Origin: a virus
Virus record (IMG/VR): IMGVR_UViG_3300045970_000591
Span: 59,383 to 123,382 of that record
Length of the DNA stretch: 64,000 bases
Direction: 5' to 3' (one strand)
Both the position numbers and the translations under genes were made by a program. The notes beneath the pieces were generated by a model, which did not search any database, was not told the origin of the DNA, and was given only the letters and a program-made list of their open reading frames with translations. This document shows positions 1 to 64,000 of this stretch, piece by piece. Numbering within the stretch: the first letter of the stretch is position 1; each line of letters starts with the position of its first letter.

Positions 1-41
1 TATTAGCCCTAGCCGGCAGAAAATAATTTAGGAGAAAAATA

Positions 42-1214
42 ATGGCAACAAAGCTATTTGAATCAAACTGGGGCGCTACAAAACAAGCCCTTTTAGAAGG
101 CCTATCAGGAACCCGCCGCCAATCCATGGACACAGTGTTTGAAAACACTCGTAGATATTTGGCAGAATCGGCAACTGCTGGTGCCACACAATCAGGTAAT
201 ATTGCAGTTCTTAACAAAGTAATGCTACCTTTAATCCGTCGGGTTATGCCGACCGTTATCGCTAACGAAATCATGGGTGTTCAGCCTATGACAGGTCCTG
301 TGGGTCAAATCCACACCCTGCGCGTTCGTTACGCTAACACTGCCGCTGGTGTAACAGCTGGTACAGAAGCACTTGGTCCATTCGAAATTGCTAAGGCATA
401 TTCGGGTAACGAAGTTGCTGCTAATGCCGCAGCCGCATCGACAGCACGTTTAGAAGGCGTACCAGGTAACAAGTTAAGCATCCAAATCTTGAAAGAGACC
501 GTGGAAGCTAAGACACGTAAGTTATCAGCTCGCTGGACATTTGAAGCAGCACAAGATGCTAATGCTATTCATGGTATTGACATCGAAGCAGAAATCATGC
601 AAGCTCTTGCACAAGAAATCACTGTTGAAATCGACCAAGAAATGTTGTTCAAGTTAGGTAGCTTAGTGCCAGTTGCACCAACTACATTCAACCAAGCAGC
701 AGTGTCTGGAACAGCTACTTATGTTGGTGACGAAATGGCCGCTCTTGCAGTCATGATCAACCAGCAAGCAAACTTGATTTCCACTCGCACACGTCGCGGT
801 GCAGCTAACTGGGCAGTTGTTTCGCCAACAGCGTTAACAATTCTTCAGTCTGCTACTACATCGACATTTGCTCGTACCACAGAAGGTACATTCGAAGCAC
901 CTACAAACACAAAGTTTGTTGGTACATTGAACAGCACAATGCGCGTGTATGTGAACCAATACGCAAGTGATGGCGACCCTATTTTGTTAGGTTACAAAGG
1001 CCCAACAGAAACAGACGCAGCAGCTTACTACTGCCCATACATTCCATTGATGAGCATCGGCCCAATCATGGATCCACAGACTTTCGAGCCAGTGGTTTCG
1101 TTCATGACACGCTATGGCTACTTGGAATTGACCAACACAGCAAACAGCTTCGGTAACGCAGCTGACTATTTGTCCAAGGTTGGAATAGACAGCAGCACAT
1201 TGAAATTTTATTGA
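42..1214 (+). CDS. gp23: Major capsid protein, T4 gp23-like
   Basis: PLIRRVMPTVIANEIMGVQPMTGPVGQI, RKLSARWTFEAAQD, YCPYIPL and MTRYG motifs; SD AGGAG upstream. Confidence 0.95.
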   Translation: MATKLFESNWGATKQALLEGLSGTRRQSMDTVFENTRRYLAESATAGATQSGNIAVLNKVMLPLIRRVMPTVIANEIMGVQPMTGPVGQIHTLRVRYANTAAGVTAGTEALGPFEIAKAYSGNEVAANAAAASTARLEGVPGNKLSIQILKETVEAKTRKLSARWTFEAAQDANAIHGIDIEAEIMQALAQEITVEIDQEMLFKLGSLVPVAPTTFNQAAVSGTATYVGDEMAALAVMINQQANLISTRTRRGAANWAVVSPTALTILQSATTSTFARTTEGTFEAPTNTKFVGTLNSTMRVYVNQYASDGDPILLGYKGPTETDAAAYYCPYIPLMSIGPIMDPQTFEPVVSFMTRYGYLELTNTANSFGNAADYLSKVGIDSSTLKFY

Positions 1215-1258
1215 TCAAAAAGGAAGTATTCAACTACTTCCTCGGATAATAAAAATAA

Positions 1259-1285
1259 GAAGCCTCACTTTGTGGGGCTTTTTCT
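1259..1285 (+). terminator. Intrinsic terminator after capsid gene
   Basis: aagcctcac-ttt-gtggggctt hairpin followed by T-tract. Confidence 0.75.
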
Positions 1286-1288
1286 TGA

Positions 1289-2791
1289 CTATATTATATT
1301 TAATATCCATGTAGACTGGCCGCAATCCCAGTATCGTCTATACCCTGCCAAGAACATATTTTCAGCTTGAGATTTAGTTGAATCATAAGTTTTTAACCAT
1401 TTCTGTAGTTGAGCTGTTTGACTTTTATGCCGCGATATAGGGTAGTTTCCGTCGGTCCAATAAAACCCTGGGGCAATATTTCTCGATAATGTAAATCCGA
1501 GTGTTTTATATAGTGCCCCTGTGAATTTACTCATGTCACAATATGATACTATTATTTTATTATTGAATATATTTTTAATGGCGTTAAATAACTTATGTGC
1601 GCCACCTACGACTATATAATCTAATCTTGTGCATACTCTTAATAGTTCGATGTCTGCTATTTTAGAAAAACGAGATTTTCCTATGCTCATTAACATGCAT
1701 AATTCATTATTAAAATATAAACCAACGGCATACGACGATGCAATATACCCCTGCAAATGATTTCTATTTAGAAATGATTTTTCTTCTTCTTTGTCAACTT
1801 GCTTTAATACGAGTTTTCTTGCATATACCTTTGTTGAAATACCTACTTTTGTTTTGATTATAGATTTTATAATATCTGTTTTATTTGCCCACTCAAAATC
1901 GGTTATTTGTATAAGATTAATTCCAGTTTTAATAGCTAAATCGGTTTTATATTTGTGTTTATTCTTATCCTCGATTTTCGGTGTATGAGGGCAATAAGGG
2001 TTGTGCGAATGCCAATACAGGCCATTTAATTCTATTCCCAATCTGTAATCGGAAATATAAATGTCGAGTTCTTTTGATTTTAACACCTCCCAATCACTGT
2101 GTATATATGATATGTCTATGCTATCTAAAAATGCACAAATTTCTTTTTCTTGTATAGAGTATTGTGTTCTTTGTCGAATTGTGAAATTGTGCTTCCTACA
2201 ATACTCACCCACAGTGCCATAATATACATTTAGGTCCTGTGCAATTTCAGTTAATGATTTTTGTTTATCTATGTATTCTTTGTGCAGCCATTTTTCGTCA
2301 TTTAATAATATTTCGTTTTCGGGCGTAAGTTTTGATTTTGATAATGTTTTTCTTACACTGTCTCTTTGCATACTAAAAGGTACACCGAATCGCTGAATCA
2401 TTGTGTCCTCTCGTTTTTTATTTATTATATCATTTTCTTCTTTAGTAGTTTTGCTTTTTGTACTAATGACGCCTGCTGATATATTTTCCTTGGTACACTG
2501 ACACTTATTTGCAGGTCCACAACACACCCATCCTTCGGATATTCTATTGAGCGTTTTTTTATTACCGTATTTACAAATATTACTTTCGCCGTTTAGCGCA
2601 GAGTATATTACTGTAGGATAATGAGTTGATTCGATTAACGTATTATTACTTACCCAAGATGACATATCACTTGATTTTTTAATAATCGATGAGTAATGTT
2701 TCGGTTTTTCTTTTATAATATTTAAAATCTTAGCTCTCATATAACCTTTGATGTTACAGCTTATTATACCGTATTTATGACCTCTAATCAA
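1289..2791 (-). CDS. Hef-like homing endonuclease (PD-(D/E)XK domain plus C-terminal domain); true start may be ATG at 2740
   Basis: ELDIYISDYRLGIELNGLYWHS nuclease motif and FLNRNHLQG...IELLRVCT...SYCD...YKTLGF C-terminus typical of Hef-like phage endonucleases; free-standing, antisense to structural genes. Confidence 0.75.
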   Translation of the reverse strand: MIRGHKYGIISCNIKGYMRAKILNIIKEKPKHYSSIIKKSSDMSSWVSNNTLIESTHYPTVIYSALNGESNICKYGNKKTLNRISEGWVCCGPANKCQCTKENISAGVISTKSKTTKEENDIINKKREDTMIQRFGVPFSMQRDSVRKTLSKSKLTPENEILLNDEKWLHKEYIDKQKSLTEIAQDLNVYYGTVGEYCRKHNFTIRQRTQYSIQEKEICAFLDSIDISYIHSDWEVLKSKELDIYISDYRLGIELNGLYWHSHNPYCPHTPKIEDKNKHKYKTDLAIKTGINLIQITDFEWANKTDIIKSIIKTKVGISTKVYARKLVLKQVDKEEEKSFLNRNHLQGYIASSYAVGLYFNNELCMLMSIGKSRFSKIADIELLRVCTRLDYIVVGGAHKLFNAIKNIFNNKIIVSYCDMSKFTGALYKTLGFTLSRNIAPGFYWTDGNYPISRHKSQTAQLQKWLKTYDSTKSQAENMFLAGYRRYWDCGQSTWILNII

Positions 2792-2840
2792 GAATCCTAA
2801 TATTTAAAATGAAGATAAATAAAGTAATCGGAGTTAATAA

Positions 2841-5186
2841 ATGGTAATCAAAGTCAGCACACTGCTAAAAAGCACTACATCACTATCAGCTGATCCAGCA
2901 CCCAAACTATTTGCGCCATTAGACACAAATAACTTTGCTATTGCAAACGGTGTAAATCCTGTAACAATATCATCAAATAAATATCCAACAACACAAGGCA
3001 GTAACGGACAAGTTTTAACGACAGACGGCACAGGCAACCTATCTTGGGGTGCAGGTGGCGGAAGTGGCTATAGTGGCTATAGCGGATTTAGAGGCTTATC
3101 TGGATATTCGGGATTAAATGGTACCTCTGTTGCATTAAAAGGATCTGTTGCAAACTTTGCAGCACTGCCGTTGGTTGCTACCGCAGGTGATTTATGGGTT
3201 ACATTGGATACAGGTCACGGTTGGGTGTCGGACGGTGCAAACGGCTGGTCAGATGTGGGGCAGATTCAAGGACCAACTGGTATAACAGGCACAAGCGGAT
3301 ATTCAGGTACAAGTGGATATAGCGGTACTAATGGTGCATTTGGTTTCAGTGGATTCAGCGGTACGTCGGGTTATAGTGGCTTTAGCGGTACATCTGGTTT
3401 AGATGGAACAAGTGGCTACAGCGGTGTAAGTGGTTACAGCGGCATTGACGGTGCAGTGGGCACAAGTGGCTACAGCGGGTGGTCAGGTATTAGCGGCGCA
3501 AGCGGTTATAGTGGTGTAAGTGGTTCAAATGGAACTAATGGAACATCCGGTGTAAGTGGATATAGCGGCATCAGTGGAACAAATGGCTACAGTGGCGCAA
3601 CAGGAACAAGTGGCTATAGTGGCGCAACAGGAACAAGCGGTTTCAGTGGTTATAGTGGTGCCGGTGCGGTATTAGGCACAGACATTCAGCGTTGCGGTTT
3701 CTTAAATCAGACAGAAACAACTATTGCCTTCGATGGTACTAATACATTTACGTTAGGTGATGCAGGATCTGGTTGGTCATATTACCTAAACGGTACAAAA
3801 TACACTGTTTCGGGTGCTAAGACTGTCACTTTAAGTGCCACACCTCCCGCTGCAAAAGCAGTTTATTTTATTAGTATTTCAAATAACACAACAGGTACAT
3901 TAAGTGTTTCGACTACTGCCTGGGATTTAACTGATCCACTCACAATACCTGTTGCAATAGTTAACTGGGATAATTCACTAACTCCTAAGTTTTGGTTAGC
4001 AGATGAGCGCCACTCAACTAAGATTGATCGTAGGGTGCATTATTACCTACACTCAACACAAGGTACAAAAGTACAGACAAGTGGTGCTATAGCAGGATAT
4101 ACTGTTTCACCAGCAGTTCCTACTAATGTAAACAATACATTCTCTATAGGCGCAACAGTAATCGAAGACGAAGATATTATTCTAAGTCTTGCAGCATTAG
4201 CAGACCCGAACGGCACTGCAACAGATTATGTAAATCTATATAGAACAGCAGCATCAACCTATGCATGGGCAGTATCTGCATTACCATATCCGTCATCTGC
4301 TACATTTATTCAATATGATAATGCTGGCACACTAACAACAGGCGTTACAGGTAGATTCTATAACTCATATCTATTATATACTGACTACGAAGGTGCAGGA
4401 CGTTACTTAATGGTGCCCGGTAGAGCCCAGTTTACAACTTTAGCCCTTGCACAAGCAGAGAGCCCATCAACATTTGATTGGACAGGTATTGGCATCTCTG
4501 AGTTTGTAATAGCCTACCAATTCACATGGTTTACTGATGTTGCATATACAACAACAGGTAGGGCTAGATTAGCAGCGACACCAGTTAAAGTAAATATATC
4601 AACAGTAAGCGCAACTGCATTGGTAACTGCACCACATAATACCTTAACTGGTTTACAAGGTGGTTTAGTTAGTGAGTATTTCCACTTAACTTCTGCAGAA
4701 TACACCGCACTTCAACTAACAGGTGGGTCAGGGTTCAGTGGATATAGTGGGATAAGTGGTTATAGCGGAGTGTCGGGATACAGCGGGGTCGGTACAAGTG
4801 GCTACTCGGGCACAAATGGATCACAAGGAACAAGTGGTTATAGTGGCATACCGGCAGCAAGAGCGCCGGTAACCATCGGCTACTCAACAACTATAACACC
4901 GAGTGCCACAGGCTCGTTTGCTATCTTTAGAATTGTTGCGACAGGAGATTTAACTATAAACATTCCTACCGGTGGCACAGACGGGGGTGAGATAGAAGTA
5001 TGGGTTACGGCTTCTGGCGTGCCAATAAATCTAAGTTTCCAAGCAGGTATCATCGTCCCAACAACAAGTTCCTTTACATCACCCTACGCAATGGCTATTG
5101 GTAAGAAAGCAAAGATATTGTTGCAGTATGATGCGGTATTAAACAGTGGCCAATGGGAACTAACATCATTTATATATGGATATTAA
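2841..5186 (+). CDS. Collagen-like (Gly-X-Ser)n fibre protein
   Basis: Long SGYSG/SGFSG/SGVSG tracts; internal module shared with 15305..18403; GATAAATA upstream. Confidence 0.75.
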   Translation: MVIKVSTLLKSTTSLSADPAPKLFAPLDTNNFAIANGVNPVTISSNKYPTTQGSNGQVLTTDGTGNLSWGAGGGSGYSGYSGFRGLSGYSGLNGTSVALKGSVANFAALPLVATAGDLWVTLDTGHGWVSDGANGWSDVGQIQGPTGITGTSGYSGTSGYSGTNGAFGFSGFSGTSGYSGFSGTSGLDGTSGYSGVSGYSGIDGAVGTSGYSGWSGISGASGYSGVSGSNGTNGTSGVSGYSGISGTNGYSGATGTSGYSGATGTSGFSGYSGAGAVLGTDIQRCGFLNQTETTIAFDGTNTFTLGDAGSGWSYYLNGTKYTVSGAKTVTLSATPPAAKAVYFISISNNTTGTLSVSTTAWDLTDPLTIPVAIVNWDNSLTPKFWLADERHSTKIDRRVHYYLHSTQGTKVQTSGAIAGYTVSPAVPTNVNNTFSIGATVIEDEDIILSLAALADPNGTATDYVNLYRTAASTYAWAVSALPYPSSATFIQYDNAGTLTTGVTGRFYNSYLLYTDYEGAGRYLMVPGRAQFTTLALAQAESPSTFDWTGIGISEFVIAYQFTWFTDVAYTTTGRARLAATPVKVNISTVSATALVTAPHNTLTGLQGGLVSEYFHLTSAEYTALQLTGGSGFSGYSGISGYSGVSGYSGVGTSGYSGTNGSQGTSGYSGIPAARAPVTIGYSTTITPSATGSFAIFRIVATGDLTINIPTGGTDGGEIEVWVTASGVPINLSFQAGIIVPTTSSFTSPYAMAIGKKAKILLQYDAVLNSGQWELTSFIYGY

Positions 5187-5764
5187 ATATGACAATTCAG
5201 ACACCTAATATTCCGAGAGTGGTTTTATGCACACAAGGCAGGTGTGGTTCTTCGATGATGATGCGTGTATTAGAGGCAGGCGGGCTGACAGTTGATCATT
5301 CCCCTGAGATTCCCGAGGCGATGATTATGTTTAGAAATCCGGGAGGTATGTATGAAAATCGTGTTGCTGTTTTGGATAAAATATTTCTCAACTCTTTTAA
5401 ACTACCGAATGCAGGCCACTTAATAAATGTACCCGATGACTATAGAAGGATTTATATTGGTAGGCCTCTGAGTAAGATTTTAGCATCTTGGAATGATGTG
5501 GCAACTCGTGGTGCAGAACAAGGTCGGAATATGGCTGGGTGGGCTGACACTTCTTGTCAAATGGCTATTGATAGAAATGAAAAATGGACGAAACTTCTTT
5601 CCGTATCAACGGGGTTCCTTATCCTTGACTATGACACGGTAGTTGCAAATCCGGCAGCAATGGCGCGATCTGTTGCAGATCACATAAACACACCTATCTT
5701 TTCATTCAACGAAGCGAATGCAATCGCAGTTGTTGATCGAAGTTTATATTTGGAGAGAATATAA
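5153..5764 (+). CDS. Sulfotransferase-family protein (likely start at MTIQ)
   Basis: N-terminal TQGRCGSSMMMRVL PAPS-binding-loop-like motif and ILDYDTVVANP. Confidence 0.6.
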   Translation: MGTNIIYIWILNMTIQTPNIPRVVLCTQGRCGSSMMMRVLEAGGLTVDHSPEIPEAMIMFRNPGGMYENRVAVLDKIFLNSFKLPNAGHLINVPDDYRRIYIGRPLSKILASWNDVATRGAEQGRNMAGWADTSCQMAIDRNEKWTKLLSVSTGFLILDYDTVVANPAAMARSVADHINTPIFSFNEANAIAVVDRSLYLERI

Positions 5765-6735
5765 TGCCATACGTATATTTTGGTGAGTATCCTAGTGCAG
5801 TTACTGATGGTAACTGGAATACCGTTGGTAACTGGTATTCAGTTAGAGGATTTTATCCATCAAAAGGAACCCCTGTGCCCGGCGTCCTGCTCGGAAGATT
5901 GCCACTAACTACCGAATCTGTAGTCATTAATTCAAACTTATCTACTGGACCAGTATCGGGTAGTTGGACAGGGACTGGCCCGATCTTAACCGATACAGCA
6001 ACATTATCGGCTGCAATGACATTTTCTAACATGGTTGTTCTTCAAAATTCTTCATGTATTACAACAGGCACATTTAATGGCGAGGTTTTCGTGCAAGGTG
6101 GCTCATCCTTTATATCCGGTGGTATATTCAACGGCCCGGTGGTGGGTCATGCTTCGTATATATCGGGTGGGACATTTAATGCTACTACTGCCAGTGGTAT
6201 AAACTCGCAGGATATAACTATATATTTTAATCTTTCAGGTGGGACATTTAATGCTGCTATATCACTGAATTTATATTTAGGTTCGACTCTTTCGGGAGGG
6301 ACATTTAATGCACCACTAACTATACTACTCTCTTCTATCAATATTACTGGTGTGACTTTTAATAATCCGGTGATAATACATGGGCCCTCGGCGCCGGCGC
6401 CACCGGCAATACTATCAGCCGTAACCAACTGCACATTTAATAATACACTCAGCATAAATATTGCTGATTATTCAACTATTATTCAATATTACAGGGATTC
6501 TGGATGCACTTATAACGGTACGATTACAATCATGCGTAATTCCATATCGTTGATTTACTTTTCTCCAACCAGTCGTTATAATCCGATTGCAACAAGAACA
6601 TTAAGTTGGTCAGGAAATCAGCCAGTAATAACATCATCGATTATTGATCCGGGCTTTGCTATTAGCGGTGGAACATTCTCACCAACTTACACCAATGTTG
6701 GTTTTTCTGATGCATTAGGAAGTGGAATGTTATGA
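5764..6735 (+). CDS. Beta-helix repeat virion protein
   Basis: Repeated (I/L)SGGTFNA units; N-terminal DGNWNTVGNW. Confidence 0.55.
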   Translation: MPYVYFGEYPSAVTDGNWNTVGNWYSVRGFYPSKGTPVPGVLLGRLPLTTESVVINSNLSTGPVSGSWTGTGPILTDTATLSAAMTFSNMVVLQNSSCITTGTFNGEVFVQGGSSFISGGIFNGPVVGHASYISGGTFNATTASGINSQDITIYFNLSGGTFNAAISLNLYLGSTLSGGTFNAPLTILLSSINITGVTFNNPVIIHGPSAPAPPAILSAVTNCTFNNTLSINIADYSTIIQYYRDSGCTYNGTITIMRNSISLIYFSPTSRYNPIATRTLSWSGNQPVITSSIIDPGFAISGGTFSPTYTNVGFSDALGSGML

Positions 6736-6854
6736 TTGGTAAAGCAGGAGCAACGGGATGTGGTGGCGGTGGTGGTGGTGGATGCCTTACCGGCGGTGTA
6801 GGTGGATCTGGTGGCCGCGGTGGCAACGGTATAGCAATATTGACTTCTTGGTAA
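6732..6854 (+). pseudogene. 40-aa glycine-rich ORF resembling an orphan C-terminus of a Gly-rich tail protein
   Basis: Manual translation MIGKAGATGCGGGGGGGCLTGGVGGSGGRGGNGIAILTSW; ATGA overlap with upstream stop. Confidence 0.4.
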
Positions 6855-6865
6855 TAAGGAAAAAT

Positions 6866-7486
6866 ATGAAAGCATTATGGTATAAAATATTTGATTGGGT
6901 TGTAACTCGTATAGGAAACACAACTTGGAAGTTTAAGAATGGTTTAACGCAAGAAGAAAAGGATATTATTCGTGCTAAACTTGTGCCTAACTATTACATT
7001 ATACTTACAAGAAGTAACAATCATTTAGCAACATTTTTCATAGGACTTGCAACATTTGCACTGTCTTGGAAGTGGGGATTCTGGCCGCATGTTTTAATGA
7101 ATCTTGAAGACGAGTTAAAGACAGATACTGATTTTAGATTAGTTGAAGCTACGAAGAAAGGTATACATTATTCAACCTTTGACGAAGTGTTTACCACAAA
7201 CAGTGTAGCATTACTTAAACCTAAGTCCATGACTGTAGAACATTGGACAGAGGTAATGGATAAGGCAAAGACTGAGTTAGGCAAACCATATGACACACTA
7301 TTTGATCTCAAGAATGATAATGCATTAAGTTGTGTAGAGTTGGTTAGAACAGCATTAATGGCTGAACCACACTATGCAGAAGACTTTGCTAACTTCGAAG
7401 CAATGATTGCTCATAATAAAAATCTAACACCAGATATGTTTTATAGCTGCCCGGACTTTGAAGTGGTGTTTGAAATCAGACGATAG
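6866..7486 (+). CDS. Permuted papain-like (NlpC/P60, YiiX/YaeF-type) amidase
   Basis: GFWPHV (His) precedes ELGKPYD...LSCVELV (Cys); start reassigned to ATG 6866 with SD AAGGA. Confidence 0.75.
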   Translation: MKALWYKIFDWVVTRIGNTTWKFKNGLTQEEKDIIRAKLVPNYYIILTRSNNHLATFFIGLATFALSWKWGFWPHVLMNLEDELKTDTDFRLVEATKKGIHYSTFDEVFTTNSVALLKPKSMTVEHWTEVMDKAKTELGKPYDTLFDLKNDNALSCVELVRTALMAEPHYAEDFANFEAMIAHNKNLTPDMFYSCPDFEVVFEIRR

Positions 7487-7922
7487 GGTGTTGGCTAAGT
7501 ATTTGATTAATCTTAGATACTGCTTTTTGATTACAGAAACTTATTTTAGCACCTTGGTGCATTGGTTTCGGCCAATCGCCTAAGTTTATCCAACAATACC
7601 CGCAGCTTTCGTGATTTAGTATAGGTATAAACTCTGATTTTACAACCGACACAAACGAATAATATTTGAAGTGTTTATCTCTGCTTTGGTAAGAGTCAAA
7701 CGGATATATTTTTTCTATATCAGGTATTTCTCCCATTTCTTCAGACAGTTCACGCAATAATGCTTCTTTAGGCTGTTCGCCTGATTCCATCATTCCGCCC
7801 CACAACGACCACTCCATTGCATGTGTCTTATGTGGTGCTCTTAGATTAAGTAATACGCGATTTGTTTCTGTGGAAATAAAAACTGTACCTACACCTATTT
7901 TATCTGTATCATTTGTATACAT
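7476..7922 (-). CDS. NUDIX hydrolase
   Basis: Nudix box GGMMESGEQPKEALLRELSEEMG. Confidence 0.9.
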   Translation of the reverse strand: MYTNDTDKIGVGTVFISTETNRVLLNLRAPHKTHAMEWSLWGGMMESGEQPKEALLRELSEEMGEIPDIEKIYPFDSYQSRDKHFKYYSFVSVVKSEFIPILNHESCGYCWINLGDWPKPMHQGAKISFCNQKAVSKINQILSQHPIV

Positions 7923-8210
7923 TTATAACCTGCTCTTCATGTCTTGTATTTTATTTAATATAGTGGCCGCTTTTTCTTTTAGTAGTCTAGTAGATTCATC
8001 ATCTGAAAAAGTCGCATCTATTATATTTTGTAAATTCTGTTCTGCATATTCTATAGTAGGTAACCATGTTTGCCGTCTAAATAAACTTTTAGTACCATAT
8101 AAAATCGTAAATATTCCTGATATCTTTTTGAATTCGGCGTCTATATCTAACTCAATACCCTTTATTTTAGCCCATATTTCGTCCTGCCCGTCGATTTCGT
8201 TTATTTTCAT
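7923..8210 (-). CDS. Hypothetical protein with MKINEI N-terminus
   Basis: ORF packed within the minus-strand operon. Confidence 0.55.
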   Translation of the reverse strand: MKINEIDGQDEIWAKIKGIELDIDAEFKKISGIFTILYGTKSLFRRQTWLPTIEYAEQNLQNIIDATFSDDESTRLLKEKAATILNKIQDMKSRL

Positions 8211-8211
8211 A

Positions 8212-8406
8212 TCAGCTCTTGATAGATAATAAAACTGATGTTACCTCGGGACTAACCGGTGAATTGCCTATTGTATTTTTCATATATATTAGCAACTGAT
8301 CTAGTTTATTATTTGTGAGTTTTATATCATTGCTGATGTTGTCCAGATGGTTTATTAAACTTACTTCCGTTTTTAATTCGTTTATTTTATTTTTCATATT
8401 AATCAT
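8212..8406 (-). CDS. Small hypothetical protein
   Basis: ORF coupled to flanking genes. Confidence 0.45.
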   Translation of the reverse strand: MINMKNKINELKTEVSLINHLDNISNDIKLTNNKLDQLLIYMKNTIGNSPVSPEVTSVLLSIKS

Positions 8407-9845
8407 TCGTAAACATCTATCGTGCCATCTGCTGTTTTTATAATATTATCGATGCGCCATTTTCCTGGGCCATACTCTCCATAGTATGTATAGGACCATA
8501 CCTTGTCTTTGAACATATATTGCACACCTGTGGTGTTATTTACCAGATATTGTGTGCCCGTAGAATTTCGTGAATCAAATATAACAACCCACTTTATTCC
8601 GTTATATTCTATAACATCATTTGGATATACTATCAACCCCACACCCCACGGACTTGTCGATACACCCGGTGGAATAGCAAGGCCATTAGTTGCAGCATTA
8701 GCAGATGTTATAAGATATCGCTGTCCTGCCACCGCTACAGGAAGGCCAGCACCCGGCATAACTTCAACAGGATCAATAATATCACTTATGGGTAAAATCG
8801 TTGTAGCAGGAAGTGAATCGACATCGGGTGTAAAAATAAGCACGTTTTTTCTATCTAAATCTTGTGTTATATCGCCTATAACGTCAGAATAGCTAATGTC
8901 TATGTTAGGGTCTATTTTTAGCCGGATTTTGGTTATATTAGTGCTTATTTGCCCGTATGCAGCAATGAGAGTCTGCCAGCTAAGTTCTGGTAAAACTGAT
9001 CCGTCTGCATTTATTAATGTAATCTCGTCCCTGTTATTATTTCTTTCTACACGTATTTTATAGTTGCCCTCTGTAGTAATAATCTGTGTAGGAACAGCAT
9101 TCATTGATGTTCTAAATGCATCGTAGTTCCCGTTCATACTTTCTTCAAGTCCGGTGATTTCTATATCACTAAACACATTTGTGACGATCTCAGCAACAAG
9201 CGTACTTCTTTTAACTTTTGCAGGAGGGTTTATCCATACAGGAACTTTAAATCTCCAACTCATTACATCACGTTCAATCTCTCCGCCTTGAGGAATAGAT
9301 CTATTTGTCCAGGTAGTATTATCCATCCATACTTCGAATATACTTGTCCAATCTAATAAGTTATTGTTTTGCTGTAGTTGAATAGATGGGTTAAAAATAG
9401 AATCTATTTGTTCTTTTATTTGAAACTTAGTTGTTGTGTTTGTTGTCCAGCAGTCTAACTTGAGTATCATTTCATACGGCACAGGCATGTATCTTTCTAC
9501 ATCATATCTTATGCCGGGTTGATTGGTGTATTGCCCTGTCATATGATCAACTGCTCTCTCCATAGTAGATACCTTTCCTACAAACTGAGAATCTTGCCTG
9601 CGGGTTGGATCCATATTTATTGCCTCTATATACGCACTAAACATAGGTGACGGCATTAGTGTATTTTCACTTACACCTTTGATGATTTGTGCAACCATAG
9701 ACGATGGATCGCCGTAAACTATAGGCACACGTTTGATTTCGTATGCACCATTTGCATCTGGTCCTGACTTATATTTTATATCAGAGAACATCCGTATAAA
9801 CTGTACCAGATAACGGCGGTACTGAGAATCATAGTGAAAATCCAT
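8403..9845 (-). CDS. Tail terminator / sheath stabiliser, T4 gp15-like, with C-terminal extension
   Basis: YDSQYRRYLVQFIRMFS...VPIVYGDP and VPYEMILKLDCWT...EQIDSIFNPS resemble gp15; adjacent to gp14-like gene. Confidence 0.7.
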   Translation of the reverse strand: MDFHYDSQYRRYLVQFIRMFSDIKYKSGPDANGAYEIKRVPIVYGDPSSMVAQIIKGVSENTLMPSPMFSAYIEAINMDPTRRQDSQFVGKVSTMERAVDHMTGQYTNQPGIRYDVERYMPVPYEMILKLDCWTTNTTTKFQIKEQIDSIFNPSIQLQQNNNLLDWTSIFEVWMDNTTWTNRSIPQGGEIERDVMSWRFKVPVWINPPAKVKRSTLVAEIVTNVFSDIEITGLEESMNGNYDAFRTSMNAVPTQIITTEGNYKIRVERNNNRDEITLINADGSVLPELSWQTLIAAYGQISTNITKIRLKIDPNIDISYSDVIGDITQDLDRKNVLIFTPDVDSLPATTILPISDIIDPVEVMPGAGLPVAVAGQRYLITSANAATNGLAIPPGVSTSPWGVGLIVYPNDVIEYNGIKWVVIFDSRNSTGTQYLVNNTTGVQYMFKDKVWSYTYYGEYGPGKWRIDNIIKTADGTIDVYE

Positions 9846-9849
9846 TGTA

Positions 9850-11064
9850 TTATCCTTTCTTTGCAGCTCTATCGTCTGCTATTTTAGCTCTTGCTGCTTC
9901 AGCGGCAGACACTTGTGTTTTTCTATCAGCGTATAGATCTACCTTCTGACGAACAACCTGCGACAGTGATTGTTTTTCGGGCATAACAGTGCCGTCTTGC
10001 AATATTGTATCTTTATTATTATCGATAAAAGAATCAAGTACTCTGTTGGTTGCAGTCCAGTGCTTCATAACATTTACTTCTATTAGTTTATATGTATTAC
10101 CTTGTTTTTGGAATAATCTCTCCGGTGTATAATCTAATCTTAAATAATAATCACCATCTTGCATAGTTAACGGAAATGATAACCCCGCACCCGCTAATGG
10201 TGCACCGTTGGGCGGCACACCATCACCGCTATAATAGTTACTACCTATCACGGGATATCCTTTATCATCTATGTATATGTAGAGATTAGCACTTTCGAAA
10301 AACTTAGGATCAAAAAATGCATTCTTTTCTGCTTCTGCAACTATGCCGTCTGTTATGCCGATTATTCTACAGAACAAATCTATTGAGTTTGTTATATTAG
10401 GATTTATACCTGTTCCTGGATTACCACTACTGTCAGCGGTATCTGTGAAACCGTCCGGCATAATGCCGATACCCTGTCCTATGCCGCCCGCAGTTTGTCC
10501 TGTTCCGGCCTGATCTATTATTTCTTTAAACTCCGGTCCTGCTGTCATAAGTTTCACCTTGGTTAGCCAAATATGTGGAAACCACTTTTGTCCATATCCC
10601 GCCGCAGCCCACATAGCATCCTGCACTACATAATATTTGTTTATCCCTACCGCGTTGTCGAATATAGGAACATCTCTCATGTTTGGAAACTCTAGCACAT
10701 CGCCCGGTATAAGTTTTCTACCTATCGCATCTATCATATCATTATAATGAAACTGCACTCGTATTGTATCTGAACTAAGAAATATACCAAACTGCGATAA
10801 ATCGTAGTTTATATCTTGTGGAGCATAATGCCCCCTCAACTCAATAACATCTGGGTTATATTTTCGTGCTGTATTTTCTAAGAATAATACATCTTGGATT
10901 GATGTAATGGTGGTATCAACATTACCGGTTGAGTCTATAGTCGGCCCTTCATATAGGTGTATAAGAATACCTGCTCCACCTATATTAAAGTTTTCTCCAA
11001 TCGCTCTATCTGTGAAGTTAAAATCTGCGCCCTTCGCCGCATTCCAGAGAGAAATTTTTGCCAT
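9850..11064 (-). CDS. Neck / head-completion protein, T4 gp14-like
   Basis: IQDVLFLENTARKY, LSQFGIFL..D and GRKLIPGDVLEFP motifs; GATAAATA on minus strand near 11085. Confidence 0.7.
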   Translation of the reverse strand: MAKISLWNAAKGADFNFTDRAIGENFNIGGAGILIHLYEGPTIDSTGNVDTTITSIQDVLFLENTARKYNPDVIELRGHYAPQDINYDLSQFGIFLSSDTIRVQFHYNDMIDAIGRKLIPGDVLEFPNMRDVPIFDNAVGINKYYVVQDAMWAAAGYGQKWFPHIWLTKVKLMTAGPEFKEIIDQAGTGQTAGGIGQGIGIMPDGFTDTADSSGNPGTGINPNITNSIDLFCRIIGITDGIVAEAEKNAFFDPKFFESANLYIYIDDKGYPVIGSNYYSGDGVPPNGAPLAGAGLSFPLTMQDGDYYLRLDYTPERLFQKQGNTYKLIEVNVMKHWTATNRVLDSFIDNNKDTILQDGTVMPEKQSLSQVVRQKVDLYADRKTQVSAAEAARAKIADDRAAKKG

Positions 11065-11155
11065 CTTGTGTCCTCATTTTAACTATTTATCATAAAACTA
11101 ATATGAAAGAAAATGTCATCTATGATAAATATAGGTGTATTGAGGAATAATAAAA

Positions 11156-13315
11156 ATGTCACAAAAATATCCGCGAGTTGCCCCTGGTGTAACAATAATA
11201 ATGGATGAGGCATCAAATGGTGTATCATCAAGGCTGACCGCAGATCCGCTGCTAACTTTACCAGCAGATCCGGGCGTAAGTGGTTACAGCGGATTTAGTG
11301 GTTATAGTGGCGCCGATGGGATAACGGGTATAAGTGGTTATAGTGGCACAAATGGCACCAACGGTACAATAGGTGTAGATGGTGTGAGTGGCTATAGTGG
11401 TGTAAGTGGATATAGTGGCCTGCAAGGTTTGCAAGGCATAAGTGGGTATAGTGGATGGTCAGGCGCAAATGGTGCTGGGTCGGTTATGTCTGTAGGTATA
11501 AGTGGCTATAGTGGTATCACTGCAGGTAATACTCCTATAACAACTTCAGGCATAATGACGGTTACATTAGATAATACCGCTGTTACTCCGGGATCATACA
11601 CAAATACTAATCTCACAGTTGATGCACAAGGTAGAATAACTGCTGCTGCAGACGGAACAGGTGGTGGTATAGGATTAGATGCATATAACAGTTTAGGTAT
11701 AGGCAGCGTCGGCACTTTAGCAACCTCAACCGGGTTGAATAATCTTGCTATCGGCATTGCCACGTTATGTAACAACACCACCGGCTGTAATAATACAGCA
11801 ATAGGCTATGGTGCTCTTTGCACAAACATTACAGGAAAAGATAACCTCGCCCAAGGTTATCAAGCACTATATGCTAATACATACGGTAACGATAATGCTG
11901 CTATAGGTCATCGTGCGCTTTATTGCAACACAACAGGCATTAATAACACTGCAATCGGTAACAGAGCGCTTTATGGGAATTTCACAGGTATCAATAATAT
12001 TGCCATAGGTGCAGATTCGCTGGTTTTATCCGCACCAGAATCGGGTTGCGCAACAGTAAATAATAATATAGCACAAGGTTACAGTAGTTTACGCAATCTC
12101 ACCTCAGGTTCAAATAACATAGCGATAGGCCAGTGCGCAGGTGCAAGTGTATCGTACGGATCTGATAATACCATATTAGGCTCGTTGATAGCAGGAAACT
12201 GTGTTTGCACTGTGTTGATTGGCGCCGGAACATGCGAGCGTATCAAGGTTGATAATACAGGCCTGTATATAAATGGCACAGCTTTTACTGGTGGTGCACC
12301 ATCACTGACTGCCACGTATAACAACTTAGGAATCGGTACAGGTGCCCTTGCCAATCCGGCGATATATGGCCGCAATAACTTTGCCGTGGGTATTGGCGCG
12401 CTCTGCAAAGATACAGGTGGTAACCATAACTTCGCCCAAGGATATCATGCACTACAAAACAATCTCTATGCGAGTAATAACTTCGCCCAAGGCTACAATG
12501 CGCTAGGCAGCAACACATATGGTAGCCATAACTTCGCCCAAGGCTATCGCGCACTATGTAAAAACATTAACGGTAGTAGTAATATAGCAATGGGATTCAA
12601 TGCACTCACGAGCAACACCGCCGCCTGTAATAACACCGCGATAGGAGCATATGCACTCTTTACTAATACCACCGGTAGTAATAACATTGCAATAGGATCT
12701 AATGTACTCCGGAGTAATATTGCCGGTATTAATAACATCGCCATGGGAGATCATGCGCTTTACGGTAATACTACTGGCAATAATAATATTGCTCAAGGAT
12801 ATCAGGCGCTCTTCAGCAATACTACCGGTACCGATAATATAGGAATTGGTTGCTGTGCCGGATACAGTAATATAGGGGGGTCCAATAATACGTTCCTAGG
12901 ATACAATGCCCAAGGGAGCACCTCTACTTCTTCTAACACCATAACACTAGGCAATGCATCAATCGCGACCATTCGTGCTCAAGTAACAACTATTACAGCA
13001 CTATCTGACGCACGTGATAAAACTGACATTGTCGATATTCCACTCGGCCTCGATTTTATCAATCAGATACGCCCAGTGAAGTTTACATGGAATATGCGTG
13101 ATGGAAGTAAAGTAGGTCAAGGCTATGCTGGTTTCATTGCACAAGAACTAAAACAAGTAATGGATTATCATCAAGTCAAAGATTGGTTGGATCTCGTTCT
13201 TGAAGATAATCCCGATCGATACGAAGCCGCACCGGGTAAACTACTGCCTATCATTGTTAAAGCGATCCAGGAACTAAATGCCAAGTTTGAAGCATATAAA
13301 CTAACGCACCCATAA
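11156..13315 (+). CDS. Tail fibre/spike with 14-aa repeats and C-terminal S74 intramolecular chaperone
   Basis: NN(T/F)A(I/Q)GY.AL..NT.G repeats; LSDARDK...LGLDFINQIRPVKFTW...GFIAQE. Confidence 0.85.
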   Translation: MSQKYPRVAPGVTIIMDEASNGVSSRLTADPLLTLPADPGVSGYSGFSGYSGADGITGISGYSGTNGTNGTIGVDGVSGYSGVSGYSGLQGLQGISGYSGWSGANGAGSVMSVGISGYSGITAGNTPITTSGIMTVTLDNTAVTPGSYTNTNLTVDAQGRITAAADGTGGGIGLDAYNSLGIGSVGTLATSTGLNNLAIGIATLCNNTTGCNNTAIGYGALCTNITGKDNLAQGYQALYANTYGNDNAAIGHRALYCNTTGINNTAIGNRALYGNFTGINNIAIGADSLVLSAPESGCATVNNNIAQGYSSLRNLTSGSNNIAIGQCAGASVSYGSDNTILGSLIAGNCVCTVLIGAGTCERIKVDNTGLYINGTAFTGGAPSLTATYNNLGIGTGALANPAIYGRNNFAVGIGALCKDTGGNHNFAQGYHALQNNLYASNNFAQGYNALGSNTYGSHNFAQGYRALCKNINGSSNIAMGFNALTSNTAACNNTAIGAYALFTNTTGSNNIAIGSNVLRSNIAGINNIAMGDHALYGNTTGNNNIAQGYQALFSNTTGTDNIGIGCCAGYSNIGGSNNTFLGYNAQGSTSTSSNTITLGNASIATIRAQVTTITALSDARDKTDIVDIPLGLDFINQIRPVKFTWNMRDGSKVGQGYAGFIAQELKQVMDYHQVKDWLDLVLEDNPDRYEAAPGKLLPIIVKAIQELNAKFEAYKLTHP

Positions 13316-13372
13316 TCAATAATAGTATCTGCAATACCTGTTCCTAAGTAAATACTACTTTAAGGGACAAGT

Positions 13373-14224
13373 ATGACTAAGATTTTAATAATGGGCCTCC
13401 CCGGCTCCGGAAAAACATTTCTCGCCCAAGCACTAAAACATTATCTGATAGAGAACGGCACTGCAAATAACATGTCGTTACCTAACGCGATGCTTACTGA
13501 TTTACAGTTTGGTGATTATAAAATATCTGTAGATTGGTTCAACGCCGACGAAATAAGAAAACGATTCAATGACTGGGATTTTAGTCACGATGGTAGAATC
13601 CGCCAATCATTAAGAATGGCAGAGTTTGCATTAAAGTCTGCTGGTGATTTTGTTATCGCTGACTTTGTTGCACCACTTGTAGAGATGCGTAACAACTTCA
13701 AAGCAGATTGGACTATTTGGATGGACACTATTGACCAAGGCCGCTTCGCTGATACAAACAAGGCATTTATTCCTCCGGAACAGTATGATTTCCGTATAAC
13801 TGAAAAGGATGCAGAGAAATGGGCAGAGTTTGTAGGTTCGCATATTTTAGAAAATCGTCGCCGACCTGTCTTTGATTGGAAGAAAGAGACAGTGCAGATG
13901 TTAGGCCGTTGGCAACCTTTTCACGAAGGTCATCGCGCCCTGTTTGATAGACTTATTCAGAAAACTGGACAAGTTGTTATTCAAATAAGAGATTGTCAGG
14001 GCTGGCAAGGATCTAATCCGTTCGCTATTAAACAAGTAGAAGGATTTATCCGTCGCGATTTAGATCCTTTATATCAGGGGCAATATGAGATTCAGGTGGT
14101 GCCTAATATTGTGCATATCGGCTGGGGTAGAGGTGTAGGATATACAATGGCAGAGGAATCTTTTGTTGATAGTATAACTGATATTTCGGCCACTAAAATC
14201 CGTAAAGAACTGGGGTTAAAATAA
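13373..14224 (+). CDS. Adenylylsulfate-kinase-like domain fused to HIGH-family nucleotidyltransferase
   Basis: GLPGSGKT P-loop with NADEIR...WDFS..GRIRQ (CysC-like); C-terminal LGRWQPFHEGH. Confidence 0.75.
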   Translation: MTKILIMGLPGSGKTFLAQALKHYLIENGTANNMSLPNAMLTDLQFGDYKISVDWFNADEIRKRFNDWDFSHDGRIRQSLRMAEFALKSAGDFVIADFVAPLVEMRNNFKADWTIWMDTIDQGRFADTNKAFIPPEQYDFRITEKDAEKWAEFVGSHILENRRRPVFDWKKETVQMLGRWQPFHEGHRALFDRLIQKTGQVVIQIRDCQGWQGSNPFAIKQVEGFIRRDLDPLYQGQYEIQVVPNIVHIGWGRGVGYTMAEESFVDSITDISATKIRKELGLK

Positions 14225-14268
14225 CATAGTGCTATTTTAGTGATAAATACTATAATAAGGAACCTATT

Positions 14269-15216
14269 ATGAAAACAAAAACACCTGTAGAAAAATCCGC
14301 AAAGATACCTAAGCCAGCAACTGTAGCACCAAGAATCATACCGTTATCGGACTTACAACCATCGCCACCGGATATACGAGATCATATAGCAGCATTACCT
14401 CGTGTAACCTTGCCTACATCTGTTGATCTTAAGCCATTAGTGAATGAAGTAGAAAATCAAAGCATATTCAACTCTTGCACTGCTAACGCAGGTTGTTCCG
14501 CATTAGAACTTATGTATCACGGAAATAATACCATAGTTGATTTGAGTAGATTCTATCTATATTACTACACACGTCAACTAAGCGGTATTACAGGTGACAA
14601 AGGTGCGTATGCAAGAGATATCGGCAAAGCACTTAAGGCGTATGGTGTGTGTACTGAAAATAACTGGGCATATGTTCAGGAGAACCTAGATAAGGCGCCC
14701 ACGCCGGCAGTAATCCAAGAAGCAAACAAGTTTAAGATTTTATCTTATGAACAGCTTGTTGGTGACAAGTTACTTGAGATTAAGAATGCAGTTGCTCAGG
14801 GTGTTCCTGTATTGCTTACAATGGCAGTGCATAATGGTTTCTATGGTTTAACAGGCAACTGGAAAACACATTCGTGGGATTATACTGATAACTCTAAAAA
14901 TCCAGTAGTAGGTTGGCACGAAGTATTGATTATTGGGTACGACGATGCAGCTCAAAGATTGTTGGTAGAAAATTCTTGGGGACCTGAGTGGGGAGATGGT
15001 GGCTTCTTTGGCATATCTTATGGTATGTTGACATCAGCAGCAATCGGTGAACTGTGGGTTTTATCACCTAACTATTCATTGGGTAACGATGTTATTCCGG
15101 ATCCATTACCGGATCCATTACCTACTCCACCTACTAATAAATCGTGGATAGTTATTGCATTGATTGCACTTGCTATTATTATTTTCACAACTACAGGTAT
15201 GTTTCCGACTCCATAG
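14269..15216 (+). CDS. Papain-like cysteine peptidase (C1A) with C-terminal membrane anchor
   Basis: NQSIFNSCTANA, WHEVLIIGYDD, NSWGPEWGDGG; Pro-rich linker then hydrophobic helix. Confidence 0.9.
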   Translation: MKTKTPVEKSAKIPKPATVAPRIIPLSDLQPSPPDIRDHIAALPRVTLPTSVDLKPLVNEVENQSIFNSCTANAGCSALELMYHGNNTIVDLSRFYLYYYTRQLSGITGDKGAYARDIGKALKAYGVCTENNWAYVQENLDKAPTPAVIQEANKFKILSYEQLVGDKLLEIKNAVAQGVPVLLTMAVHNGFYGLTGNWKTHSWDYTDNSKNPVVGWHEVLIIGYDDAAQRLLVENSWGPEWGDGGFFGISYGMLTSAAIGELWVLSPNYSLGNDVIPDPLPDPLPTPPTNKSWIVIALIALAIIIFTTTGMFPTP

Positions 15217-15304
15217 GGTTTTATTATCTATTGATAAATAGTAATAGAATTCTAATGACTATTACATAATGTAATAGACGAGTTTCGACTCGAACAAGGG
15301 AACT

Positions 15305-18300
15305 ATGTCAGTTACAATCAATGCTAAAGGTACCAGTGTACCCTATTTTACTATAGGTAAAGGCGGCGCCACGATATATCAAGGCGTTGCAGATCCCTCC
15401 CTTTCATACACAATCAACACAGGCGATTATTGGCTTGATACTGTCACCTTGGCTCAAAAAGTGTGGAATGGTTCTGCTTGGGTTATGCCTCTTGGAACAA
15501 GTGGCTATAGCGGTGTAAGTGGCTACAGTGGTTTCAGTGGTGTAAGTGGCTACAGTGGTTTCAGTGGTGTAAGTGGAACAAGTGGCTACAGTGGTTTTAG
15601 TGGTTTCAGTGGCGTAAGTGGAACAAGTGGCGTAAGTGGCTATAGTGGTTTCAGTGGAACATCTGGTGTAAGTGGCTACAGTGGATTTAGTGGAACATCT
15701 GGCTATAGTGGTTTCAGTGGTTTCAGTGGGTTCAGTGGTGTAAGTGGCTACAGTGGAACATCTGGCTACAGTGGAAAGTCAGGGTATAGTGGGTTCAGTG
15801 GAACAAGTGGCTACAGTGGCTTTAGTGGTGTAAGTGGCTACAGCGGTTATAGTGGTGCAGGATCAGTATTAGGCGCCGATATTCAACGCTGCGGTTTCTT
15901 AAATCAGACAGAGACTACAATCGCATTTGACGGTACCAATACATTTACGTTAGGTGATGCAGGCGCCGGGTGGTCGTATTATCTCAACGGGTTAAAATAT
16001 ACAATATCCGGTAGCAAAACAATAACACTAACTGGTGCACCTCCCGCTGCAAAAGCAGTTTATTTTATTAGTATTTCAAATAACACAACAGGTACATTAA
16101 GTGTTTCGACTACCGCCTGGGATTTAACTGACCCACTTACTATACCTGTCGTAACCGTAAACTGGGATAGCACCCTTACGCCTACGTACTGGTTAGCAGA
16201 TGAGCGCCACTCGACAAAGATTGACCGTAGAATGCATTACTATTTGCATACTACTCACGGAACCCAAGTAAGAACATACGGTGGCGTAGCAGGATATACC
16301 GTAGCACCCGCTGTCCCTGCAAATATAGATAATACTTTTTCTATCGGTGCAACCATATTAGAAGATGAAGATATTATTTTAAGTCTTGCAGCATTAACAG
16401 ATCCGGGCGGCGTCACTACTGATTATGTAAACCTATACAGGACTGCTGCAACAACATATGCTTGGGCTGCATCTGCACTACCATATCCTTCATCTGCAAC
16501 ATATATTCAATATGATAATGCCGGCACACTAACAACAGGTATCAATAATAGATGGTATAACTCGTATCTATTATTTACGGATTACAGCGGCGCTGGCCGA
16601 TTTGTTATGATACCGGGTCGCGCACAGTTTACATCGTTAGCAAACGCTCAGTTAGAAGATCCATCACAGTTTGATTGGACAGGGTTAGGCATTGCCGAGT
16701 TTGTTATAGCATATCAGTTTACATGGAATAGTGGTGCGGCATATACAACAACCGGTAAAGTTAGATTAGCAGCAATACCGGTCAAGGTTAATATAGCAAC
16801 ATTAGCAGCAACTACAATAACATCGGCTGCACATAATAGCTTAACAGGGTTACAAGGCGGCATACCGACAGAATATTTCCACTTAACCGCTGCCGAATAT
16901 GCAGCACTTCAACTAACTGGTGGATCGGGGTTTAGCGGGTATAGTGGGATAAGTGGTTATAGCGGAGTGTCAGGATACAGCGGGGTCGGCACATCTGGTG
17001 TAAGTGGCTACAGTGGAACAAGTGGCACATCTGGCTACAGTGGAACATCTGGTGTAAGTGGCTACAGTGGTTTCAGTGGAACATCTGGTGTAAGTGGCTA
17101 CAGTGGTTTCAGTGGAACATCTGGTGTAAGTGGCTACAGTGGATTTAGTGGAACAAGTGGCACATCTGGCTACAGTGGAACATCTGGTGTAAGTGGCTAC
17201 AGTGGAACATCTGGTGTAAGTGGCTACAGTGGTTTCAGTGGAACATCTGGTGTAAGTGGCTACAGTGGATTTAGTGGAACAAGTGGCTATAGCGGGTTCA
17301 GCGGCGTTTCTGGCTATAGCGGGTTCAGTGGGTTTAGTGGCACAAGCGGGTTCAGCGGCGTTTCTGGCTATAGCGGGTTCAGTGGGTTTAGTGGAACATC
17401 TGGCTATAGCGGTTTCAGTGGAACAAGTGGCTACAGCGGTAAATCAGGTTTCAGTGGCTATAGTGGTACACCTCTATCTTGGGTTGAGATAACAAGTAAT
17501 ACAACTGCGGTGAGTTTAGTACAGTATATATGCGATACAACTGCTGCACCATTCACCCTAACATTACCGCTATCTCCTACTACGGGCAATATGGTAACTG
17601 TAATGGACGGTGGTTCTTTTGCAGTCAATAATCTAACGGTAGCAAGAAACGGAAGCACTATAGAAGGCCTTGCTGAAGATTTTGTTATTAATATATCTTC
17701 GGTGATAGTTTATTTTGTATATGATGGCGTCACCTGGCAAATGGCTGCAACAGTCGGCCCAGCAGGAACAAGCGGATATAGCGGATACGGTGGCGTAGAT
17801 GGTACAAGTGGGTTCAGTGGATCAAACGGTACCATAGGTGTAGATGGAACAAGCGGCTATAGTGGGTTCAGTGGTTACAGTGGAACATCTGGTTATAGCG
17901 GAACATCTGGTTATAGCGGCTCACCTGGCCCGTCAAATATAATAAATGCTACAGATGATGTCGCCACAACATTATTATACCCGGTTATGGTTGCCGCAGC
18001 AGGCTCACCACAAACTGCTAAAGTATCTACTCCAAAAATATCATTTGACGCATCGACTGGTGTATTTTCCGCTGTTTCGAAATCTTTCTTGATAGATCAT
18101 CCTACCAAACCTGGTATGCAGCTACGATATGGTTGTTTAGAAGGCGAAGAATATGGCGTATATTTGCGCGGAAGATTAACTGATTGTAATGAGATTATGT
18201 TGCCGGAATACTGGACAAAACTAATAGATCCCCAATCTATAACAGTGCAACTAACGCAGATAGGCATTAGTAAACAAGATTTATATGTTGATTCAATAGA

Positions 18301-18403
18301 ACACAATATAGTTAAGATAGGTGGCACAAACATAAACTGTTTCTATGTTATATTTGCCGAAAGAAGTGATATACCCAAAATAATAGTAGAGGATAGTAAA
18401 TGA
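15305..18403 (+). CDS. Long collagen-like (Gly-X-Ser)n fibre protein
   Basis: Two long SGYSG tracts; module shared with 2841..5186; C-terminal KSFLIDHPTKPGMQLRYGCLEG domain typical of phage fibres. Confidence 0.8.
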   Translation: MSVTINAKGTSVPYFTIGKGGATIYQGVADPSLSYTINTGDYWLDTVTLAQKVWNGSAWVMPLGTSGYSGVSGYSGFSGVSGYSGFSGVSGTSGYSGFSGFSGVSGTSGVSGYSGFSGTSGVSGYSGFSGTSGYSGFSGFSGFSGVSGYSGTSGYSGKSGYSGFSGTSGYSGFSGVSGYSGYSGAGSVLGADIQRCGFLNQTETTIAFDGTNTFTLGDAGAGWSYYLNGLKYTISGSKTITLTGAPPAAKAVYFISISNNTTGTLSVSTTAWDLTDPLTIPVVTVNWDSTLTPTYWLADERHSTKIDRRMHYYLHTTHGTQVRTYGGVAGYTVAPAVPANIDNTFSIGATILEDEDIILSLAALTDPGGVTTDYVNLYRTAATTYAWAASALPYPSSATYIQYDNAGTLTTGINNRWYNSYLLFTDYSGAGRFVMIPGRAQFTSLANAQLEDPSQFDWTGLGIAEFVIAYQFTWNSGAAYTTTGKVRLAAIPVKVNIATLAATTITSAAHNSLTGLQGGIPTEYFHLTAAEYAALQLTGGSGFSGYSGISGYSGVSGYSGVGTSGVSGYSGTSGTSGYSGTSGVSGYSGFSGTSGVSGYSGFSGTSGVSGYSGFSGTSGTSGYSGTSGVSGYSGTSGVSGYSGFSGTSGVSGYSGFSGTSGYSGFSGVSGYSGFSGFSGTSGFSGVSGYSGFSGFSGTSGYSGFSGTSGYSGKSGFSGYSGTPLSWVEITSNTTAVSLVQYICDTTAAPFTLTLPLSPTTGNMVTVMDGGSFAVNNLTVARNGSTIEGLAEDFVINISSVIVYFVYDGVTWQMAATVGPAGTSGYSGYGGVDGTSGFSGSNGTIGVDGTSGYSGFSGYSGTSGYSGTSGYSGSPGPSNIINATDDVATTLLYPVMVAAAGSPQTAKVSTPKISFDASTGVFSAVSKSFLIDHPTKPGMQLRYGCLEGEEYGVYLRGRLTDCNEIMLPEYWTKLIDPQSITVQLTQIGISKQDLYVDSIEHNIVKIGGTNINCFYVIFAERSDIPKIIVEDSK

Positions 18404-19104
18404 GTATCTCTTACAATCCGAGTATAGTAACTAATGGGCTTGTGCTGTGTCTTGACGCAGCTAATACGAAAAGTTATCCTGGCAGTGGAACTATCTGGAG
18501 TGATCTTAGCGGGTTCGGCAATAATGGCACACTCTATAACACCCCTGTGTATAGTAGTGGAAGTTTAGCATTTAATGGCACTACACAATATTGTTTATGT
18601 GGAAATGCAATCCAGGTTAGTGGTAGTTTACCCTGGTCTGTTGTTGGTTGGTTTAAAAGAACATCAGCATATGCAGGAAAAGCATCGTGGGGATTTGGAA
18701 CTGCCAACGCCAACTTTAATACCTTCAATAATGCTTCGGCCAATGAGATATCTATAGATTTATATGGTGTTGCTACATTCAGCAGCGGGCAAATATATGA
18801 TCTTAACTCATGGAACTTCGCCGCATGGACATTTAGTGGGGGCGTATTTAACCGAGCAAATATTAAGATTTGGAAAAATACCACATCTTACACCGGCCCT
18901 ACTCTAAATATATTACGGGGAGCAGAAACCACAACACCCAACATAAACGCAGCAGGCGGATTTTTAGTAGGTAGAGTTAGCGCAGCAGACAATGCATACT
19001 ATGCGCCGGTTACAGTTTCACATATCAGCTTTTACAACCGTGCCATTACTGCGGCTGAAGTTGCACAAAACTTTAACGCTACAAAATCGAGGTATGGGCT
19101 ATGA
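18400..19104 (+). CDS. LamG / concanavalin-A-like lectin domain protein
   Basis: IVTNGLVLCLDAANTKSYPGSGT.WSDLSG...FYNRAITAAEVAQNFNA. Confidence 0.85.
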   Translation: MSISYNPSIVTNGLVLCLDAANTKSYPGSGTIWSDLSGFGNNGTLYNTPVYSSGSLAFNGTTQYCLCGNAIQVSGSLPWSVVGWFKRTSAYAGKASWGFGTANANFNTFNNASANEISIDLYGVATFSSGQIYDLNSWNFAAWTFSGGVFNRANIKIWKNTTSYTGPTLNILRGAETTTPNINAAGGFLVGRVSAADNAYYAPVTVSHISFYNRAITAAEVAQNFNATKSRYGL

Positions 19105-19793
19105 GCTTAGGTCACGGAGCATCAATCGTTACTAACGGACTGGTATTGTGTCTTGATGCTGCCAACACAAAGAGCTATCCTGGCAGTGGAACTACCTGGA
19201 GCGATTTATCCGGATTTAATAATACAGGGACATTGGTTAATGGAGCAACTTATTCGTCTGCTAACAACGGTAGTATTGCATTTGATGGAACATCAGGTTA
19301 TATCAACTGTGGCTCGGCACCCGTTATTGGCTCGTCATTAACTGGCCTTACAGTCGAGGTGTGGTTATATTCTACCGCTAGAACAACTAAATGTATAGCA
19401 GAAAACGGCTCAGCGCACAATGCAAACACATTTTATATGTTTCAAGAGAACGTTGTTAACTTTTCATTTGAGGTGTGGGGCGGCACAACATATGATGCAT
19501 TATACTCAAACTTCACATATCAACTAAACACATGGTATCATTTAGTCGGTACATGGTCGTCTGGCAACAGGGTGAAAATGTATAGTAACGGTGTAGAAAG
19601 TGGCGCCGCCCCGTTCGGTTCAGTGCAAACTGCGGTTGCAAACGGTAATACAAATCTAATGATTGGTGCCAGGGCAGGCACCGGCTCCTGGTGGTCGGGT
19701 AACATACCTACCGCACGATTTTACAACCGCGCTCTATCAGCCTATGAGGTAAGACAGAATTTCAACGCAGCAAGGTCACGTTATGGCCTATGA
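19101..19793 (+). CDS. LamG / concanavalin-A-like lectin domain protein (tandem paralog)
   Basis: Same termini as the preceding gene; WYHLVGTW and FYNRALSAYEVRQNFNA. Confidence 0.85.
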   Translation: MSLGHGASIVTNGLVLCLDAANTKSYPGSGTTWSDLSGFNNTGTLVNGATYSSANNGSIAFDGTSGYINCGSAPVIGSSLTGLTVEVWLYSTARTTKCIAENGSAHNANTFYMFQENVVNFSFEVWGGTTYDALYSNFTYQLNTWYHLVGTWSSGNRVKMYSNGVESGAAPFGSVQTAVANGNTNLMIGARAGTGSWWSGNIPTARFYNRALSAYEVRQNFNAARSRYGL

Positions 19794-19814
19794 TAAATAT
19801 AAAATAAGGTAAAA

Positions 19815-20180
19815 ATGGCATCATATATAGGTCTTAGTCCGGCATTAGTAGCAATCAGAACAGATGCAGAAGCAGCTCGCGATACTGCGGTAGCCGCCGC
19901 TACAGGACAATATAACAATGTAGTAAGGAACATAACAGTATCTGACAGTATAGTAATGACAGATAGTATTATTTTTGCATCAAACACTATCACATTGACT
20001 ATGCCCACAGCAGTTGGCATTAGTGGTAGAACATTTACTGTAAAGAATAAAGGTGTAGGGATGATAACTTTAACTGGTGTAAATGCAGAAACCATTGACA
20101 GTTATTCAACAATGACACTAAGTGAACCAAATACATCTATAGATATTATATCTGATGGAAGTAACTGGTATATTTTATAA
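19815..20180 (+). CDS. Small fibre-associated structural protein
   Basis: TITLTMPTAVG..GRTFTVKNKG...ISDGSNWYIL module, related to a segment of 23377..25467; GATAAATA upstream. Confidence 0.55.
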   Translation: MASYIGLSPALVAIRTDAEAARDTAVAAATGQYNNVVRNITVSDSIVMTDSIIFASNTITLTMPTAVGISGRTFTVKNKGVGMITLTGVNAETIDSYSTMTLSEPNTSIDIISDGSNWYIL

Positions 20181-20189
20181 GAGGATATT

Positions 20190-20516
20190 ATGTCATACAT
20201 AGAAACAACAAAGATCAAAGACGCAGACGGGGTTTTGATGACCCCAGCTAAGGATGATAGTCTCACCCTACTACGCAGAATATTTCAGCTACTCAAACCA
20301 CTCGGTGTCACATCGGGTCTCGGTAGTAATAGATTGAACGTTGATATAAACACAGTTGGTTCAGGTACGATTACCACTGTAGGCACTGTTACAACTGTAA
20401 CAACCGTCGCAACCGTCACTAATCAAAACTACATGGCCAATATCCACTTGTTTGAACTATTAAAAGCATCAAACAGAGCCGGATATAACACCGGAATAAG
20501 AGCAAACATAACTTAA
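20190..20516 (+). CDS. Hypothetical structural protein (Thr/Val-rich)
   Basis: TVGTVTTVTTVATVT tract; SD GAGGA. Confidence 0.5.
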   Translation: MSYIETTKIKDADGVLMTPAKDDSLTLLRRIFQLLKPLGVTSGLGSNRLNVDINTVGSGTITTVGTVTTVTTVATVTNQNYMANIHLFELLKASNRAGYNTGIRANIT

Positions 20517-20523
20517 GGCAAAT

Positions 20524-23367
20524 ATGGCTAACAATAACAAACCAATGATTGATTTACCGTTCTTTGAACTGTGCAACCAAGCGCCGGTGGCATCATCGGC
20601 AGTAACATGTATGACAACAGTGGAAGACGGCAGCGACCGATATATCTACTACATGGTGTCAGCAGCATTTTACAGATATGATACCGTTGCGGATACATGG
20701 CAGCTTTTGGCTACACCGCCGTTTACTCCGGCAGCAACGGTATCAATGCGCTATACAACCTTCCGTGGCTTTCATGGTAGGGTATTGGGCGCCACAGGTA
20801 CAACCGTGACAATACCCGGTCTTCGTGGTCCAACACTAAACGGCAAAACGATAAAGATTCTGCAAGGAACAGGTATTGGTCAAGAGCGCGTATTGACTTA
20901 TACAGGTGAGACCATTCACGCCGCAGGTGTTATCACAGCAACGTTAACAAACTATCTTCAAGACAATACTAAGAAATGGGAAATAAACCAGTGGTCAGGG
21001 TATATGGTTGGTATTACATTCGGCACTGACGCAACCCAATATAAAAAGTGTATTTATAATGATACCAATACGCTGTATTTTTACGACATAAACCTACAAC
21101 CACACGACCCGTGGAACAATCAGCCGTTTGCTGCTACAGCACCATACGCAGTGCCTGTCATAACAGCCGGCGCCCAGGCTCACTATCTGGTTATGTCATC
21201 TTCCTTCACTGTACCTACATGGACTGTGACGCCTGACTCAAGCTCATATTTTACCACAACTACCGGTGGCATATACATGGTATGTTCGTACACAGCAGCA
21301 CCTTGGTATCTTATGTACTATTACGATGTTATCGCAGACTCGTGGTCAACTCGGACTGTGCTACAGGGACTGAAAGTTGCCGCGTTCGGTACTGATATGT
21401 CGCTGGAAAGAACTGCTAAACTTGGTGGCCCTTATGTGTCTAAACTGGGCACAACATCGGCAACGATACGAACATTATCGGACTCCGGATTGGCATTGAC
21501 GCCAATGAGATACAATAACTATCGTGTGGTAATAACCGGCGGAACGGGTGTAGGACAAAACAGACGTATTGTGAATCATACAGCCACAACATTCACCATA
21601 CCTAAGAACTGGGATGTTACACCAGATGCTACATCAACCTACGAAGTGTGGCCCGACTTTGACAGACTATACCTGGGTGGTGACGGTGGCGCAGCAATGT
21701 ATGCTTACTCACCCGAGGGCGACTTTTGGATGCAAGGCCAATCATTTGACGACGGTATGACTGTAAATGCAGCAGCAACAATGAACGGATGGAACCCTGT
21801 TGGTATTGCTACAGGTGTAAGAATTGCAGCTGGTGTTACAGCCGTGAATCCAGTACCAACAGCAGGTGGTGCAAACTATGCCATTGGCGACTTTCTAACT
21901 TGTTCTGTCATTGGTACAGGTGCTCAAGTAGTTGTAACATCTATTTCTGCAGGTGGTGTTGTTACAGGAGTTCGCCTTGCACACTCTGGCACTGTTACTG
22001 GTTTTACAACAGGTGTAGGTAAGGCAACAACCGGTGGTGTAGGAACCGGTTGCACCATAGAGATTACAGCAGTTGGCGCAACAGCACTCATTACAACCTC
22101 ATCCGTTCATTGGTTTGAGTATGGGGATACGATTACATTCTCTGGGCTTGTTGAAGCAGCGTGGAACGCGGCATATACAATCATCGGGGTAAACTCATTA
22201 ACATCGTTTAGTGTAGCAGCACCAACTACCATCGGGTCAATGACAGCAACTTCAATACAAAGTATCACTGTGATAGTTGATAGTACCAAGAACTGGATAA
22301 ACAACGAACACGTAGGCCGCCTGGTTCATCTATCGGTGGCAGGTCAGATACCTACATCACAGGTAAGATGGATTCAGTCTAACACACAAACAACGCTCAC
22401 TGTAGCAACGATTGTTGCAGGTGTAACTGGTACCAGCAAGTATTGTATATATGACTCAAAGGTATTTGGTATTGACGATCAGCGTAAAGAGACAGGAATG
22501 TCCGGCTACGGCATGGCATCATCTGGTTCCACAACAACGCTGGCAGACAGCAGCAAAGGCTGGATTCCTAATCAGTGGGTTGGATATCTATTCAAGATAG
22601 AAGCCGGTACTGGGTACGGCTCGGGAAGGATAGCTATTACAGCAAACTCTACAAATACGCTTACATTTGCTACGCAAACTTTCACCCCTGACACAACAAC
22701 AAAATATGAGATTGCAGATGCATGGGGCATAGCATCATCTGGCGCCTTGAGCACCATAAACGAAATAACCTATAAAAACTGGGTTGTAAATCAATGGGCA
22801 GGTAAGCGCGTAAAAATTATTGCTGGTACCCTGCAAGGTACAGAGGCAGTTATTTCCTCTAATACTGCAACCGCACTCACTGCTGTCGTGGGTACTCCAG
22901 ATGCGACATCAGTATATGCCATTTATAGCATACCGGGGCGTGGTCAAAATACCCAACTAATGTGGATGTGGGGTGCAAGCGATGCAGCAAAGAAAGGTAG
23001 GTTTATGTTTTCTGTAAGGGGTGGATCATCTAACTCTGCCGACATTTATGATATAACAACTGGTAGATGGACCTTTGGTTATTTCTTTTCACCACAGGCT
23101 GAACTATTTGTTACCGGTTCCTCTTATGCATATGACGGAGCCGATACAATCTATATGTCACGTTCTTTGCTTAATGCACCTATTCGTATTTTCAAATACA
23201 ATATAAACACAAATAAGTTAGACGGTGCCGGAACAACTACTATTTTAAACAACACCGTTACTATTGGTAATATGATGGAGATTGTTGATAGTTCAGATTC
23301 GTTGTGCAGCTATCTATACGTGATGCAAAATACAGGAACGATCCTATGTAGAGCACTGCTGTTTTAA
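20524..23367 (+). CDS. Large virion protein with beta-rich repeats
   Basis: Repeated W..NQW.G..V.I..GTG.GQ and PD.TS.Y units; propeller-like termini. Confidence 0.55.
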   Translation: MANNNKPMIDLPFFELCNQAPVASSAVTCMTTVEDGSDRYIYYMVSAAFYRYDTVADTWQLLATPPFTPAATVSMRYTTFRGFHGRVLGATGTTVTIPGLRGPTLNGKTIKILQGTGIGQERVLTYTGETIHAAGVITATLTNYLQDNTKKWEINQWSGYMVGITFGTDATQYKKCIYNDTNTLYFYDINLQPHDPWNNQPFAATAPYAVPVITAGAQAHYLVMSSSFTVPTWTVTPDSSSYFTTTTGGIYMVCSYTAAPWYLMYYYDVIADSWSTRTVLQGLKVAAFGTDMSLERTAKLGGPYVSKLGTTSATIRTLSDSGLALTPMRYNNYRVVITGGTGVGQNRRIVNHTATTFTIPKNWDVTPDATSTYEVWPDFDRLYLGGDGGAAMYAYSPEGDFWMQGQSFDDGMTVNAAATMNGWNPVGIATGVRIAAGVTAVNPVPTAGGANYAIGDFLTCSVIGTGAQVVVTSISAGGVVTGVRLAHSGTVTGFTTGVGKATTGGVGTGCTIEITAVGATALITTSSVHWFEYGDTITFSGLVEAAWNAAYTIIGVNSLTSFSVAAPTTIGSMTATSIQSITVIVDSTKNWINNEHVGRLVHLSVAGQIPTSQVRWIQSNTQTTLTVATIVAGVTGTSKYCIYDSKVFGIDDQRKETGMSGYGMASSGSTTTLADSSKGWIPNQWVGYLFKIEAGTGYGSGRIAITANSTNTLTFATQTFTPDTTTKYEIADAWGIASSGALSTINEITYKNWVVNQWAGKRVKIIAGTLQGTEAVISSNTATALTAVVGTPDATSVYAIYSIPGRGQNTQLMWMWGASDAAKKGRFMFSVRGGSSNSADIYDITTGRWTFGYFFSPQAELFVTGSSYAYDGADTIYMSRSLLNAPIRIFKYNINTNKLDGAGTTTILNNTVTIGNMMEIVDSSDSLCSYLYVMQNTGTILCRALLF

Positions 23368-23376
23368 AAGGTAAAA

Positions 23377-25467
23377 ATGGCGTTAATCGACAAGGATATA
23401 CTAATAACCCCTAATAAGGGTGGACCACTTGATCCGCAGATAACATTTTCGGGGGCAGATGCTGCCACGGCCGCCCAAGATATTGTTTTACAAGTATATC
23501 CTACAAATAATGGTACTCTATCGTTTGAAGGAAGTGCCGGTCAGTTATTTTCTATAACAAATAGTTTAACAGGGACAATATTTTCAGTTAATGATGTATC
23601 AGGTATCCCAAGCATAGAGGTTCTGGATACAGGGTTAGTAAAACTCGCCCAGTATGGTGGAAATATAGTTATCGGCTCGAGTGTAGATGGTGGCCAAAAG
23701 TTACAAGTAAATGGTATAACCAAAACATTAGGATTACAAGGTAATGTTGTTTCTAAAACAGGTGCATATGCAGTAACAGCGAATGATCTACTAATAATGG
23801 TAGATTCAACAACTGCACCTATCACAGTAACACTACCGAGCGCAGTTACATATACTGGTCAAATATACACTGTAAAAAAGAGTGATAGCACAGCAAATGC
23901 AGTTACCATAGCAACTACTTCTGCGCAAACAATAGACGGTGTAACTACTCGCACATTATCAGCACAGTATGATCAGATTGTGGTACAATCAACAGGAACT
24001 AGTTGGGCTATAATAGGTACATCGGGCTATAGTGGTTACAGTGGAAAGTCGGGATACAGTGGATTTAGTGGAATAAATGGGGCATCTGGCGTAAGTGGCT
24101 ATAGTGGAATAAATGGGGCATCTGGCGTAAGTGGCTACAGTGGAATAAATGGAGCATCTGGCGTAAGTGGCTACAGTGGGTTCAGTGGAACAAGTGGCTA
24201 CAGTGGGTTCAGTGGAACAAGTGGCTACAGTGGTTTCAGTGGTGTAAGTGGCTACAGTGGTTTCAGTGGTGTAAGTGGCTATAGCGGTAAATCGGGTTAT
24301 AGTGGTTTCAGCGGAACAAGTGGCTATAGTGGAATAAATGGAGCATCTGGTGTAAGTGGCTATAGTGGTGTATCGGAAGGCCTCGCGTTTTTATTTAACA
24401 CCACAACAACTGTTACCGGTATAACAACAGGCACAATAAGATTTAATAATATAGCATATGGGTCGGCTACCACAGTGTGGATATATGATGCTGATAGGAG
24501 TGGATCAACACTCGGCCCTACCTTAAATAATATAAAGGTCGGTGATTCGATAAACATATTGGCAGAAGGTAATGATAGTATATTTGCAGACTTCGATGTT
24601 GTGTCGAATGTTGATTCAGGCAACTATCATACATTTACTGTCACATCTTCGTCGTGGTTAAATACCTTTACAAATGGTCAGCCGGTTAGGTTACAGCACA
24701 GTCATATAGGCGCAAGTGGCTACAGTGGGTTCAGTGGCTATAGTGGAATAAATGGTACCAGTGGCTATAGTGGAACAAGTGGCTACAGTGGTTTCAGTGG
24801 CGTAAGTGGTTACAGCGGAACAAATGGCGCATCTGGTATAAGTGGCTATAGTGGTTTCAGTGGTATAAGTGGCTATAGTGGTTTCAGTGGTGTAAGTGGC
24901 TATAGTGGTTTCAGCGGTGTAAGTGGCTACAGTGGAATAAATGGAGCATCTGGTGTAAGTGGCTATAGTGGGTTCAGTGGTTATAGCGGAACATCTGGCT
25001 ACAGCGGAATAAACGGACCGTCCACTGCTATCAATGCTACAGCACAGACAACAGGTACATATTATGTAGTTGGTGTGGCATCGACGGGAACTGCACAAAC
25101 ACCGAGCGCAGTTACAGCACAACCAATCAACTTTGACGCTGCGACAGGCACGCTGAATGCGGTTATTTTCAACACAACCTCAGATATTACACAGAAAACA
25201 AACATATCGAATATCGATAATGCTGTAGATATTGTTAATAATCTACAAGGTGTAGAGTTTAACTGGATTAGAAATAATAATAAGTCATCGGGTGTCATTG
25301 CACAACATATAGAAAAAGTATTACCTCACTTAGTTGATACAGATGCCAATGGATTAAAGAGTGTCAACTATGCAGGTATAAATGGGTATTTGATAGAGGC
25401 TGTTAAAGAACTATATTCTGAAATACAAATATTAAAGGCATTAAATAATAGCAAGGATGTGAAATGA
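23377..25467 (+). CDS. Collagen-like (Gly-X-Ser)n fibre with C-terminal S74 chaperone
   Basis: SGYSG tracts; TSDITQKTNI...LQGVEFNW...GVIAQHIEKVLPHLV. Confidence 0.8.
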   Translation: MALIDKDILITPNKGGPLDPQITFSGADAATAAQDIVLQVYPTNNGTLSFEGSAGQLFSITNSLTGTIFSVNDVSGIPSIEVLDTGLVKLAQYGGNIVIGSSVDGGQKLQVNGITKTLGLQGNVVSKTGAYAVTANDLLIMVDSTTAPITVTLPSAVTYTGQIYTVKKSDSTANAVTIATTSAQTIDGVTTRTLSAQYDQIVVQSTGTSWAIIGTSGYSGYSGKSGYSGFSGINGASGVSGYSGINGASGVSGYSGINGASGVSGYSGFSGTSGYSGFSGTSGYSGFSGVSGYSGFSGVSGYSGKSGYSGFSGTSGYSGINGASGVSGYSGVSEGLAFLFNTTTTVTGITTGTIRFNNIAYGSATTVWIYDADRSGSTLGPTLNNIKVGDSINILAEGNDSIFADFDVVSNVDSGNYHTFTVTSSSWLNTFTNGQPVRLQHSHIGASGYSGFSGYSGINGTSGYSGTSGYSGFSGVSGYSGTNGASGISGYSGFSGISGYSGFSGVSGYSGFSGVSGYSGINGASGVSGYSGFSGYSGTSGYSGINGPSTAINATAQTTGTYYVVGVASTGTAQTPSAVTAQPINFDAATGTLNAVIFNTTSDITQKTNISNIDNAVDIVNNLQGVEFNWIRNNNKSSGVIAQHIEKVLPHLVDTDANGLKSVNYAGINGYLIEAVKELYSEIQILKALNNSKDVK

Positions 25468-27494
25468 CACAATACTTAGATAAGTTCTTAGGTGGTATGG
25501 GTGTAAGTGGATATAGCGGTATAAGCCCTACACTTACTGCCACATATAATAACTTTGCAATCGGCACAGGTGCATTGGCATCAAATACAACAGGTAATAA
25601 CAATGTTGCGATAGGTATAGGCGCATTATGTAAAAATACAATCGGTTATAATAACTTTGCAAGCGGGTACACGGCACTCGCGGCCAACACCACAGGTGCC
25701 AATAACACGGCTATAGGATGCAAGGCACTCGCGGCCAACAATATAGGCAAGAATAACTTCGCCCAAGGCTACTATGCGCTCCTAAACAATACAATCGGCA
25801 GTTATAACTTTGCCCAGGGATCCTATGCGCTCTATGGCAACACCACCGGCAGTAATAACACGGCTATAGGGACCGGGGCACTATACTGCAACACCACTGG
25901 CATCAATAACATCGGTATCGGTTGCCGTTCACTATTCAATTCAAACTCTACCGGCACCAACATAGGTATCGGCTACAATGCAGGTAGTTCTATCACAACT
26001 GGTGTTAACAACACCGTCATAGGTTCTCTTGTAGCAGCCGCAGGCTGCGTCTGTACTTTACTACTTGGTGCAGGGACCTGCGAACGCATTCGAGTAGATA
26101 GCAGCGGTTTATATATTAATAATGCAATATGGAACTGTGGTACACCAACGTTAACACCAACATACAATAATCTAAACATTGGCACGGGTGCATTGGCATC
26201 AGTTACAACCGGTAATAATAACTTTGCAGTCGGTATAAATGCGTTATGTACGAATACAGTGGGTATTGCCAATATAGCAATAGGATGCGGTGCGTTAAAG
26301 TCTAATACATATGGTTTCTTTAATATTGCACTAGGGCCGTGTGCGTTATGTACCAACACCTCGGGCAGCTCTAACTTCGCTGCCGGATATGGTTCCCTTA
26401 TATTCAATACCTCGGGGAAATCTAATGTTGCCATAGGGTGTCAGACACTATATTATAACTCAACCGGTTGTCATAATGTAGCCATAGGGTGTAGAGCACT
26501 ATTTTCCGCCACCGGTGGTATAAACAATATTGCAATGGGCGAATACGCCCTCACCAATACAACTACCGGGCAAAATAACATTGCACTAGGATATTGGACA
26601 CTACGGTGTAATACAACAGGCAGCTACAACTTTGCCTTCGGAACATATACTCTATATCAAAACACAACAGGATATGATAATTTTGCTGTAGGTTATAGAA
26701 CTTTAACCAGTAATACAGGTGGCATGCACAATGTAGCATTAGGCCAGTGTGCTATGATTTGTAACACCACCGGATGTAATAACTTCGCTGCAGGGCCGAG
26801 TGCCAATCAATACGGGGTAACAGGATCAGATAATATTTCTATCGGTGCATGTGCCTCATATTATACTGCTGGTTCCTGTAATATTGCAGTAGGTGGAATG
26901 TCTCTGCGTAATAACTATTATGGTTTAGGCAGTGTTGGTGTAGGGTACTGTGCATTATATGGAAGCAACTGTAGTTTTAACACAGCCATAGGGAATCTCG
27001 CCGGTTGGACAAATACAACTGGTGTAAATAACTCATATATCGGCAATGGTGCTGTAGGACTCACAGCCACATCTGCCAATACTGTTACTTTAGGTAACAA
27101 CAGTATCACAACCCTAAGAGCCCAGGTAACCACTATAACTGCACTATCTGATGCAAGAGATAAGAAAGACATCGTTGATATCCCTTTAGGACTCGACTTT
27201 ATCAATCAAATCAGACCCGTGAAGTTTACATGGAATATGCGTGACGGGAGTAAAGTAGGCCAGGGATACGCAGGTTTCATCGCACAAGAACTGAAACAAG
27301 TAATGGACTATCACCAAGTCAAGGATTGGCTTGATTTAGTACTCGAAGACAATCCCGATCGATACGAAGCCGCACCAGGCAAACTACTGCCTATCATTGT
27401 TAAAGCAATCCAGGATTTGTCTAAAGCAAATGATAAGTTAAAGGCACAAGTTGCCGACAATACAGCTAAAATAGAAAAACTGCTTGCAGGTTAA
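25464..27494 (+). CDS. Tail fibre/spike with 14-aa repeats and S74 chaperone (paralog 2)
   Basis: Same repeats and near-identical chaperone to 11156..13315. Confidence 0.85.
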   Translation: MTQYLDKFLGGMGVSGYSGISPTLTATYNNFAIGTGALASNTTGNNNVAIGIGALCKNTIGYNNFASGYTALAANTTGANNTAIGCKALAANNIGKNNFAQGYYALLNNTIGSYNFAQGSYALYGNTTGSNNTAIGTGALYCNTTGINNIGIGCRSLFNSNSTGTNIGIGYNAGSSITTGVNNTVIGSLVAAAGCVCTLLLGAGTCERIRVDSSGLYINNAIWNCGTPTLTPTYNNLNIGTGALASVTTGNNNFAVGINALCTNTVGIANIAIGCGALKSNTYGFFNIALGPCALCTNTSGSSNFAAGYGSLIFNTSGKSNVAIGCQTLYYNSTGCHNVAIGCRALFSATGGINNIAMGEYALTNTTTGQNNIALGYWTLRCNTTGSYNFAFGTYTLYQNTTGYDNFAVGYRTLTSNTGGMHNVALGQCAMICNTTGCNNFAAGPSANQYGVTGSDNISIGACASYYTAGSCNIAVGGMSLRNNYYGLGSVGVGYCALYGSNCSFNTAIGNLAGWTNTTGVNNSYIGNGAVGLTATSANTVTLGNNSITTLRAQVTTITALSDARDKKDIVDIPLGLDFINQIRPVKFTWNMRDGSKVGQGYAGFIAQELKQVMDYHQVKDWLDLVLEDNPDRYEAAPGKLLPIIVKAIQDLSKANDKLKAQVADNTAKIEKLLAG

Positions 27495-27515
27495 GTATGT
27501 ATATAAATACGTTGT

Positions 27516-30500
27516 ATGACGTATTCTATCATTATCCCTACCTATAATCACTGTGAAGATTTCTTAAAACCGTGCTTAGAATCTATCTTTCGGTATACTG
27601 ATTTATCTGATGTTGAGATTATTATATCAGCAAATGGTTGTATAGACAACACAAAAGCATATGTAGACAGCCTACCATACAATGTTAAACTTGTCTGGTC
27701 TGATACCGCAACGGGCTACACAAAAGCAACAAACGATGGCATAAAAGTTGCAACAGGTGATTACATTATTTTAATGAATAATGATGTTGTATTATTACCA
27801 CAGGAAACAAATACCTGGTTGCATATGCTATGTAATCCTTTCATTGATGGGAAAGTTGGTATAACAGGGCCTATGAAGTTTAGTTGGGACTGTGGTGGAA
27901 TACAATATGATGGTATGGCATTCTGGTTAGTTGCAATACGAAAAGAGGTATTTGCAAGCATAGGTATATTAGATGAAATATATTCTCCAGGGATGGGGGA
28001 GGATGGAGATTTTTGTATAAGGGCGACAAGCTCAGGATATACATTAGTTAGCGTACCAAACGATGTAAAGACTGCATTCGGTGCCGGCCCTGGTCACGAT
28101 GCCTTTCCGATCTACCACGCCGGCAATGGTACATTTGCTGATGATGAAAGACTCAAGAATGATATCATAGAGAGAAATAATAAGATTTTGGCAAATAAAT
28201 ACGGCAAGAAGAAATACAGTATTGTTATCCCGACTTATAATCATTGCGACGATTTATTGAAACCGTGCATTGAATCTATTATTGAACACACCGATTTAGA
28301 TAACACAGAGATTATTGTTGTGGCAAACGGGTGCGAAGATAATACACACATATATGTTAGTAGTTTGGGAGATTTAGCCAAACTTATATGGGTTGACGAT
28401 GCAATAGGTTACACGAAAGCCACTAATATAGGTATACAAGCTGCACGCGGCGAGTATATAATACTGCTAAATAACGACACGATGTTTTTAAGTCAGGAAA
28501 AGAATACCTGGATAAGATTATTAGAAGCACCGTTTATAAATCCTAAAATGGGTATTACCGGCGTATTAGAAAACTATGATCCGTATGCCGATGCAAAGTT
28601 TCTTGTATTCTTTTGTGTAATGATACCTAAAAAACTATTTAATGAGATAGGTATATTAGATGAGATTTTTAGTCCAGGGTACGGGGAAGATATTGATTTT
28701 TCGTTAAGAGCAGCAAAAGCAGGGTATTCTTACAAAAGTGTAGATTCGTTCATATATGTTAATGGAAATACGCATACAACATACCCTATTTGGCATAAAA
28801 ATAATAAGACATTCGGTGAGATATCCGAATACAGCACAAAGATAGTAGTCAGAAACAGTGCTATATTGGCACAAAGATATGGAAAAAAGATGAAAAAATA
28901 TAGTGTAGTTATTCCGACATATAATCATTGCGACGATTTATTAAAACCGTTGGTAGATAGTATTATTAAATATACCAACTTAGATAATATTGAGTTTATC
29001 ATTGTTGCAAATGGTTGCACAGATAATACAAAAGCATATGTTGAAAGTTTAGGTGCGCCATTTAAGTTGGTGTGGTCAACTGACGCAATAGGATATACAA
29101 AAGCAACCAACTTAGGTATTAAGGAATGTAACTCAGAGTTTGTTATTTTATTAAATAATGATACCGAGTTATTAAGTCAAACAAAGAACGATTGGCTAAA
29201 GATATTAGGAGCGCCCTTTGCAGATGAAAAAGTAGGCATGGTTGGCCCGTTAGAAATGTTTGATAGATACTCAAACCATCATGTGCTTATATTTTTCTGT
29301 GTTATGATTCGTAAGAAACTATTTGACGAGCTTGGTTTGTTAGATGAGATTTATTCACCGGGCGGCGGGGAAGACATTGACTTTACTATTCGCGCCCAAA
29401 AAGCGGGATGGAAGACAATGCCTACCTCTATACCAACATATACAGCATCTGTAAAAACAAATGTAGGCGATTTTCCTATCTGGCATAAAGATAATCAAAC
29501 GTTTAGGGATATCCCGGAATATACAAAAAGCATTATTAAAGTAAATGGCTTACTAAACTGCAAAAGATACAATGATAATATTAAGCTAAATCTTGGAGCA
29601 GGCGGCATAGATTATGACGGGTTCTTGTCAGTTGATATGTATGATAAGCGGTCTAACATTCCAATGGATATAACAAAGTTAGATTTCGATGATAATACCG
29701 TTGTAGAAATAATGGCATCACATGTATTTGAACATTTGAATCCATATCACTCTGTGGCGATTTTGCAAGAATGGTTGCGTGTGTTGAAACCAGGCGGCAA
29801 GTTAGCAATGGAAATGCCCGATATTGAAGCACTATGCAAGAGTTTCTTAGCTGAAAAGGATTACTACAAGAAAATGGGTATTCTAAATGCAGTCTATGGA
29901 AGTGTAAATACAACTGATGTAGGCGGTCCAGACGAGATAACAAGCCCGCATTTGTTCGGGTGGTGGCCAGAATCGTTGTTTAACCACTTACAGGCAGCGG
30001 GTTATATTGATATTACTTTTCACCCAGAGAAATGGCCGCACCCGTGTGATAACCTGCGCGTAGAAGCATATAAGCCATCGATTACGATTGATAAGGATAA
30101 TCTAAAAGCACAGGAGCCAAATACATATCACGAAATATTTGAACAAAATACATATGGTGTAGAAACAGCAGAAGTGCGCGGTAAGACTGTTATTGACATT
30201 GGTGCCAATCTTGGAATGTTTTCGCTATCTTGCTTATCAAGAGGCGCAACAAAACTCATAGCAATCGAAGCGCAACCCACAGTATATAACTTAGGTATGC
30301 TTAATAATATTGCTCCTTATCCTGCTATTATTCCGTTAAACTATGCTGCATCTGATGTAGATGGTGCTATAGTTCATATTCCTAACGCACACGTTGCATC
30401 AAGGGTAGGCGGCACCGATGGTGATGCGGTAGAAACGATAACATTGGCAACGGTGTTAGATAGATATAATATTATTGGTGATGATTTAGTAATGAAGATT

Positions 30501-30752
30501 GATTGCGAAGGATCAGAGTTCAACATATTATTACCTGCACCAACAGAACTGCTTCGTAGATTTAATATAATCTATATGGAAGTGCATGCCAATACAAACG
30601 AAAACCCTGCATATCACGATGTAAAACTTATAGAAAACAAAATGATTGCATCGGGATTTAATCTTGCTAAGAGATTTACATATTACTCATATAACGAGAA
30701 GGGTGAGTCATTCCATATTGGCGTGTATGTTGAAAAATGGGTGCGCGTATGA
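27516..30752 (+). CDS. Polyprotein: three GT2 glycosyltransferase domains, a SAM methyltransferase and an FkbM methyltransferase
   Basis: Three YS(I/V)(I/V)IPTYNHC.D...NND(V/T) domains; KLNLGAGG...SHVFEHL; IDIGANLGMFS...MKIDCEGSE. Confidence 0.9.
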   Translation: MTYSIIIPTYNHCEDFLKPCLESIFRYTDLSDVEIIISANGCIDNTKAYVDSLPYNVKLVWSDTATGYTKATNDGIKVATGDYIILMNNDVVLLPQETNTWLHMLCNPFIDGKVGITGPMKFSWDCGGIQYDGMAFWLVAIRKEVFASIGILDEIYSPGMGEDGDFCIRATSSGYTLVSVPNDVKTAFGAGPGHDAFPIYHAGNGTFADDERLKNDIIERNNKILANKYGKKKYSIVIPTYNHCDDLLKPCIESIIEHTDLDNTEIIVVANGCEDNTHIYVSSLGDLAKLIWVDDAIGYTKATNIGIQAARGEYIILLNNDTMFLSQEKNTWIRLLEAPFINPKMGITGVLENYDPYADAKFLVFFCVMIPKKLFNEIGILDEIFSPGYGEDIDFSLRAAKAGYSYKSVDSFIYVNGNTHTTYPIWHKNNKTFGEISEYSTKIVVRNSAILAQRYGKKMKKYSVVIPTYNHCDDLLKPLVDSIIKYTNLDNIEFIIVANGCTDNTKAYVESLGAPFKLVWSTDAIGYTKATNLGIKECNSEFVILLNNDTELLSQTKNDWLKILGAPFADEKVGMVGPLEMFDRYSNHHVLIFFCVMIRKKLFDELGLLDEIYSPGGGEDIDFTIRAQKAGWKTMPTSIPTYTASVKTNVGDFPIWHKDNQTFRDIPEYTKSIIKVNGLLNCKRYNDNIKLNLGAGGIDYDGFLSVDMYDKRSNIPMDITKLDFDDNTVVEIMASHVFEHLNPYHSVAILQEWLRVLKPGGKLAMEMPDIEALCKSFLAEKDYYKKMGILNAVYGSVNTTDVGGPDEITSPHLFGWWPESLFNHLQAAGYIDITFHPEKWPHPCDNLRVEAYKPSITIDKDNLKAQEPNTYHEIFEQNTYGVETAEVRGKTVIDIGANLGMFSLSCLSRGATKLIAIEAQPTVYNLGMLNNIAPYPAIIPLNYAASDVDGAIVHIPNAHVASRVGGTDGDAVETITLATVLDRYNIIGDDLVMKIDCEGSEFNILLPAPTELLRRFNIIYMEVHANTNENPAYHDVKLIENKMIASGFNLAKRFTYYSYNEKGESFHIGVYVEKWVRV

Positions 30753-31711
30753 TTCTATGCAGCATATCTACAAAAGGTAGGTATCACACTACCTTACCAT
30801 TAGCAATAATGGCAGTGATAAATCAAACGAAAAAAGTTGATAAACTTGTTATATTTGACGATAATGATACGCCTGAAGATATGAGGCAGGTTCAAATATA
30901 TCAGTATATGTTTGAGATGATGAATCTTAAAGGTATTGCGTGGGAATGGGCATATGCATTAAAGAAAGGGCAACACTATAATCACCAAAAAGCAAACGAA
31001 ATGGGGGTTGAATGGTGTTGGAGGGTAGATGACGATTGTGTGCCGGAGCCTAATGTATTAGAAACACTCTATTCCTATGTAAATAGTTCTGTAGGTGCAG
31101 TTGGTGGCGCAATACTAACACCACCATATGCGCCTGTCGGTAATGCTACAGGTATGATGGAACACATAGATAAAGAACAAAGCATTCAGTGGAACCCTAT
31201 AAAGGTAGCAAAAGAAGTTGATCATTTGCACTGCTCATTTTTGTATCGCGCAGGAATACAGGATTACAACTTAGCATTATCAAAAGTGGCATTTAGGGAA
31301 GAAACTTTATTCACTTATGGATTAAAGAAGAAAGGATATGGCATTCTTGTTGTACCTAATGCAACAACATGGCATGTAAAGAATAAGTTTGGTGGCGTGC
31401 GTACCGAACAGGAATCTATGTTTGCACACGACGATATGATTTTTAGAAATATTATGTCGTTTGATAAACAAACTATTGTTGTATTAGACAACGGAATGGG
31501 TGATCATATAATAGCTAAGAAAATATTACCATTATTAAAAGATCCTGTTGTATTTTCTTGCTACCCCGATATTGTGCCCGGTAGAAGTATTCAAGAAGCT
31601 AAAGACTTGTTTGGCGATATCGATCAGTGGAATATATACAAGAAAATGGATCAATGGAACTGGAAAGGTGAAGTTTTAGATGCATTTAAGAAAATGTATG
31701 GAGTAATATGA
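30737..31711 (+). CDS. GT2-like glycosyltransferase
   Basis: WRVDDD DxD motif, FREET. Confidence 0.7.
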   Translation: MGARMILCSISTKGRYHTTLPLAIMAVINQTKKVDKLVIFDDNDTPEDMRQVQIYQYMFEMMNLKGIAWEWAYALKKGQHYNHQKANEMGVEWCWRVDDDCVPEPNVLETLYSYVNSSVGAVGGAILTPPYAPVGNATGMMEHIDKEQSIQWNPIKVAKEVDHLHCSFLYRAGIQDYNLALSKVAFREETLFTYGLKKKGYGILVVPNATTWHVKNKFGGVRTEQESMFAHDDMIFRNIMSFDKQTIVVLDNGMGDHIIAKKILPLLKDPVVFSCYPDIVPGRSIQEAKDLFGDIDQWNIYKKMDQWNWKGEVLDAFKKMYGVI

Positions 31712-32142
31712 TTTTAATATTTCCTTATGCTAAACAGCTATTAAACGGGCAAGAAAACCCTAAGAACTATCCAATACAATGCTGGAAAGAACTATTAGCA
31801 ATGATAGATGAGCCTGTTGTGCAGGTGGGTGTCGATGGTGAGGTGCAACTTGTGCCCGATTTTAGAAAAAACCTGTCTATGGCAGACTTAGCAAAGTTAG
31901 TTAAAGAATGCCGGACGTGGATATCTGTAGATTCCTTTGCACAGCACTTTTGTTGGGATTTAGATAAGCAGGGTATTGTTATTTTCAGCCAATCTGATCC
32001 AAACATATTTGGCCACAAAGAAAATAAAAACTTATTAAAAGATAGGAAGTATCTTAGACCAAATCAGTTTTGGCTCTGGACACAAACTGTATATGATATA
32101 AACGCATATGTTTCACCTTTAGAGATATACCAAGAACTATAG
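31708..32142 (+). CDS. GT9 (heptosyltransferase-like) C-terminal-domain protein
   Basis: NPKNYP..W..L, ISVDSFAQH, IVIFSQSDP. Confidence 0.6.
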   Translation: MILIFPYAKQLLNGQENPKNYPIQCWKELLAMIDEPVVQVGVDGEVQLVPDFRKNLSMADLAKLVKECRTWISVDSFAQHFCWDLDKQGIVIFSQSDPNIFGHKENKNLLKDRKYLRPNQFWLWTQTVYDINAYVSPLEIYQEL

Positions 32143-32176
32143 GTAAATACTTATTGACGAGTTCATAGGAGCGAAG

Positions 32177-34237
32177 ATGTCAATAAAAGTAAGCGGCAAC
32201 ACCATTTTGCCAGATTCTAATGGTAATGTAAGAGGTGAAGTTGCGATAGGGGTCGGCGTAGGATTGGCCACTAGTACAGGTACCAACAATCTTGCTATTG
32301 GTGTTGGTGCTTTGTGTAAGAATACCACCGGCATTAATAACTTCGCCCAAGGATACAAGGCGCTCGCCGCTAACACCACCGGCAATAATAACACCGCAAT
32401 AGGATGCCTGGCGCTCACCAATAACACCACCGGCTGCAATAACTTCGCCGTAGGATACGCGGCGCTACGCAACAACACCGGCGGTGTTAATAACACCGCA
32501 ATAGGGTGCTGGGCGCTCTACTGCAACACCACTGGAAACAATAACACCGCGATAGGATGCCAAGCGCTCAAGAGCAATGCCAGAGGCAATAATAATTTCG
32601 CCCAAGGATACAATGCGCTCTACGCCAACACCACCGGCAGCAATAACTTCGCTCAAGGATACTGGGCGCTCTGGGGCAACACCACAGGCAGTAATAACTT
32701 CGCCTCAGGAGCCTATGCGCTATGTGTCAACACCGGCGGCGATAATAATACAGCTCAAGGTTATAAGGCGCTTTACAGCAATACCACAGGCGCTAATAAT
32801 ATCGCTATTGGTTGCTGTGCTCTTTATGCGTCAAATTCAACTGGTTCTAATATAGCAATAGGTGCATCGGCTGGATCGGCTCTAGCTACGGGTGTCAATA
32901 ACACGATCATCGGAACGCTGCCTGCGGCCGCCGGGTGCGTATGTACGCTCCTCCTTGGTGCTGGTGCCTGTGAGCGGATAAGAGTAGATAATGGTGGTTT
33001 ATATGTAAATAATGCCGGCCCTTATCCTACATCAGCCAATCCTTCGTTGACTGCTACCTACAACAACCTGGCTATTGGTACAGGTGCACTGGCGTCTAAT
33101 ACAACGGGTGCAAATAACGTCGCAATTGGTATAGGCGCGTTGTGTAAAAATATTTATGGGAGTCACAACTTCGCCCAGGGATACAAGGCGCTCCAGAAAA
33201 ATACCACCGGCTGTAACAACTTCGCCCAAGGAAGCCAGGCGCTCACCGCTAACACCACCGGCTGTCATAACTTCGCCTCGGGCAACACGGCGCTCTTCAA
33301 CAACACCACCGGCAGTAATAACGTAGCAATAGGGTACAATGCGCTCAAAAATAACGCCGCCGGCAAGAATAACTTCGCCTCGGGATACGTGGCGCTCTAC
33401 AACAACACCGGCGGCTGTAATAACTTCGCCCAAGGATACTTTGCACTCTACAATAACACCACCGGATGTAATAACTTCGCCCAGGGATACCGGGCGCTCT
33501 ACGGCAACACCACCGGATGTGATAACTTCGCCTCGGGATACGTGGCGCTCTTGTGCAACACCTACGGCTGTAACAATTTCGCCTCAGGCTGCATGGCGCT
33601 CTACAGAAACACCACCGGCAGTAATAACTTCGCCCAAGGATACCGGGCCCTCTTCGGCAACACCACCGGCAATAATAACACCGCAATAGGATGCTGGGCA
33701 CTCTACGGCAACACCTACGGCTGTAATAATATTGCTATTGGTCAATGTGCTGGATACGGAGTTAATGGTGGATCAAATAATATCCTTTTAGGTTGTAATG
33801 CTCAGCCGTTAGCCGCAGGCGACTCTAACACTATTACATTAGGTGACGCCAATATTACAGCTATACGCGCTCAAGTAACGTCTATTACTGCGTTATCTGA
33901 TGCCCGTGATAAGAAAGATATTGTTGATATTCCACTTGGACTTGACTTCATTAATCAAATCCGGCCAGTGAAGTTCACATGGAATATGCGAGATGGAAGC
34001 AAGGTAGGCCAAGGCTACGCTGGCTTCATTGCCCAGGAACTCAAACAAGTAATGGATTATCATCAAGTCAAAGATTGGCTTGAACTTGTTATTAGTAATG
34101 AAGACGAGTCGCGTTATGAAGCCGCACCGGGCAAACTATTACCTATCATTGTCAAAGCAATCCAAGATTTGTCTAAAGCAAACGACTCATTAAAGGCTCG
34201 TGTAGCAGTGTTAGAAGACATAAATAGAAGCACTTAA
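32177..34237 (+). CDS. Tail fibre/spike with 14-aa repeats and S74 chaperone (paralog 3)
   Basis: Many GCNNFAQGY.AL..NTT repeats; near-identical chaperone. Confidence 0.85.
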   Translation: MSIKVSGNTILPDSNGNVRGEVAIGVGVGLATSTGTNNLAIGVGALCKNTTGINNFAQGYKALAANTTGNNNTAIGCLALTNNTTGCNNFAVGYAALRNNTGGVNNTAIGCWALYCNTTGNNNTAIGCQALKSNARGNNNFAQGYNALYANTTGSNNFAQGYWALWGNTTGSNNFASGAYALCVNTGGDNNTAQGYKALYSNTTGANNIAIGCCALYASNSTGSNIAIGASAGSALATGVNNTIIGTLPAAAGCVCTLLLGAGACERIRVDNGGLYVNNAGPYPTSANPSLTATYNNLAIGTGALASNTTGANNVAIGIGALCKNIYGSHNFAQGYKALQKNTTGCNNFAQGSQALTANTTGCHNFASGNTALFNNTTGSNNVAIGYNALKNNAAGKNNFASGYVALYNNTGGCNNFAQGYFALYNNTTGCNNFAQGYRALYGNTTGCDNFASGYVALLCNTYGCNNFASGCMALYRNTTGSNNFAQGYRALFGNTTGNNNTAIGCWALYGNTYGCNNIAIGQCAGYGVNGGSNNILLGCNAQPLAAGDSNTITLGDANITAIRAQVTSITALSDARDKKDIVDIPLGLDFINQIRPVKFTWNMRDGSKVGQGYAGFIAQELKQVMDYHQVKDWLELVISNEDESRYEAAPGKLLPIIVKAIQDLSKANDSLKARVAVLEDINRST

Positions 34238-34247
34238 CACTTCTTAT

Positions 34248-35141
34248 ATGCAACCACGGGGCGGGACAGAGTTACTTTACAGTAACTTATTAAAATATTG
34301 CGGAACAGATTGGCAGAAAGATAAAAACCTTATTTTATCTTTCTGTAATCCTACCTTAATACATCCGACTAAAACTAATATAGTGTGGCAGCATCTTATG
34401 CACGATCAGGGTGCTATAGCAGGGATGTATCAACCAGAGTTTATAGATAGTGTTGATAAGTTTGTATATGTTAGCAACTGGCAGTTAGGCCAGTTTAGGA
34501 ATAAGTTTAACATTGCTAATGCAAATAACATAGTAATAAAGAATGCGATAGATCCTATCTCCTACAAGGAAAAGCCAAAGGGAAAACTAAGACTCATTTA
34601 CACATCAATGCCAAATCGCGGATTAGATATTTTATTAGATGCATTTGCACTGGTAGATAGAGATGTTGAACTTAGCATTTACTCATCAAATATAATATAT
34701 GGTAAAAGTTATAGTGATGCGGTAGGTAATAGAGATAGCCTATTATTTGCTCGTGCGCGTTCTATGAAAAATGTGTTATACAAGGGGTTTGTATTGAATA
34801 AAGTTGTTAGATCGGCATTGCAAGATGCACACATATTAGCATATCCAAGCACATATAAGGAAACAAGTTGTATAGCTGCTATAGAGGCAGGTGCGGCAGG
34901 ATGCAGGATTGTAACAACAGATTTAGGCGCATTACCAGAAACTTGCAACCAATACGCACATTATGTTAAACATACAGTAGATAGGCAAACCTTGGTAGAA
35001 AACTACGCTACGGCACTCATTGAAAACATTGACAACTATTATGAAAACAGCTATACTTTAGAAAATCAATCAGCCTGGTTCAACAAACAGTATTCCTGGG
35101 AAAATCGTAGTAAAGAATGGACTCAGTTTCTAAATGCATAA
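34248..35141 (+). CDS. GT4 (GT-B) glycosyltransferase
   Basis: LIYTSMPNRGL, YPSTYKETSCIAAIEAGAAGC..VTTDLGALPE. Confidence 0.85.
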   Translation: MQPRGGTELLYSNLLKYCGTDWQKDKNLILSFCNPTLIHPTKTNIVWQHLMHDQGAIAGMYQPEFIDSVDKFVYVSNWQLGQFRNKFNIANANNIVIKNAIDPISYKEKPKGKLRLIYTSMPNRGLDILLDAFALVDRDVELSIYSSNIIYGKSYSDAVGNRDSLLFARARSMKNVLYKGFVLNKVVRSALQDAHILAYPSTYKETSCIAAIEAGAAGCRIVTTDLGALPETCNQYAHYVKHTVDRQTLVENYATALIENIDNYYENSYTLENQSAWFNKQYSWENRSKEWTQFLNA

Positions 35142-35778
35142 AATAAGTTATCACTCTATACAGCACAGAATGGATTATGTGTTGCACAAAATAAATACTG
35201 CTCGACAACTAAATCCAGACTACAGAGTAATAGACATAGGTGGAACAGCAGGAACAGGATGGTCAGCAGGCGTCGCTAATACGATTATAGATATAAATGC
35301 AGAAGATACAGAAACTTCTATGAAGATAGATATATGTAATCCGTTAGACTGGGAACGGGTTAAGTGTATGATAGATGTGTTTGGACTGTATGATTATGCC
35401 ATTTGCACTCACACCCTCGAAGACATATATAATCCTATAGTGACATTAAAGATGCTTCCTTTTATCGCAAAGGAAGGTATAATAACAATGCCGAGCCTGC
35501 GAACAGAACTAAGCAATGTTGAAAGTTCTTTCTGGTTAGGGTATATACATCATAGATGGATGTTTGACCAAGTTAACGGGGTGATGCTTATTATACCTAA
35601 GATAGGTATGTTAGAATCTTTAGCAGCAAATAAAATACAATATAAGCAAGATGTTGAGGAAATATGGTTTGAATGGAAATGGTCTCCCGGATATAAACTG
35701 TTTATGGATAACTATCTCGGCCCTGATTCTAAAACAGTAGTAAGAGAATATAGCAAACTAATAGATGGTATAATATGA
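35134..35778 (+). CDS. SAM-dependent methyltransferase-like protein
   Basis: VIDIGG and DYAICTHTLEDIYNP motifs. Confidence 0.6.
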   Translation: MHKISYHSIQHRMDYVLHKINTARQLNPDYRVIDIGGTAGTGWSAGVANTIIDINAEDTETSMKIDICNPLDWERVKCMIDVFGLYDYAICTHTLEDIYNPIVTLKMLPFIAKEGIITMPSLRTELSNVESSFWLGYIHHRWMFDQVNGVMLIIPKIGMLESLAANKIQYKQDVEEIWFEWKWSPGYKLFMDNYLGPDSKTVVREYSKLIDGII

Positions 35779-36458
35779 GAAAAGTTTTAATAGGTTCCCC
35801 TTCATATAACGGTCAGCTTGATGTTTGGTATGTGAATAGCTTGTGCAACACAATAAAAATGAGTAAAGAGCACGATGTAGAAATCATACCTATGTGGGTA
35901 TCATTTGACGCATTGTTGCAACGAGCAAGAAACGATACTATTCAACTTGCATTAGAAACGGGGTGTGATGATATTATTTTTATTGACACAGATATAGAAT
36001 GGCAACCCGAATGGTTTTTTAAGTTATTGGAGTATGATGTTGATGTTGTTGGTGGAACATATCCTAAGAAGGGCGATAAGGAAGAATATGTTATTAGGCA
36101 ACTACAAAGAAAACCTGCCAATGCGGATGGGTTAATAGAAGTAGATGGATTAGGAACCGGGTTTGTTAGACTGTCTAACAAAGCTATGCAATATCTATGG
36201 GACACAAGTGCAAAATACATAGATCCAAAAGATAATAAAGAACGCAGGATGATTTTCGATGTTGTTGTGCAAAACGAAAGTTTAGTAAGCGAAGATATTC
36301 ATATGTTTAATAAACTTGCAGCAGGCGGATTTAAAGTATATTTAGATCCTACAATGACTTGCAATCACACCGGACCAAAGAAGTTTACTGGTAGCTTTGA
36401 GAACTGGTATAACAAATCACCTATTAAAAATATTATAAAACCTACCAGACAACTATGA
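35775..36458 (+). CDS. GT-A fold glycosyltransferase
   Basis: VLIGSPSY, RARND, FIDTDI, GTGF, SEDIHM. Confidence 0.75.
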   Translation: MRKVLIGSPSYNGQLDVWYVNSLCNTIKMSKEHDVEIIPMWVSFDALLQRARNDTIQLALETGCDDIIFIDTDIEWQPEWFFKLLEYDVDVVGGTYPKKGDKEEYVIRQLQRKPANADGLIEVDGLGTGFVRLSNKAMQYLWDTSAKYIDPKDNKERRMIFDVVVQNESLVSEDIHMFNKLAAGGFKVYLDPTMTCNHTGPKKFTGSFENWYNKSPIKNIIKPTRQL

Positions 36459-36919
36459 TAATACCTATTATTAGCGAAGATAGATCTTGTAACGGATGCA
36501 CCGCTTGTTGCGATGGATGGGCAACCGGGATAGCTCATGGGCATAAGTTTTATCCGGGTAGAAAATGTCATTATGTATCTACAACAGGTTGCACCATATA
36601 TGATCAGCGTCCTAAAGAACCATGTAAAACATTTAAGTGTATGTGGCTAACAAATAAAACTATACCCGAATGGATGAAGCCAAACTTAGTAAATGCAATA
36701 TTAGTGGCAGAAGAAATAAAAGGCATGAAGTATGTGACTGTTAAAGAAACAGGTAAGAAGTTAGACTCTACTGTGTTATCTTGGGTAATACTTGCAAGAC
36801 AGGAAGGGTTGCTCGGTAATGTAAGATATGAGATCGACGGTGGCTGGAACTTTATAGGCACGCCCGAGTTTTTAAGTGTAATGAGCGGTGCTAAAGCCCC
36901 TCAAGAAAAGCAACTATGA
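36455..36919 (+). CDS. YkgJ-like CxxCxxCC cysteine-cluster protein
   Basis: CNGCTACC...C...CTIYDQRP..C..F.C.W. Confidence 0.7.
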   Translation: MIIPIISEDRSCNGCTACCDGWATGIAHGHKFYPGRKCHYVSTTGCTIYDQRPKEPCKTFKCMWLTNKTIPEWMKPNLVNAILVAEEIKGMKYVTVKETGKKLDSTVLSWVILARQEGLLGNVRYEIDGGWNFIGTPEFLSVMSGAKAPQEKQL

Positions 36920-37710
36920 CAAACTTTATTATGTTGTCGGGTATTCCGCGCTCAGGATCACAGGTATTAGCATCTATGCTAAACCAGCACCCAATGATAC
37001 ATGCATCAACTACATCGCCTGTAGTGGATTTGCTCGATATTATACATAAAGAATGGCCGAGATTATCATCGGCATTGTTAAATCAGCCACCTACGCAGTA
37101 TAATAATATTATTGCGGGAATGATAACCGGCGCATATGGTCATATAGATAAACAAGTTATTGTTGATAAAAACAGAATATGGCCACGATACGGTAAAATG
37201 ATGGGAGAAGTGTTAGGGCATCGTCCAAAGATTATATGCACTGTTAGACATATTCCGGAAGTATTAGCATCATACATATTATTGATAGAAAAGAATAATC
37301 ATAAGATTACATATATTGATCAGGATATAATAGATCTCGGCTTACCCATCAACAATAAGAATAGATGCAAAATACTATGGGAGAAGTATATAAGCGCACC
37401 ATACACAAGTTTAAGGGTTGGATATAATAGTAATGCCGCTGACTTGTGTATAGTGAGATACGCAGACATTGTAGATAATAGTCAGGTAACAATGGACAGG
37501 ATAACACAGTTTATAGGAATAGAATCCCATACAGTGGATCAACATAATCTACAGGCAATGGATGAAAACGATAGTTATCACGGCGGATTAGAGGGATTAC
37601 ATAATGTCAGACAAGAAATGAAAAGAGTAAGCCCACCACCGGTTGATGTAATAGGGCATGAACTGACTAAACTATATACAGATATGAAACTGGATTTTTG
37701 GAACAAATGA
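36916..37710 (+). CDS. Sulfotransferase
   Basis: SGIPRSGSQVLASMLNQHP, DKNR.W, VRYADIV. Confidence 0.85.
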   Translation: MTNFIMLSGIPRSGSQVLASMLNQHPMIHASTTSPVVDLLDIIHKEWPRLSSALLNQPPTQYNNIIAGMITGAYGHIDKQVIVDKNRIWPRYGKMMGEVLGHRPKIICTVRHIPEVLASYILLIEKNNHKITYIDQDIIDLGLPINNKNRCKILWEKYISAPYTSLRVGYNSNAADLCIVRYADIVDNSQVTMDRITQFIGIESHTVDQHNLQAMDENDSYHGGLEGLHNVRQEMKRVSPPPVDVIGHELTKLYTDMKLDFWNK

Positions 37711-38354
37711 TAATAGAACCGTTTTCTCGCAGATTTGGTGTTTTAAAGAACAACAATAATCATATCCAATATGTATTAGATATTGGTGCATATCGTGGTG
37801 ACTTTACACAGACAGTAAAAACTATATGGCCGTCTGCTATAGTGCGACAAATAGAAGCGGATGAAAGACAGTTACCTTGGCTGCAAGATAACGCAATAAT
37901 AGCATTATTGGGTGACACAGAACTCCCTGCAGTAGACTTCTATACACTGTCTGATGATAAAATAACAACAGGTAGTTCTATCTATAGGGAACTAACGCCT
38001 CACTATACATCATCCAGCACTGTTGTTATACAGAAGTCGATGACCACACTTGATATCTTAGATGCTAAACATAACTTCTTCGGTAACTGGAAAGACTACG
38101 GATTAGTAAAAATAGATACACAGGGATCGGAACTTATTATATTAGCAGGGGCAAAAACTTTCCTGGCAACAAAGCAGCCAAAATATATTTTGTTGGAATG
38201 CTCTGTGCAACAATATAATAAAGGTGCCCCATCATTTAATGTTATAATAGAAACATTAGCCGGATTAGGCTATGGTATGAAAGATATATTTGACTTATCT
38301 TATGACGGTAATCATGCTTTATTGCAGACCGACATATTGTTTGAAAGATTATAA
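37698..38354 (+). CDS. FkbM-family methyltransferase
   Basis: VLDIGAYRGDF, TTLD, KIDTQGSEL. Confidence 0.85.
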   Translation: MEQMIIEPFSRRFGVLKNNNNHIQYVLDIGAYRGDFTQTVKTIWPSAIVRQIEADERQLPWLQDNAIIALLGDTELPAVDFYTLSDDKITTGSSIYRELTPHYTSSSTVVIQKSMTTLDILDAKHNFFGNWKDYGLVKIDTQGSELIILAGAKTFLATKQPKYILLECSVQQYNKGAPSFNVIIETLAGLGYGMKDIFDLSYDGNHALLQTDILFERL

Positions 38355-38387
38355 CAGTATATAAATACACTACTTAAAAAGGGTAAT

Positions 38388-39317
38388 ATGAAGAAAATAT
38401 TTTTTATTGATGGCGGTGCTGGTCGTGTAGTGGCGGCAATTCCTGCTTTGTTAAAATACGATAGGTTAAATCCGGGCGGTGATTGGGCAGTGTTGGTAGC
38501 AGCGTGGGACTATTTGTTTTGGGGCATACCTGAACTGCAAGATAGAACATACGGGTTGGATACAAAGGGTCTATTTGATAATGTTGTAAAAAATGCAGAT
38601 CAACTTATTACACCAGAACCGTATAGAAATCCTGCATATTTTAAACAAGAGATTTCTCTTGTGCAAGCATTTGATAGGGAAATAAACAACACAACTGATC
38701 ACAGTGATTTAGGTATTCCTAAAATGGTGTTTAATAGGCAAGAACAGCTGGTTGCTGCCAACACCTTGCGTGATCTAAAAGGTATTCAGAAGAAACAAAA
38801 GACTGTTATATTTCAACCGTTTGGTCGCGGTGCAAAACTTGATAAAGAAACAGTGATTGATGAAGAGTCGCGCAGCCTTAGTCAAAAGGACTATATTACA
38901 TTAGTAAAGAAGTTGGCATTAAGATACAACATGATTTTCTTTGGTGAACCAGAGTTTCAACTTAAGGAAGATACTTATTCGGCAAAATATACCTGCGATT
39001 TAAGACAATGGGGTGCATTGATACAAGCAGCAGATTACTTTGTTGGCTGTGATAGTGTAGGCCAGCACATGGCACGCGCAGTAGGAACACCTGGCACAGT
39101 TATATTTGGCTCTACCTATCCGTTGAATACATCCTATCCTGATTATTTTCAGATATTAGATAAGGCAGGTAATAAGAAGTATGCACCTATACGGATTGCA
39201 GGACTTGATGTTTCTTTAGCCAACAGATTAAATGAATCCTTTATGACATTTACAGATAAAGAACTAAACGATATGTATATAGCCATAGCAAATGATATTG
39301 ATAGGAAAACAAAATAA
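38388..39317 (+). CDS. GT9-like glycosyltransferase
   Basis: GGAGRVVAAIPAL, IFQPFG, FVGCDSVGQHMARAVGTPGTVIFG. Confidence 0.7.
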   Translation: MKKIFFIDGGAGRVVAAIPALLKYDRLNPGGDWAVLVAAWDYLFWGIPELQDRTYGLDTKGLFDNVVKNADQLITPEPYRNPAYFKQEISLVQAFDREINNTTDHSDLGIPKMVFNRQEQLVAANTLRDLKGIQKKQKTVIFQPFGRGAKLDKETVIDEESRSLSQKDYITLVKKLALRYNMIFFGEPEFQLKEDTYSAKYTCDLRQWGALIQAADYFVGCDSVGQHMARAVGTPGTVIFGSTYPLNTSYPDYFQILDKAGNKKYAPIRIAGLDVSLANRLNESFMTFTDKELNDMYIAIANDIDRKTK

Positions 39318-41017
39318 TGTACTCAGTTCTTGGAATAAATCCCTCACATAATGGATCAGCAGCATTAGTTGTTGATGGCGAACTTTTATTTTACGCGGAA
39401 GAAGAACGGTTTAGTCGTTCTAAGTATGACGGCAATCCGTTTCGTGCTATGTTGCACGTATTGGTAAATCATACAGTTGATGAGCTCGTAATAGGCGGCA
39501 CAGATATGCAGTTTGCAACATTACCGTGGACAGGAGAGGACGCATATACTGCCCTTGTTAGAAAGTTCAACCCAAATGTAAAAGTCACTCGCTTAGGGAA
39601 CCTACACCATTTAGGTCACGCCACAACCGCATTTTATGGTTCGGGCTTTGATACAGCAGCAGCAGTTATAGTAGATGGTGCAGGATCAATCCATAAAGAA
39701 CAGGTGGGTGAAAATGGACCTACAGTAGCAGGATATGAAACAGAAACAATATATCAATGCGCCTATCCACACGAGTTTAATGCAGTGTATAAAAGGTATT
39801 CCGATGGCGGCCAAGGTATGCACTACGATAATGGCATCCAGGAGTTTGATAGTTCTGTAACTATTACAAAAGCATACGAAGCGGTAACTGATTATTTAGG
39901 CTTTGGGTTTATCGAGGCAGGTAAAACAATGGGATTGGCGCCGTACGGGAAGGCAGATCCTAACCTTCCACCGTTCTTTATACATGGTAAAGGCAATAAG
40001 AATCTATTGATGCCATTTTACCCTGCAGGTGCCCGTATCGACGAAGACAGATTTCCTTATCTAAAGAGATTCGCAGACCAGCGTGCATGGCATAACGATT
40101 TCAGTTTAGTGCGCGATCAAGATAAAAACTTGGCGTATGCGATTCAACAGGAAGCAGAGTATCAGGTTATGACACTGATACAGAAAGCGATAGATATTAC
40201 AGGTGAAACAAATATTGTTATATCTGGCGGCTTCGGATTAAACTGTGTAGCCAACTATAAGTTTATAAAACAGTTTCCTAACATTAAGTTTTATATCGAC
40301 CCTATTGCACATGATGGCGGAACATCAATAGGATTGGCTCAGTATGTTTGGCGCCAAAAATCAACAGATACAGTTGTTCGTCCGCTAAAATCTGTATATT
40401 TAAGTGCTCCACCGAACTATGATCAACTTAATATGGCACAGCAATCTACAGAAAACTTAGTTGTAGAAGATACGACAGTCGATGCTATTGTTGATTTAAT
40501 CGATCAAGGAAATATTGTTGCACTATTTCAGGGATCGGCAGAAGGTGGACCGCGAGCATTGGGTAATAGAAGCATTTTATTTGACCCTCGACGCGCCGAT
40601 GGTAAAGATATTGTGAACGGTGTGAAACACCGTGAGTGGTTTAGACCATTTGCAGGAACTGTGTTGAAAGAATATGCAGCAGAATGGTTTGAAATGGCTG
40701 GCTTAGAAGAATCCCCGTTCATGATGTATGCGGTAGATGTAAAGGCAGATAAGGTTGATTTGATACCTGCCGTTACGCACGTTGATAATACTTGCCGCGT
40801 GCAGACTGTTACTAAAGAACAGAATGAAAAATATTATGAACTGATTAGCGCATTTTATTATAAAACTGGTGTGCCTGTGTTGTTTAATACAAGCTTCAAC
40901 TTGGCTGGCCAGCCACTTGTTGATTCTGTGTTTGATGCGTTAGTGACATTGTTTAACAGCGATATAAAATACATCTATATGCCCGATATTGGCAAACTGG
41001 TAACAAAGAATGTCTAA
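39317..41017 (+). CDS. O-carbamoyltransferase (NodU/CmcH family)
   Basis: SHNGSAAL, EEERFSRSK, HHLGHA, DGAG, GKTMGLAPYG, GPRALGNRS, RPFAG, VDNTCRVQTV, NTSFN. Confidence 0.92.
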   Translation: MYSVLGINPSHNGSAALVVDGELLFYAEEERFSRSKYDGNPFRAMLHVLVNHTVDELVIGGTDMQFATLPWTGEDAYTALVRKFNPNVKVTRLGNLHHLGHATTAFYGSGFDTAAAVIVDGAGSIHKEQVGENGPTVAGYETETIYQCAYPHEFNAVYKRYSDGGQGMHYDNGIQEFDSSVTITKAYEAVTDYLGFGFIEAGKTMGLAPYGKADPNLPPFFIHGKGNKNLLMPFYPAGARIDEDRFPYLKRFADQRAWHNDFSLVRDQDKNLAYAIQQEAEYQVMTLIQKAIDITGETNIVISGGFGLNCVANYKFIKQFPNIKFYIDPIAHDGGTSIGLAQYVWRQKSTDTVVRPLKSVYLSAPPNYDQLNMAQQSTENLVVEDTTVDAIVDLIDQGNIVALFQGSAEGGPRALGNRSILFDPRRADGKDIVNGVKHREWFRPFAGTVLKEYAAEWFEMAGLEESPFMMYAVDVKADKVDLIPAVTHVDNTCRVQTVTKEQNEKYYELISAFYYKTGVPVLFNTSFNLAGQPLVDSVFDALVTLFNSDIKYIYMPDIGKLVTKNV

Positions 41018-41891
41018 GACCTATAACTTCATTTCCGGGTTGCCGCGTTCCGGCACTACTTTATTAAGCACTATACTAAATCAGAATCCCAGATTTAGTG
41101 CAGGCATCAGTGATCCACTGGAAATGTATGTAAACAGTGTAATAAAAGACACAAGCACAGCAGTGGGTATGGAGGCAGCAGTTTCTATTCCTAAACGTAG
41201 AGAGATTATAAAAGGATTATTTGATAGCTTTTACAGCGACAGCAACGAGGTGTGTTTCAATACAAACCGCGGCTGGTCAGCAAATACAGCATTATTAGGT
41301 AATCTATTTCCTAACTTCAAAATGATTGTATGTCTTAGGGATATTCCGTGGATCTTGGATTCTTTCGAGCAACTTAATGCTAAAAACCCATATACTGTGA
41401 AGCCCTTATATCACCATCAGCTTCTCGCTACTGTATATGAGCGATGCGGCATGTTGATGGGAAATATGCCGAATTTCGGTGGATATGTAGCTGGGCCGCT
41501 TGCTAATGTTAAGCAGTCTATGTTCAGCAATGAGCGGCAACATATATGTTATGTAGAGTATGACACATTGGTCACTGATCCTACCTCAACAATGAAACAG
41601 CTTTATGCGTTTCTTAACGAGCCATATTTCGAACATGATTTTAATAACGTAGAGGCATCCTATGATGAGTTTGATGAACAAACTAAAATAATAGGACTGC
41701 ACAAGGTTAGACAGAAGGTAGAGTTTAGGCAACGGAACTCGATCTTACCATCCGATCTTTACCAACAATATGCACAATCGAGTTTTTGGAAATATAACTT
41801 CGACCAATCAAAGAAGCTATTAAACTGGATACAACCTAATAAGACGATAAATACTGCTAAACCTGCACCTAATATTAGCAGACAACTTTAA
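41010..41891 (+). CDS. Sulfotransferase
   Basis: SGLPRSGTTLLSTILNQNP, VEYDTLV. Confidence 0.85.
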   Translation: MSKTYNFISGLPRSGTTLLSTILNQNPRFSAGISDPLEMYVNSVIKDTSTAVGMEAAVSIPKRREIIKGLFDSFYSDSNEVCFNTNRGWSANTALLGNLFPNFKMIVCLRDIPWILDSFEQLNAKNPYTVKPLYHHQLLATVYERCGMLMGNMPNFGGYVAGPLANVKQSMFSNERQHICYVEYDTLVTDPTSTMKQLYAFLNEPYFEHDFNNVEASYDEFDEQTKIIGLHKVRQKVEFRQRNSILPSDLYQQYAQSSFWKYNFDQSKKLLNWIQPNKTINTAKPAPNISRQL

Positions 41892-41900
41892 GGAACGAAA

Positions 41901-42545
41901 ATGAGTAAATATATTGAAACAGCACTAAGCGCAGCCGCATACCAACGTTGCAAGAAAATAACAATCTATAATCCGTATATGGGTGTGCCAACCGTTCAGT
42001 TTGAAGAAGAGATGATTATTAAGCGTGCAGATGGTTCTGCATTGCACGATAACCTAAGCACAATGACAAAGCTGATTAATAACTATAGCGAGACATTTCC
42101 TATCTACAATCCTGTCACACAAGCAAAAACTGGTGCCACAGGAACAGTAGCTCAACTTTATGCAATGATTTGGTCTGTGTATATGAACGAAGCAGTTTAT
42201 CGTGATGCACATTTAGCAAAAGTTGCAGTGCTTGATGCCTTCCAAGTTCAAGACCGTGCTAATAAAGTTGCGGCAGACGCAGCAGTTGCTCTTATTTGGG
42301 CTAACTTTACCACAGCTGACGCCGCAGCCCTTGTTACTGCTACAGCACTCGCTGATACAATGGCAACACCGGAAGAAAAGGCTGTTGTCATGGCAGATTA
42401 CGAAGCAGCAAAAGCAACAGCATATACAGCAGCATCTGATGCAGCAGCGTTAGTAGTTACTAACTATGATGCAGCTAAGGTAGCAGCAGAAGCTCAATCA
42501 GTGATTGATGCCCAAGCAGCTTACGATGCAGTATTAGCAGCCTAA
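41901..42545 (+). CDS. Hypothetical protein with Ala-rich coiled C-terminus
   Basis: SD AAGGA; biased codon use. Confidence 0.65.
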   Translation: MSKYIETALSAAAYQRCKKITIYNPYMGVPTVQFEEEMIIKRADGSALHDNLSTMTKLINNYSETFPIYNPVTQAKTGATGTVAQLYAMIWSVYMNEAVYRDAHLAKVAVLDAFQVQDRANKVAADAAVALIWANFTTADAAALVTATALADTMATPEEKAVVMADYEAAKATAYTAASDAAALVVTNYDAAKVAAEAQSVIDAQAAYDAVLAA

Positions 42546-42550
42546 ACCGG

Positions 42551-42767
42551 TTGACACTAATGTGATATGATGTTACATTAGTGGCTTACAAGCAGTGTTT
42601 TATGGTGATGCTAGTTAAATGCTTTAAAGGCAACCGAAACGAAGTGGTTGACACCTATCTAAAACGCTGTTATAATGTAGAATGATAAATAAAAGTGTAG
42701 CAAAATATACTCGTCTCTAAGAAGATTACTTGAATAACTTGACGGGTTACTATATGTGTGTTAAACT
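42551..42767 (+). promoter_or_regulatory. Cluster of sigma70-type promoters heading the RNA array
   Basis: TTGACA-17-TACATT (42551), TTGACA-17-TATAAT (42648), TTGACG-17-TAAACT (42739). Confidence 0.75.
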
Positions 42768-43106
42768 TGCTGCATAGATTAGAAGTAATGTAAATAGTGG
42801 TTGTATAATCACACTAACTATACATTATTTGAGATAGATGATAAATAACCTTATACAGATAAGTATCTGTATATTTTAACTTGGATATAAAAACGGTATT
42901 AAAATGGCTAACTTTACACGATTACAGAACAATGCACATACGTCCGCCCCAGCGGCTCGTACCTCTGCGAACTGTTTCGGGTATTGGCTCGAGACAAATA
43001 CAGTCGGTAAAAGCTCAAATAGTATTGAACAAGATCCGATGCAAACGGCTTCCTTCTATAAGGGGTCTGGAAACTAAGAAAAAGTAACCAGAACATTTAT
43101 AAAAGG

Positions 43107-43135
43107 AAGCCGCTAGGAAACTAAGCGGCTTTTTT
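43107..43135 (+). terminator. Intrinsic terminator / possible attenuator
   Basis: aagccgct...agcggctt plus T-tract. Confidence 0.7.
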
Positions 43136-43413
43136 GTTGATCGCTGTGAAGCGTGATGGTTAGTTATAGTGTGAAGAACAGGAAACGTGGTCCTGGCCCT
43201 GCACTTAAAACATGGGGCAAACGGGCGGTGACGGGGATGGCTTATCTTCTTGTAGATAAAAAAATCCGTCATATTAAAGCATATTAAGCACCCCTTAAGG
43301 TGTGAGGGAAAGTCCAGCTGGCTGACCCGGCGCAGGCCATAATATGTTTTAATATACACATTCAGGAACCAAATGGGAGTGAAATGTCCGTGGCAGAGTG
43401 TGTTGAATATTTT

Positions 43414-43496
43414 GGAGGTCGAAAGCTAGTGGCTCTAGCACCAGGTCTGTAAAACCTGTCCTTCGGGGAGTGGATCGAAACCACAGGCCTCCACCA
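43414..43496 (+). tRNA. tRNA-Tyr(GTA)
   Basis: caggt-ctgtaaa-acctg, long variable arm, CCA. Confidence 0.9.
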
Positions 43497-43671
43497 CAAT
43501 ACTCTATCTTAAACAGTTGCACATTGGTTAAGGTAGGAAAGGGAGAGTGCAACCTCCCTGAGAGATATGGAGAATCGGGTTTTAGTCCCCGTAGTTCGTT
43601 GTCTGAAACTGACAAGGTGCCATTAATCAGCAGATCCTGTACTGATTTAAAAGAAAAGGGATCACATTTTC

Positions 43672-43746
43672 GGGGGCAGTAATGGGTTACGGCGAAGCCT
43701 TGCAAGTTTCGTGTCTAGAAGGGTTCGATTCCCTCGGTCTCCACCA
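43672..43746 (+). tRNA. tRNA-Cys(GCA)
   Basis: gaagc-cttgcaa-gtttc, TTCGA, CCA. Confidence 0.85.
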
Positions 43747-43750
43747 TTAT

Positions 43751-43825
43751 AGGCTTGACATGAACTGTAGTTCATATCGTTATGACATGACGATTTAGGC
43801 AGTTAGATTCTGCACTAGCCCACCA
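43751..43825 (+). tRNA. Degenerate tRNA-Val(GAC)-like
   Basis: Cloverleaf with mismatched acceptor stem, loop atgacat, T-loop ttagatt, CCA. Confidence 0.45.
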
Positions 43826-43890
43826 GTTACGGGACAAAAAGATAATTCTGTAAAGAATTTATACTGCATTATAAATGTCCCGCCATTTTT

Positions 43891-43947
43891 AAAGAGTTCG
43901 TTCAGCAAATATAAAATTCAACTTTTAATTGAAAAATAAGAACTCTG
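43891..43947 (+). ncRNA. CAGCAA-motif RNA carrying a Lys(TTT) anticodon stem-loop
   Basis: aaagagttc/gaactctg closing stem, cagcaa linker, ttcaa-cttttaa-ttgaa. Confidence 0.65.
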
Positions 43948-43958
43948 TTTTAATTTAT

Positions 43959-44034
43959 ACCATAGAGTCCACCTGGGGGTGATAACTGACTGTCTATCAG
44001 TTCGTGGCGGGTCCGATTCCCGTCTATGGTGCCA
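43959..44034 (+). tRNA. tRNA-Asp(GTC)
   Basis: actga-ctgtcta-tcagt, G73, CCA. Confidence 0.88.
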
Positions 44035-44038
44035 TTTT

Positions 44039-44100
44039 TAAAGACTACCTACAGCGAACTAAAAAACTTTTCTTTGTACGAAAACCAAATGTGTAGTCTG
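44039..44100 (+). ncRNA. CAGC-motif RNA carrying a Thr(TGT) anticodon stem-loop
   Basis: aaagactac/gtagtctg stem, cagcgaa linker, ttttc-tttgtac-gaaaa. Confidence 0.6.
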
Positions 44101-44110
44101 TTTTAATTTC

Positions 44111-44185
44111 GCCCGATTAGCTTAGTGGTAAAGCAACACCTTTGTAACGTGAAGAGCGTCGATTCGATTCCGACATTGGGCACCA
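44111..44185 (+). tRNA. tRNA-Thr(TGT)
   Basis: Loop tttgtaa, weak anticodon stem, CCA. Confidence 0.8.
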
Positions 44186-44255
44186 AATATGTTTAGTTAA
44201 GTATAGTCGCCTATCGCCTACGTGAGTGGTCCCTACAAAACTGAACAACTTTTTA

Positions 44256-44306
44256 GTTTAGTTAAGTATAACTAGTGGACTTTGAATCCATTCTACCTAG
44301 CTAAAC
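44256..44306 (+). ncRNA. Stem-enclosed Gln(TTG) anticodon stem-loop element
   Basis: gtttagttaag/ctagctaaac stem enclosing gtgga-ctttgaa-tccat. Confidence 0.5.
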
Positions 44307-44315
44307 AAACTATTT

Positions 44316-44389
44316 CTCCGTGTACATCAATGGCAGACTAGCTGGCCCGGAACCAGAAGACGAAGGTTCGATTCCTTCCACGGTGACCA
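44316..44389 (+). tRNA. tRNA-Pro(CGG), C33
   Basis: ctgg-cccggaa-ccag, CCA. Confidence 0.75.
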
Positions 44390-44398
44390 AAATTTAAC

Positions 44399-44472
44399 CG
44401 CCTTGTAGCTCAGTGGCAGAGCATTCGACTGATAATCGAACGATGCAGGTCCGATTCCTGACGAGGCGACCA
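44399..44472 (+). tRNA. tRNA-Ile(GAT)
   Basis: ttcga-ctgataa-tcgaa, CCA. Confidence 0.9.
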
Positions 44473-44487
44473 ATATGAAAGTAAAAT

Positions 44488-44724
44488 ATGGAAGTAATAG
44501 GTTGGGCAGGTAGTATATTACTTGCGTTATGTGCTGTGCCATTAGCATGGCAATCATTTAAACAAAAACATTCGACAGGCATATCTAACACATTTTTAAC
44601 AATGTGGTTGGTCGGTGAACTACTTACTTTTTCGTATGTATTACCAAAACAAGATTATCCACTACTTTTTAACTATGGATTAAACATTGCGTGTTTAATC
44701 ATAGTAATAAGATACAAGTTTTAA
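44488..44724 (+). CDS. PQ-loop (SemiSWEET-like) small membrane protein
   Basis: IGWAGSILLALCAVPLAWQSFKQKHSTGIS...PLLFNY; three predicted TM helices. Confidence 0.7.
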   Translation: MEVIGWAGSILLALCAVPLAWQSFKQKHSTGISNTFLTMWLVGELLTFSYVLPKQDYPLLFNYGLNIACLIIVIRYKF

Positions 44725-44728
44725 TAAT

Positions 44729-44803
44729 GTCGCATTGGACTTCTGGTGAGGTCAACAGGCTTTCATCCTGTGTAGAGGGGATCGTAACCCCTATGCGACT
44801 CCA
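44729..44803 (+). tRNA. tRNA-Glu(TTC)
   Basis: acagg-ctttcat-cctgt, CCA. Confidence 0.88.
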
Positions 44804-44854
44804 ATACAGTGTCTGTCTCTTAAATAGTTTTATACAAGTAAAGATAAATAGTAC

Positions 44855-45541
44855 ATGAACTATTTAATAATATATAATAATTTAATAAATCGTGCTATAG
44901 CCCGTGATAAACCTTTGTTGTATACAGAAAATCATCACATTGTTCCGCGCTGCATGGGAGGCAAAGATAATATCCCTAACCTAGTAAGATTAACACCTGA
45001 AGAACATTATGTGGCACACCAATTATTAGTAAAGATATATCCCGATAATCATTTGCTTATATACGCGGCTACAATGATGTGCGTTCAAGGCACATCACAT
45101 AATAAACATAGATCTGGCAATAAACTATATGGATGGCTGAGGCGGAGGTTATCTGTTGCTGCAAGAATCAGGGGCACCGGAGAAAATGGTAGTCAATACG
45201 GTACTTGTTGGATACATGATACTATATTGCAGGTATCTAAGAAGATACATAAAGATACCTTACAGGACTGGCTAGATATCGGATGGAATCCGGGTAGAGT
45301 TATGAATTTTAACAAACCGATTAAGCCAAATAAAATAGATAAGAGAAAAATAATAAAACAAGAAACAGATTCCCGTTATTTGTTAGCTCTTCTTAACTCT
45401 TCATCTATATCGAACGCATTAAGAAGTTTGGGATTGCAAACTCGCGGAGCAGGGTATAGTAGAATGAAAGATGTGATAATACGACACAATTTACAAAATA
45501 AATTTGTTCACGAGTATATTACATGGGGTTCTAAAATTTAA
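44855..45541 (+). CDS. HNH homing endonuclease
   Basis: ENHHIVPRCMGG.D...NLVRLTPEEHYVAH. Confidence 0.88.
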   Translation: MNYLIIYNNLINRAIARDKPLLYTENHHIVPRCMGGKDNIPNLVRLTPEEHYVAHQLLVKIYPDNHLLIYAATMMCVQGTSHNKHRSGNKLYGWLRRRLSVAARIRGTGENGSQYGTCWIHDTILQVSKKIHKDTLQDWLDIGWNPGRVMNFNKPIKPNKIDKRKIIKQETDSRYLLALLNSSSISNALRSLGLQTRGAGYSRMKDVIIRHNLQNKFVHEYITWGSKI

Positions 45542-45546
45542 TATTT

Positions 45547-45621
45547 CTTCCGCAAGCATTAGTGGCGATGCACTCGGCTCTTAACCGATAGAACAAGATT
45601 CGAATTCTTGGCGGAGGACCA
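45547..45621 (+). tRNA. tRNA-Lys(CTT)
   Basis: tcgg-ctcttaa-ccga, CCA. Confidence 0.88.
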
Positions 45622-45627
45622 ATCAAT

Positions 45628-45743
45628 GTCGCTGTAGTGTAATAGTAGCACGCTTAAAGGCAATCCTGTCAAGGATTCTTACAGCAACTCAAATTCCAAT
45701 CATAAGGAAGAGGACTTGGTGCAAATCCAGGCATGCGACACCA
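45628..45743 (+). tRNA. CAT-anticodon tRNA with about 40-nt insertion between D-arm and anticodon arm
   Basis: gtcgc/gcgac acceptor, D-arm, insert aatcctgtcaaggattcttacagcaa, ttcc-aatcataa-ggaa, T-arm, CCA. Confidence 0.55.
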
Positions 45744-45744
45744 T

Positions 45745-45773
45745 TTGACAAAGCAGTTAAAGTATAGTAAAAT
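45745..45773 (+). promoter_or_regulatory. sigma70-type promoter
   Basis: TTGACA-17-TAAAAT. Confidence 0.7.
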
Positions 45774-45807
45774 GTGACAGTACGCAACTTAACACAGAAA
45801 GGTACGC

Positions 45808-46833
45808 ATGAAAAACTATATCGGTATTAGTAGAGATCACAGTGGTTCTATGGGTGGCATTGCTCTTGCAGCAGGCCGCGACTATAACGACAACATTGCT
45901 TCTATCAAAGAAGGTGCAACAGCACACAGCATTGACACTATTGTTAGTGTTGTAAAATGTGGCGCTGGTCGACCAGCAAAGGTTGTGCGGGAAGTAATCA
46001 ACTCAAATGTAAATATGTTGACGCCTATCAAAGACGGCGACTATATTGCAGACGGTAACTCTACTCCTTTATTTGACAGCGTTGGTGACTTGATTGAACA
46101 ACTTCAATCTGTACCAGATGCTAATGATCCGGAAGTTTCCTTTGTTGTAATGACAATCACTGACGGTCAGGAAAATTCCTCCACAAAATGGAATGGTTCA
46201 TCTATCAGTAAAAAGATTAAAGAATTACAAGCAACAGATCGTTGGACATTCGTGTTCCGTGTTCCTCGTGGCGAAAAGCGTGGCCTTATGCAATATGGCA
46301 TCCCAGAAGGTAATATCCTTGAATGGGAACAGACCGAACGCGGCGTCCAGGCAGCAACAGCGGCAACGCGCTCAGCATTTACAAACTATTACAGTGCTCG
46401 TTCTACAGGAACAAAGAGCACAGATAAGTTCTATGCTGATTTAAGCACTGTTTCGTTGAAAGAAGTTAAGAAACAGTTGGTTGATATTTCTAGCCAAGTA
46501 AATGTATTCAAGGTTAAGTCAACCGAAGGCGGTATTCAAATCCGTGATTTTGTTGAACAGCGCACAAAGAAACCAATGGCAAAAGGTACTGCATTTTACC
46601 AGTTAACAAAGACTGAGAATGTGCAAGACTATAAGCAGTTAGCCATTAGGGACAAGCTAAAAGGCACCGTTTTTAGCGGTTTTGCAGCACGTGACATGCT
46701 CGGACTGCCACAAACCGGCGAAGTTAAACTTGCGCCCGGTTCACATGGTCAATATGACATTTTTATTCAATCTACTTCGATTAATCGTAAGTTAGTTGAA
46801 AATACGAATGTGTTGGTCTGGACAACAGTTTAA
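45808..46833 (+). CDS. vWA-domain protein
   Basis: MIDAS-like DHSGSM, STPLFDSVG, ITDGQENSS. Confidence 0.85.
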   Translation: MKNYIGISRDHSGSMGGIALAAGRDYNDNIASIKEGATAHSIDTIVSVVKCGAGRPAKVVREVINSNVNMLTPIKDGDYIADGNSTPLFDSVGDLIEQLQSVPDANDPEVSFVVMTITDGQENSSTKWNGSSISKKIKELQATDRWTFVFRVPRGEKRGLMQYGIPEGNILEWEQTERGVQAATAATRSAFTNYYSARSTGTKSTDKFYADLSTVSLKEVKKQLVDISSQVNVFKVKSTEGGIQIRDFVEQRTKKPMAKGTAFYQLTKTENVQDYKQLAIRDKLKGTVFSGFAARDMLGLPQTGEVKLAPGSHGQYDIFIQSTSINRKLVENTNVLVWTTV

Positions 46834-46856
46834 TATTTAAACTGCAGGATTTTATC

Positions 46857-47111
46857 ATGTATAATGTAATATTAAAAAAAGTATCCGGCGGCAATAACGT
46901 CAGAACAGATGTAGTGATAGGATCCTGTGTCGATTATCCAAAGATAGGCGAGGAGTTTCTTATGCTTGCCGAATCTGTGGATCGTACCAAAGACCTTAGG
47001 ATTGTGCGAACAACTCCTATCAAAACTATAACTGAACAAGATAGCTTTATGTTGATAGAAACACAAAATTCAGTATATAGATTAGAAATCAATTCGCGTG
47101 TAAGATGTTAA
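46857..47111 (+). CDS. Hypothetical protein (3' end overlaps tRNA-Gly)
   Basis: ORF with SD AGGA. Confidence 0.55.
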   Translation: MYNVILKKVSGGNNVRTDVVIGSCVDYPKIGEEFLMLAESVDRTKDLRIVRTTPIKTITEQDSFMLIETQNSVYRLEINSRVRC

Positions 47112-47170
47112 TGGCTGCATGATTGGCTTCCACCCAGTATGAGCAGGTTCGATTCCTGTTACCCGCACCA
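47096..47170 (+). tRNA. tRNA-Gly(TCC)
   Basis: attgg-cttccac-ccagt, CCA. Confidence 0.85.
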
Positions 47171-47335
47171 GTTTTATGTCACGATGCCAGAGGATTTGCC
47201 GGATAAGTGGAATAATAGATCTTCAATACACATAGCATAAGTAAATGCGCTTGAGTTAGTGGCCTTAAATGGAATCTGCAAGAGAAGCTGACGACAAAAT
47301 GGAAACAGTTGTGTTCCTAGAAGATTACCTTATAT

Positions 47336-47409
47336 GGGACCTTAGTTTAACGAAAGAACACATGCCCGATTAGCGTGATGTGAAGGTTTGATTCCTTCAG
47401 GTCCTACCA
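47336..47409 (+). tRNA. Atypical tRNA with GAT anticodon (Ile-like; C33, T37)
   Basis: catgc-ccgatta-gcgtg, good acceptor and T stems, CCA. Confidence 0.6.
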
Positions 47410-47646
47410 AAGTTTATTGATAAGTAGATCCACAACGAGTGGTATTGTGCGGAAATGATCATCCGGTGAATGACCAGATAAGCGTATTGTCGTCTGGCAC
47501 AGCATATCTGAACTTAAGATAGGTTATGCTGTGTGTATCTACTTTTCAATAAATTTTTGAATGAACGAAAAGTCACTGGTGAGACTAGATGCTTTCTTAG
47601 GAGAGCTAGGTTCATTTAGCTGGTCTTGGCTAACCAGCATTTTTAA

Positions 47647-47721
47647 GGATGGGTAGCTCAGAGGAAGAGCGGAAGGTTGTTAACCTTATGGTCGGGATAT
47701 CGTAATTCCCCCTGTCCTCCA
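47647..47721 (+). tRNA. tRNA-Asn(GTT)
   Basis: aagg-ttgttaa-cctt, CCA. Confidence 0.85.
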
Positions 47722-47726
47722 AATAA

Positions 47727-48692
47727 TTATTGACCGTAAGCCGACAAGGTGTTAGGCGTTCCGCTGTTAACGGAAAATGAGCGAGATTCGATTTCTCGAC
47801 GGTCAGCCAGTTTATTTTCATAATTGTCTACTAATGTAATTAGATCATTGTATGACATAGATGATTGAGTCTTTTTCTTATTATTTTCACTATGTGTCAT
47901 TAATTGGCAATTTAGCGGGTGTGTTATGTAAAATGGATCATAATTATTTTTAATTGATTCAGTTACAGATACTTTATGATCTCTCGATAATCCATTTATA
48001 TTCCATGTTCCGGCAGTACCTCCGGGGCTAAACCAGCCGACCTTATTTAATAAATCAATGTCGAATAATTCTGGATAATAGTATACATTAAATGTAAATT
48101 TATATCCAGCTTTAGAACTATTAGAATATAGTGTTCGATGAACATCACAATATTGCTTTTTTATTCTTGATGTAAATTTTATACCACAGTGTTTACAAGA
48201 GCATGTATATATGTATGAAAATGGTCCAGAAGCATTTTTAGTAGTTTCGTGTACAGGTACAATGACCGGTTTTGAATATATAATAACTGGTTTTATTTTA
48301 CGATGTATTACATTAGTTCTAACTTTCTTAGGTGTATGTCCTTTAGATATTAATGATTTTATTACAGATTTAGCGGTTCTTTGTTTATGTTCCTCTGTAA
48401 CAACATACCCGTTTTTAACACGTTCAGCATTAGAGAAAGATGCTGCACAAGAGTGACCGCAGAACAGTTGACTGCCGCCCGGTTTAAATGTTTCTCCACA
48501 TTGCTTACATTGTTTTAATGTTTTTTGATATTTTTGTAGATACTGCACAGGCATTACTTTTCGAGTAAATATGCAGGAACACATTGTTAAAGTTACGGTT
48601 CCGTTAGATGAGCCGTGCATTCGTTTATGTCCGGTTAGTGACATAATACTTCCGAAAATTTTATTACATTCGATGCATTTATAATCATTCAT
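47727..48692 (-). CDS. HNH-like homing endonuclease with Zn-finger N-terminus; ends antisense through tRNA-Asn
   Basis: CxxC pairs, FCGHSCAASFSN; SRDHKVSV...HPLNCQLMTHSENNKK. Confidence 0.75.
   Translation of the reverse strand: MNDYKCIECNKIFGSIMSLTGHKRMHGSSNGTVTLTMCSCIFTRKVMPVQYLQKYQKTLKQCKQCGETFKPGGSQLFCGHSCAASFSNAERVKNGYVVTEEHKQRTAKSVIKSLISKGHTPKKVRTNVIHRKIKPVIIYSKPVIVPVHETTKNASGPFSYIYTCSCKHCGIKFTSRIKKQYCDVHRTLYSNSSKAGYKFTFNVYYYPELFDIDLLNKVGWFSPGGTAGTWNINGLSRDHKVSVTESIKNNYDPFYITHPLNCQLMTHSENNKKKTQSSMSYNDLITLVDNYENKLADRREIESRSFSVNSGTPNTLSAYGQ
47731..47809 (+). tRNA. tRNA-Asn(GTT), second copy
   Basis: ttccg-ctgttaa-cggaa, GCCA. Confidence 0.85.
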
Positions 48693-48746
48693 AATGTATT
48701 TATCAATTATTTAGGTTCGATTCATTAGAACTGAGCTAAATATAAT

Positions 48747-48823
48747 GCCTTCGTACGCTAATCGGTAGTGCGGCTTGTTTTAGAAACATGTGGATGGGGG
48801 TTCGAATCCGCCCGAAGGTACCA
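48747..48823 (+). tRNA. tRNA-Leu(TAG), short variable loop
   Basis: Loop tttagaa, A73, CCA. Confidence 0.82.
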
Positions 48824-48830
48824 TATTAAT

Positions 48831-48907
48831 GCCCCTATACGCTAATCGGTAGTGCGGATAGATTTAAAATCTGTTGGTTGTAGGTTCGAATCCAACTAGG
48901 GGTACCA
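48831..48907 (+). tRNA. tRNA-Leu(TAA), short variable loop
   Basis: ataga-tttaaaa-tctgt, CCA. Confidence 0.85.
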
Positions 48908-48912
48908 GTTTT

Positions 48913-48977
48913 AAAGAATGCTTCCAGCAAGCTCAAAAATTTCAAAACCATTATCTTTGAAAAGAAAAAGCATTCTG
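48913..48977 (+). ncRNA. CAGCAA-motif RNA with non-canonical internal hairpin
   Basis: aaagaatgc/gcattctg stem, cagcaa, ttcaaa-accattatc-tttgaa. Confidence 0.55.
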
Positions 48978-48986
48978 TTTTATTAC

Positions 48987-49061
48987 TCGGGGTTTGTCAT
49001 CTGGTGATGACACTAGTCTTTGAAACTAGGAAGATGCGTTCGATCCGCATACCCCGTGCCA
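48987..49061 (+). tRNA. tRNA-Gln(TTG)
   Basis: ctagt-ctttgaa-actag, GCCA. Confidence 0.85.
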
Positions 49062-49066
49062 GTTTA

Positions 49067-49143
49067 GTCCCTTTCGTCTAGCGGCCAAGGACGTTGTCTT
49101 TTTCGAGGCGGAAACCGAGGTTCGAATCCTTGAAGGGACGCAA
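49067..49143 (+). tRNA. tRNA-Glu body with 8-nt anticodon loop; ends GCAA
   Basis: Proteobacterial Glu-like body; ttgtc-tttttcga-ggcgg. Confidence 0.6.
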
Positions 49144-49149
49144 GAATTT

Positions 49150-49224
49150 ACCCCCGTAGTGAAATGAATATCACGGAACCCTGCGAAGGTTTAGATTCAG
49201 GTTTAATTCCTGGCGGGGGTACCA
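49150..49224 (+). tRNA. tRNA-Arg(GCG)
   Basis: gaacc-ctgcgaa-ggttt, CCA. Confidence 0.8.
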
Positions 49225-49255
49225 AAACGTCATATTTCTTTAATCTAACGCAAAC

Positions 49256-49312
49256 ATATTAGCGTTTATACTGAGGATATTAGCGTTTATACTGAGCAAT
49301 AGTGTATAAATA
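49256..49312 (+). promoter_or_regulatory. Two 20-bp direct repeats (period 21) immediately upstream of a TATAAATA late promoter
   Basis: atattagcgtttatactgag at 49256 and 49277; TATAAATA at 49305. Confidence 0.6.
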
Positions 49313-49390
49313 CTATTAAGCACCCCATAAAGGGGCTTATAACAACTGGTGTTATACCAAAAATGTTTCACCAGATAATGGAGAAATATT

Positions 49391-50077
49391 ATGAAAACAC
49401 AACGCAAGATTTTAGTAGTAGACGACGATCCAGTAGTAGGTAAAAGTTTTGAGAAGGTATTAACTAGCAAAGGCTACGCAGTTATCAACTGCCATAGCGG
49501 TGCAGAGGCCTTAGAAAAACTAGGAAAAGAAGAATACGATGCAGTATTCACTGATCTTAAGATGCCAGAGATGGATGGTATGGAAGTTGCTACAAGAGTA
49601 AAAGCAAGTCAGCCATGGATGCCTATCGTTATTGTTACGGGTTATGGATCCAAAGAAAGTAGAATACAGGCAGAAACATTAGGTATTACTGACTTCATGC
49701 AGAAGCCTTTAACACCGGAAATGATTGAAGAAAGCGCAGATCGCGCAATGCTTGAAAAACAATCTATTGTTGATGTGGTAGAAGAAGTAGCTGCACCTGT
49801 TGCAGAAGAACAACAGTCGAAAGCGTTGGCTATCGCATTATTTTTCGCAGCACCATTTATTGGTTTGCTATACGCAATGTTTATGCCTATCGTAGGTTTA
49901 GGAATGTTAGCATATGTTGCTTATAAGGCATTCGCAAAAACAAAAGTATTCACACACGTTAAGAACGTGGGATTACTTATTTCTGCTCCGTTTATCGGAT
50001 TAGCATACGCAGTATCTATGCCGTTTGTTGGCATAGGCATGCTATTATATGTTGGTGGTAAAGCGGCGTTTAAGTAA
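49391..50077 (+). CDS. Orphan response regulator: CheY-like receiver plus duplicated hydrophobic C-terminal segment
   Basis: ILVVDDD, FTDLKMP (phospho-Asp), VTGYG, KP; two APFIGL.YA..MP.VG.GML repeats. Confidence 0.88.
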   Translation: MKTQRKILVVDDDPVVGKSFEKVLTSKGYAVINCHSGAEALEKLGKEEYDAVFTDLKMPEMDGMEVATRVKASQPWMPIVIVTGYGSKESRIQAETLGITDFMQKPLTPEMIEESADRAMLEKQSIVDVVEEVAAPVAEEQQSKALAIALFFAAPFIGLLYAMFMPIVGLGMLAYVAYKAFAKTKVFTHVKNVGLLISAPFIGLAYAVSMPFVGIGMLLYVGGKAAFK

Positions 50078-50084
50078 AATATAT

Positions 50085-50159
50085 GTATCTCTAGTGTTAG
50101 CGGCAGCACACCGGTCTCCAAAACCGACAGGCAAGGTTCAAATCCTTGGAGGTACGCCA
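50085..50159 (+). tRNA. tRNA-Trp(CCA)
   Basis: cggt-ctccaaa-accg, GCCA. Confidence 0.88.
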
Positions 50160-50164
50160 ATCAT

Positions 50165-50240
50165 GCAACTTTAGCAAATGTGGTCATTGCGCTGGCGTGA
50201 AGTCCCAGACAAACAGGTTCGATCCCTGTAGGTTGCACCA
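50165..50240 (+). tRNA. tRNA-Phe(GAA), atypical loop
   Basis: ctggc-gtgaagt-cccag (31:39 mismatch), CCA. Confidence 0.72.
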
Positions 50241-50277
50241 ATTCTTCCGTAATATACATAATAAGATAAGTATATGT

Positions 50278-50613
50278 ATGGAAATATCATTTACTAGTAT
50301 TAAATCGCTTATTCCAACAGTGATAACAATGTTATCGATGCTTGTTAGTGGATTCTTTTTTCTTAATAACTATTTAACAGCTAACTTTGTTTCGGTAAGA
50401 GATTATGATAAGACTGTGACAGCCGGTGTTATTATTGGTATAGAAAATCAAAAACATATACACGAAAATAGACTTTATCTTCTTAATATGTGTAAAGCAT
50501 GGGCAGCGTGTCCTTATAAAAATTCAGTCGTTGATGACATCGACGCAACTTTACGCGAACTGCAAGATGTTCGCAATCAATTAGAAAACTACCAACGTAG
50601 TAAACTTAAATAA
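50278..50613 (+). CDS. Hypothetical membrane-anchored protein
   Basis: Start reassigned downstream of tRNA-Phe; N-terminal TM helix and coiled C-terminus. Confidence 0.55.
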   Translation: MEISFTSIKSLIPTVITMLSMLVSGFFFLNNYLTANFVSVRDYDKTVTAGVIIGIENQKHIHENRLYLLNMCKAWAACPYKNSVVDDIDATLRELQDVRNQLENYQRSKLK

Positions 50614-50622
50614 GAAAACAAG

Positions 50623-50686
50623 ATTTGTGGTTGACACCAGAGCCTCTTACTGCTACAATGGTAAAGTAAGACAATCATAGAAAACA
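50623..50686 (+). repeat. 64-bp direct repeat, copy 1, containing a sigma70 promoter
   Basis: TTGACA-17-TACAAT; one mismatch to copy 2. Confidence 0.9.
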
Positions 50687-50705
50687 ATAATTTTAGGAAC
50701 AGGGT

Positions 50706-51245
50706 ATGAGATTAGTTGAGATAAAACGAAAATATTTTAACATGATGGACGGTGCAGCAGTGCTAATAGAGGGCTATACTAATCCTGAATCGGAATTAGT
50801 TGCAGAATTTGAAGCTCGGCTTTCTGATAAAGATACATTTTATTATAAATGTAATATTACCGAAAAAGGCACCGGCGATGTGGTATTATTTTTAGACTTT
50901 TTTCTTGACAGAAATAATCCAAACTCTGTCACAATTGATAACATATATCCGGCGCCGTCAAAGGTAGATCCAACTAAAGTGGTTCACACAACACTTGGTC
51001 AACAAAATACGGGAGTTGACGTTGGCCATATCGGTATTAAGTGGGTGTATAGAAAAATTAAAGAATTTGCCAAGAACAATGGCTTTGACATTAAGAAAAT
51101 AGTATCAACGAATCGATATACAGGTGCCCGCGCTAAAAATAATCCAAGCGTAGGTGATGAACCGGGCAAATTTAATGTGAATATGCCGGTGAAAGAAACA
51201 TTAATATATGACTGTGCATCTGATACAATCGTATATGGTACATAA
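50706..51245 (+). CDS. Hypothetical protein (MRLVEI N-terminus) flanked by promoter repeats
   Basis: SD AGGA; sits between the two direct repeats. Confidence 0.7.
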   Translation: MRLVEIKRKYFNMMDGAAVLIEGYTNPESELVAEFEARLSDKDTFYYKCNITEKGTGDVVLFLDFFLDRNNPNSVTIDNIYPAPSKVDPTKVVHTTLGQQNTGVDVGHIGIKWVYRKIKEFAKNNGFDIKKIVSTNRYTGARAKNNPSVGDEPGKFNVNMPVKETLIYDCASDTIVYGT

Positions 51246-58879: not shown

Positions 58880-59725
58880 TAAGGGGGTTTAGTCTCCTGT
58901 GATAGGTATGGTTCGCCCAGCTTGTTGCGAAGGATAAGCATCGTAAGGTGCCCAAGGGCGGAATGTCTACATACCGTCTCCAGTAATGGTCCATACTAAG
59001 CAAGCCTGCTCAATGCCGCAAGGCATCCTTATCGGATAACACCGGGTGAGGTAACATTGAAGTAAGTGTCAAGGAAAGAATGACTGCTCAAGCGCCGAAA
59101 GGTAACGCAAGCAGTTGAAAAGTAACAGGTGGTGCTGACTTCTTGACAAACCAACTTATTAGATGGTATGAGAAAGGGTAGTGTATTTGTCCGAGCCGTC
59201 GCAAGCAAGGGCTTATATGCAGTTTGAATGGTTTATGGCACCTGTCAAAGGGTGACATCGATCGTGAAAGACGACTTAGTAGCCCGCAAGCGAAAAGTAC
59301 GTGATGTGTTGTATTATGTATCTAACAAGGTATGTATCAACTGAAGTAGCACATCGCAGTAGATTGGCTTAACCGCCGCTCATATGGTTATTTGAACAAA
59401 AGCAAAGACTACTTCGGTGATATTTGAAAGACATCTAATACTTGGGCCGCAAGGTAACTAAGTCTGTTAAAGCTCGCAAGGTAATAACAGTTTATGATAG
59501 AAAGTTCGGAACGGTTTAGCGACTGTGTACTGCTCGCAAGGCAGACGGGAAAGAAATCATAGAGTAGAGTATCACGTCAAGTCTACTGCCTGACTTTAAA
59601 AGGCGATGTTGTTGGTAGACTAGGTTACCGCAAGGGGCTTAGTGGATGTCGTAAGAAGGTTTACTCGCAAGGTATACTGATAATGTACGAAGTATCAACG
59701 CAAAGATTGTAATCTCAGATCTTTG
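58880..59725 (+). ncRNA. GOLLD-like giant structured RNA (boundaries approximate)
   Basis: About 850 nt with no ORF; many cGCAAg/GAAA tetraloop hairpins; 3' caaagattgtaatctcagatctttg; embedded in tRNA array. Confidence 0.65.
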
Positions 59726-59851
59726 ATATAAGAAAGCATATTATGACGAGGGTAGGCAATATAGTCTAGAATGTATAGGTGATGCGTCTTAATAAGAATC
59801 GGACTCTTAGTAGTGTGCTTCCTTATATCCTCGGAGTATAGAACATTATGT

Positions 59852-59926
59852 CGGAAATTCGCCTAGTCTGGCATGGCACTCCGTTTGGGGCGGAGAATAA
59901 CACTAGTTCGAATCTAGTATTTCCGA
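59852..59926 (+). tRNA. tRNA-Pro(TGG), CCA not encoded
   Basis: ctccg-tttgggg-cggag; cggaaat/atttccg acceptor. Confidence 0.85.
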
Positions 59927-60721
59927 CATAATGCTTTGTTTTATATAATCTAAATTCCCGTATATTATGGGTATTAATTTTTCTACACAAGACATCTTAT
60001 ATTTTTCTAGTGTCATTGCTGTAGGATTTTTCGGGTCTAAATACAAGTTAATAGCGGGTAGATAAAAGTATGGATAATATAATCGTTCTTTTATTTTAAT
60101 TTCGTCATACCACTTTATGTATGTTGGCCTCATCCATTTAATATCTTTACTATCTAACCATTGGGCCATATCTAGTTCCCACGATGATTCTAATAATACA
60201 GTTATGTTTTGGTGTTTATTAAAATAATAGAATATTTTTCTTCTACCATTTTTATAAGGTCTATTTCCTACTTTTAAATGAGTAATACATTCTGATTTAC
60301 CGCAAGACTTTTTGGATGTTTTCCATCCTTTGGTATAATATAATGCATCACATACAGGGCAAGTATTCCATAGAATTTTACAGAACTGCCCCGACATAGT
60401 TTTAGGCGAATATGTTCTTGGTGCTTTTGGTTTTCCTATTAAGGATTTACTTGTTATTGCCCGTGATTCTGCAGTCCGCGGCATTCTTCTTGTATTATTA
60501 TAAGTAGCCGAACACGATTTACAACAGAATTTATTTTTCCTAGATGCATATACAAGCGGTGTTTTACATTGGGCACAATAACAAGGCTCGATATTATAAT
60601 CATTAATTCTTTTTTGTTTATTAACTTGTGCTTGTTCCGTGGCCTTGCATCTTGCTAAAATAACATTAGCTACATGTTTTCCAGATTTATAGTATTCTGA
60701 ATCTTTCATATTGTTTTTCAT
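59903..60721 (-). CDS. PD-(D/E)XK (TnsA-like) homing endonuclease; ends antisense in tRNA-Pro
   Basis: FCCKSCSATYNN; ESSWELDMAQWLD...YYPYFYL...YLDPKNP; paralog of 55642..56343. Confidence 0.72.
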   Translation of the reverse strand: MKNNMKDSEYYKSGKHVANVILARCKATEQAQVNKQKRINDYNIEPCYCAQCKTPLVYASRKNKFCCKSCSATYNNTRRMPRTAESRAITSKSLIGKPKAPRTYSPKTMSGQFCKILWNTCPVCDALYYTKGWKTSKKSCGKSECITHLKVGNRPYKNGRRKIFYYFNKHQNITVLLESSWELDMAQWLDSKDIKWMRPTYIKWYDEIKIKERLYYPYFYLPAINLYLDPKNPTAMTLEKYKMSCVEKLIPIIYGNLDYIKQSIMSEILDSN

Positions 60722-60776
60722 ATATGTATTTAGTCTGGAAAGATGTTTTCGAACCTTAAATATGATATCATAATAT

Positions 60777-60850
60777 CTGCGTATAATTCAATGGAAGAAT
60801 ATTCGACTTTTAATCGAACTACCAGGGATCGTTACCCTGTGCGCGGACCA
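60777..60850 (+). tRNA. tRNA-Lys(TTT)
   Basis: ttcga-cttttaa-tcgaa, ACCA. Confidence 0.88.
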
Positions 60851-60900
60851 TATAACACACGGTTAGTAGACAAATACACAGTTAATTTATATAATACATT

Positions 60901-61454
60901 ACCATATTTAAATACACTGTCCCACAAAAGGGCAAAGGTCAGAGGAACTGATCATCCTCGCGCTTCGGCAACCAACAGTGTGTTTTAATATGGTACGTGA
61001 GGTATGCAGGACGTCAAAGTGTATATCCTAAGACATAGACAAAATATTGCGGCCGTGATATTCGACTAGTTTTAGGTTAACTCATGTACCGCCATATTAA
61101 AATACATTAAACGGGAATATACTTGGCGCGACTATTCTTAAACAGCCAAGCGCACGACCGCTACCGCATAGTGTATTTTAATATGATATCCATTTCAGAG
61201 TGTTGACCGGTTTATTCTGCAATGCTTTGATTTATAGTTGTTCGCAATCGAGGGGATTTCGCAGAACGAAAGTTTAAGAGCGTTTAGTACTGAAATTTGC
61301 CAGCTAGATGGTCCTACCATATTAAAAAGCACTGTGGCACTGTGGTAACGAGCCTTCTTAGCGGTTGGCGTTATGGGTTATTCGGTGCTAATCCCAGCGG
61401 TTAGGGGTATAAGTTGCAACTTCCGGTTCGAATCCGACAGTGCTTTTTAATATG
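60901..61454 (+). ncRNA. Run of stem-enclosed small structured RNAs
   Basis: 15-20 bp inverted repeats at 60901/60994, 61093/61185 and 61318/61454; 10-bp stem plus GCCA at 60992..61094. Confidence 0.55.
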
Positions 61455-61459
61455 ATAAA

Positions 61460-61484
61460 CGCCCGCTTCGGCGGGTATTTTTTT
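61460..61484 (+). terminator. Intrinsic terminator closing the RNA array
   Basis: cccgc-ttcg-gcggg plus long T-tract. Confidence 0.85.
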
Positions 61485-61498
61485 GAGTAAAATCCCTA

Positions 61499-61506
61499 GA
61501 TAAATA
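61499..61506 (+). promoter_or_regulatory. T4-type late promoter motif in front of the beta-barrel gene
   Basis: GATAAATA, 4 nt before ATG 61511; the same motif precedes many genes in this window. Confidence 0.65.
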
Positions 61507-61507
61507 G

Positions 61508-63511
61508 TTGATGCTATGGCGTATCCTAATCCTCTTCCTCTTCGCAACTGCGTCATACGCACAGGATAACACCATCAAGGCCATTTCCGGCATGCCATCC
61601 TCGAACGTAGAGATGATCAAGATTGAAATGGTAAGCCCGATACACCAAACACCAGATAGTTTCGACATAACCACACCACCGACGCTGGTGATGGATTTTG
61701 AAGATGTGACAACCGTTGCCCCGCGAAGCGTATCAATCAACCAAGGCAATGTGCGCTCTGTATCTGTGGTCCAATCGGACACCCGAACAAGGGTAATCAT
61801 AAACCTATTCCGTCACACTGATTACAGACTGATGCTCCGTGGCAACTCACTAATGGTAGTGCTTGACAATCCGTTTGAAACAGCAACACCAATGGATACG
61901 CGCCCACCTAAAGAACTACTGGCAGTGGCAAAGAAAGTCCTTGCTGAAGGTAAAGATCCGCAGGAAGCTATTGATGCCCTAAACGCCCTGTTGATGTTGC
62001 CACCAGACGCAACTGCCCAAGAGGCACAAGAGTTGATTGCTGTGGCATACGAGAAGGCTGGTAACCCGGCGAAGGCAATGGCAGAGTTACGCGCATACAT
62101 TGCGATGTATCCAAATAGCAGGAACATAACAAGCCTACGACAGCACCTGATTGCGATGGAGATTGCCACACCACCAGTTCATCTACAAGGGCTGGCAGCA
62201 CGAAAACCGCGCACCGGCAAAGAGAGCAAGGTAGATACAAGCATAACGGAATACTACTACTCAAGCGGAGACCAAGCAGCGCTCATCTCAAATGTCCGAA
62301 CATCAGCAATGTTCCGTGACGACGAGTTCACCACTAAGCTACAATACAGACATTCAACCTATTCAACCATAACAGGAACAGCGCAAAACCGCAACCTGAT
62401 ATCCGTGGCATTCGCCGATTGGGAGAACACATATCGAGGGTACGGGTTCAGAGTAGGTAGACAACAGCCGGCAGATGGTGCCATTGGACGCTACGACGGT
62501 GTGTCCGGAAGGTATGCCGTGAGCGAAGCCTCAACAGTCAAGGTGCTCTTTGGCATTCCATACACCGGAGACAACACTGCTAAACGCCGCTTCTACAGTC
62601 TGGCCTACAGCTACTTCAACGGAACGCCGTGGTCCTTTGACGCATACTACGATCATCAAACAGCAGACTCCCTACCAGAACGACAGGCCCTGGGCCTTAC
62701 TGCCCGCTACTTCAAGAACGACATCTCAGCCACTGCCATAGTGGAATACGACTTCCTATATAGAGTGCTGAACACAACGATGTTCCAAAGCAACATGAAG
62801 TTTGGGGATTACGGCATTTACATACTGGCAGACCGCAGGAAGTCCCCGGTGCTATTTGCCAACAGGGCGCTACTTATCGGCCTAAGCGGTGCCAATCACC
62901 AAGCATACGACACAGTGGCGGAGGTGCTGGAAAAGTCCGGCCTGTCCCATCAGTCAATTTACCAGTTCATCAACGAAACTACGCCGTATAGCTCTGTGTA
63001 TGTCCTGGGTGTCAATAAACAGATAACACCTAAGTGGAACCTAAGCGTAGATGCCCAGTTCTCCAACACCACTGCCAGCACCGATCCTGAGTTCATTCCA
63101 AGCATTGACATGCCGGTGTCCTTAGTGGCGCAGCAAGGTTCAGGTAGAATGATGACGCTAAACGCTCAACTCTACGGTCAGAATGTCCGTGAGAAGGGCA
63201 ACTCAATAAACGCCTTGGTTAGTCTGACTAAAGGTGCGGAGTCAAGCGGTTACACCCTGACCTTCCTTGACTCAACGCCATACAAAGGATTGCGCTTTGA
63301 CACTATGATGATGTATTCCAAGCACCATACGGCGTGGAACAGCACTGGCAACCTCACTGCGTCACTCAAAGTGAACTACAAGATAAACGAGCGTTCAACC
63401 TTTGAGGCGCAAGTGTCGCTAACTAAAACAAACACGCAAGATCAGCAGAACGAAATCTCATCAAGCGCATTTTCACAAACGGTATTTTTAGGTTGGAGGA
63501 TTGACTTTTGA
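61508..63511 (+). CDS. Outer-membrane beta-barrel protein with signal peptide, AMIN-like and TPR domains (putative porin of a porin-cytochrome complex)
   Basis: Signal peptide ending ASYA; PPTLVMDF...VSVVQSDTRTRVIINL (AMIN-like); TPR helices; amphipathic strands ending FLGWRIDF (C-terminal Phe beta-signal); likely start ATG 61511. Confidence 0.75.
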   Translation: MMLWRILILFLFATASYAQDNTIKAISGMPSSNVEMIKIEMVSPIHQTPDSFDITTPPTLVMDFEDVTTVAPRSVSINQGNVRSVSVVQSDTRTRVIINLFRHTDYRLMLRGNSLMVVLDNPFETATPMDTRPPKELLAVAKKVLAEGKDPQEAIDALNALLMLPPDATAQEAQELIAVAYEKAGNPAKAMAELRAYIAMYPNSRNITSLRQHLIAMEIATPPVHLQGLAARKPRTGKESKVDTSITEYYYSSGDQAALISNVRTSAMFRDDEFTTKLQYRHSTYSTITGTAQNRNLISVAFADWENTYRGYGFRVGRQQPADGAIGRYDGVSGRYAVSEASTVKVLFGIPYTGDNTAKRRFYSLAYSYFNGTPWSFDAYYDHQTADSLPERQALGLTARYFKNDISATAIVEYDFLYRVLNTTMFQSNMKFGDYGIYILADRRKSPVLFANRALLIGLSGANHQAYDTVAEVLEKSGLSHQSIYQFINETTPYSSVYVLGVNKQITPKWNLSVDAQFSNTTASTDPEFIPSIDMPVSLVAQQGSGRMMTLNAQLYGQNVREKGNSINALVSLTKGAESSGYTLTFLDSTPYKGLRFDTMMMYSKHHTAWNSTGNLTASLKVNYKINERSTFEAQVSLTKTNTQDQQNEISSSAFSQTVFLGWRIDF

Positions 63512-64000
63512 AAACATTACTATTTTTATTGGCACTGGTGTGCTTTGACGCCCAAGCGGCGGAATGTACCCTATACGAGCAGTCCCATCCGGCGTTTCTA
63601 CTCAGTGGCTCACACCTATCTACTGGTAAGTGCGGCACCTGCGCCAGCTGCCATATCAACAGTGTGTTCACCGGAACACCTACTTCCTGCGTTCAGTGCC
63701 ACAACGGTGATCCATCACGACTAACGGTCGGAAGATCAGCTAAACACATTCCTACCGCCCTACTTGAGTGTAGCTACTGTCACACCACATTGACATTCAC
63801 TGTGGCAACGATGAATCATGTCCCTGTCACTGCCTCAGGAACTAAATGTATAACCTGTCACCTAACAGGAACATCATGGATTGGTAATATGGAGAAAATG
63901 TCCCTTACTCATCAACAAAGAAGCCCTGTCCCTACTGATTGCTCAATGGCAGGATGTCACCGTCCACTTGGAAACAGAGGAACTCTATACCGAAATTGGG
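63508..64000 (+). CDS. Secreted multiheme cytochrome c, open at window edge; not in ORF track
   Basis: TTG start overlapping the porin stop, SD GGAGGA; signal peptide MKTLLFLLALVCFDAQA; CASCH, CVQCH, CSYCH, CITCH and CSMAGCH; spaced His ligand candidates. Confidence 0.88.
   Translation, partial: MKTLLFLLALVCFDAQAAECTLYEQSHPAFLLSGSHLSTGKCGTCASCHINSVFTGTPTSCVQCHNGDPSRLTVGRSAKHIPTALLECSYCHTTLTFTVATMNHVPVTASGTKCITCHLTGTSWIGNMEKMSLTHQQRSPVPTDCSMAGCHRPLGNRGTLYRNW

Follow-up and report, generated by a model that had tools for sequence, protein, structure and literature searches.

The locus and its viral genome

The window (i.e. the whole 64-kb stretch of DNA that was analysed) is the terminal part of a linear virus record of 123,382 bp with a completeness of about 36%. 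Towards its 3′ end, an array of tRNA and other RNA genes is closed by an intrinsic terminator, beyond which lie a putative late promoter, a porin gene and the gene of a secreted multiheme cytochrome c (cytA) that reaches the last nucleotide of the contig:

61461..61484, + strand: intrinsic terminator (stem at 61461-61476, then a T run) of the upstream tRNA/ncRNA array
61499..61506, + strand: GATAAATA, candidate late promoter of gp55 type, 4 nt ahead of the porin ATG
61511..63511, + strand: porin ORF of the PCC3 family, 666 aa, with signal peptide, AMIN and TPR domains and a beta-barrel of about 22 strands
63495..63500, + strand: Shine-Dalgarno sequence GGAGGA for cytA, within the 3′ end of the porin gene, 7 nt upstream of the TTG start
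63508..64000, + strand: cytA, secreted pentaheme cytochrome c, 164 codons, four CxxCH motifs and one Cx4CH motif

The terminator, which the original prediction had placed at the end of the RNA array, is seen as described; it is also the left edge of a cassette common to sister phages, being near-identical in L001 and L010. The translational coupling proposed for the two genes was found as well, the porin stop codon TGA (63509-63511) overlapping the TTG start of cytA (63508) in the sequence TTGA at 63508-63511, and all five heme motifs read in cytA are in place. As close relatives are 165 aa long, cytA loses only its last codon and the stop codon at the contig end. Circular closure of the record was ruled out: there is no terminal repeat, and the cytA frame does not resume at the contig start. 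The view of the locus as a porin-cytochrome pair stands as far as both genes are present, but they are the first two genes of a bigger module, in which a gene for a 7-heme cytochrome (cytB) follows in the window's relatives, past the point where the window's contig ends. Finally, the higher GC content noticed by eye is borne out by the porin gene, the GC (0.50) and GC3 (0.555) of which are the highest among all ORFs of at least 200 aa (typical GC3 about 0.32).

The contig that carries the module also encodes a capsid protein (gp23-type), portal (gp20), protease (gp21) and late sigma factor (gp55), all of T4 type, and the source virus is assigned to the T4-like jumbo phages. The window holds 23 tRNAs and one GOLLD RNA, with the following further features:

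59301-59721, + strand: GOLLD RNA, full length, 187.7 bits
54844-55050, + strand: RNA polymerase omega subunit (rpoZ), recurring near the module, also in L004 and L009
49391-50077, + strand: shortened response regulator (225-230 aa), conserved in several module-bearing phages (L002:6703-7380, L096:5719-6411)
56513-58363, + strand: ribonucleotide reductase with a weak match to the B12-dependent (class II) insertion domain
59903-60721, 55642-56343 and 52227-52688, − strand: low-GC, Cys-rich endonuclease-like ORFs, antisense insertions within the tRNA array

A ribonucleotide reductase resembling class II, as this weak match suggests, would suit replication at low oxygen. Longer homologues of the response regulator (about 290 aa, one named from Polaromonas) share 42-59% identity with it, and the endonuclease-like ORF at 59903 is missing from the corresponding place in sister L011. 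Phages of the CBB/GAP32 type are like the window in their gp55-like sigma factor, ATAAATA late motif and T4-type capsid, portal and protease, but differ from it in that neither the porin nor cytB has a match in any GenBank phage of the INPHARED set searched. No match was returned either when plasmids were searched with a bacterial porin homologue.

Phage late control of the porin was part of the original prediction, which noted that other genes share the spacing of its upstream motif. Indeed, GATAAATA-N4-start occurs six times in the genome versus 0.6 expected, and this excess, along with the gp55 sigma factor gene, points to a probable late promoter. ATAAATA has been proposed as the late promoter of CBB/GAP32 (PMC5259590). 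Ten loci were compared for the core TAAATA: eight have it just ahead of the porin (0.3 expected) and all ten have it 27-44 nt ahead of cytB (1.1 expected), these being counts from related, hence not independent, loci. Late control of porin and cytB is thus plausible, and, given the 4-nt spacing and the lack of a Shine-Dalgarno sequence, the porin message is probably leaderless.

The porin, its cytochromes and their predicted complex

The domain architecture initially read from the porin sequence is reproduced by domain matches (AMIN, 37-116; TPR, 142-211) and by an AF2 model (pLDDT 90), with 22 strands across residues 237-665 and a helical extracellular loop at 445-492; the signal peptides of porin and cytochrome were assigned by eye only. 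Against solved structures, the barrel gives generic outer-membrane barrel matches, MtrB being just one of these (TM 0.27). FyuA aligns over 372 residues (Z 18.4, rmsd 4.7); a TonB-dependent transporter was considered and rejected, for although the barrel size agrees, there are AMIN and TPR domains at the N-terminus and no plug. Sequence searches of solved structures gave only TPR/BamD-type and weak heme-motif matches, and the ESM Atlas gave unnamed clusters along with a PEP-CTERM outer-membrane-protein label, which is a lead only.

The structure prediction of the complex proposed at the outset was carried out with porin residues 132-666 and mature cytA carrying four hemes, and cytA was placed in the barrel with a score of 0.82 (best of three controls, 0.00). 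Of 80 solved complexes, 58 reach the mark applied to this score, as do 2 of 110 mismatched pairs (figures only roughly valid here), and the score may mirror likeness to the solved MtrAB arrangement. At least 74% of the contacts agree between runs, with a partner pLDDT of at least 67. The contacts, long loops included, alternate on 17 of the 22 strands, as lumen-facing residues would, and involve cytA residues 22-123, most densely 22-85. CytA is modelled as a plug inside the barrel lumen.

Five histidines outside the heme motifs of cytA are candidate distal ligands, a number sufficient for bis-His hemes. Cys20 and Cys42, which lie outside the heme motifs, are invariant throughout phage cytA and cytB and probably form a disulfide. 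Heme motifs are preserved across the phage cytochromes, with a maximum of 7 hemes per protein in all phage loci. Since the stretch of densest contacts (cytA 22-85) is almost invariant between cytA and cytB, the two probably plug the barrel as alternatives and differ at their outer ends, with a Cx4CH heme in cytA and an amphipathic helix in cytB. Some lineages (L142, L144 and L147) keep only porin and cytB, with or without the inner-membrane protein described below, which makes cytB the constant partner and cytA optional.

Relation to PCC3 and to other conduits

The porin-cytochrome c cluster PCC3 was defined by He et al. in 2017 (PMC5566968) and is present in the Gallionellaceae pangenome (PMC10734462); it has been a prediction since 2017, its function being experimentally unverified (bioRxiv 2025.02.27.639646). 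Its heme numbers are large (median 34 for the extracellular and 21 for the periplasmic cytochrome) and its inner-membrane protein is characterized by SGxxG and two WX3HX13H motifs (PMC5566968). At E<1e-30, a profile search gave 1,204 clusters. Eighty named bacterial loci, ranked by similarity to P0047, the sister of the phage porins, were inspected; in nearly all, the porin homologue adjoins multiheme cytochrome genes, and, where the contig is long enough, the order is: inner-membrane protein, 21/24/27-heme cytochrome, 9-84-heme cytochrome and, last, the porin. The original prediction would not have held for a barrel unrelated to porin-cytochrome porins; the homologues of this one, modelled with 22 strands, sit in PCC3-type clusters, as expected of a PCC3-family outer-membrane porin. 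Among the bacterial loci, three Burkholderiales MAGs (L035, L036, L039) have the PCC3 porin gene divided in two (N-terminal part, 152 aa; TPR and barrel, 583 aa), an arrangement reminiscent of the short porins in phages L002 and L004, and in Nitrospira MAGs (L033, L037, L051, L077, L085) the inner-membrane and periplasmic genes are divergent from those of extracellular cytochrome and porin.

The cytochromes, too, have their counterpart in PCC3. For both cytA and cytB, the best match is the cytochrome encoded next to the porin (E 1e-20 to 1e-29), the N-terminal module of which they share, and cytA retains the Cx4CH C-terminus of the extracellular PCC3 cytochrome, from which, by these sequence matches, both phage proteins derive. 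In PCC3 the cytochromes carry about 10-85 hemes, whereas the phage proteins have 5 and 7, with the gene of extracellular type duplicated. Furthermore, PCC3 has a periplasmic cytochrome of 21-27 hemes that is absent from every phage locus, including a 328-kb relative, 92% complete, in which only two multiheme ORFs are found. The porin gene is last in the PCC3 cluster but first, with late-promoter motifs, in the phage module.

The fourth component is represented in several phages by a small inner-membrane protein of 134-156 aa with SGxxG and both WX3HX13H motifs (L002, L096, G006) and by homologues in G011 and L142, as compared with a PCC3 protein of about 300 aa and five transmembrane segments that is clustered with the other three. 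Its gene adjoins the module in L002, L096 and L142, is some 66 kb off in G006, and was not found in the window's own contig (genome 36% complete). In L116 (843-1878) and L115 (1003-2050), an unlinked inner-membrane gene is preceded by one for a secreted protein of 193-197 aa with no PHROG match, which by eye resembles a small outer-membrane barrel.

Because the periplasmic cytochrome and the PCC3 heme numbers are lacking, the module is classed, on sequence grounds, as a reduced derivative of PCC3 and not as a full member. Of the PCC3 and MtoAB systems with which a comparison was initially proposed, likeness to the former is upheld by the homology of porin and cytochromes to parts of the PCC3 cluster, while no MtrA- or MtrB-type sequence match was obtained. 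In the test for the MtrA/DmsE family, cytA, with 5 hemes and not a decaheme protein, scored 12.8 bits with TIGR03508 (cut-off, 192.2), and in that for the MtrB/PioB family the phage porin had no Pfam or NCBIfam match, so that membership of MtrAB/MtoAB/PioAB is ruled out by sequence. What the module shares with these systems is translational coupling and a cytochrome inside a barrel (here modelled); it differs from them in having a pentaheme instead of a decaheme cytochrome, AMIN and TPR domains in the porin, and a barrel of about 22 strands as compared with the 26 of MtrB.

Recurrence and movement among phages

With the module at the contig end and a step in GC, an assembly chimera or a flank of host DNA had to be considered. 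Such an artefact can be practically dismissed. Porins 85-98% identical to that of the window are present in independent JGI assemblies: in L010 and L011, an RNA array 92-97% identical to the window's is followed by porin, cytA, cytB and spanin-like genes, and L001 likewise has the upstream region in common with the window, so that in these independent assemblies the porin follows the same array and the module is succeeded by phage genes, the two points on which the original prediction was to be checked. Moreover, more distant porin copies (30-41%) are embedded in tRNA arrays (L002, L004, L008, L014, L096, L097) or elsewhere among phage genes, mid-genome, in contigs of 106-330 kb, while the bacterial homologues that were found are only remotely similar (about 31% at most), their genes being in the opposite order. 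The 328-kb relative, with 70% identity to the window in the major capsid protein, also carries the module mid-genome, and the gene of the small inner-membrane protein elsewhere.

Overall, more than 20 distinct phage-type loci, near-duplicates being taken once, have porin and cytB, usually cytA and often the inner-membrane protein, with tRNA arrays, spanins, rpoZ and structural genes as recurrent flanks; a limited BLAST test showed bacterial housekeeping context at none of them. In the viral contigs, porin queries (single-protein and alignment) gave no match, and it was with cytochrome queries that the loci were recovered. In sequencing run X1, one unitig covers 52000-61538 with zero differences, although X1 may be the source sample and is not counted as independent. 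The same run holds a second cassette variant that diverges upstream of 61462, and the existence of this variant with another flank is probably why the assembly broke at the contig end.

The module is kept under strong purifying selection, with dN/dS of 0.04-0.16 for porin, cytA and cytB (porin, 0.05-0.11; cytA, 0.04-0.09). A 112-kb phage (L015) has only a truncated porin (AMIN and TPR, with a cytB-like tail at the end), apparently a deleted copy of the module, which implies that the module is dispensable. Immediately ahead of this truncated gene are two hemerythrin-like genes (L015:8566-10103), the second Pfam-confirmed, and a further hemerythrin is found at L096:19033-19398.

The window's porin is nearer to the copy in L009 (dS 0.29), the flanks of which have a GC of 0.49 and cannot be aligned to the window's, than to that of the sister phage L010 (dS 0.40), and in more distant phages the module matches the GC of its own genome. 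Given both observations, the GC step most likely records a recent exchange of the cassette among phages, instead of recent capture from a bacterium.

Origin and host

The phage porins form one clade (100% support) that attaches among porins of Methylophilaceae (Novimethylophilus, Methylotenera, Methylophilus), in a tree that is unrooted, with a long phage stem and bacterial sampling tilted toward the sister sequence P0047. Methylophilaceae of lakes often have putative genes for extracellular electron transfer (EET) (bioRxiv 2022.03.26.485925). The Gallionellaceae donor named in the original prediction is not borne out by the porin, since a tree constrained to unite the phage sequences with seven Gallionella porins is worse by 73.6 log-likelihood units and is rejected (AU p=1.2e-8). 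The C-terminus of cytA, on the other hand, best matches extracellular cytochromes of Gallionella (41%, E 1e-24), and the parts of the module may therefore differ in origin. As for the host, no spacer-like match to positions 1-20000 of the window was found among 201 genomes of the Novimethylophilus family, the response regulator gave generic matches only in five candidate genomes, and the phage rpoZ is equally far from Gallionellaceae and Methylophilaceae (46-49%).

These data bear on the proposal that the module was taken from, and is used in, a Gallionellaceae host as an aid to Fe(II) oxidation, a special case of electron exchange across the envelope. It would draw on the cytA match just mentioned, on PCC3 being common in Gallionellaceae (PMC10734462) and on the fact that the donor lineage can differ from the present host, but has to contend with the rejected porin tree, the equidistant rpoZ and the finding that PCC3 carriers are mostly not known metal oxidisers (PMC5566968). 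We regard this proposal as rather unlikely.

Proposed function

In our opinion, the module probably lets the infected cell exchange electrons across its envelope. A PCC3 cluster would have been captured once, long ago, by a phage, reduced, and then passed among jumbo phages. The TAAATA promoters would drive porin and cytA and, separately, cytB late in infection, and the Sec, Ccm and BAM machineries of the host, as is known for these protein families, would export the proteins, attach the hemes and insert the barrel, respectively. The N-terminal module common to cytA and cytB would plug the barrel, with the later hemes pointing outward (as modelled for cytA and presumed for cytB), to give a short heme wire through the outer membrane. 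Because the periplasm-spanning cytochrome of 21-27 hemes is missing, this wire would be incomplete without host parts; periplasmic carriers of the host, or its own PCC3 periplasmic cytochrome, may bridge it to the inner membrane, where the small phage protein, a putative di-heme b-type cytochrome, would provide the connection to the quinone pool. During the long infection by a jumbo phage in oxygen-poor pond and wetland water, the benefit would lie in additional exchange of electrons with iron or humic acceptors or donors outside the cell, disposal of electrons being slightly favoured over uptake.

Phage proteins that mask receptors are known in general, and the module could instead remodel the cell surface, its short versions displacing a host PCC3 extracellular cytochrome or porin that serves as a receptor, i.e. 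excluding superinfection, with hemes retained merely for the fold. Such a role would agree with the late expression motifs, with two cytochromes that are shortened forms of an exposed extracellular protein and share one barrel-binding module, and with a cassette that moves among phages. It leaves unexplained, however, why the phages have a complete porin, and an inner-membrane protein in which four heme-b histidines are conserved, and diversifying selection would be expected in place of the very low dN/dS; we consider it unlikely.

The shortness of the wire with respect to the periplasm (5 and 7 versus 21-27 hemes) also raises the question of whether the hemes rather store electrons or report the redox state outside, helping to time lysis, as an envelope buffer or sensor. 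Hemerythrins, a peroxiredoxin-like ORF and the conserved response regulator near the module in several phages, and the spanins that follow it in two lineages, are in line with this idea. Nevertheless, the neighbours differ among loci, within what is a variable tRNA island, and barrel, plug cytochrome and putative quinone-active protein are the parts of a conduit, which makes a buffer or sensor quite improbable. Returning to electron exchange, we would give roughly even chances to its strongest form, namely that a widespread freshwater jumbo-phage clade installs a working conduit made of a porin, two interchangeable heme plugs and a minimal quinone-linked membrane protein, which would be the smallest working PCC3.

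Implications

The original prediction knew of no such conduit in a phage, and a literature search, with thin coverage of subscription journals, likewise found no paper on a phage porin-cytochrome module. Multiheme cytochromes are reportedly carried by Borgs and jumbo extrachromosomal elements. The amoC-phages carry a NapC/NirT cytochrome and OprP (bioRxiv 10.64898/2026.06.18.733297); they resemble the present case in that redox and envelope genes of the host are found on a mobile element, but in their case the cytochrome is a separate protein of the inner membrane and the porin one for phosphate, with no porin-cytochrome conduit described.

Expression, structure determination and reconstitution are within reach for proteins as small as the natural 5- and 7-heme versions and the 22-strand porin, which make the PCC3 prediction testable, while PCC3 cytochromes of 20-85 hemes are likely to be difficult to express. 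The compact module could also supply parts for engineered bioelectronics, and surveys of EET genes in metagenomes may be scoring phage genes as bacterial. If the proposed function is correct, infection would switch on or raise electron exchange with extracellular iron or humic matter, a class of viral auxiliary metabolism for which no paper was found, and a module working as modelled would make phages direct participants in extracellular electron transfer, so that infection would be tied to the cycling of iron, humic matter and C1 compounds in ponds, wetlands and lakes.
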